Notes under the pieces: model-generated
Database searches by the model: none
Told to the model about the DNA's origin: nothing
What the model saw: only the letters and a program-made list of their open reading frames with translations
Virus record (IMG/VR): IMGVR_UViG_2547132277_000002
Direction: 5' to 3' (one strand)
Origin: a virus
Lineage: Duplodnaviria > Heunggongvirae > Uroviricota > Caudoviricetes
Length of the DNA stretch: 21,851 nucleotides
Translations under genes and position numbers: made by a program
Shown: piece by piece, positions 1 through 21,851 of the stretch
Layout: the number at the start of each line of letters is the position of its first letter
Position numbering within the stretch: position 1 is the first letter of the stretch

Positions 1-1024
1 TCCGTAGTTCATCATCCAGCGAGATCCGTATTGATACCGGCTGGCCACACAGGCTTTCCGGTACGCTGTAACGGTTCCCGCCAACCTCGATATAGCCATC
101 CCAGGAGACATGACGGATATCGAAATAGCTGGTATCGAAGTCCGTACCCGGCAGCGGATGCAGATGCTCCTGTTCCTGCGTGAAGCGCTGTTCCGGTGTC
201 TGCCTGAACTGGCGAAGTTCTCGCCTGTCAGCAACGTCAGCCATCCACTGCTCCAGTAGCTGGTTAACATGGGCGAAGCTGTCGAACCGGCGGTACCGGA
301 TGAAGAAGTTTTCCTTGAGGTATTTCACCATCCGTTCAACCTTACCTTTGGTTCTGGCCCTTCGTGGACGGCAGGCCCGTGGCAGGAAGCCATAGTGATC
401 GGCCAGCAGCAGGAACCCGGAGTTGAACACCACCTTCCCGTTGTTATTTTTCAGCACTGCGGCTTTCTGGTTATCGACCAGCACGGTTTTCACGCTACCG
501 CCGAAGTAGCGAAAGGCGCGGACCAGTGACTCATAGGTATGTTCAGCATCCTGCTTTGGTGCCGCGAAGACATGGAAGCGACGTGAGAACCCCAGCGTAT
601 TAACCGCGAAGTTAACCCTGCATCGTTGCCCGGCAACCTCAGCCTCAACTTCTCCCCAGTCATGCTGTAGCTGGTAACCGGGCTGAGTTTCGAAGCGAAC
701 CGTTTTCTTCGATGGCCGCATCTTACGTTTGGGCTGGATGTAGTAGCGCAACATGGAACGGCCACCGGTATAACCCATCGCTTTGATTTCCGCCAGGATG
801 ACCTCGCCGTTCCAGACGTTCTCAGCCAGACGCATATCTATATAGTCCATGAACGGCTTGAGTTTGGCCATTTTGTGGCGTGTTTTTCTGGCCGGAGGTT
901 CCGGGTATTTCAGGTACCGTCTGACGGTCCGCTCAGAGCAACCAACCTGAGTGGCAATATCAACAATATACGCACCTTGCTGGCGCATTTGCTTTATCAT
1001 GTAAAAATCCTCTCTGCTCAGCAT
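1..1024 (-). CDS. istA: IS21-family transposase IstA, N-terminal ~341 codons (C-terminus beyond window)
   Basis: Minus-strand translation from ATG at 1024-1022 reads MLSREDFYMIKQMRQQGAYIVDIATQVGCSERTVRRYLKYPEPP... with no stop to the window edge; N-terminal HTH plus DDE-type core matches IstA of IS21 as recalled. Absent from ORF track because it has no stop in window. Confidence 0.8.
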   Translation of the reverse strand, partial: MLSREDFYMIKQMRQQGAYIVDIATQVGCSERTVRRYLKYPEPPARKTRHKMAKLKPFMDYIDMRLAENVWNGEVILAEIKAMGYTGGRSMLRYYIQPKRKMRPSKKTVRFETQPGYQLQHDWGEVEAEVAGQRCRVNFAVNTLGFSRRFHVFAAPKQDAEHTYESLVRAFRYFGGSVKTVLVDNQKAAVLKNNNGKVVFNSGFLLLADHYGFLPRACRPRRARTKGKVERMVKYLKENFFIRYRRFDSFAHVNQLLEQWMADVADRRELRQFRQTPEQRFTQEQEHLHPLPGTDFDTSYFDIRHVSWDGYIEVGGNRYSVPESLCGQPVSIRISLDDELR

Positions 1025-1125
1025 GAGTGTTCCCTTTGTGGTGTAGGAACCTTAAGGAAACAACATGTTGGGTGGAGCGGACAATCCAAATGGTGAATTA
1101 CTGTCTTATATCATTGGCGCTGACA
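1..1125 (-). mobile_element. IS21-family insertion sequence, left-end portion (element continues past window start; istB expected off-window)
   Basis: istA frame runs off the window edge; ~100 bp terminal region 1025-1125 lies upstream of istA; lysozyme homology of the adjacent gene stops abruptly near 1125. Exact IS end not determinable by eye. Confidence 0.65.
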
Positions 1126-1560
1126 ATCTTTTATCCACCAGCGAATCGCCTCGCATGCACCCTTACGATCACCGGCATTCAGCCGCTTATAAAACGTCGA
1201 CGGGAAACACTTACCGGGGCCAATGTTATAGGGACAAAATGACGCTATACCCGCTTTCTGGGGTTCGCTCAATGGCACTTTGATGTTTTTCTCCACCCAT
1301 GCCAGCGCCTTATCACGCTCAATGGCGTTAACCTGGTCGCATTCTTCCTTCGACAGCTTCATTCCCGGTATGACGGGCTTACCATCCACCATTGTGGCAC
1401 CACGACAGATGGTCCATATACCGGAACCATCGCGGTATGCCGTAGTGTGGTTACCCTCTTTTTCATCCAGAAACTGGTCAAGTATTTGAGGAGCAGACGC
1501 GCCTGCAGCAATCAGCGCCAGAACAGCAGCTGACAGGCCGTATTTGATTTTTGCGCTCAT
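1111..1560 (-). pseudogene. Phage SAR-type endolysin (T4-lysozyme-like, GH24), 3-prime end truncated by the IS21-family insertion
   Basis: 149-aa ORF with N-terminal signal-anchor-release stretch YGLSAAVLALIAAGASAP and catalytic E-x8-D-x5-T spacing (E in KEG, D in RDG, T in IWT). Homology to lambdoid prophage lysozymes (RrrD-like, ~165 aa, recalled) ends after ...EAIRWWIKD; the last codons CQRQ-stop read into IS sequence. Confidence 0.7.
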
Positions 1561-1615
1561 GGATATTTATCAGGATGCTACCAATGAAAGATACTGGAAA
1601 GCCAACTGCAAAAAG

Positions 1616-1930
1616 CTAACAACCCGTAATCGAGTTATCAGAACTGTTAATTTTTATGGTATACCGCGCCTCTGAACAGGGGCGCGTTTCTGGCAACAGC
1701 TCGTCCCCTTCACATAACCCGGCAGCAACATCCAGGAAGACCTGTCTGATGCTCCTTCTGGCTGCTGCCTCATAAAACTCCAGCGCTGCACCTTCAACAC
1801 GGTCCAGCGAGATGTCCAGGTCAAAAATTTCACCGTCAAAGCGTTTTTTGTCCCGTAACGCTAAAGTTACCGTAACTTTATTCTCAAAATTGCGGATCCC
1901 TTTCACAATCAGTTCATAGTTTTGAGTCAT
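1616..1930 (-). CDS. Small phage protein between holin and lysozyme (YdfR-like, DUF1327-like by recollection)
   Basis: 104-aa ORF in the conserved holin / small ORF / lysozyme arrangement of Qin-type lysis cassettes; no recognisable catalytic motif. Confidence 0.5.
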   Translation of the reverse strand: MTQNYELIVKGIRNFENKVTVTLALRDKKRFDGEIFDLDISLDRVEGAALEFYEAAARRSIRQVFLDVAAGLCEGDELLPETRPCSEARYTIKINSSDNSITGC

Positions 1931-1934
1931 TGAA

Positions 1935-2150
1935 TTACTCTCCCCGTGCAGCCTTACGCTTGTCTTCTCTGATTTTGAAGTACAGATTTGTCAGATAAGT
2001 CAGGAAGCCCAGAACCAGACTCCCCAGTACACCAATCGCAGCCCACTGTGACGGACTGACCTGATCAAGCCACTGTAAAAACCAGTAGCCAGCACTGCCT
2101 GCGGAGGTGCCATAGGCAATGCCCGTTGAAATTTTGTCCATGGATTTCAT
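1935..2150 (-). CDS. Holin, lambdoid S-like class II (EssD family)
   Basis: 71-aa ORF with two hydrophobic helices ([19 protein letters not shown]; [23 protein letters not shown]) and a charged C-terminus [13 protein letters not shown]; near-identical to DLP12 EssD as recalled. Confidence 0.8.
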
Positions 2151-2207
2151 AGCCTCACCTCCGCAAATAACGGATGGCGTAGTTTTACACTGAGAAATGA
2201 AAGGGAT

Positions 2208-2236
2208 TTGAAAAGAAAAGCCCGCAAAAGCGGGCG
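2208..2236 (-). terminator. Rho-independent terminator between tRNA array and holin (candidate tR-prime, the target of Q antitermination)
   Basis: Plus-strand GCCCGC-AAAA-GCGGGC hairpin at 2220-2235; on the minus strand it is followed by TTTTCTTTTC. Confidence 0.5.
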
Positions 2237-2310
2237 AAACAATATATACAGTAAGGAAAGCACTCTATCCAACAAACCACCCACAGTTAATCGGAATAAA
2301 AGCAGAGTGC

Positions 2311-2383
2311 TTATGAATGATCGCCTGCCCGAAGGTTAGTATTTCTGCACAGCAATTTTGCAAAAAAAGGCGATCATTCATAA
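2311..2383. repeat. Perfect 15-bp inverted repeat (TTATGAATGATCGCC / GGCGATCATTCATAA) with 43-nt spacer
   Basis: Arms at 2311-2325 and 2369-2383 are exact reverse complements; located between tRNA-Gly and the putative tR-prime. Confidence 0.6.
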
Positions 2384-2442
2384 CTTAAACGTCCTTCAGT
2401 CACTCCGGGATTTCCCATCATCGCAGACTGAAAGACTCTGAC

Positions 2443-2517
<75 letters not shown>

Positions 2518-2520
2518 ATA

Positions 2521-2596
<76 letters not shown>

Positions 2597-2598
2597 AC

Positions 2599-2675
2599 TG
2601 GACCGCCACCGGGGACTCGAACCTCGCACACTCAACTTAAAGAGTTGACGCTCTTTCCTGATGAGCTAGTGGCGG
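2599..2675 (-). tRNA. tRNA of uncertain identity (manual fold gives anticodon UUU, Lys-like, with atypical C at position 33)
   Basis: 77 nt, CCA encoded; acceptor CCGCCAC/GTGGCGG (C1-G72), D-arm GCTC-ATCAGGAAA-GAGC, anticodon stem TCAAC/GTTGA, loop UCUUUAA, T-loop TTCGAGT. Needs tRNAscan-SE. Confidence 0.5.
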
Positions 2676-2676
2676 T

Positions 2677-2752
2677 TGGTGGCCCTTGCTGGATTTGAAC
2701 CAGCGACCTGGCGATTATGAGTCGCTCGCTCTCACCACTGAGCTAAAGGGCC
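2677..2752 (-). tRNA. tRNA with CAU anticodon, ileX/ileZ-like (tRNA-Ile2; elongator Met not excluded)
   Basis: 76 nt, CCA encoded; GGCCCTTTAGCTCAGTGGTGAGAGC...CTCATAA...GGTTCAAATCC...AAGGGCCACCA closely resembles E. coli tRNA-Ile2 as recalled; anticodon loop CUCAUAA. Confidence 0.7.
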
Positions 2753-2761
2753 GGGCGCAGG

Positions 2762-2790
2762 ATAATAACGTTACGAAATCAATGTTGCAA
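2762..2790 (-). promoter_or_regulatory. Sigma70-like promoter driving the tRNA array / late operon (candidate PR-prime)
   Basis: Minus-strand -35 TTGCAA (plus 2785-2790), 17-bp spacer, -10 TATTAT (plus 2762-2767); predicted start just upstream of the first tRNA (5-prime end at 2752). Confidence 0.45.
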
Positions 2791-2871
2791 GCATTCAAAA
2801 ATCACTTGGTTAAAAATCACCCTTATCTCCTCCACCAGCGCATTCACCATGTCTATCCGAGATAAGTGACA

Positions 2872-2894
2872 CAAAAAAACCCGCTTGATGCGGG
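2872..2894 (-). terminator. Hairpin terminator separating the cargo operon from the tRNA/late promoter
   Basis: CCCGC-TTGAT-GCGGG stem-loop at 2880-2894 preceded by an A7 run on plus (T7 after the stem on minus); only TTT follows on the plus strand. Confidence 0.5.
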
Positions 2895-2942
2895 TTTAAG
2901 TTGTGTGGCGAAGCGACCACTCTTAACAGATTAAGATAGTTT

Positions 2943-2972
2943 TTGCGTACGCGTTAGTGATTTTTTCATAAT
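2943..2972 (+). promoter_or_regulatory. Candidate sigma70 promoter for the plus-strand three-gene cargo operon
   Basis: -35 TTGCGT at 2943-2948, 18-bp spacer, -10 CATAAT at 2967-2972, ~45 bp upstream of the probable start codon. Confidence 0.4.
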
Positions 2973-2984
2973 TATCTGTATCCT

Positions 2985-3896
2985 GTGGCTATTTCTCTTG
3001 CGCAAAGGATGCTTTTGATGACGCAGCAACTCGAAAACATGCCAATAACAGAAATCGAAATTGCCTACGGTGGAGAGGCATACGCAGATAATCAGATCGA
3101 CGCGAAAACATTAGGCGAAGCCTTAACCTCTCTTAGTGCCCTGATTGAACACGCCGAAAAAATAATTAATGGCGAAACAGCAGAGCCGAAAGTCAACATC
3201 AAGGCAACAAAAGAAGGTTCATTTACTTTGCTTGTTGCTGTGATGGGGAGCATAAAAACTATTAACGCCCTTGGCCTCGTTGCAGGTGGTGGAGTTGCCG
3301 CAGGTGGCGTACTCGGGATAATCGAATGGCTCAAAGGGCGTAAAATCAGCTCCATTGTCGTCGATGAACAAAAAGATACAGCAGAAATCGAAGTGGATGG
3401 TGAGAAGGTTAAATGCAGTAACGACATTCAAAAATTAATAACCAGTCCAATCATCCGAAAAGAACTGGATAAATTAATCTATAAACCCCTGCAGACTGAA
3501 AAACCATCCACGTTCTCAGTTTCACAGCAGAAGCATAAGGTAGTCAGGGTGACGCAAGCTGAAGCAGTAAGTTTTAAAACTGCAAAATCCACCTTTGTCG
3601 AGAAAACGCACGTAACGACACGCCAAGCTAATGTACATTTTGCTAATGTTCGATTCAAGCAAGGCAAAAGCTGGGATATCATCCTGCCAAATGGCGAAGA
3701 AGTTAGCGCATCTATGAAAGATGAGGCTTTTCTTGAACGGGTTGAACACAACCAAGCAGCATTCTGTAAGGGTGATCTTTTTGTTGTAGAACTGACAGAA
3801 ACAACAAAAGAAACAAATGGCGCGCTGTCTAAACCACGCTATAGTATTACTAAGGTTATACGCCACAGAGCGGCGGCAGATAGGAAACTACTTTAA
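2985..3896 (+). CDS. Cargo gene A: unknown protein with a central Gly-rich hydrophobic segment (probable start ATG 3018, 292 aa)
   Basis: ORF-track start 2985 is GTG; ATG at 3018 has AAGGA 8 nt upstream. Hydrophobic stretch FTLLVAVMGSIKTINALGLVAGGGVAAGGVLGIIEWL; no motif I can assign. Opposite strand to every flanking phage gene. Confidence 0.6.
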   Translation: MAISLAQRMLLMTQQLENMPITEIEIAYGGEAYADNQIDAKTLGEALTSLSALIEHAEKIINGETAEPKVNIKATKEGSFTLLVAVMGSIKTINALGLVAGGGVAAGGVLGIIEWLKGRKISSIVVDEQKDTAEIEVDGEKVKCSNDIQKLITSPIIRKELDKLIYKPLQTEKPSTFSVSQQKHKVVRVTQAEAVSFKTAKSTFVEKTHVTTRQANVHFANVRFKQGKSWDIILPNGEEVSASMKDEAFLERVEHNQAAFCKGDLFVVELTETTKETNGALSKPRYSITKVIRHRAAADRKLL

Positions 3897-3899
3897 ATC

Positions 3900-4145
3900 A
3901 TGTCAATCCTAAGCATTATGCTTTACATCACTGTATTCATGGCTGTCGCAGCGACGGTCAGATATGCTGTGCTTAGGTTCTTGGTTTGGGTAAAGCCGAA
4001 TGCGTATATTGAACTAACCTACACCGATCCTGAAGGCAGAACCGCTAAAAGGAAAGTCAGCGTTAGAAACGAAAATGACGCAGAAGAGTTGGCGCTACTG
4101 CTACGCGAACTCAAAACTCGCAACGAAGCAAGTGCAGGAAGGTGA
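3900..4145 (+). CDS. Cargo gene B: small protein with N-terminal transmembrane helix and charged C-terminus
   Basis: 81 aa; ILSIMLYITVFMAVAATVRYAVLRFLVWV hydrophobic; starts 4 nt after gene A stop. Confidence 0.55.
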   Translation: MSILSIMLYITVFMAVAATVRYAVLRFLVWVKPNAYIELTYTDPEGRTAKRKVSVRNENDAEELALLLRELKTRNEASAGR

Positions 4146-4532
4146 ATGGCGAACACTAAATCCTACCTGGCAATGCAGGCATGGTTTACCACCCTTATCA
4201 CTGCGGGATTGAATTTCCTTTTTGACTGGCTTCCTCAATTAGCCTTCTTCAAATCATTGGCGCCTGGAGCTGCTGTCGGCTTATCTCATGTGGTAATTCT
4301 TCTTATCGCTTACATAGGTTTGCCTACGCTTAATGATGTAAGAATGAAAAGGGAAATAAAAACGGCCAGAAAATTCATCACGAACTGCCTGGCCAACCCT
4401 AACCTAACACCAGACCAAATTGCGCACTACAACCAATGTCTTATCGATCTAGACAATAAGCTATTAAAAAACATAAATATTCGTATTGATGCTTTATCTG
4501 ACGCCGAATCGAAAGCTCAAGCAAACGAGTAG
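4146..4532 (+). CDS. Cargo gene C: predicted membrane protein (two hydrophobic helices) with a soluble C-terminal ~70 aa
   Basis: 128 aa; TGA-ATG junction with gene B; SD GGAAGGTGA upstream; helices WFTTLITAGLNFLFDWL and AAVGLSHVVILLIAYIGL. Confidence 0.6.
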   Translation: MANTKSYLAMQAWFTTLITAGLNFLFDWLPQLAFFKSLAPGAAVGLSHVVILLIAYIGLPTLNDVRMKREIKTARKFITNCLANPNLTPDQIAHYNQCLIDLDNKLLKNINIRIDALSDAESKAQANE

Positions 4533-4545
4533 TAACAGTCATAAC

Positions 4546-4902
4546 TTATGATAGAATCAAGCATATACATCCATCAATAAAGCCTAATGCAGTTTGCAGC
4601 TCCTTTCTTATAGTTCCATCTGAGCACCTGCGTTTCTTCGCGATTGAGCGTAGAGAAACACCAATAACAAAGTGAGCTATGAGCAGCTCATATTCCTCTG
4701 GTTTATACTTTCGCAACCGAGCCACACAACCGTCTATCATGATGCCTTCATCATCATCACACTGGAGACGTGACTTTTTGCCATGTGGCAAAAGCCTCTT
4801 GAAGCCCGCTGCTATCGGTTGCCAATCGACACCGCTATTTTCTGCTGCAGCCCATGCCCCCCAGCGATCTAAAACCTCATACATATCACGCCCCATTACC
4901 AT
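4546..4902 (-). CDS. Late-gene antiterminator Q (phage 21 / DLP12 QuuD-like family)
   Basis: 118 aa; motifs VLDRWGAWAA, IAAGFK, Cys-rich segments; conserved position downstream of rusA; resembles QuuD-type Q as recalled. Confidence 0.7.
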   Translation of the reverse strand: MVMGRDMYEVLDRWGAWAAAENSGVDWQPIAAGFKRLLPHGKKSRLQCDDDEGIMIDGCVARLRKYKPEEYELLIAHFVIGVSLRSIAKKRRCSDGTIRKELQTALGFIDGCICLILS

Positions 4903-5257
4903 CGCCTCTGATTTCGCAAATCTTCACGCCCAGCCGCCCACCAGGAACGAGCTGACCGCGCACAATATTGATTTCATCAAACTGCTCGTCGTCTATAAGT
5001 AGTCCGGCATGCGTCAGCGCATCCAGTGGTGCCTTCAGGATATTGTCCAGGTCGCGGCGGCGCTTATCCGGTGGCTCTGCAATCACCTTTATCGCCAGCC
5101 TTCCGGACAGGCTTAATTTCAGCCGCTGCTGGCGAACAATAAGCGCCACAGCCCGGCGATAACGCTTTCCCTCCTCCGAGATAAAATATGTGCTGCCACG
5201 GCGTCGCCAGTAAGTGTTCACCGTCGGCGGGTAAGGTAAAACCAAATCTATGAGCAT
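4886..5257 (-). CDS. rusA: Holliday-junction resolvase RusA
   Basis: 123 aa; PYPPTVNTYW... and RRRDLDN motif typical of RusA; nin-region position upstream of Q. Confidence 0.8.
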   Translation of the reverse strand: MLIDLVLPYPPTVNTYWRRRGSTYFISEEGKRYRRAVALIVRQQRLKLSLSGRLAIKVIAEPPDKRRRDLDNILKAPLDALTHAGLLIDDEQFDEINIVRGQLVPGGRLGVKICEIRGDGNGA

Positions 5258-5269
5258 CAGTCACCTCTT

Positions 5270-6319
5270 TTACCCAAGCACGCCAGTTGCAAAGGCGTGA
5301 TCAAGAAAACGAAAAATTAAATCAACCTGAGAACCATGCTTTTCTTCGAACGCCAGCGGATCCGCATGAAGCTCGTTGTGATGCTCCCGACACAGCGGTA
5401 GCGTGAAAATATCGTGAGATTTTGTCCCCATTCCGCCCTGACCATGACCAATCAGGTGATGGGGATCGTCGGCTGGCTTACCACAACACGCACACGGCTG
5501 TGTCTTCACCCAGCGAGTGTATTTCTCGTTAACCCAGCGGCGACGTTTAGGTCGTTTCATGAAAGATTCCGGAGACTCAGGATCAACGGCAATGCTGACC
5601 ACCGTCTTTTCCTGTGGTGGGTTCTGTTGCTGGTGGGCGTGAGGCAGCGGCGCAAGATTTTTTGTGCGCTGTTTCAGTATGCTGGTGGCGGTCTGCTCTC
5701 CCGGTACGATGTCGCTTTCACGGTACATGGAGCGGATTTTTTCCACACGCAACCCCAGCGAACGACGTAATACCGCTTCCGGTAGCGCGTCCGCCACCTG
5801 ATTGCGGACCGCCCACCAGGATAATTCAGCCAGAGATAATTCACGCTCCTGCGTACCGCTTATTGCGTGACCGATGACGTCAATCATCCATGCTGACAGG
5901 TTTTGATGAGCAAGTTGCTCGAGTGATTCGGATGTCTGGTCACGCAGCTGGTTGTCGCAGTGCCAGCACAACACCATTGCGCCGGTACCATAACGGTGAA
6001 TGACGGTTTCGCTGTGATGATAATCGCCGTGTGGCCACTGGCAGGATTTAATATGGCGCAACAGCCAGTCAGACAATGCACCAGCACCACCAGCAGCACG
6101 AATCACCCGCTCATCGCTGAAAAATGGCAGTAATGATTTATCCTCCGCCAGCGGCTGGCGAACGGCAGGAACGACCCCGGACGGCAGACCGCGCATGCTT
6201 TTTGGCTCCGGTTCAACCAGCACTCTGCCGTTATGGAATACCTGCATGGATTCACGACCTGGCTTAACGATAACCACCCCAAGTTCCGGCACCAGAACAG
6301 GTCGAAGTAATACCCGCAC
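5270..6319 (-). CDS. DUF968-family nin-region protein (YdfU-like)
   Basis: 349 aa; C-terminal Cys/His-rich block QPCACCGKPADDPHHLIGHGQGGMGTKSHD...CREHHNELH recalled as DUF968 of Qin-type prophages. Confidence 0.65.
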   Translation of the reverse strand: MRVLLRPVLVPELGVVIVKPGRESMQVFHNGRVLVEPEPKSMRGLPSGVVPAVRQPLAEDKSLLPFFSDERVIRAAGGAGALSDWLLRHIKSCQWPHGDYHHSETVIHRYGTGAMVLCWHCDNQLRDQTSESLEQLAHQNLSAWMIDVIGHAISGTQERELSLAELSWWAVRNQVADALPEAVLRRSLGLRVEKIRSMYRESDIVPGEQTATSILKQRTKNLAPLPHAHQQQNPPQEKTVVSIAVDPESPESFMKRPKRRRWVNEKYTRWVKTQPCACCGKPADDPHHLIGHGQGGMGTKSHDIFTLPLCREHHNELHADPLAFEEKHGSQVDLIFRFLDHAFATGVLG

Positions 6320-6320
6320 G

Positions 6321-6593
6321 TTACCTCCAGATGCGTTGCTGGAATGTGCGGGACGGACGCGGTGGGCGTTCGGAATAAGGGAGCCTGACAGAAATTATCC
6401 AGTGTCGGAAGTCAGGGCCGAGGTCTTTCTGAAAGTCGTACCCACGCCTGCGGTAGTTCTGAATCAGCCATTCGGCCTGTTCTTCAGTGCATGGGGCATG
6501 CTGGTACCAGTCATATTTGAATGTATGAGAACGCCGCCCGTGCCAGCTGGCAAGGTCGGTATCAGAATTGTGATGTTTGGTATTGTGCGCCAT
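6321..6593 (-). CDS. Hypothetical small phage protein (nin region)
   Basis: 90-aa ORF ending 1 nt before the DUF968 gene start (coupled); no recognised motif. Confidence 0.4.
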   Translation of the reverse strand: MAHNTKHHNSDTDLASWHGRRSHTFKYDWYQHAPCTEEQAEWLIQNYRRRGYDFQKDLGPDFRHWIISVRLPYSERPPRPSRTFQQRIWR

Positions 6594-6660
6594 CGGTTTT
6601 CTCTGCTGGCGCAGCAGGTGCCAGTTGTTCAGGCTGGCCTGTAGATTGTAAACCAGAATA

Positions 6661-6690
6661 CGTAAAACAAAAAACCCGCCGAAGCGGGTT
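6661..6690 (-). terminator. Rho-independent terminator downstream of the HTH-peptidase gene
   Basis: AACCCGC-CGAA-GCGGGTT stem at 6673-6690; on the minus strand followed by TTTTTTGTTTT. Confidence 0.6.
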
Positions 6691-6694
6691 ATGC

Positions 6695-7816
6695 CTAGTG
6701 AATTTTGCCTCTAAGAGTTCGGTAAGATTGTAGTGAAACAACATCACCACTTCCTGGCAGTTCATGAACCGCAGGAAGATCATCTCCTACTAACTCATAA
6801 AAAATGTCCACTTCTATATCCATTTCATCAGCTATACGCTGTGGGTCGTATCCTAACTCTTCAAATAAAAACGATAAAGCCCGACGGAATAACTCAGGAC
6901 GCTCATGAGGGATTAGATAATCTTCTTTTTCATCAATAGCTTCCCCTTTCCGTTTCAACCCCATAAATGCAGTTCTGTACTGCTCATCAGTCAAAAGTCC
7001 TAATTGATGAGCCCTGTAAACAATGGCAGCCTTACTTACTTTCCATGTCAACTTAAATTGGCTTAGTCCCTGCCAATTTATCCTCCCCCCCACAGGTCTT
7101 GGAAAATATTTCGCCATCGACGTTCTGGGAAGCAACAGAGCAGAGGCAAAACGGTTTGCCTGGGATTCAGTTAATCTATCCCCAGTAGAAATTCCTTCAT
7201 GAAGAATCAAATGGGCAACCTCATGAGCAATATCAAAGCGTTGCCTACAAGGTGAATTTTTAGCTGTATTTCGAACAATAAAAGGCCTTCGTAGAGGAAC
7301 AGACAGTGCATCTACTTCATCCGAAACGGAGTCAAATGAAGTAACAAACGCCCCAAGTTTCTCGGCAAGGCGAGTCATATTTTCAATTGGGCCAAAGCCT
7401 AAGCCCCACTCAATACGACATTTTTCTGCCGCTCGCTCGATATCTTCTTGTGTATGGACACGAAATTCAGGAAATCGAACAGGTGACAAATTAAGGTTAT
7501 CTTCAAATACATCAATAAAACGACGATAAAACTCAGCCTTAGCGAGTGTTGATAGCTTCGTTGACATCCTTGTCGAGGCGCGTTTACGAAAATGTACAAT
7601 CTCTTCATTAACAGGAGAATGTTCCTGCCCTTCGAAAAAGGCGGGCTTCACGCGCAAAACCTCGGCTAATTTATTTATAAGCTCTGGGGATGGAGTAGCT
7701 GAACCAGACTCCAGTCGCTGTACATACTGGCGTGTTTTTTCAACCTTCTCAGCAACCTGCTCCAGAGATAGCTCGTGATACAGACGAGCAAGTCTTAAAT
7801 TAGTACCGTTAAACAC
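6695..7816 (-). CDS. Fused XRE-family HTH regulator / ImmA-IrrE (COG2856) zinc metallopeptidase
   Basis: 373 aa; N-terminal HTH LRLARLYHELSLEQVAEKVEKTRQYVQRLESG; HEXXH zinc motif in DIAHEVAHLILHEG; GTG start 11 nt after the upstream gene stop. Confidence 0.8.
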   Translation of the reverse strand: MFNGTNLRLARLYHELSLEQVAEKVEKTRQYVQRLESGSATPSPELINKLAEVLRVKPAFFEGQEHSPVNEEIVHFRKRASTRMSTKLSTLAKAEFYRRFIDVFEDNLNLSPVRFPEFRVHTQEDIERAAEKCRIEWGLGFGPIENMTRLAEKLGAFVTSFDSVSDEVDALSVPLRRPFIVRNTAKNSPCRQRFDIAHEVAHLILHEGISTGDRLTESQANRFASALLLPRTSMAKYFPRPVGGRINWQGLSQFKLTWKVSKAAIVYRAHQLGLLTDEQYRTAFMGLKRKGEAIDEKEDYLIPHERPELFRRALSFLFEELGYDPQRIADEMDIEVDIFYELVGDDLPAVHELPGSGDVVSLQSYRTLRGKIH

Positions 7817-7826
7817 ATTTCACCCA

Positions 7827-8420
7827 CTATTTGCTATTTTGTTTCTTTTCCTTCTCAGTCTTAGACGCACTGATAGGTTCTAGTTCGATAGGTACCGGTG
7901 CTGGAGGTACATCATCGACAGAGTTCAGCATAACAACACGGTCCGCACCATATGTCCAAGTTGACACGATCTCACCAAACACGTTATAGCCATTAAAAAT
8001 GACTCTACCACCCTCGCCTTCAAATTCAGGCTTTTCAACCACAAAGCGATGCATAGTTGGAGTAGTCTCCTCTGACTCAAAGAGTCGATCAGCATCATTT
8101 CTTTTGAAAAAACCGCGTTTCTTGGGGTTATCTGCGTCATCAGTAAAGAAACGAATAGGGACATTCCCAATTGAAAACGTAAGATCCATGCCAGGATTAA
8201 GTAGTCTTAACCAGTCATATGTCTTTCGTACGCACATTTGTAGCAACGCCTGCCGCTGACGCCCAAATGTACAACCACCACGAGTGTAATTATCATCATA
8301 GGGCGATGACAATAACTCATGAGTAATATCCTGTATCCTGAGCAACTCCTCAGCTATAATGGTTAAACGCACCTCTGTTAACTCAGGAAAGAACTCCCAA
8401 GGGAATGGATGGTTCTGCAT
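7827..8420 (-). CDS. Unknown protein, first gene of the two-gene cassette (197 aa from ATG 8420; ORF track extends to 8468)
   Basis: ATG at 8420 has GGAG 8 nt upstream; the longer start would overlap promoter-like TTGACA boxes. No recognisable domain. Confidence 0.55.
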   Translation of the reverse strand: MQNHPFPWEFFPELTEVRLTIIAEELLRIQDITHELLSSPYDDNYTRGGCTFGRQRQALLQMCVRKTYDWLRLLNPGMDLTFSIGNVPIRFFTDDADNPKKRGFFKRNDADRLFESEETTPTMHRFVVEKPEFEGEGGRVIFNGYNVFGEIVSTWTYGADRVVMLNSVDDVPPAPVPIELEPISASKTEKEKKQNSK

Positions 8421-8469
8421 AGACACTTCTCCGCCTAATCCGTGCAAAAAACGACTTTTGTCAACCAAG

Positions 8470-8498
8470 ATATTGGTGCATATTCATAATTTTGTCAA
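8470..8498 (-). promoter_or_regulatory. Possible promoter for the two-gene cassette (weak -10)
   Basis: Minus-strand TTGACA (plus 8493-8498) directly after the terminator T-run, 17-bp spacer, -10 CAATAT (3 of 6); a second TTGACA at plus 8459-8464. Confidence 0.3.
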
Positions 8499-8499
8499 C

Positions 8500-8523
8500 A
8501 AAAAAAAACCCCGCCGAAGCGGG
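8500..8523 (-). terminator. Rho-independent terminator upstream of the two-gene cassette (downstream of the ParA-like gene)
   Basis: CCCGC-CGAA-GCGGG stem at 8510-8523; on the minus strand followed by T9 (plus A-run 8500-8508). Hairpin nearly identical to the one at 6673-6690. Confidence 0.65.
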
Positions 8524-8870
8524 TTAAGTGCGGGTGCGTTGAGGATGCCTGACACATCAGAGGTGGCGAGGGATTTCTCCCTCGCCTGGTCTCTTACTCC
8601 TCAGGTTCGTAAGCTGTGAAGACAGCGACCTCCGTCTGGCCGGTTCGGATTCGTACCTCGCAGAGGTCTTTCCTCGTTATCAGTACCGCAACAATTTCGT
8701 ATTCATGATTCATTTCATCTAAAACAGTTCATAAACCTAAATAAATTCAAAAAATCACAACACAAATAAATATAAATTATCTCATCCTGAAGAACGATAG
8801 GATTATTTAGAATTAATAACAATTAATGTAACAATAATTATCAATCCAGATTATTCAAATAAAATGTCAT

Positions 8871-9917
8871 TTACCATATGGAGTTGTGAATGAACTTTAA
8901 TTCATTTTTTATTTTGTTAACAGATAAATTCACGGATGTCCTAACTCTATTCACAGTCATTGCATCTCCTGGATTTAACAACTCTAATGGTTTAGACTTA
9001 GCACTTGACATTCTGCCACTACCCAGAAAATCATCAAGAATCACAATGTGATTATTAGGATCATCTGTTGTAAAATTACTAATATTTTGTCGAATTACCT
9101 CTCTTACAGCTTCGATGTACATTTTTGTCTGTTGATTTGGTTTATTCCTTGCTCCTGCCACTGTTGACCATCCGCAATGGGTAATAACCACCATCTGAAT
9201 TTTTGGTGTATGGCCATCAGACGGCATTATCTTTCTAAATTCTGATGTTGGTTTAGTCAGAGTATCAATAAGTAATCTTAATGAATTAATCGATTGCTGA
9301 TCTGTCCTCACTGGAACTATTAAAGCATCTGTTGCATGCCAAGATAAATGCGTCGCTCCAGAGAAAAAAGGTGATGTATCAATTAACGCTTTTGTAGTAC
9401 CAGTTTCAACCATTTCTCTGGCTATTTCTTTCTTCAGAGAAAAAAGAATTGTATCAATAACAACCTGCTGAGTAGCCCCAGAAATTGTTCTGGCTTGAGC
9501 CAGAGCATTCGCCATTTGCGTAGGTAGAAGATAAAGTTGACTATCAGATTGAATAAAATAGTTATTCTTGCCCGCAAACCAAGCATTAGTTGATGATACT
9601 AGCTTTGCAGCACGCGTTGCAAATCCAAGCCCTGGAACAAAATAAGGCATTAAGAGGTCATTTGCAGTTGTGCTAGACGAAGATGCATAATTATTGTCAA
9701 AAAAATATGATAAATTTCCTTGCGGGCACGTATCCACGATTAATGCGTTATCCGCCAAATATGACAGATTAAAAGTTAAAGATGTCTTACCAATGCCTCC
9801 CCGTAAATTACATACTGTATATTTATCATATTTCGGCAAATTAAGACTTCTTACATTACCGTCAGCAACTTCGAATTGACGCTCTATCAGAGCATTAACA
9901 TTTGATTCACTAGTCAT
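8871..9917 (-). CDS. ParA/MinD-family (SIMIBI) P-loop ATPase-like protein, standalone, AT-rich
   Basis: 348 aa; deviant Walker A NLRGGIGKTS (Arg at the signature-Lys position), IVDTCPQGN (ParA DxDPQ-type motif), ALIDTSP Walker-B-like; sampled lines ~34% GC versus ~50-55% in the phage backbone. Confidence 0.65.
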   Translation of the reverse strand: MTSESNVNALIERQFEVADGNVRSLNLPKYDKYTVCNLRGGIGKTSLTFNLSYLADNALIVDTCPQGNLSYFFDNNYASSSSTTANDLLMPYFVPGLGFATRAAKLVSSTNAWFAGKNNYFIQSDSQLYLLPTQMANALAQARTISGATQQVVIDTILFSLKKEIAREMVETGTTKALIDTSPFFSGATHLSWHATDALIVPVRTDQQSINSLRLLIDTLTKPTSEFRKIMPSDGHTPKIQMVVITHCGWSTVAGARNKPNQQTKMYIEAVREVIRQNISNFTTDDPNNHIVILDDFLGSGRMSSAKSKPLELLNPGDAMTVNRVRTSVNLSVNKIKNELKFIHNSIW

Positions 9918-9947
9918 ATCGCCACCATTAGTTTTACACTTTTATTG

Positions 9948-9976
9948 ATGATATGGAAAACTAACCTAGTTGTCAA
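9948..9976 (-). promoter_or_regulatory. Near-consensus sigma70 promoter for the ParA-like gene
   Basis: Minus-strand -35 TTGACA (plus 9971-9976), exact 17-bp spacer, -10 TATCAT (plus 9948-9953), ~30 bp upstream of the ATG at 9917. Confidence 0.55.
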
Positions 9977-10401
9977 CAATGGATTAAAAAACAAACACAC
10001 AAGCGTTTATCAAAAGCACCTTGATTGGTGATACTACCGTGTCTTTCAGCCAAACAGTTCAGTATGTAAAGCGAATCCAACATCAATTAAGAACGTTTTC
10101 AGCGCTCCCCCAGTTGTCTAGATGTCAAACTTCATGCGCTCTCCTGTCGAAATAAACGTACTGATTAATCATGCCCAAGGACATTTCGCGTTTTACAGCG
10201 ATATCACGGCGGGGAACTCCACACTGATGAAGCTTCCGCACTAGCTCAATATCGCTTTGCGGATGTTTTTTTGATTGGTTATAACCCCCCCTCTTAACAT
10301 CCTATTGATACCCAGTTCCTGCGCTTTCGCTCTGACAGCATAACTAGAACGATCAATCAACCCTCCTATGCTTTCGGCCGTCAACGCGTCTACACAATTG
10401 C

Positions 10402-10857
10402 CTAAGCGCCATGATTTCCCTCATGCACAACCTGTTCACCGAATGTCTCTCGAAAACCATTCTGGTAAAATGCCAGTACACGCTGCATAGCTTCGCTCTT
10501 CCGGCACTCGCGACAGATTATGTTCTGACGCCTGTCGTAGCGACGTATTTCTCCGTCAGGTAATGACCAGATAAGGTCCGGATCAACCGCAGATGGTTTC
10601 TTCAGCTTTGCCCTTGAGAGCTTTTTACGGGCATTTTGCCAGTCCTTACGCGCCTGTTCAGACGGGAATAACCCGTAACCAGAGTTGTATACATCGCCAC
10701 TGGCAACCAGCTCTCTGGCCAGAACGCTCATCAGATATCTTGTTGCCCCAGTTTTAGTTTCCAGTTGTCGTAACGTCTCGCGCCCACTCTGGCGTACGAG
10801 TTCAACAACCTGCCCTTTAATTTTTTCCCGCTCTTCTTGTGTAAAAACTTTTGCCAC
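10402..10857 (-). CDS. Hypothetical phage protein downstream of the replication initiator
   Basis: 151 aa; GTG start with strong SD AGGAGGG 4 nt upstream; no assignable motif. Confidence 0.5.
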   Translation of the reverse strand: MAKVFTQEEREKIKGQVVELVRQSGRETLRQLETKTGATRYLMSVLARELVASGDVYNSGYGLFPSEQARKDWQNARKKLSRAKLKKPSAVDPDLIWSLPDGEIRRYDRRQNIICRECRKSEAMQRVLAFYQNGFRETFGEQVVHEGNHGA

Positions 10858-10897
10858 AAGCCCTCCTGAAAATTACCTCATGACCAGAAATTAACAC

Positions 10898-11968
10898 TTA
10901 CCCCCTGAAGCCCGGCGGAATTTCGTTATCCGGTTCAGAAATATGATTCACACAACGCTGGTTGTTCGTGCCGCTTACCGGGAGCAACCAGGGGTTCTCA
11001 AAATTCCGGTCCGGTCCAAAAAACGTCGTCGCTCGCTGAACAAATTCCGTTCCCGTTTTCCCGGTAGCCGCCAAGTATCTTGCGTAACGCCTCACGCCAT
11101 CCAGCATGGCCTCTGGTGGCACCCCCTCGCGTAATCTGGCCTTCCAGGCACTGAAAGCGGATTTCTTCGGGTTTGCCCCGGCACGCAACGGGTATTCCCG
11201 CCAGACCTGTTCGAACACATCAGGATAATCCACTCGTCCCACAGGCTGCCCGGTGTTTTCCGGGACTACCCGATCGGCTTCCCGCTGAATGGCGGAATCG
11301 GCTTCAGGCTGCTGAAGTTGGTGTGATTGCTCCTGCCTTGCGGTCATCACCTGCTGCACAGCGCCCGAATCGGCTTTCAGCGCATACGCTGAATCGGCTT
11401 CCGGTGTCGTGCCTGCGGGCTGGCCAGGAGTGACGGTCTGAACATCCCCTGCCTGGTTCGTGGCGTTTTTTACGCCATGGACCATAGTGTTTTGATCTTC
11501 TTGATCTGTATCTTTATCTGTATCTTTATCTGTCGTGACTCGTCGTGACATGTGCGTGACATTTCGTGACTCGCCGTGACAATCGCCATTTTGTTCCCGC
11601 TTTCTTTCCCTCTCTCGCTGCGCCCTCTTGCGCTCTGCCGGAGATTTTGCGGTTTGCGAAATATTGCCGTTGTCCTCTTTCAGCACCTGGCGTTTTTCCC
11701 ATCCAGTGATTAAATCACCATCAAGTACCCGCCCCTGCATCGTCTGCAAAATTGAATCAATTACCTCTTCTGTCACGTCGAGCGCACTTGCCAAATCTTC
11801 TGTCGTGACATCAATGTGACCTCGCGTGACATTTCGTGACGCGCTCACCAGGAGGTGGATATACACTGCCATCACTGTTGCAATTGGCTGCCCTGACACC
11901 CTGGCAATTGTTCGCCACTTAGGGTCATTTGGCATGTCATGCCATAATCTGAGCCAGGCGTTAGCCAT
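10898..11968 (-). CDS. Replication initiation protein (lambda O-like organiser N-terminus, DnaT-like C-terminus) with internal iterons
   Basis: Probable start ATG 11968 (SD GAGG 5 nt upstream; ORF-track GTG at 11974); acidic DKDTDKDTD linker; C-terminal YPLRAGANPKKSAFSAWKARL recalled as DnaT-like; position after the cII-like gene. Confidence 0.65.
   Translation of the reverse strand: MANAWLRLWHDMPNDPKWRTIARVSGQPIATVMAVYIHLLVSASRNVTRGHIDVTTEDLASALDVTEEVIDSILQTMQGRVLDGDLITGWEKRQVLKEDNGNISQTAKSPAERKRAQRERERKREQNGDCHGESRNVTHMSRRVTTDKDTDKDTDQEDQNTMVHGVKNATNQAGDVQTVTPGQPAGTTPEADSAYALKADSGAVQQVMTARQEQSHQLQQPEADSAIQREADRVVPENTGQPVGRVDYPDVFEQVWREYPLRAGANPKKSAFSAWKARLREGVPPEAMLDGVRRYARYLAATGKTGTEFVQRATTFFGPDRNFENPWLLPVSGTNNQRCVNHISEPDNEIPPGFRG
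11509..11532. repeat. 12-bp tandem direct repeat TATCTTTATCTG x2 (encodes DKDT repeats on minus strand)
   Basis: Exact duplication at 11509-11520 and 11521-11532, immediately adjacent to the iteron array. Confidence 0.7.
11534..11580. repeat. Iteron array: five CGTGAC repeats at 10-11 bp spacing (candidate replication origin)
   Basis: CGTGAC at 11534, 11544, 11555, 11565, 11575 (plus strand), inside the replication gene as in lambda ori. Confidence 0.55.
11773..11840. repeat. Second cluster of CGTGAC / GTCACG motifs
   Basis: GTCACG at 11773; CGTGAC at 11804, 11825, 11835; degenerate TGTGAC at 11815; 10-11 bp spacing. Confidence 0.4.
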
Positions 11969-12039
11969 ACTCACCTCTTTTGATACCGAATCTTTTTACT
12001 CACAAATTGCCGGAAGTGATCCGGTATGAATATTGCGAG

Positions 12040-12465
12040 TCAATGCACAGCCACAATATTTCCTGCAGGGCCACCACGATTCATCTGGTTGAAACCAGCG
12101 ATCGCCACTGCGACAAAATCATCAGCGTCTCTCACCAGTCGTTCCCGCGTCTCCACTAGTTCCCGAAAATACGCTGAGCTATGACTGCGCATTCGGGCCA
12201 CCAGCAGAGGTGGCATTGCTTTTTCGATAGCTGGTAACAACGCCTGAATTTTTTTAACCGCATCAGGGGTGTCTTTCTCCACCCAGCGGAAAATTTTCTG
12301 AGTATTGCGAGCCAGGGCTTCCGGATGGCTGTCGTCATACAGTTCCGGGAACGTCATTCCCAGCTCGAAATACGCTTTGGTAATTTTCGCAGCCGGTACT
12401 TTTTCGCCGTCCGGATGCGCCCAGGCATTCATCGCCATGCGGATGTGTTCATGCTTGATTTTCAT
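12040..12465 (-). CDS. YdaT-like (cII-type) regulator of Rac-like prophages
   Basis: 141 aa beginning MKIKHEHI and ending VH, as recalled for Rac YdaT; start overlaps the stop of the upstream Cro-like gene (ATGA). Confidence 0.65.
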   Translation of the reverse strand: MKIKHEHIRMAMNAWAHPDGEKVPAAKITKAYFELGMTFPELYDDSHPEALARNTQKIFRWVEKDTPDAVKKIQALLPAIEKAMPPLLVARMRSHSSAYFRELVETRERLVRDADDFVAVAIAGFNQMNRGGPAGNIVAVH

Positions 12466-12716
12466 GAATCAACTCCCATCAGCTTTTTCGTAGTAGTTTT
12501 ATTCCTGCCAATAGTTAAAATTGCATCGGCAGAAAATAATCCGTTTGATGCAAGAGCGATTTTTTCAGCGTAATTTGTTTCGCCGGTATATTCTGTGCGA
12601 GGCAATTTTCCGTTATCCATCCATTTATAGATTGCTCTTTGGCTGACACCACAAACGTCGGCCACAACAGCAACGCGAACAGTTTTGATTACATCTTCAA
12701 GTGTTTTCTGGTTCAT
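12462..12716 (-). CDS. Cro-like HTH regulator (YdaS family)
   Basis: Probable start ATG 12716 (SD GAGGGTG 4 nt upstream), 84 aa; HTH VADVCGVSQRAIYKWMDNGKLP; divergent from the repressor gene. ORF-track start 12788 lies in the operator region. Confidence 0.65.
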   Translation of the reverse strand: MNQKTLEDVIKTVRVAVVADVCGVSQRAIYKWMDNGKLPRTEYTGETNYAEKIALASNGLFSADAILTIGRNKTTTKKLMGVDS

Positions 12717-12795
12717 ATCACCCTCACAATGTGAACTTTGAGTACATGCCATAACAGAACTGACAGTACATTCAAGAGCGAATATCATTGAACTT
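12717..12795. promoter_or_regulatory. Divergent promoter/operator region (OR-like) between Cro-like and repressor genes
   Basis: Two AGTACAT motifs (12741-12747, 12765-12771) and inverted repeat TGAAC-TTATG-GTTCA (12789-12803) spanning the repressor start codon. Confidence 0.5.
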
Positions 12796-13215
12796 ATGGT
12801 TCATGAAGATAAAGCGCGTAAAGAGTTCGCCAGTAGGCTTGCGCTAGCCTGTGAAAACGCTGGTTATGAACAACATGGAAGGCAGGCAGAAATTGCCCGT
12901 CGAATGAAATTAACACCAAAAGCGGTTAGCAAATGGTTTAATGGCGAAACAATTCCTCGCCGGGAGAAATTAAGGGAATTAGCAACACTAATAGGAACAA
13001 CACCAACCTATCTTTTGGGAGAGGATACAGAAGAAAGTGGACAGGTACGTTTCTATCAGGAGTTAAATCCAAGACAAAAAATCATCATTGACCTTCTGGA
13101 CGAGCTCCCTGACAGTGAGACAGATGAACTTTTAAAAACTCTTGAAGAGAAAAAACAGAAGTACAATGCAATTTACGAAGAGTTAGCACGAAAGAAAAAA
13201 CAAAAAGCCTCTTAA
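12796..13215 (+). CDS. Prophage repressor, HTH-only (RacR/CI-like; no LexA-type autopeptidase domain)
   Basis: 139 aa; HTH GRQAEIARRMKLTPKAVSKWFNGE; same strand as the early-left genes and int; divergent from the Cro-like gene. Confidence 0.65.
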   Translation: MVHEDKARKEFASRLALACENAGYEQHGRQAEIARRMKLTPKAVSKWFNGETIPRREKLRELATLIGTTPTYLLGEDTEESGQVRFYQELNPRQKIIIDLLDELPDSETDELLKTLEEKKQKYNAIYEELARKKKQKAS

Positions 13216-13290
13216 ACCAGCATAAATCCGGTAGCGCCTTCCTCCGGGTTTGTGCTTCACTTTATCCCATCTCATTTTTTTACACACAAA

Positions 13291-13331
13291 ATGTACTAAA
13301 AGTACTTTACAACAATGAACGCAAAGTACAT
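13291..13331. promoter_or_regulatory. OL-like operator cluster downstream of the repressor gene
   Basis: Palindrome GTACTAAAAGTAC (13293-13305) and further AGTACAT-type motifs at 13291-13297 (inverted), 13301-13307 (variant), 13325-13331. Confidence 0.4.
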
Positions 13332-13512
13332 TATATGCCTACCACCCACCCCGCCCCACAGAATGCAGGGCAATACTTCGAGTTACCAGGCAGTGGTCAG
13401 GGGTTAAGTAGCCAGCCCGAGGCGTAAGAACATGACGGCAGGGTTCAACTTTAATAACTATGCAGCAGGTTTTTGTTCCGCTACCCCGGCGTTAAGGGGA
13501 AATGAGGTCAGC

Positions 13513-13668
13513 ATGGATACTATCGATCTTGGCAACAGCGAATCTCTGGTATGTGGCGTGTTCCCCAACCAGGACGGTACGTTCACCGCGATGACGTATA
13601 CCAAAAGCAAAACGTTTAAAACCGAAAATGGTGCCCGTCGCTGGCTGGAAAGAAACTCAGGTGAGTGA
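13513..13668 (+). CDS. Small early-left protein, YdaF-like (DUF1391-like by recollection)
   Basis: ATG 13513 with GAGG 6 nt upstream; 51 aa MDTIDLGNSESLVCGVFPNQDGTF...; the ORF-track N-terminal extension lacks an RBS. Confidence 0.5.
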   Translation: MDTIDLGNSESLVCGVFPNQDGTFTAMTYTKSKTFKTENGARRWLERNSGE

Positions 13669-13669
13669 T

Positions 13670-13798
13670 ATGGATTTCGACACAATCATGGAAAAGGCTT
13701 ACGAAGAATACTTCGAAGGCCTTGCCGAAGGCGAAGAAGCTCTCAGCTTCAGCGAATTTAAACGGGCGCTTTCCAGCTCGGCAAAATCTAACGGCTGA
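13670..13798 (+). CDS. Small acidic early-left protein (YdaG-like), 42 aa
   Basis: ATG at 13670 two nt after the previous stop; MDFDTIMEKAYEEYFEGLAEGEEALSFSEFKRALSSSAKSNG; below the ORF-track length cutoff. Confidence 0.45.
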   Translation: MDFDTIMEKAYEEYFEGLAEGEEALSFSEFKRALSSSAKSNG

Positions 13799-13827
13799 TA
13801 AGCGAAACAGCACCGCGAGGAATCAGT

Positions 13828-14046
13828 ATGCAGAAACGAGAACCCGTCATCATCGCGCCAGACTATACCGATGATGAGCTTTATGAGTGGATGCGCCAGA
13901 AAATTAAGGCCGCGCAGGACCTGAAATGGGCCAATGAAGCCAAGGCTAAGCAGGCTGAAAATCTGTCCGCTCTGGAGCAGGATATCACCAATTTGGAAAA
14001 AGCAGCGGCATTAAGCATTGCCAGAATGATTACATACCCACGTTAA
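13828..14046 (+). CDS. Hypothetical early-left protein
   Basis: 72 aa; SD AGGAA 6 nt upstream of ATG; coiled-coil-like C-terminus. Confidence 0.5.
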   Translation: MQKREPVIIAPDYTDDELYEWMRQKIKAAQDLKWANEAKAKQAENLSALEQDITNLEKAAALSIARMITYPR

Positions 14047-14068
14047 TAGCTAACCAACGAGGCTAATA

Positions 14069-14443
14069 ATGGAATTTAAAGATTTACCAATGCAATTCCA
14101 GGAAATGGCAGCGAATATAGTTCGTTCCCAACTGGCGACTCTTGACCTGAGTACCGTAGAAAAAGAAACCATCGATACTATATCCGGTAACGTGCGTCGT
14201 GCCTTTATCGGTCTGTACGAAGAGAAGCAGCTCTCTGATAACCAGGATTTACATGAAAAATACCTCCTGGAATTAATGGATATCATTGATAAGGGGTTTG
14301 GCTTGTTAATGAAAAAGAAAGGGATTCGGATAGAACCCCTTAAGAACCATTTTACTGAGTGCGGCATTAATCCCAGCGATTTAAACCATCCCGCCACAGA
14401 TGGGAGTGTTACAGTTAGCCATGAAATTTCGATTAATCATTAA
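14069..14443 (+). CDS. Hypothetical early-left protein
   Basis: 124 aa; SD GAGG upstream of ATG. Confidence 0.5.
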   Translation: MEFKDLPMQFQEMAANIVRSQLATLDLSTVEKETIDTISGNVRRAFIGLYEEKQLSDNQDLHEKYLLELMDIIDKGFGLLMKKKGIRIEPLKNHFTECGINPSDLNHPATDGSVTVSHEISINH

Positions 14444-14654
14444 AATCAATTGCACTTTCAATAAGTGATGCCATCTCATTGCATTTTGTTGAATTCATCT
14501 TACGCAATGAGTCACAAATTTCCGCTGGCTTTGATGACGCAGGCAACTTAGCAGCAAGTAGCATAATTGCCGTTTTTATAGCAGTGAGCTCATCCGCAAG
14601 TCCAGCAGGAGAAACATCGTGGTTAAACTGGATATTTACATTTTTACTAGTCAT
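14433..14654 (-). CDS. Small convergent (antisense-oriented) gene inside the early-left operon, 73 aa
   Basis: ATG at 14654 with AGGAGG 5 nt upstream; 3-prime end overlaps the stop of the 124-aa plus-strand gene by 11 bp. Confidence 0.4.
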   Translation of the reverse strand: MTSKNVNIQFNHDVSPAGLADELTAIKTAIMLLAAKLPASSKPAEICDSLRKMNSTKCNEMASLIESAIDFND

Positions 14655-15047
14655 TTCACCCTCCTGAGGGTTGGTAATTAAGGAGTTCTCCACGGGTCAG
14701 GTGGAGTGCGTGCGCCGGACACGGGTGAGCATCCGGCACTGGCAGTTTACTGGAAGGATATATCCCTGAAAAGTCAGGACATAACGCGAAAGCGCACGGC
14801 GAAGTTATTCTGTCTGTACGGTGTCGTTAAATTTAATTCGACCGTGCGCTTCCGGTTGTGGCAATCCGCGAAATGGCGCGGCGGTAAGTATGGCGGGGTT
14901 ATTCCTTCCCCGTTGAGGACACCGGGTTGTCAGGTTGACCATACGCTTAAGTGACAACCCCGCTGCAACGCCCTCTGTTATCAATTTTCTGGTGGCGTTT
15001 AGCGGTATCAGTTTTACTCCGTGACTGCTCTGCCGCCCTTTTTAAAG

Positions 15048-15195
15048 TGAATTTTGTGATGCGGTGAATGCGGCTAAGCGCACGCGGAACAGTTAAAACC
15101 AAAAACAGTGTTATGGGTGGGTTCTCTGTATCCGGCGTTAATTGTTAACTGGTTAACGTCACCTGGAGGCACCAGGCACCGCATCACAAAATTCA
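15048..15195. repeat. Perfect 19-bp inverted repeat (TGAATTTTGTGATGCGGTG / CACCGCATCACAAAATTCA) enclosing 110 bp with nested GTTAAC palindromes
   Basis: Arms at 15048-15066 and 15177-15195 are exact reverse complements; internal CGTTAATTGTTAACTGGTTAACG at 15136-15158; right arm ends 18 bp before the next start codon. Confidence 0.6.
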
Positions 15196-15213
15196 TTGTT
15201 GAGGACGCGATAA

Positions 15214-15401
15214 TGGAAACGTTATTACCAAACGTTAATACGTCTGAAGGTTGTTTTGAAATTGGTGTCACTATCAGTAACCCAGTATTTACTGAAGATG
15301 CCATTAACAAGAGAAAACAAGAACGGGAGCTATTAAATAAAATATGCATTGTTTCAATGCTGGCTCGTTTACGTCTGATGCCAAAAGAATGTGCACAATG
15401 A
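15214..15401 (+). CDS. Small hypothetical protein (62 aa from ATG 15214)
   Basis: SD GAGGA 8 nt upstream of ATG 15214; the ORF-track start 15108 lies inside the inverted-repeat region. Confidence 0.4.
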
Positions 15402-15589
15402 ATTCAGCATTTGCGCTTGTTCTGACAGTTTATCTTGTTTCCGGAGAGTCAGTTGATATTGCAGTCAGTGTTCACAGGACAATGCAGGAATGTATGACTG
15501 CAGCAACCGAACAGAAAATTCCCGGTAACTGTTACCCGGTCGATAAAGTTATTCACCAGGATAATAACGAAATCCCGGCAGGTCTTTAA
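15398..15589 (+). CDS. Small protein with signal-peptide-like N-terminus (63 aa)
   Basis: ATGA overlap with the previous stop; MNSAFALVLTVYLVSG hydrophobic N-terminus. Confidence 0.4.
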   Translation: MNSAFALVLTVYLVSGESVDIAVSVHRTMQECMTAATEQKIPGNCYPVDKVIHQDNNEIPAGL

Positions 15590-15681
15590 AACAGTTCCGT
15601 AATAAACATCCGCTTTCATTCTTATATGCCAGCAATGGCAGGGATTTGTTCACCCTTAAATCTGTAATGAGGTAAAACAAA

Positions 15682-18153
15682 ATGAGTAAAGTCTTTATTT
15701 GCGCCGCCATTCCGGACGAACAGGCAATAAAGGAAGAAGGTGCAGTCGCTGTAGCCACTGCCATTGAAGCCGGTGATGAACGTCGCGCCCGCGCAAAATT
15801 TCACTGGCAATTCCTGGAGCATTATCCGGCTGCTCAGGACTGCGCTTATAAATTTCTTGTTTGCGAGGATAAACCCGGTATATCCCGCCCTGCCCTCGAT
15901 TCCTGGGATGCTGAATATATGCAGGAAAACCGCTGGGATGAGGAGTCTGCTTCCTTTGTCCCGGTTGAGACTGAATCAGATCCGATGAACGTCACTTTTG
16001 ACAAGCTGACCCCTGAAGTACAGAACGCTGTCATGGTTAAGTTCGACACATGTGAAAACATCACCGTTGATATGGTGATTAGCGCGCAGGAATTGTTGCA
16101 GGAAGACATGGCAACATTCGACGGACATATCGTTGAAGCGTTGATGAAAATGCCAGAAGTTAACGCCATGTATCCAGAACTTAAGTTGCATGCCATCGGG
16201 TGGGTTAAGCATAAATGTAAGCCTGGAGCTAAATGGCCCGAAATTCAGGCAGAGATGCGCATCTGGAAAAAACGTCGCGAAGGTGAACGCAAGGAAACCG
16301 GAAAATACACGTCTGCTGTTGATCTCGCCCGCGCCAGAGTCAACCGACAGCACACTGAAAACTCAGCAGAAAATATCTCCCCTGTCACTGCAGTCATTCA
16401 TCGCGAATACAAGCAGACATGGAAAACACTGGATGACGAACTGGCCTACGCTCTCTGGCCTGGTGATGTGGATGCCGGAAACATTGACGGCAGCATCCAT
16501 CGCTGGGCAAAAAATGAAGTTATCGACAACGACCGCGAAGACTGGAAGCGTATCTCGGCATCGATGCGCAAACAGCCTGATGCCCTTCGCTACGACCGCC
16601 AGACTATTTTTGGCCTTGTCCGTGGACGTCCGATCGACATTCACAAAGATCCTGTGGCACTGAACAAATACATTACTGAATACCTGACTACAAAGGGCGT
16701 GTTTGAAGATGAAGGAACAAATCAGAGCGCAACTGATACTCTCTCGTCGCCAGTACCAGAAACTGATGCAGTGGAAACGGCAATTCCGGACAACGAAAAA
16801 ACCGAATGCAAAGTGGAAGTCGAACCATCTGTAGAACGTGAGGGGCCGTTCTACTTCCTCTTCACCGACAAGGATGGCGAAAAATACGGTCGCGCAAACA
16901 AACTTTCTGGTCTGGATAAGGCGCTGGCTGCCGGGGCTACTGAAATCACGAAAGAAGAATATTTCGCCCGCAAAAACGGTACATACTCAGGTTTACAACA
17001 AAATACTGGTGCATCTGACACGACCGCACAACCAGAGCCGGTAAAAGTTACCGCTGACGAAGTAAACAAAATTATGCAGGCAGCCAATATCAGCCAGCCT
17101 GACGCCGATGAACTGCTTGCAGTATCACGTGGTGAATTTGTTGCAGGGATTAGCGATCCGAATGATCCGAAATGGGTGAAGGGGATTGAAACCCGCGATT
17201 CTGTGAACCAGAACCAGCAAGAAACGGAACAGAACGACCAGAAAGCGGAACAAAACAGCCCAAATGTGCAACGAAAAGAGCCAAAAACGAAACAATCCGA
17301 ACCAGTAGCGCAACAGGAACCGGAAAAAGTCTGCACCGTCTGCGGTCAGAGCGGTGGCGGCAACTGCCCTGATTGTGGCGCGGTGATGGGCGACGCAACA
17401 TACCAGGAAACATTCGATGACGAGAACCAAGTTGAAGTTCAGGAAGACGATTCGGAGGAAATGGAAGGCGCTGAACATCCACACAAGGAGAATGCTGGCA
17501 GCGCTCAGGACCACGCCAGCGATAATGAAACTGGCGAGGCGACAGATCTCTTAATTAAGGCGAACGGTCATCATAATCTCACATCCACCAGCAGAGCGGG
17601 GATTCATCTGATGATCGACCTTGAAACCATGGGAAAAAATCCCGATGCCCCGATTATCTCAATAGGCGCAATATTTTTCGATCCACAAACCGGAGATATG
17701 GGACCGGAATTTAGCAAGACCATCGATCTGGATACTGCTGGCGGAGTCATTGATCGTGACGTCATTAAATGGTGGCTGAAGCAATCACGTGAAGCGCAGT
17801 CTGCCATTATGACCGATGAAATCCCGTTAGATGATGCACTACTGCAATTGCGGGAATTTATCGACGAAAACTCCGGTGAATTTTTTGTTCAGGTCTGGGG
17901 AAATGGAGACAACTTCGACAACGTGATTTTACGCCGCTCATACGAACGACAGGGGATCCCCTGCCCGTGGCGCTACTGCAACGATCGCGATGTACGCACA
18001 ATCGTTGAATTAGGAAAAGCCCTGGACTTCGATGCCAGAACGGCTATTCCATTCGAAGGTGAGCGCCATAATGCACTTGATGACGCTCGTTACCAGGCAA
18101 AATACATTTCAGCTATCTGGCAAAAACTGATCCCGAGTCAGGCTGATTTTTAA
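15682..18153 (+). CDS. RecE-like large exonuclease: central C4 zinc finger and C-terminal DEDDh 3-prime to 5-prime exonuclease domain
   Basis: 823 aa; segment ELLAVSRGEFVAGISDPNDPKWVKGIETRD resembles RecE as recalled; CTVCGQSGGGNCPDCG zinc finger; C-terminal Exo I DLE (MIDLETMG), Exo II NGDNFDNVIL, Exo III HNALDDA. Confidence 0.7.
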   Translation: MSKVFICAAIPDEQAIKEEGAVAVATAIEAGDERRARAKFHWQFLEHYPAAQDCAYKFLVCEDKPGISRPALDSWDAEYMQENRWDEESASFVPVETESDPMNVTFDKLTPEVQNAVMVKFDTCENITVDMVISAQELLQEDMATFDGHIVEALMKMPEVNAMYPELKLHAIGWVKHKCKPGAKWPEIQAEMRIWKKRREGERKETGKYTSAVDLARARVNRQHTENSAENISPVTAVIHREYKQTWKTLDDELAYALWPGDVDAGNIDGSIHRWAKNEVIDNDREDWKRISASMRKQPDALRYDRQTIFGLVRGRPIDIHKDPVALNKYITEYLTTKGVFEDEGTNQSATDTLSSPVPETDAVETAIPDNEKTECKVEVEPSVEREGPFYFLFTDKDGEKYGRANKLSGLDKALAAGATEITKEEYFARKNGTYSGLQQNTGASDTTAQPEPVKVTADEVNKIMQAANISQPDADELLAVSRGEFVAGISDPNDPKWVKGIETRDSVNQNQQETEQNDQKAEQNSPNVQRKEPKTKQSEPVAQQEPEKVCTVCGQSGGGNCPDCGAVMGDATYQETFDDENQVEVQEDDSEEMEGAEHPHKENAGSAQDHASDNETGEATDLLIKANGHHNLTSTSRAGIHLMIDLETMGKNPDAPIISIGAIFFDPQTGDMGPEFSKTIDLDTAGGVIDRDVIKWWLKQSREAQSAIMTDEIPLDDALLQLREFIDENSGEFFVQVWGNGDNFDNVILRRSYERQGIPCPWRYCNDRDVRTIVELGKALDFDARTAIPFEGERHNALDDARYQAKYISAIWQKLIPSQADF

Positions 18154-18404
18154 TGTTCAACCGTCGCCAGTTGTCGTTGGTATTCTGCAACTGGCGCGTT
18201 CCGGAGTGATAGCCATGAGCGAACAATACCTGATAACGCTCGATGAGTGGAAACCAAAACGGTTCAGTCTCCCAATAACAAACACTACCCTGGTGAAATA
18301 CGGAAAACTAGGATACATCGTTCCAAGACCACAAAAAATTCGTGGGCGTTGGCTGATAGATCGCCGAGCAGTATTTGTTGGGCCTGGTGGGTAGTGACTC
18401 CAAC

Positions 18405-18908
18405 TTACTGATAGTGTTTTATGTTCAGATAATGCCCGATGACCTTGTCATGCAGCTCCACCGATTTTGAGAACGACAGTGACTTCCGTCCCAGCCTTGC
18501 CAGATGTTGTCTCAGATTCAGATTATGTCGCTCAATGCGCTGAGTGTAACGCTTGCTGATAACGTGCAGCTTTCCCTTCAGGCGTGATTCATACAGCGGC
18601 CAGCCATCCGTCATCCATACCACGACCTCAAAGGCCGACAGCAGGCTCAGAAGACGCGCCAGTGTGGCCAGAGTGCGTTCACCGAAAACGTGCGCCACAA
18701 CTGTCCTCCGTATCCTGTCATACGCGTAAAACAGCCAGCGCTGACGTGATTTAGCACCGACGTAGCCCCACTGTTCGTCCATTTCCGCGCAGACAATCAC
18801 ATCACTGCCCGGTTGTATGCGCGAGGTTACCGACTGCGGCCTGAGTTTTTTAAGTGACGTAAAACCGTGTTGAGGCCAACGCCCATAATGCGGGCAGTTG
18901 CCCGGCAT
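18405..18908 (-). CDS. insB: IS1 InsB frame (expressed as the InsAB-prime transposase by -1 frameshift)
   Basis: 167-aa ORF overlapping the insA 3-prime end in the -1 frame, as in IS1. Confidence 0.85.
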
Positions 18909-19102
18909 CCAACGCCATTCATGGCCATATCAATGATTTTCTGGTGCGTACCGGGTTGAGAAGCGGTGTAAGTGAACTGCAGTTGCCATGTTTTACGGCA
19001 GTGAGAGCAGAGATAGCGCTGATGTCCGGCGGTGCTTTTGCCGTTACGCACCACCCCGTCAGTAGCTGAACAGGAGGGACAGCTGATAGAAACAGAAGCC
19101 AC
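18827..19102 (-). CDS. insA: IS1 InsA
   Basis: 91-aa [48 protein letters not shown]..., zinc-finger/HTH protein of IS1. Confidence 0.9.
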
Positions 19103-19229
19103 TGGAGCACCTCAAAAACACCATCATACACTAAATCAGTAAGTTGGCAGCATCACCGGCCTGGTGAAACGGGAATTGCGCCGGAAATTCATACTGGCGA
19201 TGATGATGCACTGAAGGAGATTTTAACTC

Positions 19230-20348
19230 ATGTCACCGAGGCCACGAAAAAACAGCACTGACGTAGCCGGTCTTTACGAAAAGTTTGATCGCAGAACTGG
19301 CAGAGTTTACTACCAGTATAAAAATCCTGTGACTGGAAAATTTCACGGACTAGGAACAGACAAAGGTAAGGCAGAAAAAATCGCTTCCACAGCCAATCAG
19401 CGAATAGCTGCAGCAGAAGCTGAATATTTCATGCGTAAAATTGATGAAAGTCCGTCAGCAACAAAACGTCGGGGTATCAGATTAAAGGCATGGGTTGATC
19501 GATATCTGAAAATACAGGACACGCGACTGAAAAATGGAGATATTGCAGCTACAACTCACAAAGAAAAAGCTCGAATGGCTGCATACCTGGTTTCCCGTCT
19601 GGGAAACCACCCATTGAAAGAACTGGAAGTAAGAGACTTTGCATTAATACTGGATGAGTGGCTGGATAAAGACATGGTCAGCACAGCGAGAGTAAATCGC
19701 GGATTATGGGTTGATATTTATAAAGAAGCACAGCATGCAGGGGAAGTTCCTCCTGGATGGAATCCTCCGGAGGCTACCCGTAAACCGATCCCTAAAGTAA
19801 CCAGAGCCAGGCTCACCATGGAAGACTGGCAAAAAATTTACAATGCAACGCCTGAAAAACACTTTATCCGTAACGCAATGCTTCTTGCGATTGTTACTGG
19901 TCAGCGCCGTGATGACATTTGCCACATGCGTTTTTCAGATGTGTGGAACGAACACTTGCATATCACCCAGGGAAAAACCGGAATGCGTCTGGCGTTACCG
20001 CTTACACTACGCTGTGATGCCATTGGGATAACGTTAAAAGAAGTTATTGATGGGTGCCGAGACAGAATATTAAGTCCATATCTAATCCATAGTCGGCACC
20101 AGAAACAACCGAAGCCGATGAGTAAAGACAACCTGAGCGACTACTTTGCCAAAGCACGGGATCTGGCTGGGATAATTCCACCAGCAGGAAAAACTCCGCC
20201 AACATTTCATGAACAACGCTCTCTATCAGAACGGCTGTACCGTGCACAGGGTATCGATACAAAAACATTACTAGGACATAAAGTCCAGGCAACCACCGAT
20301 CGCTATAACGATACTCGAGGTCAGGAATGGGTTAAGTTGGTTATTTGA
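19230..20348 (+). CDS. int: Tyrosine-family phage integrase
   Basis: 372 aa; C-terminal catalytic region LLGHKVQATTDRYNDTRGQEW (His...Tyr) like lambda Int; preceded by xis; 3-prime end faces the potB/potC junction. Confidence 0.85.
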   Translation: MSPRPRKNSTDVAGLYEKFDRRTGRVYYQYKNPVTGKFHGLGTDKGKAEKIASTANQRIAAAEAEYFMRKIDESPSATKRRGIRLKAWVDRYLKIQDTRLKNGDIAATTHKEKARMAAYLVSRLGNHPLKELEVRDFALILDEWLDKDMVSTARVNRGLWVDIYKEAQHAGEVPPGWNPPEATRKPIPKVTRARLTMEDWQKIYNATPEKHFIRNAMLLAIVTGQRRDDICHMRFSDVWNEHLHITQGKTGMRLALPLTLRCDAIGITLKEVIDGCRDRILSPYLIHSRHQKQPKPMSKDNLSDYFAKARDLAGIIPPAGKTPPTFHEQRSLSERLYRAQGIDTKTLLGHKVQATTDRYNDTRGQEWVKLVI

Positions 20349-20518
20349 CAAACACCATATGGAATATCCGTCACCATCTCAGGAAAAAAGTGTTGTAAAA
20401 TGCGTGGCCTAGTTTTGGGGAAACGTTTTGGAGAGATTTTGGAGAAAGGAAAAAATTGAATAAATTCAAAATCCTGAAAGTGTCCCGCCTTATGAATAAG
20501 AAGGTGGAACTCGAATGA
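20349..20518 (+). other. Prophage-chromosome junction: att region plus potB 3-prime remnant (reads ...[11 protein letters not shown]-stop, overlapping potC ATG)
   Basis: In-frame segment ending at TGA 20516-20518 overlaps the potC start exactly as a native potB terminus would; direct repeat TTTTGGAGA x2 at about 20425-20444 may be Int arm-type sites. Core boundary not resolvable without the other junction. Confidence 0.4.
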
Positions 20519-21309
20519 TCGGTCGACTGCTTCGCGGCGGTTTTATGACCGCTATCTACGCGTACCTGTATATCCCAATCATTATTTTGATTGTGAACTC
20601 CTTTAACAGCTCGCGCTTTGGCATCAACTGGCAGGGTTTTACCACCAAATGGTATAGCCTGCTGATGAACAACGACAGCCTGTTACAGGCAGCGCAGCAT
20701 TCACTAACAATGGCGGTGTTTTCGGCGACGTTTGCTACGCTTATCGGTTCACTGACGGCAGTTGCGCTGTACCGTTATCGCTTTCGTGGTAAGCCGTTCG
20801 TTAGCGGAATGCTGTTTGTGGTGATGATGTCACCAGATATCGTGATGGCGATTTCGCTGCTGGTGCTGTTTATGCTGCTGGGTATTCAGCTTGGCTTCTG
20901 GTCGCTGCTGTTCTCGCATATCACCTTCTGCCTGCCATTTGTGGTGGTGACGGTGTATTCGCGCCTGAAAGGTTTTGACGTGCGAATGCTGGAAGCGGCG
21001 AAAGATCTCGGTGCCAGCGAATTTACCATTCTGCGAAAAATCATTCTGCCACTGGCAATGCCAGCGGTGGCGGCGGGCTGGGTGTTAAGCTTTACCCTGT
21101 CGATGGACGATGTGGTAGTTTCTTCGTTCGTCACCGGACCAAGTTATGAAATTCTGCCGTTAAAAATTTATTCGATGGTCAAAGTCGGCGTATCGCCGGA
21201 AGTTAACGCGCTGGCAACCATATTACTGGTGCTGTCGCTGGTGATGGTTATTGCCAGCCAGCTTATTGCTCGTGATAAAACGAAAGGTAACACAGGGGAC
21301 GTTAAATGA
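20515..21309 (+). CDS. potC: Spermidine/putrescine ABC transporter permease PotC
   Basis: 264 aa [33 protein letters not shown]... matches E. coli PotC as recalled; ABC permease signature EAAKDLGAS...ILPLAMP. Confidence 0.9.
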
Positions 21310-21851
21310 AAAAATGGTCACGCCACCTGCTCGCGGCGGGTGCTCTGGCACTGGGCATGAGCGCCGCTCACGCCGATGACAACAACACGCTGTATTTCTA
21401 CAACTGGACCGAGTACGTGCCGCCAGGACTGCTTGAACAGTTCACCAAAGAAACCGGTATTAAGGTTATCTATTCGACTTACGAGTCGAACGAAACCATG
21501 TACGCCAAGCTGAAAACATACAAAGACGGTGCCTATGATCTGGTGGTTCCTTCAACCTATTACGTTGATAAAATGCGTAAAGAAGGGATGATCCAGAAGA
21601 TCGACAAGTCGAAGTTAACAAACTTCAGCAATCTCGATCCAGACATGCTCAACAAGCCTTTTGACCCGAATAACGACTACTCCATTCCGTATATCTGGGG
21701 TGCGACGGCGATTGGTGTTAACGGTGATGCGGTGGATCCGAAATCTGTCACCAGCTGGGCCGATCTGTGGAAGCCAGAGTACAAAGGCAGCCTGCTGTTG
21801 ACCGACGATGCCGTCCCCGAAGTGTTCCAGATGGCGCTGCGTAAGCTGGGC
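21306..21851 (+). CDS. potD: Spermidine/putrescine periplasmic binding protein PotD, N-terminal 181 codons (continues past window end)
   Basis: ATG 21306 overlaps the potC stop; [23 protein letters not shown] signal peptide then [31 protein letters not shown]...; absent from ORF track because there is no stop in window. Confidence 0.9.

Follow-up and report, generated by a model that had tools for sequence, protein, structure and literature searches.

What does a perfect inverted repeat do when it stands between a small RNA and a gene with a toxic product, and does it act as DNA or as RNA? The repeat at issue lies in a 21,851-nt stretch of viral DNA (Caudoviricetes; IMG/VR record IMGVR_UViG_2547132277_000002), which in its full length is referred to here as the window. 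Its two 19-nt arms, 15048 to 15066 (TGAATTTTGTGATGCGGTG) and 15177 to 15195, are 100% complementary and are separated by 110 nt; our repeat search reproduced exactly the coordinates given in an initial annotation of this DNA. By an analytic estimate, ∼1.6 × 10−5 perfect 19-nt inverted repeats within 200 nt are expected by chance in 21.8 kb. No second place in the window matches the arm sequence, even when three mismatches are allowed, and 100 shuffles gave no match. The left flank (AAAG) and the right flank (TTGT) show no direct repeat, in agreement with the earlier observation that a target-site duplication is absent. The initial annotation had also described the stretch from 14694 to 15213 as GC-rich; this is correct for the leader upstream of DicF (14694 to 14985; 55% GC) but not for the repeat unit, which at 47% equals the window mean of 47%.

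The repeat lies in the dicBF operon of a Qin-like prophage

The repeat sits in the untranslated 174-nt spacer between the sRNA DicF and dicB in the early-left operon of a lambdoid prophage, with the following landmarks:

14986 to 15038, + strand: DicF sRNA, 53 nt, aligned to K-12 dicF (b1574, 1649382 to 1649434)
15039 to 15043, + strand: U-run of the DicF terminator, directly upstream of the element
15201 to 15205, + strand: dicB Shine-Dalgarno sequence, GAGGA
15213 to 15401, + strand: dicB coding sequence (Pfam DicB PF05358, 132 bits; RefSeq annotation of identical DNA)

DicF, which the initial annotation had not recognized, matches its Rfam model (RF00039) at 14987 to 15038; its 68.6 bits exceed the gathering score of 48, and 9 nt separate the DicF 3′ end from the left arm. 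From the right arm to the dicB ATG at 15213 there are 17 nt, and not 18 nt to a start codon as previously stated. Downstream of dicB follow ydfD (DUF1482), the gene for an 823-aa exonuclease, a truncated xis with an IS1, int and potC. The repeat had been placed next to a RecE-like module; the adjoining gene is in fact dicB, then comes ydfD and only afterwards the exonuclease, for which Pfam gives an Rv2179c-like DEDD domain and no match to a RecE family. The suggestion that the repeat controls a recombination module is not supported either, because the exonuclease gene is too distant and the element is located directly before dicB. The dicBF operon of the K-12 Qin prophage is ∼95% identical to this region and has the same 174-nt spacing between DicF and dicB; the two arms correspond to K-12 1649444 to 1649462 and 1649573 to 1649591. 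A 611-bp query around the repeat finds matches in 4,732 of 5,426 complete genomes of E. coli, and the number of places per genome has a median of two and reaches 10.

Some features of the surrounding prophage deserve mention in their own right. The exonuclease gene (15682 to 18153) encodes a C-terminal Rv2179c-like 3′–5′ exoribonuclease (DEDD) domain (Pfam, 218 bits). IS1 at 18405 to 19102 on the − strand, with InsA and InsB′ ORFs (Pfam, 75 to 249 bits), interrupts the excisionase gene, and its insertion has left an Exc fragment of 62 aa at 18206 to 18394; the prophage is probably locked in place by this insertion. In strain 99-3165, which is otherwise identical, IS1 instead lies between ydfC and the dicF leader. 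Compared to K-12 Qin, the window has a 602-bp insertion (14067 to 14668) between ydfC and the dicF leader that encodes a 124-aa ORF on the + strand and a 73-aa ORF on the − strand, neither with a Pfam family. This insertion makes dicBp transcripts cross a longer untranslated stretch and brings in an antisense gene. Four tRNA genes (Gly-TCC, Thr-TGT, Lys-TTT and Met-CAT) are located at 2443 to 2752 on the − strand, inside the prophage region; tRNA genes also adjoin STnc100-like elements in P1-like phages.

The spacer forms a conserved fold on the + strand

The RNA of the spacer has an MFE fold of −72.6 kcal/mol (z = −6.2 versus shuffled sequences), in which the arms, extended by wobble pairs, make up a closing helix P1 of 21 to 25 bp around four hairpins, P2 to P5. 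The parts of the fold are:

15042 to 15066, + strand: 5′ strand of P1; perfect part 15048 to 15066, weaker pairs out to 15042 (25 pairs in the MFE fold)
15067 to 15069, + strand: junction AAU, invariant in 40 of 40 sequences
15070 to 15085, + strand: hairpin P2 (RNAalifold prediction)
15086 to 15133, + strand: P3 arm, with a 3-bp closing helix (15086 to 15088 with 15131 to 15133)
15090 to 15096, + strand: 5′ strand of the pseudoknot, CAGUUAA, inside the P3 arm
15097 to 15130, + strand: hypervariable hairpin within the P3 arm
15134 to 15160, + strand: hairpin P4, with a 9-bp stem (15134 to 15142 with 15152 to 15160)
15143 to 15151, + strand: P4 loop of 9 nt, UGUUAACUG, in which bases 15145 to 15151 (UUAACUG) pair with 15090 to 15096
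15162 to 15176, + strand: hairpin P5 (CCUGG, loop AGGCA, CCAGG), directly abutting the 3′ strand of P1
15177 to 15202, + strand: 3′ strand of P1; perfect part 15177 to 15195, weaker pairs reaching 15202

The outer pairs of P1 include G15201 and A15202, the first two bases of the dicB Shine-Dalgarno sequence. P5 is almost invariant, also when true STnc100 copies (see below) are included, while the P3 arm varies in length, so that the interval from P2 to P5 ranges from 61 to 87 nt among copies, in steps that are not multiples of 3.

Comparison of copies supports this fold. The element was collected from annotated phages, a scan of viral contigs and K-12, which gave 57 distinct sequences, and 40 of these were aligned (alignment A3). 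On A3, RNAalifold recovers the inner part of P1, P2, the 3-bp closure of P3, P4 and P5, with double changes in 9 of 31 pairs. When the full P1 is added, 94.5% of the 1,760 cells in the 40 sequences are standard pairs, compared to 31 to 43% if the strands are slid by one to three columns; double changes then occur in 13 pairs and 61 cells, and this cell count was reached in none of 500 shuffles. Compensatory changes affect four of the nine stem pairs of P4, both variable closing pairs of P3 have double changes, and in P5 a U-A pair is replaced by G-C in seven sequences. In the outer arms, two clean double changes (UGA/UCA to CGA/UCG and GAU/AUC to GGU/ACC) occur in one lineage of E. coli, and in Klebsiella-type copies the closing stem stays at 15 to 25 bp despite a different sequence.

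The changes also reveal the strand. Changes on one side of a pair yield 161 G·U cells versus 36 A·C cells; K-12 itself differs from the window by one C-to-U transition per arm, which gives two G·U pairs on the + strand in place of G-C. Such an excess of G·U over A·C would be expected for + strand RNA but not for DNA or the opposite strand. The inverted repeat is an RNA structure on the + strand and not a DNA element: its arms are the closing helix of a conserved fold backed by covariation, and the structured RNA that the initial annotation had listed among its options is borne out. RNA folding and an Rfam search, which it had proposed as checks, gave the stable fold described above, DicF upstream and, on the element, a match to STnc100 below threshold.

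Two candidate readings of the spacer were rejected. The GTG-extended ORF at 15108 to 15401 belongs only to the DicB family, its 15108 to 15212 portion has no Pfam match and length differences in the variable arm do not keep the reading frame, in disagreement with protein coding. A tRNA-like element was considered as well, and ARAGORN finds none at the element.

A covarying pseudoknot connects the P3 arm with the P4 loop

CAGUUAA (15090 to 15096), which just follows the closing pairs of P3, is complementary to UUAACUG (15145 to 15151), which makes up the last seven bases on the 3′ side of the P4 loop. The dicB/kil/P7 group shows no variation in either strand and is, therefore, uninformative about their pairing. 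In relatives, both strands change together, and the pseudoknot is kept in >15 different sequence versions, among them (5′ strand / 3′ strand):

L061 type: AAGGUUG / CAACCUU
a P1-like type: UGGUUAU / AUAACCA
second D6 copy: AGCCAU / GUGGCU
true STnc100 copies: AUCAGCA / UGCUGAU, ACUGGC / GCCAGU, CUGGUG / CACCAG, AAUGAC / GUCAUU
further true STnc100 copies: ACUGGAUA / UAUCCAGU, ACUGGUGG / CCGCCAGU, UCCAGAA / UUCUGGA

In all of the relatives' versions, the 5′ strand starts 33 to 36 nt into the unit and the 3′ strand is located in the P4 loop. Cognate junction/loop helices have a mean length of 6.8 bp compared to 4.6 bp for non-cognate ones, a contrast that is diluted because near-identical variants count as non-cognate. 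For these comparisons the strands were taken by anchored extraction; the MAFFT alignment A4 shifts the register by 1 to 2 nt between subfamilies and misaligns the second D6 copy. The pseudoknot also bears on the "nested GTTAAC palindromes" that had been noticed inside the repeat. The string is present (CGTTAATTGTTAACTGGTTAACG, 15136 to 15158), but as a dyad it is imperfect and corresponds to the 9-bp hairpin stem of P4 with two G·U pairs; judged from the sequences, the palindromes are best read as this stem plus the covarying 7-bp pseudoknot. We found no mention of the pseudoknot in the literature searched, and a 2026 preprint on PasD/STnc100 used RNAalifold without pseudoknot modelling.

The element occurs as a module before several small genes

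The unit alone (15033 to 15197) is 82 to 91% identical in phages without dicF or dicB flanks, and its inner core (15060 to 15183) is found in the P1-like phages P7 and D6 and in one Klebsiella phage (BLAST of phage records). The genes downstream of the element in these cases are:

kil/kilR: Rac-SA53, Shigella 75/02 Stx, PhiR5_2 and others
terB/tciA: P7 and D6, inside the tRNA-ban operon
other small ORFs: viral contigs

In each context examined, the element ends ∼17 to 25 nt before the start of the small gene; the placement is conserved, and the downstream genes are small and often target FtsZ. All 57 genuine DicF loci collected carry the element, and none is an empty site. Recombinant copies exist, e.g., with a left side of the DicF type and a right arm of the kil type, indicating that module exchange occurs inside the element. 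The KilS-kilR leader of the Rac prophage (KilS b4833; Bar et al. 2021, PMC8175672) has the same layout: a DicF-like sRNA with its terminator is followed by the element, with 82% identity, and then, ∼20 nt downstream, by kilR, the gene for a small FtsZ inhibitor, whereas the window has dicB at this place. The right arm in Rac has a 1-nt bulge and a G·U pair, and the element is unannotated in K-12.

KilS of Rac (L182; K-12 1418405 to 1418502) scores 39 bits on the DicF model and is a DicF relative. In L061-type prophages (L061, 3445 to 3667), a KilS/DicF-like terminator hairpin lies directly 3′ of an STnc100-like core. This arrangement suggests that the sRNA and the core form one ancestral unit. 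Two records with the E. coli dicF/kil region are assigned to other hosts, i.e., MT713136.1 (Aeromonas phage AP1; 97.5% identity) and PP818812.1 (Actinobacillus phage vB_Apl-pPE4; 88% identity), the latter also with Rac-like ydaT, dicA, kil and recE neighbours; the host assignment or assembly of both looks doubtful. A DicF pattern scan of genome contigs returned mostly chance matches in unrelated organisms and added no diversity. Its matches in Photorhabdus and Vibrio were rejected, as their sequences are unrelated to dicF and no element follows.

The closing helix coincides with a published RNase III end

Data on cleavage of the dicF-dicB spacer all come from K-12, in which the spacer is ∼95% identical and P1 has two G·U pairs. 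There, a 72-nt DicF species has a 3′ end made by RNase III, and a 53-nt form ends at the terminator (Faubladier et al. 1990, as cited in PMC5069750 and PMC9438474). Counted from the DicF 5′ end at 14986 (K-12 1649382), 72 nt lead to 15057/58, i.e., base 10 or 11 of the 19-nt left arm; this position is placed by arithmetic only and is good to a few nucleotides, and the end stays within the arm if the 5′ end is shifted by a few nucleotides. In Gordon et al. 2017 (Table S1), position 1649470 ("dicF-dicB") has 26 reads in Δrnc compared to 0 in the wild type and is flagged as known; this site, which rests on 26 reads, corresponds to 15074 in the window, 8 nt inside the inner end of the left arm. 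A 2009 review, which also cites Faubladier et al. 1990, counts the dicA-dicF-dicB intergenic regions among the RNase III substrates. Ragunathan et al. 2023 (PMC10448788) describe a 1,608-nt ydfABC-dicFB-ydfD read-through transcript in K-12 and found no internal promoter.

P1 has the length of an RNase III helix, i.e., near-continuous double-stranded RNA of about two helical turns (at least 20 bp), with 19 perfect pairs and 21 to 25 when the extensions are counted; the covariation, the G·U excess and the 1,608-nt K-12 transcript place this helix in RNA of the transcribed strand. The window and the K-12 Qin site share the locus type and the 174-nt spacing at ∼95% identity, and the published end of the 72-nt DicF maps to the left arm. 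They differ in that the helix of >20 bp has two G·U pairs in K-12 and a perfect 19 of 19 in the window. In the text accessible to us, published descriptions of dicF-dicB deal with cleavage only and mention neither a multi-hairpin, pseudoknotted interior nor an occurrence outside dicBF.

We consider it probable that, as a whole, the element is best explained as a folded dicF-dicB spacer closed by P1 that serves as a substrate of host RNase III in the processing of read-through transcripts. In this model, transcription from the dicBF promoter would pass the DicF terminator and the 174-nt spacer would fold, the arms pairing as P1 (21 to 25 bp) and closing a compact four-hairpin domain held by the 7-bp pseudoknot. 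Host RNase III would then cut both strands of P1. The cut in the left arm would create the 3′ end of the 72-nt DicF, which would be trimmed at its 3′ end afterwards; because of this cut, read-through transcripts could still yield DicF. The cut in the right arm, which the 2-nt 3′-overhang rule of RNase III would put near 15187/88, would free a dicB-ydfD mRNA with a leader of ∼25 nt, separated from the upstream RNA. Together, the two cuts would excise a folded core of ∼130 nt. The second cut position, the effect on DicB synthesis and any role for the excised core are inferred. In predictions, the Shine-Dalgarno sequence has an unpaired probability of 0.12 to 0.15 in the uncut and 0.35 in the cut form, a small difference, and in the cut form it also pairs with the downstream coding sequence.

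The near-invariance of the 110-nt interior and its pseudoknot are not accounted for by RNase III alone. Nor can RNase III processing be the ancestral function of the core, because P1-like phages and true STnc100 copies have a P1 of 8 to 9 bp, which is too short. Thus, RNase III processing is a lineage-specific addition to the core.

The documented 190-nt DicF precursor has a 5′ end made by RNase III that we place near 14849 to 14855, upstream of DicF. In the MFE fold, a long imperfect hairpin of ∼24 bp (CAUAACGCGAAAGCGCACGGCGAA ... UUCGACCGUGCGCUUCCGGUUGUG) spans 14781 to 14862, with 14849 to 14855 in its 3′ arm. Because this end also falls in the arm of a hairpin, DicF is flanked by two RNase III helices, and the inverted repeat is the downstream one of the two.

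The core is related in fold to STnc100/PasD

With permissive thresholds, the element matches the Rfam STnc100 model (RF02076) with 38.1 bits (E = 9 × 10−7) over model positions 21 to 154 of 206. This is below the gathering score of 47, and in gathering mode there is no match; by comparison, P7 scores 43 bits, and the L061-type subfamily scores 43 bits over the whole model. The element lacks the 3′ terminator module of STnc100 (positions 155 to 206), and the dicB Shine-Dalgarno sequence follows where the match stops. STnc100/PasD and the element have the same order of helices (P1, AAU, P2, a variable arm, P4 with a loop of ∼9 nt, and P5), near-identical GGUGAAU and ACCnGGAGGCACCnGGCACC motifs and the same pseudoknot between junction and P4 loop, and both are carried by prophages. 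By contrast, the sequences of P2 and P4 differ, P1 has 8 bp in STnc100 compared to 21 to 25 bp in the element, and STnc100/PasD is often located downstream of Q/stx, whereas the element lies in the early-left operon before division inhibitors. On these sequence comparisons, we treat the element as a homolog of STnc100 in fold, and not as a member of the family by the Rfam criterion. STnc100 copies are expressed in EHEC (PMC5331693), and PasD is an Hfq-associated sRNA with RIL-seq targets; the literature searched reports no function for STnc100/PasD.

In L186 (∼9185 to 10220), and also in L280, L189 and L208, two to three STnc100 copies with different pseudoknot sequences lie within ∼1 kb.

Alternative explanations

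Two explanations at the level of DNA have to be weighed against the RNA model. In its ∼150-bp size and inverted-repeat ends, the element is like enterobacterial MITE-like repeats, and a MITE, i.e., a small non-autonomous transposable element bounded by the 19-bp terminal inverted repeats, would account for perfect terminal repeats around ∼110 bp and for the many copies per E. coli genome (median two, up to 10). Unlike those repeats, however, it has no target-site duplication, no dispersed copies and no second copy in the window. BLAST, proposed earlier as a test for a MITE, does find copies, but those examined share the same relative slot in prophage early-left operons or the P1 tRNA-ban operon and are not at unrelated sites; the context is fixed, DicF loci are occupied throughout, and homology runs past the repeat into the upstream DicF/KilS terminator. 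Moreover, the ends are less conserved than the interior, the reverse of what is expected for a MITE: the outer repeat is variable and is lost in the P1-like phages P7 and D6, in which the core is kept. Finally, the covariation is of the RNA type, with G·U wobble changes that keep pairing on one strand only. The MITE-like element of the initial annotation is, therefore, hardly conceivable. A DNA-level site, such as an operator or a recombination site with GTTAAC dyads, or an intrinsic terminator or attenuator before dicB, is in our view very unlikely. The dyad symmetry at 15136 to 15158 and the position just upstream of a gene with a toxic product speak for it; yet, our scan found no sigma-70-like promoter in 14400 to 15450 and no hairpin followed by a U-run at the element, where UUGUUGAGGA follows the right arm. 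No internal promoter was found in the operon by Ragunathan et al. 2023 (PMC10448788), and the asymmetry of G·U over A·C also argues against the secondary operator or terminator suggested before. The pseudoknot strands of relatives are non-palindromic (e.g., AAGGUUG/CAACCUU and UGGUUAU/AUAACCA), which a protein-binding palindrome would not tolerate.

Two other explanations build on the RNA itself. The helix at the dicB/kil Shine-Dalgarno sequence might act in cis as a translational gate that keeps translation of read-through RNA low until it is cut or melted. For the phage lambda N leader, there is a precedent of dependence on RNase III. The 2009 review provides a similar precedent in lambda cIII. 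In line with a gate, the element ends ∼17 to 25 nt before a small-gene start codon (dicB, kil, tciA and others) in every context, the outer pairs of P1 reach G15201 and A15202 of GAGGA, and the Shine-Dalgarno sequence is predicted to be more accessible after cutting. However, the predicted gain is small and the cut form is again paired with coding sequence, and in P1-like phages the outer helix is missing although the element still precedes tciA. We regard such a gate as possible but doubtful; it would be compatible with the RNase III explanation. Alternatively, the folded core itself could be the main product, i.e., a trans-acting or factor-binding RNA of the STnc100/PasD type, for which the repeat would just be an RNase III excision signal. 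The match to STnc100, which is significant though below threshold, the score of P7, the architecture and pseudoknot common to true STnc100 copies, the expression of STnc100 in EHEC (PMC5331693) and the RIL-seq targets of the Hfq-associated PasD all fit such a product, and the hypervariable P3 arm on an invariant scaffold could be a specificity region. Against it, the literature searched contains no RNA of core size from the dicF-dicB or KilS-kilR spacer, the terminator/Hfq module of STnc100 (155 to 206) is missing, and even for STnc100 no function is established. On balance, we find the core as main product rather unlikely; it is compatible with the RNase III explanation and does not exclude it.

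Novelty and implications

The feature is real and functional. That RNase III cuts between dicF and dicB is already known from the literature, and taken alone the repeat is ordinary; it marks a processing site in one of the first sRNA operons to be studied. What appears to be new is the homology to STnc100/PasD, the covarying pseudoknot and the finding of the element as a module in front of dicB, kil and tciA. The site is the closing helix of a conserved RNA with tertiary structure, not a simple hairpin, and this RNA ties the leaders of dicB and kil and the element of the P1 tRNA-ban operon to STnc100/PasD. Few sRNA families of bacteria are annotated as often as STnc100, and the covarying pseudoknot offers a concrete structural model for testing the role of STnc100-type RNAs. 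The arrangement suggests, in addition, how a single prophage transcript can combine an sRNA with a toxic protein, FtsZ being the target of both. The new parts are of moderate interest for work on prophage RNAs.

As a speculation, to which we give only a small chance, the invariant pseudoknotted core (P2 to P5 with the pairing of junction and P4 loop) may be an autonomous RNA module common to STnc100/PasD and the leaders of dicB, kil and P1 tciA. The long P1 would have been acquired in the dicB/kil lineage for excision by RNase III, uncoupling DicF/KilS from the toxic gene, and the core would bind a partner (a protein, the ribosome, Hfq/ProQ, or an RNA via the P3 arm) and in that way gate the synthesis of division inhibitors.

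A possible relative of the fold upstream of DicF

The leader just upstream of DicF (14857 to 14970) looks like a relative of the same fold that lacks P5. It would consist of P1′ (GUUGUGGC/GCUGCAAC), a junction AAU (CAAU/CACU/CAAC in variants), P2′ (CCGCG/CGCGG), a variable hairpin and P4′ (GGGUUGUCA/UGACAACCC), the loop of which contains CCAUAC, complementary to GUAUGG after P2′. This leader has no Rfam match, and its sequences are nearly invariant and, thus, without covariation. Should this relationship be real, the 190-nt precursor would represent an STnc100-like unit, of which DicF would form the 3′ module.

What the first reader, a model, noticed from the sequence alone, without database searches (positions are those of the whole stretch)
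15682..18153. RecE-like protein carries a DEDDh 3-prime to 5-prime exonuclease domain, and no recT-like gene follows
The central region resembles RecE (recalled), but the C-terminus shows clear Exo I (DLE), Exo II (NGDNFDNVIL) and Exo III (HNALDDA) motifs of DnaQ/RNase T-like exonucleases, unlike the lambda-Exo-like 5-prime to 3-prime nuclease of K-12 RecE. The gene is followed directly by xis with no annealing-protein gene, so the recombination module appears to be a domain-swapped variant.
Basis: partly seen in the sequence, partly recalled or inferred. Interest (0 to 1): 0.45.

Follow-up and report, generated by a model that had tools for sequence, protein, structure and literature searches.

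The report
RecE-scaffold exonuclease with swapped DEDDh head
This prophage gene is the intact form of the E. coli K-12 pseudogene ydfE: it keeps the non-catalytic front part of the recombination nuclease RecE but carries a DnaQ/DexA-type 3'-to-5' exonuclease in place of RecE's own nuclease and its partner gene recT, and although three quarters of complete E. coli genomes carry this nuclease segment and databases already annotate it, I found no study of its function.

Summary
ORF 15682-18153 (+, 823 aa) has a C-terminal Rv2179c/DexA-type DEDDh domain (Pfam PF16473, E=6e-65; catalytic D646, E648, D746, H796, D801). Residues 262-625 match K-12 RecE residues 278-591, which lie in RecE's non-nuclease part. 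Truncated xis and int follow directly. No RecT, Bet, lambda Exo or RecE-nuclease homologue exists in any frame of the window, nor in a complete related phage.

The domain swap is shown directly. Other E. coli prophages have the same dicB-ydfD context and a 95% identical gene up to window nt 17555 (codon 625). There they switch to a PD-(D/E)XK nuclease followed by recT-lar-DUF1187-xis-int. Both heads occur on both scaffold types.

The gene is ordinary in the databases. It is 100% identical to RefSeq "exonuclease"/"3'-5' exonuclease" entries, is covered full-length by PHROG 2082, and carries Pfam YdfE_N and YdfE_C. The DEDDh segment is in 4066 of 5426 complete E. coli genomes, against 1750 for the RecE-nuclease+recT cassette. 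dN/dS is about 0.15.

The function is untested. The most likely role is an annealase-independent 3'-end DNA exonuclease of the early-left operon, not a RecET-type recombinase. Interest is modest.

The parts
15682..18153 (+). Complete CDS, 823 aa: intact form of the K-12 pseudogene ydfE, made of a RecE-type scaffold plus a DEDDh exonuclease
   Evidence: ORF listing; 100% identical to annotated 'exonuclease' CDSs; PHROG 2082 matches 1-823 of 823; K-12 Qin ydfE is 94.4% identical in DNA up to window 16448, where IS2 cuts the K-12 copy.
15682..16716 (+). N-terminal folded region (aa 1-345, Pfam YdfE_N type) with three sub-domains: an alpha/beta part at 1-~100, a helical part at ~105-207 and a helical part at ~245-340
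16465..17556 (+). Segment homologous to the non-nuclease part of K-12 RecE (aa 262-625 match RecE 278-591), most conserved over aa ~470-625
   Evidence: BLASTP E=4e-57; NCBIfam NF007259 partial match; blastn to Rac recE at 75.6% over window 17106-17555.
16843..16980 (+). Small confidently folded beta-hairpin/helix domain (aa 388-433) within an otherwise disordered middle region
   Evidence: Full-length AF2 model: pLDDT >90 for 390-430 and <50 for 346-383, 439-459, 499-549 and 567-639.
17332..17376 (+). CxxC-x7-CxxC zinc-ribbon-like motif (CTVCGQSGGGNCPDC, aa 551-565), shared with RecE (CNACGQTGGDNCPDC)
   Evidence: Motif scan and BLASTP alignment. Metal binding is inferred, not tested.
17555..17556 (.). 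Mosaic junction (codon 625), where homology to both the PD-(D/E)XK-headed allele and Rac recE ends
   Evidence: blastn: window against L008 is 95.3% up to 17555, against L009 up to 17548, and against Rac recE up to 17555. The junction lies in a predicted disordered linker, aa 567-639.
17557..17604 (+). Junction linker (aa 626-641, KANGHHNLTSTSRAGI) with no detected homologue
   Evidence: Similarity to the stand-alone DEDDh genes of ST64B and mEp460_4F5 begins only at window 17609-17611, which is codons 643-644.
17605..18120 (+). DEDDh 3'-5' exonuclease domain (aa 642-813) of the Rv2179c/DexA family, with catalytic codons D646 (17617-17619), E648 (17623-17625), D746 (17917-17919), H796 (18067-18069) and D801 (18082-18084)
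   Evidence: Pfam PF16473 E=6.4e-65; alignment with T4 DexA, ST64B Sb30 and mEp460_4F5; PDB 8KEL E=4e-5; Foldseek top hits DexA, RNase T and Orn; dN/dS 0.14-0.19.
18215..18389 (+). xis, truncated after about codon 58 of 89 by IS1. It follows the exonuclease gene after a 61-nt spacer with no intervening gene
   Evidence: 100% identical to the first 175 nt of the 270-nt excisionase gene of strain 99-3165.
19230..20348 (+). int (372 aa tyrosine integrase). The prophage end abuts potC (20515-21309)
   Evidence: ORF listing and annotation of the identical region in strain 99-3165.
14987..15589 (+). Upstream genes of the same leftward early operon: dicF sRNA (14987-15038), dicB (15213-15401) and ydfD (15398-15589)
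   Evidence: Rfam DicF 68.6 bits and PGAP annotation of the identical sequence. No convincing terminator lies between ydfD and the exonuclease gene.

Best explanation
The gene is the intact version of the K-12 pseudogene ydfE. It is the last early-left gene before xis-int in a Qin/mEp460-like lambdoid prophage inserted next to potC.

Shown: the protein is a mosaic. Residues 1-625 are a non-catalytic RecE-type scaffold: three folded N-terminal sub-domains, one small middle domain, then a long acidic, disordered stretch containing a Zn-ribbon-like motif. At codon 625, inside a predicted disordered linker, the RecE-type PD-(D/E)XK 5'-3' nuclease together with the downstream recT-lar-DUF1187 genes has been replaced by a DexA/Rv2179c-type DEDDh domain. 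Stand-alone ~190-aa homologues of that domain occupy the same slot just before xis-int in other temperate phages. Both parts are under purifying selection.

Inferred: the DEDDh head removes nucleotides from free 3'-OH ends by the standard two-metal mechanism. D646, E648, D746 and D801 would bind Mg2+ and H796 would act as the general base.

Inferred: because the head replaces a DNA exonuclease on a DNA-recombination scaffold, and because stand-alone relatives sit among phage DNA replication genes and include T4 DexA, the substrate is most likely DNA.

Inferred: with the opposite polarity and no annealase, the protein is not a RecET/Red-type resection-annealing machine. It is more likely an annealase-independent 3'-end trimming or degrading enzyme made after prophage induction. 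The shared scaffold would bring it to the same, still unknown, partner or DNA structure as full-length RecE.
For: Domain identity.

Swap shown by comparison. The same 625-aa scaffold (93-94% identity at protein level, 95% at DNA level) carries a PD-(D/E)XK head followed by recT, and homology ends at nt 17555.

All four combinations exist. The 814-aa allele of phage vB_EcoS-640R1 and strain CREC-U1 has a K-12-RecE-like front (58.6% identity over RecE 50-591) joined to the same DEDDh head at RecE residue 591.

Among 51 long representatives (plus the window protein itself) carrying the scaffold, 22 have PF06630, 13 have PF12684 and 7 have PF16473.

No annealase: none in six frames of the window, none in the complete 45.9-kb phage mEp460_ev081 that carries a 93.6% identical gene, and none next to the gene with three other xis/int modules.

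Purifying selection: dN/dS is 0.14-0.19 for the DEDDh part and 0.14-0.26 for the N-terminal domain.

Stand-alone homologues lie before xis-int in ST64B and near the int end of the early operon in mEp460_4F5. In Klebsiella phage SBP one lies between SSB/helicase and DNA polymerase, and in a Vibrio phage beside an AAA protein and a helicase-like P-loop protein.

T4 DexA is an established 3'-5' DNA exonuclease (annotation; PMC12153337). The RecE N-terminal region is described as of unknown function, dispensable for basic recombination but enhancing linear-linear recombination (PMC11611040).
Against: No biochemical or genetic data exist for this protein or for any fused form; five literature searches found none (plus an empty ydfE search).

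The family's founding member, Rv2179c, is an exoribonuclease, so RNA cannot be excluded.

The scaffold has no detectable structural relative, so its targeting role is pure inference.

The AF2 model of the DEDDh part is only moderate, at pLDDT 55-80.

An annealase could act in trans from another prophage, since 32% of E. coli genomes carry recT.
Confidence: 0.6

Rival explanations
1. It is still a working recombination module. The DEDDh-headed protein would initiate homologous recombination in place of RecE, using a host function or an annealase supplied in trans by a co-resident prophage.
For: It sits in the same slot and on the same scaffold as RecE. The phage keeps a RusA resolvase in its nin region. 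Many E. coli strains carry several such prophages, and 32% carry recT.
Against: 3'-5' digestion leaves 5' tails, which are not substrates for annealing-based or RecA-based strand invasion (established knowledge of Red/RecET and RecA). A complete phage carrying the gene has no annealase. Every PD-(D/E)XK-headed allele whose neighbourhood I inspected keeps recT, whereas no DEDDh-headed allele does. That pattern argues that the annealase goes with the nuclease head, not with the scaffold.
Confidence: 0.15
2. It is an RNA-directed 3'-5' exoribonuclease, as the family name Rv2179c-like suggests. It would trim or degrade host or phage RNA 3' ends after induction.
For: Pfam and PGAP name the domain an exoribonuclease. 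Structural neighbours include RNase T and oligoribonuclease.
Against: The closest solved relative by sequence and by fold is the DNA exonuclease T4 DexA. The domain replaces a DNA nuclease on a DNA-recombination scaffold. Stand-alone relatives sit among DNA replication genes. RNase T itself also acts on DNA 3' ends, as the PDB entries listed show.
Confidence: 0.15
3. It is a prophage-encoded anti-phage nuclease of the 'HREX' type. It would degrade 5-hydroxymethylcytosine DNA of invading T-even phages, as reported for the E. coli DexA homologue EcD.
For: PMC12153337 reports that plasmid-borne EcD protects against T4 and that bacterial DexA homologues are abundant in Escherichia. The window prophage carries other defence genes, RosmerTA and PDC-S42.
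Against: By that paper's own criteria the domain does not fit. DexA W152 aligns with C766, D169 aligns with A780, and the tetramer residue D90 is retained as D718 (the alignment is only 26% identical). EcD starts MIDTET and ends TIPETYD, so it belongs to a different subfamily. The gene lies in the repressor-controlled leftward early operon behind dicB-ydfD, which is inferred to be silent in a lysogen. The PADLOC hit is only a generic DEDDh match at E=4e-4.
Confidence: 0.07
4. It is a decaying, non-functional fusion left by illegitimate recombination in a defective prophage.
For: The window prophage is itself damaged, with IS1 in xis. K-12 and O157 copies are interrupted by IS elements.
Against: Intact 814-826-aa ORFs dominate the thousands of relatives listed. 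dN/dS is about 0.15 in both halves. All five catalytic residues are kept. The gene is present in sequenced phage genomes.
Confidence: 0.03

Closest known systems
RecE (exodeoxyribonuclease VIII) of the Rac prophage, E. coli K-12, with its partner RecT
   Same: The gene sits in the same position, as the last large gene of the leftward early operon before xis-int. The non-catalytic region is homologous (aa 262-625 match RecE 278-591), including the Zn-ribbon-like CxxC..CxxC and the acidic linker. A sister allele with an almost identical scaffold carries the true RecE nuclease and recT.
   Different: The PD-(D/E)XK 5'-3' nuclease domain (RecE 606-866) is absent and replaced by a DEDDh domain of opposite polarity. 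The first ~260 residues are of the YdfE type, not the K-12 RecE type. There is no recT, lar/ralR or DUF1187 (rcbA-like) gene downstream. The score is far below the NCBIfam equivalog cutoff (266 against 1269 bits).
T4 DexA (exonuclease A; PDB 8KEL/8KEN), within the Rv2179c-like family PF16473
   Same: It has the same DEDDh fold family and the same five catalytic residues. DexA is the best sequence and fold match among solved structures. It is also phage-encoded.
   Different: Identity is only about 26%. DexA is a stand-alone 227-aa protein with extra loops. The residues reported to read 5hmC (W152, D169) are not conserved here. The window protein carries the domain at the end of a 640-aa scaffold.
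Stand-alone ~190-aa DEDDh genes of temperate phages (ST64B Sb30; mEp460_4F5)
   Same: They are 56-59% identical to aa 643-823. In ST64B the gene lies immediately upstream of xis-int, the same place as here. They are the likely donors of the head.
   Different: They are not fused to any scaffold. Their homology starts exactly at the stand-alone start codon (window 17609-17611).
K-12 ydfE (b1577), a pseudogene of the Qin prophage, and Pfam YdfE_N/YdfE_C
   Same: K-12 ydfE is 94.4% identical in DNA to the first 767 nt of the gene and shares the same dicF-dicB-ydfD upstream context.
   Different: The K-12 copy is cut by IS2E after about codon 255 and lacks everything downstream, including the nuclease head.

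Membership tests
RecE / exodeoxyribonuclease VIII (NCBIfam NF007259; Pfam PF06630 or PF12684 nuclease) | C-terminal PD-(D/E)XK (lambda-Exo-like) 5'-3' nuclease domain | tested here: not met
   There is no PF06630 or PF12684 hit. The NCBIfam match covers only profile positions 269-602 at 266 bits against a cutoff of 1269. tblastn of RecE 591-866 against the window finds nothing. The Foldseek hits listed are DEDDh-type exonucleases.
RecE / exodeoxyribonuclease VIII | Homology to the RecE N-terminal/central non-catalytic region | tested here: met
   BLASTP aligns aa 262-625 with RecE 278-591 at E=4e-57. The first ~260 aa are not RecE-like in this allele, but they are in the 814-aa allele.
Two-component exonuclease-annealase recombinases (RecET, Red alpha/beta; 'SynExo') | An adjacent single-strand annealing protein gene (RecT/Bet/Erf type) | tested here: not met
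   Truncated xis follows after 61 nt. There is no RecT or Bet similarity in six frames of the window or of the whole phage mEp460_ev081. Pfam on the unnamed ORFs finds no annealase family. Erf, Sak and Sak4 queries were not run.
Two-component exonuclease-annealase recombinases | 5'-3' resection of dsDNA ends that leaves 3' tails | not testable with these tools
   The polarity of DEDDh enzymes is 3'-5' by family knowledge.
DEDDh (DnaQ-like) 3'-5' exonucleases, Rv2179c/DexA family PF16473 | Profile match above the curated threshold over the whole domain | tested here: met
   PF16473 scores 218.6 bits against a cutoff of 27 and covers profile positions 2-177 of 177.
DEDDh (DnaQ-like) 3'-5' exonucleases | The five catalytic residues D, E, D, H, D in motifs Exo I, II and III | tested here: met
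   D646, E648, D746, H796 and D801 are invariant in the alignment with T4 DexA (D7, E9, D119, H186, D191) and two phage homologues.
DEDDh (DnaQ-like) 3'-5' exonucleases | RNase-H-like DnaQ fold | tested here: met
   Foldseek top hits are DexA 8KEL (E=1e-6), RNase T, Orn and Cap18. The model is of moderate confidence in this domain, at pLDDT 55-80.
DEDDh (DnaQ-like) 3'-5' exonucleases | Mg2+-dependent 3'-5' exonuclease activity, and whether the substrate is DNA or RNA | not testable with these tools
   This needs purified protein.
HREX / EcD-type anti-phage DexA homologues (PMC12153337) | Conserved Trp and acidic residue equivalent to DexA W152 and D169, with loss of the tetramer residue D90 | tested here: not met
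   W152 aligns with C766, D169 aligns with A780, and D90 aligns with D718, which is retained. The caveat is a 26% identical alignment with a nearby W763. EcD itself is a different subfamily, judged from its primer-derived termini.
YdfE family (Pfam PF27430 YdfE_N + PF27432 YdfE_C) | Sequence membership in both Pfam families | tested here: inconclusive
   The two models are absent from the local Pfam copy, so the window protein was not scored directly. They are precomputed for relatives 90-98% identical over aa 1-640. K-12 ydfE is 94.4% identical in DNA to the 5' end of the gene.

The most novel reading that the evidence does not exclude
The RecE/YdfE N-terminal scaffold may be a general targeting platform onto which lambdoid phages plug alternative nuclease heads. 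The DEDDh-headed form is far commoner in E. coli than RecET itself and is always annealase-free. It may therefore carry out a distinct, undescribed job, such as destroying 3' ends of competitor or host DNA, countering a host defence that depends on 3'-OH nucleic-acid ends, or steering end processing toward a non-annealing repair route. It would not be a variant recombinase. Working out what the scaffold binds would also explain the long-unexplained N-terminal 600 residues of RecE.
Probability: 0.25. Interest if true: 0.6.

Novelty: already known. Interest (0 to 1): 0.3.

Why it matters
As an observation it changes little. The protein and its 3'-5' exonuclease domain are already in RefSeq, PHROGs and Pfam.

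Three comparative results may interest phage biologists.
- The swap point is exact and lies in a disordered linker.
- recT and two small downstream genes (one in L009) travel with the PD-(D/E)XK head, not with the scaffold.
- The DEDDh head is more than twice as prevalent across E. coli genomes as the textbook RecE/RecT cassette (75% against 32%) and has more than four times as many copies (8103 against 1841 places).

These results mean that 'exodeoxyribonuclease VIII' labels on such genes, still present in phage records, should not be read as evidence of a RecET recombination system. This matters when counting phage recombinases or mining recombineering tools. The two alleles also form a natural head-swap pair for testing what the uncharacterised RecE N-terminal region does.

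Tried and rejected

2. I tested the HREX/EcD anti-T4 idea and rejected it as the main explanation.

3. PADLOC gave only a generic DEDDh (Cas-associated) match at E=4e-4, which I did not treat as evidence of defence.

4. Literature searches for Rv2179c+phage, ydfE+prophage+exonuclease, full-length RecE, exodeoxyribonuclease VIII+dicB and DnaQ-like+RecE found no study of this fusion. The Gifsy-1/RtcR paper looked promising but concerns other genes.

5. A lambda Gam 37-aa tblastn match (E=7e-4) lies antisense in the DUF968 gene, recurs in mEp460_ev081, and is judged spurious.

6. I fetched the wrong part of P22 for erf, so Erf, Sak and Sak4 annealases were checked only indirectly, through Pfam/PADLOC on six of the window ORFs lacking a specific PGAP product name and the PGAP product names for the rest.

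7. I could not obtain the EcD protein sequence, only its primer-derived ends.
Full report
**What is there**

The window is the early and lysis half of a Qin/mEp460-like lambdoid prophage inserted next to potC. The identical sequence in E. coli strain 99-3165 is annotated in this order: repressor pair, ydfA-ydfB-ydfC, dicB, ydfD, 'exonuclease', excisionase, integrase, potC. Rfam finds DicF at 14987-15038.

The finding's ORF runs 15682-18153 on the + strand and encodes 823 aa. It has a good Shine-Dalgarno sequence, and no convincing terminator separates it from ydfD.

**Checking the observation**

Pfam places an Rv2179c-like DEDDh domain at aa 642-813, with E=6.4e-65. An alignment with T4 DexA and two stand-alone phage homologues shows the five catalytic residues as invariant: D646, E648, D746, H796 and D801. 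DexA (8KEL) is the closest solved protein by sequence and by fold. RNase T and oligoribonuclease follow, and no PD-(D/E)XK protein appears.

The RecE resemblance is also real but partial. Residues 262-625 align with K-12 RecE 278-591. Identity is about 80% in the last 150 residues, which include a CxxC..CxxC motif. The NCBIfam RecE equivalog matches only its positions 269-602 and scores 266 bits against a cutoff of 1269. RecE's nuclease domain lies C-terminal to this; a review gives it as 564-866 and calls the N-terminal part 'of unknown function' (PMC11611040).

The next gene is xis, 61 nt downstream, followed by int. Six-frame tblastn with three RecT types, Bet, lambda Exo, Gam and the RecE nuclease domain gives only noise. 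Pfam and PADLOC scans of the window's unnamed ORFs show no annealase.

**The swap, shown by comparison**

A database search with aa 1-640 returned mostly 823-826-aa proteins carrying YdfE_N + YdfE_C + PF16473. It also returned 900-aa and 1057-aa proteins that share the same 625 residues at 93-94% identity but end in PF12684, a PD-(D/E)XK domain. Their contigs read dicB, ydfD, [scaffold + PD-(D/E)XK], RecT, Lar (in L008 only), DUF1187, Exc, Int.

At the DNA level the window and L008 are 95.3% identical from 15002 to 17555 and unrelated after that. Homology to Rac recE ends at the same base. Similarity to the stand-alone DEDDh genes of ST64B and mEp460_4F5 starts at 17609-17611, which corresponds to the first codons after their start codons. 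That leaves a 16-residue junction linker with no relative. In the full-length AF2 model the junction falls in a disordered stretch, aa 567-639.

The exchangeable unit is therefore [PD-(D/E)XK head + recT + small downstream genes (lar and DUF1187 in L008; DUF1187 only in L009)] against [DEDDh head alone].

A second scaffold type also carries the DEDDh head. The 814-aa allele of phage vB_EcoS-640R1 and strain CREC-U1 is 58.6% identical to K-12 RecE over residues 50-591 and then switches to the same DEDDh domain. All four scaffold-head combinations therefore exist.

The scaffold family is small, with 242 clusters at 50% identity among 1.84 billion proteins. Of 51 long members scanned (the window protein plus 50 cluster representatives), 22 carry PF06630, 13 carry PF12684 and 7 carry PF16473. 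The scaffold is itself built of shuffled sub-modules.

**How common and how conserved**

The whole gene finds matches covering at least 80% of its length in 3532 of 5426 complete E. coli genomes. The post-junction DEDDh segment is present in 4066 genomes at 8103 places, with up to 7 per genome. The RecE-nuclease+recT cassette is in 1750 genomes at 1841 places.

With three other integration modules the gene is again followed directly by an excisionase-type gene and int. These are the rspB/ynfA site in REL606, an O157:H7 copy, and a tRNA-Ser site. The complete 45.9-kb phage mEp460_ev081 has a 93.6% identical copy in the same order and no RecT or Bet homologue anywhere.

Pairwise dN/dS is 0.14-0.19 for the DEDDh part, 0.14-0.26 for the N-terminal domain and 0.33-0.48 for the linker-rich middle. 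This argues that the fusion is a functional gene and not debris. K-12's pseudogene ydfE is the first ~255 codons of this gene, cut by IS2E.

**Anatomy of the scaffold**

AF2 on a 15-sequence alignment gives confident sub-domains at 1-~100 (alpha/beta), ~105-207 (helical) and ~245-340 (helical), with pLDDT 85.9 but pTM 0.36, so their mutual arrangement is undefined. The full-length model adds a small confident domain at 388-433. It predicts disorder for most of 434-640 apart from short helices and the Zn-ribbon-like motif.

**Most likely mechanism**

The following points are shown:
- the domain identities;
- the intact catalytic pentad;
- the cassette exchange;
- the absence of an annealase;
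- purifying selection;
- the position at the end of the leftward early operon.

The rest is inferred. The head would be a two-metal 3'-5' exonuclease. DNA is the likelier substrate for three reasons. The closest characterised relative is the DNA exonuclease DexA. The head replaces a DNA nuclease on a recombination scaffold. Stand-alone relatives sit among phage DNA-metabolism genes, for example between SSB/helicase and DNA polymerase in Klebsiella phage SBP.

A 3'-5' enzyme without an annealase cannot run the resection-annealing chemistry of RecET or Red. I therefore read it as an annealase-independent 3'-end trimming or degrading enzyme made on induction, delivered by the same scaffold as RecE. 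My confidence in the identity and history is about 0.9, and in this functional reading about 0.5.

**Rivals**

- A still-recombinational role with an annealase acting in trans is possible but disfavoured. The polarity is wrong, and the annealase always travels with the PD-(D/E)XK head.
- An RNA substrate cannot be excluded, given the family name and the RNase T and Orn structural neighbours.
- The recently proposed HREX anti-T4 role of an E. coli DexA homologue (PMC12153337) does not transfer well. The proposed 5hmC-reading residues are not conserved, EcD belongs to another subfamily, and the gene lies in a repressor-controlled operon.
- Decay is contradicted by the selection analysis and by the ORF staying intact.

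**Comparison with the known, and novelty**

The protein works like a DexA/DnaQ-type exonuclease and is a member of PF16473. It is not a member of the RecE equivalog family, because it fails the nuclease-domain and recT criteria, although it shares RecE's scaffold.

The identical protein is already in RefSeq as 'exonuclease' or '3'-5' exonuclease'. PHROG 2082 covers it end to end, and newer Pfam releases have families for all three parts. I found no paper on its function or on the head swap. I therefore rate it 'already known' as a feature, functionally uncharacterised, and of modest interest.

The practical lesson is that 'exodeoxyribonuclease VIII' labels on such genes, as in phage records H16 and H17, do not indicate a RecET system.

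Noticed in passing
window 18390-19157 (IS1), with target duplications at 18381-18389 and 19158-19166: A 768-bp IS1 with a 9-bp target-site duplication (GGCCTGGTG) is inserted in xis after about codon 58 of 89, separating xis from int. The prophage is probably excision-defective. In strain 99-3165, where the exonuclease gene and the xis-int flanks compared are 100% identical to the window, xis is intact and the IS1 sits after ydfC instead.
   Followed up: yes
window 6695-8468 (-): A RosmerTA-type defence pair by PADLOC. RmrT is at 7827-8468 (E=7e-92). RmrA is at 6695-7816 (E=4e-201) and has an HTH plus an M78/IrrE-like peptidase domain. The pair lies between the replication genes and the nin/Q region.
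   Followed up: partly
window 2985-4532 (+): A 303-aa protein matches the PADLOC candidate defence family PDC-S42 (E=3e-53). Two small hydrophobic ORFs follow it (3900-4145 and 4146-4532). The group is inserted between the tRNA cluster and the Q antiterminator on the opposite strand.
   Followed up: no
window 2446-2752 (-): Four tRNA genes lie upstream of the lysis cassette. In the matching sequence of strain 99-3165 they are annotated Gly, Thr, Lys and Ile.
   Followed up: partly
window 8871-9917 (-): An orphan ParA-family ATPase (348 aa) with no parB sits beside a hok/gef remnant in the immunity/replication region. An orphan ParA-like gene of Gifsy-1 (STM14_3218) lies in a three-gene region required for RtcR activation in Salmonella (PMC9879122). 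I did not test whether the two are homologous.
   Followed up: no
window 14987-15589 (+): A DicF sRNA (Rfam 68.6 bits), dicB and ydfD lie immediately upstream. They are 94-96% identical in DNA to K-12 Qin, so this prophage is an intact-left-arm relative of Qin.
   Followed up: yes
L013 (E. coli O157:H7 E32511), locus 1314-5098: In this O157:H7 strain the same exonuclease gene is split by an IS1203 insertion. K-12's copy is cut by IS2E. IS insertions have therefore hit this large gene independently in at least two lineages, even though the intact copies show purifying selection.
   Followed up: partly
L009 10186-11238: The 1057-aa PD-(D/E)XK-headed allele has a longer (~430 aa) nuclease head and is paired with a 350-aa RecT, unlike the 269-aa K-12 type. 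Head and annealase therefore seem to co-vary as matched pairs.
   Followed up: no

Follow-up and report, generated by a model that had tools for sequence, protein, structure and literature searches.

An IS1 insertion splits the excisionase gene of a Rac/Qin-like prophage remnant at potB in Escherichia coli

The window analyzed here (i.e., the whole stretch of 21,851 nucleotides of the record IMGVR_UViG_2547132277_000002, to which all coordinates refer) contains an IS1 element that splits the excisionase gene (xis) of a prophage, and the 3' end of this gene overlaps the integrase gene (int). This molecular reading, which had been proposed from the letters alone in the initial annotation, was confirmed as real and correct. 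The host was assigned to E. coli, specifically to an enterotoxigenic-type lineage rich in IS1, and the element to a lambdoid, Rac/Qin-like remnant located at the 3' end of potB. The explanation that we consider likely for the whole is that IS1 hit the xis gene of this remnant, that excision is reduced and that the remnant has become further fixed in the chromosome. The features on which this account is built are listed in Table 1.

Table 1. Features of the interrupted excision module and its surroundings, in window coordinates.
Feature	Coordinates	Strand	Basis
823-aa exonuclease gene, YdfE-like, with C-terminal Rv2179c-like 3'-5' exonuclease domain	15682..18153	+	PF16473, E = 6.4e-65
Truncated xis ORF, 59-aa product	18215..18394	+	Start is the RefSeq excisionase start
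Left 9-bp target-site duplication copy, GGCCTGGTG	18381..18389	.	Single copy in the B2C and KFu019 empty sites
IS1, intact, 768 bp	18390..19157	-	Pfam, terminal repeats, identity to annotated copies
Right 9-bp target-site duplication copy, GGCCTGGTG	19158..19166	.	Direct sequence check
Orphaned xis 3' part, codons 59-89 and stop	19167..19261	+	Conserved C-terminal tail; int overlap of 32 bp
Lambda-type integrase gene, intact, 372 aa	19230..20348	+	Pfam; lambda Int identity
att core TGAATAAGAAGGTG, 14 bp	20493..20506	.	Prophage/chromosome junction, inside the genuine potB 3' end
potC, first chromosomal gene past the prophage end	20515..21309	+	ORF list; B2C/KFu019 annotation

The two copies of GGCCTGGTG that flank the element were identical at 9/9 bp, both when the region 17900-19700 was read directly and by a script check, and the identity is confined to these 9 bp: the left copy is preceded by G and the right one by C, and the bases that follow are GGTAGT and AAACGG, respectively. 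Since nine bases would match at two fixed positions by chance with a probability of about 4e-6, a chance repeat was rejected. The ends of IS1 are imperfect inverted repeats of ~23 bp, with GGTAGTGACTCCAACTTACTGAT at the start and GGTGATGCTGCCAACTTACTGAT at the end (on the other strand), which occupy 18390-18412 on the insB' side and 19135-19157 on the insA side. On the minus strand, insA runs from 19102 to 18827 and encodes an InsA of 91 aa, the insB' frame runs from 18908 to 18405, and the A6C frameshift motif starts at 18851 (IS1 position 307). An in silico -1 shift at this motif gave a stop-free InsAB' of 232 aa. Pfam identified the domains Zn_ribbon_InsA, HTH_Tnp_IS1, and DDE_Tnp_IS1 with E-values from 3e-21 to 1.5e-74, and 768/768 bp of the element were 100% identical to annotated IS1 copies from many complete E. 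coli genomes, including that of strain B2C. The claim of a complete 768-bp IS1 with a perfect 9-bp duplication thus held at every coordinate after the script check, the Pfam search and the identity comparison. IS1 is abundant in B2C and related strains, whose chromosomes each contain at least 40 pieces that match it, and the isoform is a non-K-12 one, since the best match in most complete E. coli genomes was of 90-99% identity and 453 records reached at least 99%. Transposition competence can be inferred from the intact coding capacity and from the identity to multi-copy elements, and the IS1 copy is complete and, judged by its sequence, functional.

In silico deletion of 18390-19166, which takes out IS1 and one repeat, joined 18215-18389 to 19167-19261 and restored an ORF of 89 aa, with its ATG at 18215 and its stop ending at 19261. 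This ORF overlaps the start of int (19230) by 32 bp, so that both the ~89-aa reading frame and the overlap expected from the initial annotation were recovered. The insertion point corresponds to codon 58/59 of xis, and the orphaned last 31 codons now lie 777 bp downstream, without a start codon. When the region 17900-19700 was queried by megablast against 5,426 complete E. coli genomes, many of them were found to hold exactly the window sequence minus these 777 bp (1,024 bp). Among them, B2C and KFu019 have the uninterrupted site with one GGCCTGGTG, base-for-base identical across the junction, and in both strains RefSeq calls the intact gene (270 bp) excisionase WP_000003742.1. The comparison with strains without IS1 that had been suggested as a check therefore yielded empty sites with a single GGCCTGGTG, which proves that a transposition event took place. 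Immediately upstream of xis lies the exonuclease gene, which is also annotated as "exonuclease" in B2C and KFu019. In the gap of 61 bp between its stop and the xis start, at 18165-18196, we observed a perfect 9-bp inverted repeat (CGCCAGTTG / CAACTGGCG) with a spacer of 14 nt and no T-run after it, which could be a candidate protein-binding site or RNA hairpin.

The assignment of the restored gene as the excisionase of a lambda-type int/xis module is well supported by sequence comparisons. The restored protein matched PHROG 629 ("excisionase") over residues 4-85 with E = 4.6e-26, and the Pfam family Exc (PF07825) over residues 7-58, the latter marginally (23.2 bits for a cut-off of 23, E = 7.1e-5). 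The Xis of lambda (NC_001416) aligned in register with 29% identity (E = 0.008 in pairwise BLASTP), and a profile of 8 homologues compared with it by hhalign gave P = 2.4e-4 and a probability of 44% for residues 6-56 against lambda 2-51. A protein of 100% identity carries the annotation excisionase in two deposited phage genomes (ON470619 and ON470612), and phages of the PPompW type encode a "xisE" of 46% identity. NCBIfam returned no model match for Xis or Int, and neither phmmer nor a profile search of PDB chain sequences reached lambda Xis, their top matches being chance-like (E of at least 0.09). For the winged-helix fold of ~55 residues that characterises this family, the AlphaFold2 models were of low confidence, with a mean pLDDT of 51.4 for the 59-aa product from a single sequence and of 53.6 for an alignment of 8 full-length homologues (89 aa); a Foldseek search of PDB with the latter model gave no match at E of 0.001 or below, the best being at E = 1.3. 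No paper on this particular Xis protein was found in a literature search. The homology to Xis on which the initial reading depended was thus present in PHROG 629, in Pfam Exc and in the lambda Xis alignment, and these comparisons indicate that the description "lambda-Xis-like" holds as distant homology.

The adjacent integrase matched the Pfam families Arm-DNA-bind_1 (PF09003, E = 3.7e-21) and Phage_integrase (PF00589, E = 1.7e-18) and could be aligned with lambda Int almost from end to end at 35% identity (E = 1e-61), including the catalytic positions R, K, H, R, H, and Y. As read from this alignment, the motifs TGQRRDD, QGKTG, FHEQRSL, LLGHK, and RYND correspond to lambda R212, K235, H308/R311, H333, and Y342, respectively. 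No mismatches were found between this int and that of B2C. In KFu019 (L001 4554-5672) the situation is the reciprocal one, as xis is intact and the adjacent int is an annotated pseudogene with an internal stop, i.e., the same module is disabled on its other side. The core TGAATAAGAAGGTG was missed by a generic repeat search across the B2C prophage and was found by direct alignment of the two prophage ends. It is intact at both of them in B2C (L002 4589-4602 and 33716-33729), bounded by potB and potC, and this evidence from two ends comes from B2C because the window covers the int-proximal end only. The prophage of ~29 kb splits potB from potC within the potABCD operon (L002 3757-4620 and 33738-34532 in B2C; 20349-20515 in the window), and potCD come next after int, in the same orientation.

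Without IS1, the window is closest to E. coli B2C, isolated from human stool in Viet Nam; the two differ at 3 positions over the 18.4 kb on the left side of IS1 and in a single short indel block towards the right end. Identity to other strains, O6:H16 isolates among them, is 99.9%. An origin from Shigella, a group likewise rich in IS1, was considered and set aside in view of this closeness to B2C. The three mismatches (8500, 8503, and 8509) all fall where an A-rich tract begins; a hairpin follows this tract (AAAAAAAAACCCCGCCGAAGCGGGTTA), and two related copies of the motif occur elsewhere in the window. Within potD, at about 21810-21820, the window reads GCC GTC CCC GAA (A-V-P-E) where B2C reads GCC CGT GAA (A-R-E), in frame; this 3-bp difference in the gene of the polyamine-binding protein may be genuine or due to a sequencing error at this spot. 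The B2C element between potB and potC spans ~29 kb and is degraded: its portal, tail, and tail-fibre-assembly genes are partial, hok is partial, and the lysozyme gene is interrupted by an element of the IS21 family, the istA of which occupies the window from 1 to ~1024. This element is ISEc62 (L002 13058-15024; window 1-1125), and the window starts inside its istA. Because the strains H32-H39 match the window only from ~1123 onward, ISEc62 is also variable between strains. Further features of the remnant are four prophage tRNA genes on the minus strand at 2446-2752 (Gly, Thr, Lys, and Ile in the B2C annotation) and the small RNA DicF on the plus strand at 14987-15038 (68.6 bits), in the early-left operon beside dicB. 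What IS1 hit was therefore an excision module that had stayed intact in a prophage dead in other respects.

The product left by the insertion consists of 58 native residues and a Gly, followed by a TAG stop that the end of IS1 provides. It retains the part aligned to the DNA-binding domain of lambda Xis (lambda 2-56) and loses a conserved tail of 31 residues. Residue 57 (Pro) lines up with Pro55 of lambda Xis, so that the product approximates lambda Xis 1-56 and the insertion point falls near lambda residue 56, close to the end of the folded DNA-binding fragment (Xis 1-55) that has been crystallised (PMC7145599). The lost tail (APEIH..DDDALKEIL.HVTEATKK) is conserved at least as well as the N-terminal domain among 8-13 homologues with identities down to 57%, including those of Salmonella and Enterobacter, and P64, E65, D70, D71, L74, I77, L78, A84, and T85 vary little or not at all over this range. 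Part of this conservation could stem from the overlapping ribosome-binding site and start codon of int and not from the function of Xis. As for lambda, PMC4880445 describes Xis bound at X1 with its C-terminus pointing to the N-terminal domain of Int at P2, which is consistent with Xis-Int cooperativity, and cites Bushman 1985, Numrych 1992, and Sarkar 2002 as tying the Xis C-terminus to cooperativity with Int. A role of the tail in contacting Int is an analogy here, because the homology is distant and the tail is acidic where that of lambda is basic.

In our account, an intact IS1 transposed into codon 58/59 of xis and made the usual 9-bp target duplication, its source being presumably the identical copies present at many places in the closest sequenced genomes. 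The truncated Xis would probably still bind DNA and be unable to cooperate with Int, and a fragment of this kind, DNA-binding and blind to Int, would by analogy lead to impaired excision. Excision is thus probably impaired by the truncation, with the Xis-dependent route expected to be strongly reduced. Since the element was already a non-viable remnant, the practical effect would be its further fixation in the chromosome and not the inactivation of a live phage.

The insertion also separates the intact int from everything upstream. IS1 insertions are classically polar in either orientation; N-antiterminated transcription from lambda pL can override polarity of the IS1 type, and lambda pI is located at the xis start. 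No N-like gene was identified in the element, and a literature search on IS1 polarity and Rho termination returned nothing usable. A consensus scan of the plus strand from the IS1 end (19157) to int (19230) found no promoter-like site, and the scan of the region as a whole found 3 promoter-like sites where 1.4 were expected, which is not above background. Because of this lack of promoter-like sites between IS1 and int, it is plausible that int was cut off from early-left transcription, as the initial annotation had proposed, on the premise that a Rac/Qin-like element reads xis-int from the early-left promoter. Expression of int would then probably be lowered during any induction.

We next consider how widespread and how old the interrupted allele is. 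The xis gene was present in 1,627/5,426 complete E. coli genomes and was uninterrupted in 1,623 of these, which suggests that the excision module is usually maintained. The allele with IS1 at codon 58/59 was found by megablast in none of the 5,426 complete genomes, and the exact 30-mer of the xis-IS1 junction was absent from a species-representative genome collection and from JGI metagenome contigs. On the other hand, an exact protein look-up revealed that the 59-aa truncated product has been called on ~8 draft or metagenome contigs of other assemblies. Among these sequences, a contig of GCA_049978765.1 follows the window with 100% identity until it ends, inside IS1, whereas GCA_000357645.1 and an ENA metagenome scaffold have the identical junction and patches of divergence in the exonuclease gene, with overall identities of 97.5% and 98.5%. 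Against the contigs L004 and L006 these patches fall at window positions 15600-16400 and 16900-18024, and their distribution suggests mosaic recombination. The IS1 part of the L004 contig differs at ~26 positions, from window position 18600 onward, which may reflect a collapsed repeat in a draft assembly. Since the same junction is found in ~8 contigs, two of them with patchy flanks, the allele is not a one-off, and a single event followed by recombination of the flanks is more economical than independent hits at the same base. The initial annotation had called the event recent on the strength of the perfect repeat, which is a weak clock; the comparison of genomes is the better evidence on age. 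The claim stands in so far as B2C is nearly identical without IS1 and complete genomes lack the allele, and it is weakened by the recurrence of the junction in draft and metagenome contigs. Judging from these comparisons, the insertion is younger than the split from B2C-like genomes and not unique to one isolate.

The xis gene has been broken more than this once. In DETEC-E223 (L007 1709-3177), the same gene carries the IS5-like element ISKpn26. In addition, the first residues of protein P0004 match the frame that leaves the IS1 end and the protein continues at xis codon 9, so that it represents an apparent second, independent IS1 insertion near that codon. The proteins P0015, P0019, P0020, P0021, and P0023 are frameshift alleles of xis. 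Altogether, the proteins from other strains that point to xis inactivation are P0004, P0015, and P0018-P0023.

Among the alternatives, an assembly artefact in which a repeat was misplaced would be a natural suspicion, as this lineage carries many copies of IS1 and assemblies tend to fail at repeats. It was nonetheless rejected, and we regard it as practically excluded: the element measures exactly 768 bp, it sits between two perfect copies of 9 bp that occur only once in the empty site, and the xis-IS1 junction occurs independently in two NCBI draft assemblies and the ENA metagenome scaffold. A less easily dismissed possibility, which we still judge unlikely, is that the element is not locked in place, either because the truncated Xis is partly functional or because excision proceeds by Int alone or with the Xis of another prophage. 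The 59-aa fragment does cover the whole region aligned to the DNA-binding domain of lambda Xis, and the prophages Sp4 and Sp14 of O157 Sakai lack a functional Xis and are still excised into circles (PMC2669165), which leaves room for residual excision by Int alone or with Xis supplied in trans. Against it speak the strong conservation of the 31 lost residues, the link between the C-terminus of lambda Xis and Int cooperativity in the work cited above, and the cryptic prophage rac, in which deletion or overproduction of the excisionase alters the rate of excision (PMC4632033).

Whether the insertion matters to the cell is a separate issue. We give about equal weight to the possibility that it is functionally irrelevant, i.e., that IS1 landed in dispensable DNA of a prophage already particle-deficient and possibly uninduced, and is carried neutrally. 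The truncated portal and tail genes and the IS21-split lysozyme gene of the sister-strain prophage in B2C, the richness of the lineage in IS1, and the other null alleles of xis (the ISKpn26 insertion, the apparent second IS1 insertion and the frameshifts) all favor such neutrality, while the intact int and att cores of B2C and the rarity of interruptions among complete genomes that carry xis count against it. Neutral carriage is, moreover, compatible with the molecular description given above and conflicts only with an adaptive reading. The adaptive reading, which we hold to be very improbable, is that the interrupted allele was selected as a "lock", with a dominant-negative fragment of 59 aa and an IS1 that insulates int together fixing the remnant, under recurrent selection for immobilisation. 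If this were true, the fragment would fill the Xis sites without recruiting Int, the fixed remnant would carry dicB, DicF, and the tRNA genes between potB and potC, and the shared junction with its patchy flanks and the repeated inactivations of xis would be the outcome of recurrent selection for immobilisation. Reduced excision and further fixation of a remnant hit in xis, as set out at the beginning, is the explanation that we retain as likely.

In practical terms, the insertion explains the automated annotation of this region, namely a "hypothetical" ORF of 59 aa, an IS1 transposase, and an orphan integrase, and it identifies the remnant at potB as probably a permanent part of the chromosome. 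The xis-IS1 junction could also mark the lineage of strains that share it. As a single case, the finding agrees with what is known of prophage remnants, whose excision modules are lost to IS insertions and frameshifts, and it is of little importance beyond correct annotation.

The case is one of ordinary IS-mediated decay of a prophage excision module that involves known families only. The insertion sequence shares its length, inverted repeats, insA/insB' organization, A6C -1 frameshift, and 9-bp duplication with the IS1 family, from which no difference was found. The arrangement of a small gene directly upstream of and overlapping the int of a heterobivalent, lambda-type integrase is that of xis-int in lambda, where the overlap is of 23 bp compared with 32 bp here, and the first ~55 residues of the protein match the DNA-binding domain of lambda Xis in register. 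On the other hand, the protein described here has 89 aa compared with 72 for lambda Xis, their identity is ~29%, and the Pfam family is reached only at its threshold. The tail is acidic (residues 72-88 are weakly predicted as helical by the model, with low confidence), in contrast with the basic tail of lambda Xis. The attachment site also differs, being potB and not attB-lambda. The pool of defective prophages of O157 Sakai offers a parallel for the decay itself, as IS insertions, frameshifts, and deletions affect the int, xis, and morphogenesis genes of its members, and some of those with a non-functional Xis still excise (PMC2669165). The IS-mediated decay of integration and excision genes is the same in that pool; the exact allele with IS1 at codon 58/59, absent from the 5,426 complete E. 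coli genomes, occurs only in draft and metagenome contigs. Finally, potB is a described prophage integration site (PMC9997748, PMC4632033), and PP_potB (from O157:H7 clade 8) and Phi-CFT073-potB occupy the same locus as the remnant analyzed here. With the Rac/Qin-type cryptic prophages that carry dicB and dicF, this remnant shares an early-left region of ydfA-ydfC, DicF, dicB, ydfD, and the exonuclease gene before xis-int. It differs from the potB prophages and the Rac/Qin types in being a remnant of ~29 kb in which xis is interrupted.

Follow-up and report, generated by a model that had tools for sequence, protein, structure and literature searches.

In lambda, the attachment site lies between gal and bio, and e14 and phage 21 integrate into the 3′ end of icd, for which they supply a replacement gene end. 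Prophages have also been described at the boundary between potB and potC of Escherichia coli. Sp6 of strain Sakai is listed at potC/potB (PMC8190617), a prophage of O104:H4 is listed at potB/potC (PMC3486847), and several Stx2 phages are inserted at potC (PMC8065619). Sp6 circularises spontaneously and, after transfer to K-12, integrates at the same locus as in Sakai (PMC2669165). The split of the operon into potAB and potCD is likewise in the literature already, so that the structural part of what we describe here (integration site, integrase type and operon split) is ordinary, and the finding adds little by itself. Our literature search found no functional study of polyamine uptake in potC lysogens, and the Sakai small-gene and EDL933 translatome supplements contained nothing for the int-potC locus.

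Here, we analyzed a 21.8-kb stretch of DNA (21,851 nt, hereafter the window), which alignment showed to be E. coli DNA that is near-identical to the chromosome of the ETEC strain B2C (NZ_CP035874). The two differ by one insertion, one small indel and three mismatches clustered at 8500-8509; these three (8500, 8503 and 8509) are the only substitutions in 18.4 kb and lie in non-coding DNA near a Hok/Gef remnant. According to its annotation, the B2C chromosome has the order roxA-pepT-potA-potB, a decayed lambdoid prophage of ~29 kb, and potC-potD-ymfA-ycfZ. The window holds the right-hand 20 kb of this prophage, followed by potC and the first 546 bp of potD. Its gene order is an IS21-family element in the lysozyme gene, holin, four tRNA genes, Q/RusA, replication and immunity genes, ydfABC, DicF, dicB, a recE-like exonuclease, xis, int, potC and the 5′ part of potD. 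Positions 1 to ~1100 lie inside the IS21-family element (istA of ISEc62 in the B2C annotation) that interrupts the prophage lysozyme gene. The tRNA cluster (2443-2752, minus strand) consists of Gly-TCC, Thr-TGT, Lys-TTT and a tRNA with a CAT anticodon, which is called Met by ARAGORN and Ile in RefSeq. The DicF sRNA homologue (14987-15038, plus strand; 68.6 bits with Rfam) lies upstream of dicB and ydfD, with which it forms a Qin-like division-inhibition module. Portal and tail genes are missing from the annotation of the near-identical B2C prophage.

Reading the window from its sequence alone had suggested that a prophage sits between potB and potC and separates potAB from potCD; both the empty K-12 site and attL of B2C agree with this. 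The int stop codon (TGA, 20346-20348) and the potC start codon (ATG, 20515-20517) are separated by exactly 166 bp, the gap that had been given. Homology to unoccupied genomes starts only at 20493, which places the integration at the 3′ end of potB, and the potB-like terminus that had been noticed ahead of potC proved to be the last 8 codons plus stop of potB, with its TGA over the potC ATG. The same reading had treated an intact potB immediately upstream as evidence against such an insertion. None is present there, and potB of B2C sits 29 kb upstream at the other prophage end; this criterion was itself mis-stated, because integration of this kind is expected to leave potB essentially intact at attL.

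Alignment with the unoccupied potB-potC locus, the check that had been proposed, gave a 14-bp common core (Table 1), which is found at position 2501 of the K-12 sequence (L001, attB) and at positions 4589 (attL) and 33716 (attR) of the B2C locus (L003). Within the 49 kb of the B2C locus, the core occurs exactly twice, once per prophage end. The K-12 attB reads ...cgtttgc TGAATAAGAAGGTG gaactcgaATGAtcgg, the attR of the window reads ...cgcctta TGAATAAGAAGGTG gaactcgaATGA, and the attL of B2C reads ...cgtttgc TGAATAAGAAGGTG agcgaattagatgatTAA. Phage and host flanks are thus swapped around an identical short core, as in a lambda-type attachment site. A G/A polymorphism is present within the core at 20500, with A in EDL933 and in strain Z1323MEC0002 (L006). 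Should this A come from the phage, only the right-hand AAGGTG would be left for strand exchange.

We rebuilt attP from the two junctions and then searched for it in viral contigs by an exact-pattern scan. A contiguous attP was found in three viral contigs (L008, L009 and L010). In two of the three, int, both arms, the core and the flanks follow the rebuilt attP colinearly for 2.6-2.7 kb (97-98% identity), and the alignment passes through the core without a gap. These contigs are an independent confirmation of the crossover region. As another source of attP, a free phage with the same int was sought in an annotated phage collection by nucleotide and protein searches, which gave only two near-identical records; neither was of use for attP because both are prophage predictions that still contain potC, potD, ymfA and ycfZ. 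The core in the phage attP is identical to potB codons 278-282 and has a diverged copy of the potB tail next to it. The phage would have entered the last potB codons by site-specific recombination of the lambda style.

We then compared the coding ends that the insertion leaves behind. Read in the potB frame, attP encodes ..SRLMNKKVSELDD-stop, as against ..SRLLNKKVELE-stop in the host, and the end of PotB changes from ..SRLLNKKVELE-stop to ..SRLLNKKVSELDD-stop after insertion. The phage thus supplies a substitute potB tail (..KKVELE-stop becomes ..KKVSELDD-stop), in which the end ..SELDD is phage-encoded at attL and PotB is lengthened from 285 to 287 residues. The altered PotB (WP_000799406.1) is annotated in two lysogens, B2C and strain 203740; the prophage of the latter is 44 kb long and intact-looking. 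On the other side of the prophage, the residual potB end matches the last 8 codons and stop of K-12 potB, except for its first codon (ATG vs CTG). The phage-derived A at 20492 thereby creates an 8-codon mini-ORF (MNKKVELE-stop) whose stop overlaps the potC ATG. No Shine-Dalgarno sequence was found ahead of this mini-ORF (20492-20518), which, by inference only, might preserve termination-reinitiation coupling with potC. The potC gene retains its own ATG and ribosome-binding site, with the Shine-Dalgarno sequence inside the att core, and the PotC protein of K-12 recurs unchanged in the window, B2C, strain 203740 and EDL933.

This arrangement resembles that of e14 and phage 21 at icd, in that attP carries a diverged tail of the target gene, which stays open after insertion. 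It differs from the icd case in that the target, potB, is internal to an operon and is translationally overlapped with the next gene. Since potB lies inside the operon, the insertion also severs the downstream genes from their promoter. Compared with lambda, whose site lies between two loci, the present core is inside a coding gene within an operon.

Table 1. Features at the right end of the prophage (positions in the window).
Feature	Position	Strand	Remark
xis 5′ part, codons 1-58 of 89	18215-18389	+	matches B2C xis, L003 32215-32484
IS1, 768 bp, in xis	18390-19157	-	window-versus-B2C alignment break with 9-bp overlap
xis 3′ remainder	19158-19261	+	overlaps int start by 32 bp
int, lambda-family tyrosine integrase, 372 aa	19230-20348	+	Pfam domains, 1z1b alignment
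Int-proximal (P′-type) arm of attachment site	20349-20492	+	contiguous with core and other arm in attP contigs
Three direct candidate Int arm-type sites	20413-20445	+	TTTTGGGGA 20413-20421; TTTTGGAGA 20426-20434 and 20437-20445
Residual potB 3′ end	20492-20518	+	ATG AAT AAG AAG GTG GAA CTC GAA TGA
att common core TGAATAAGAAGGTG	20493-20506	+	14 bp, crossover region; identical in attB, attL, attR and attP
potC, intact	20515-21309	+	100% identical to K-12 PotC; Pfam BPD_transp_1
Equivalent of potD-proximal transcription start	21289	+	EDL933 Cappable-seq TSS 1628426, 2/8 conditions (PMC10469882 suppl. 6)
potD 5′ 546 bp, runs off window	21306-21851	+	private in-frame change at 21813-21818

The integrase has an N-terminal arm-binding domain (Pfam PF09003, Arm-DNA-bind_1, residues 1-64, 3.7e-21) and a catalytic domain (PF00589, Phage_integrase, 1.7e-18). 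It aligns with the lambda Int structure 1z1b (E=3e-54), and the catalytic residues R, K, H, R, H and Y are conserved, together with the motifs GQR, KTG, FHExRS, LLGHK and the Tyr. Its identity to Int of lambda-like phage records is ~44.5%.

The direct repeat that had been noticed near 20425-20444 and proposed as Int arm-type sites was extended by our search to three copies of TTTTGGRGA in the int-side arm (144 bp, 38.6% GC). Neither strand of the 21.8-kb window holds a further match to TTTTGGRGA; shuffling gave an expectation of 0.61 matches, and 3 of 100 shuffles had at least 3 matches anywhere. One more exact copy, the only one elsewhere in the 49 kb of B2C, stands in the other att arm at a distance of 117 bp from the core, and a one-mismatch copy (TTTTCGAGA) follows it by 14 bp, so that two sites occupy 117-139 bp from the core. 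A perfect IHF consensus, WATCAANNNNTTR (AATCAATCAATTG), precedes these distal-arm sites at L003 4698-4710; a search of the int-side arm for it gave none at up to 1 mismatch. The three int-side sites are invariant in all five att sequences aligned, and the distal-arm sites and the IHF consensus do not vary among the aligned att sequences either. With their confinement to the two arms, the repeats are well supported in silico as candidate Int arm-type sites.

The element resembles the lambda Int/Xis/IHF system in the arm-binding and catalytic (RKHRHY) domains of Int, the int stop near the core and xis overlapping the int start. The three int-side and two other-arm candidate sites mirror P′1-3 and P1-2 of lambda, and the other arm also has the IHF consensus. 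The present system differs from lambda in Int (~44% identity, as measured against lambda-like phage records), in its int-proximal arm of ~144 bp and in that int-side arm having no IHF consensus at up to 1 mismatch. The arm motif of lambda also differs from TTTTGGRGA.

A strong hairpin was found in the distal arm ~195 nt past the core (dG -25.3 kcal/mol, z -3.4; L003 4784-4816). Both attP, where it follows int, and attL, where it follows potB, have it in conserved form. Like lambda sib/tI, in which a hairpin for RNase III or termination serves the retroregulation of int, it stands beyond the core in the int-distal arm and is parted from int by integration; it differs in having no U-run on either strand and in lying just downstream of a remnant of a minus-strand tail-fibre gene. 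The hairpin could be a sib/tI-like element or the end of the minus-strand tail-fibre genes.

We counted the junction in complete E. coli genomes. The int-to-potC junction was present at 80% coverage or more in 1401 of 5426 genomes, and the int-xis pair in 1634 of the 5426 (~30%). In a further 210 genomes, an insert of ~900 bp separates int from the arm; both of its genes, one for DUF2335 and one hypothetical, are on the minus strand. In L006, where the insert occupies 3097-4000, a terminator-like hairpin follows right after the int stop, and the conserved arm resumes from about position 20385 of the window. The window is colinear with CP-933N of EDL933 across int, the junction and potC, with 12 mismatches in 2186 bp, of which 1 is in the 166-bp junction. 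It shares with Sp6 and CP-933N the integrase type, the site, the orientation, the xis-int arrangement and potB at the other prophage end, and differs from them in the rest of the prophage. The window element is a decayed element of ~29-30 kb in an ETEC-like background. It has Rac/Qin-like early genes (recE-like exonuclease, dicB, DicF), has no effector or stx cargo in the window, and has its lysozyme gene interrupted by the IS21-family element and its xis by a private IS1.

This IS1 is flanked by a 9-bp target duplication, GGCCTGGTG, at 18381-18389 and 19158-19166. Its left inverted repeat (IRL) faces int, and it lies 72 bp upstream of the int ATG. As far as the start of IS1, the xis translation is the same as that of B2C; beyond it, the frame meets stop codons. 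The IS1/xis junction was absent from all 5426 complete E. coli genomes searched, and xis is intact in B2C, EDL933 and others, whereas the excisionase gene next to int is broken in the window. The element is probably locked in place and unable to excise, because xis is broken, portal and tail genes are lost in the near-identical B2C prophage and the late genes are decayed. The IS1 also separates int from all upstream phage promoters. The TTGGCA at the left end of IS1 was considered as a promoter -35 and rejected, as no usable -10 is found in the flank after IS1. A second private change affects potD, in which GCCCGTG is replaced by GCCGTCCCCG, so that Arg170 becomes Val-Pro directly before Glu171. 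This change was absent from all 4441 genomes matched. Glu171 of PotD contacts spermidine (PMC4096761), and the change may be a binding-site lesion or a sequencing or assembly error.

Host-type DNA ahead of the potC ATG amounts to the 14-bp core and 8 bp only, so that any potC promoter must lie in prophage DNA. The expression evidence comes entirely from EDL933, and not from the strain of the window, which also has the IS1 in xis. In RNA-seq of EDL933 in LB, the RPKM values were 5 for potA, 11 for potB, 18 for potC and 46 for potD, and 0 for both int and xis (PMC4048457). Across the 11 RNA-seq conditions, potC and potD were scored active in nearly all, and int (Z1764) and xis (Z1765) had no reads in any of the 11 and are among 144 never-covered genes (PMC4048457). 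The annotation of Z1764 is that of a 'partial' integrase, so that transcription starts in the 3′ part of int are conceivable. A multi-mapping artefact was ruled out as the cause of the zero int reads, since int-xis is single-copy in EDL933. These data show that potC is well expressed in a natural lysogen, EDL933. An antibiotic condition induced other prophages, but CP-933N was not one of them; the logFC of potC was 1.8 there, and its RPKM did not change (PMC4048457).

EDL933 array data for the wild type and the rpoS mutant gave log2 signals that rose from 10.1 to 12.0 for potA, from 7.8 to 10.9 for potB and from 11.7 to 13.4 for potC, and fell from 9.0 to 7.3 for intN, at L011 1868-2986; potD and xis are unlisted in these data (PMC2907692). 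The RpoS-dependent intN array signal (log2 9.0) conflicts with the absence of int reads in the 11 RNA-seq conditions.

Transcription starts in EDL933 have been mapped by Cappable-seq, in which the start sites of a gene are defined as those up to 250 bp upstream of its start codon (PMC10469882). A potA start was found in 7 of the 8 conditions, and no start was found within 250 bp upstream of potC, int or xis in the 8 conditions (PMC10469882). A start inside int and farther than 250 nt from potC would fall outside this definition and may exist. A potD-proximal start does exist (Table 1): its equivalent in the window is inside potC, 17 nt upstream of the potD ATG. The motif TGaTAAAAC occurs just upstream of it. 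Our promoter scan returned none on the plus strand between 18527 and 20700, and there is no consensus-like sigma-70 promoter in 20349-20514, where the best sites of a relaxed scan scored 7-8/12. The only extended -10 found, TGgGATAAT (20168-20176), was set aside since it is not conserved in EDL933. A known internal potCD promoter was also rejected, as the only published internal RpoD site, where potA meets potB, is separated from potCD by the prophage.

The sequence-only reading had potC and potD transcribed from within the prophage, through int read-through or from a junction promoter. If the two genes are expressed at all, the structure of the junction requires a promoter in phage DNA; the two routes fare differently. 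Were potC and potD mainly expressed as a 3′ extension of the xis-int transcript, their level would follow prophage early or int transcription. The layout would allow this, in that int and potC run in the same direction and the 166 bp between them contain no terminator-like site and, folded as RNA, give no significant structure (z +0.42). In attP such a transcript would meet the strong hairpin ~195 nt past the core, and integration moves that hairpin behind potB. The intN array signal is above background in EDL933, and the spontaneous excision of Sp6 means that some int/xis expression exists. However, the EDL933 RNA-seq and array data argue against int read-through as the main source of potC, because int and xis, which are single-copy, are without reads in conditions where potC and potD are transcribed, and int and potC respond in opposite directions to the loss of RpoS, with a much higher signal for potC. 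They point to a separate start that lies past most of int. Moreover, in the 210 genomes with the insert, two convergent genes and a terminator-like hairpin part int from the arm, and in the window IS1 cuts int off from the upstream phage promoters. We therefore consider this source of potC and potD transcripts unlikely.

Another account is that potC and potD are unimportant and poorly expressed after the split, so that PotABCD is effectively lost in lysogens and is drifting to decay. In its favor, E. coli can make its own spermidine and has further polyamine uptake systems, the private Val-Pro change of the window lies directly before the spermidine-contacting Glu171, and no start was called within 250 bp upstream of potC in EDL933. 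Against this, two independent data sets from EDL933 have potC and potD mRNA at levels no lower than those of potA and potB, PotC is unchanged relative to K-12 in the window, B2C, strain 203740 and EDL933, and the phage leaves the ribosome-binding site of potC in place and provides a new end for potB; the potD variant could in addition be a sequencing error. Loss of the transporter in lysogens thus seems very improbable to us.

On balance, we slightly favor a phage-side promoter located in the arm or at the 3′ end of int, to which the potD-proximal start would add. In this scheme, potC and potD would be expressed from a start in phage DNA that is independent of the xis-int transcript; it would lie in the 3′ part of int or in the arm, as a weak or atypical promoter, and a weak potD-proximal promoter inside potC would contribute too. 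The junction promoter route fits the RNA-seq and array data, but not the lack of a Cappable-seq start within 250 bp of potC. A more specific version, in which a dedicated constitutive outward promoter in the att arm or int end is kept by the phage lineage and restores potC and potD expression, is possible but rather doubtful; such a promoter may overlap the arm-type sites, and Int occupancy could then modulate transporter stoichiometry. As for the earlier suggestion that polyamine uptake is linked to prophage state, nothing supports such a link, and CP-933N was not induced under antibiotic. Expression of potC and potD appears constitutive, uncoupled from the potA promoter and not tied to prophage induction. 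If the EDL933 data carry over to the window, the IS1 insertion should not affect potC or potD. Taken together, structure and expression make it quite probable that the right end of the window represents the attR junction of a defective lambdoid prophage with an integrase of the Sp6/CP-933N type, behind which potC and potD are expressed in this way.

The analysis does define, to the base, the core, the substitute tail of potB and the candidate arm sites of a prophage family that is present in about three of ten sequenced E. coli, including O157:H7. It also brings out an inconsistency in the published EDL933 data, in which int is silent and the potC and potD genes behind it are expressed, but a mapped potC start is missing. 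The position of the potC start bears on whether phages that cut operons carry compensating promoters. If the outward promoter is real, ~30% of E. coli strains would run half of PotABCD from a phage-supplied promoter, and potC and potD would have escaped the potA promoter and PotD autoregulation.
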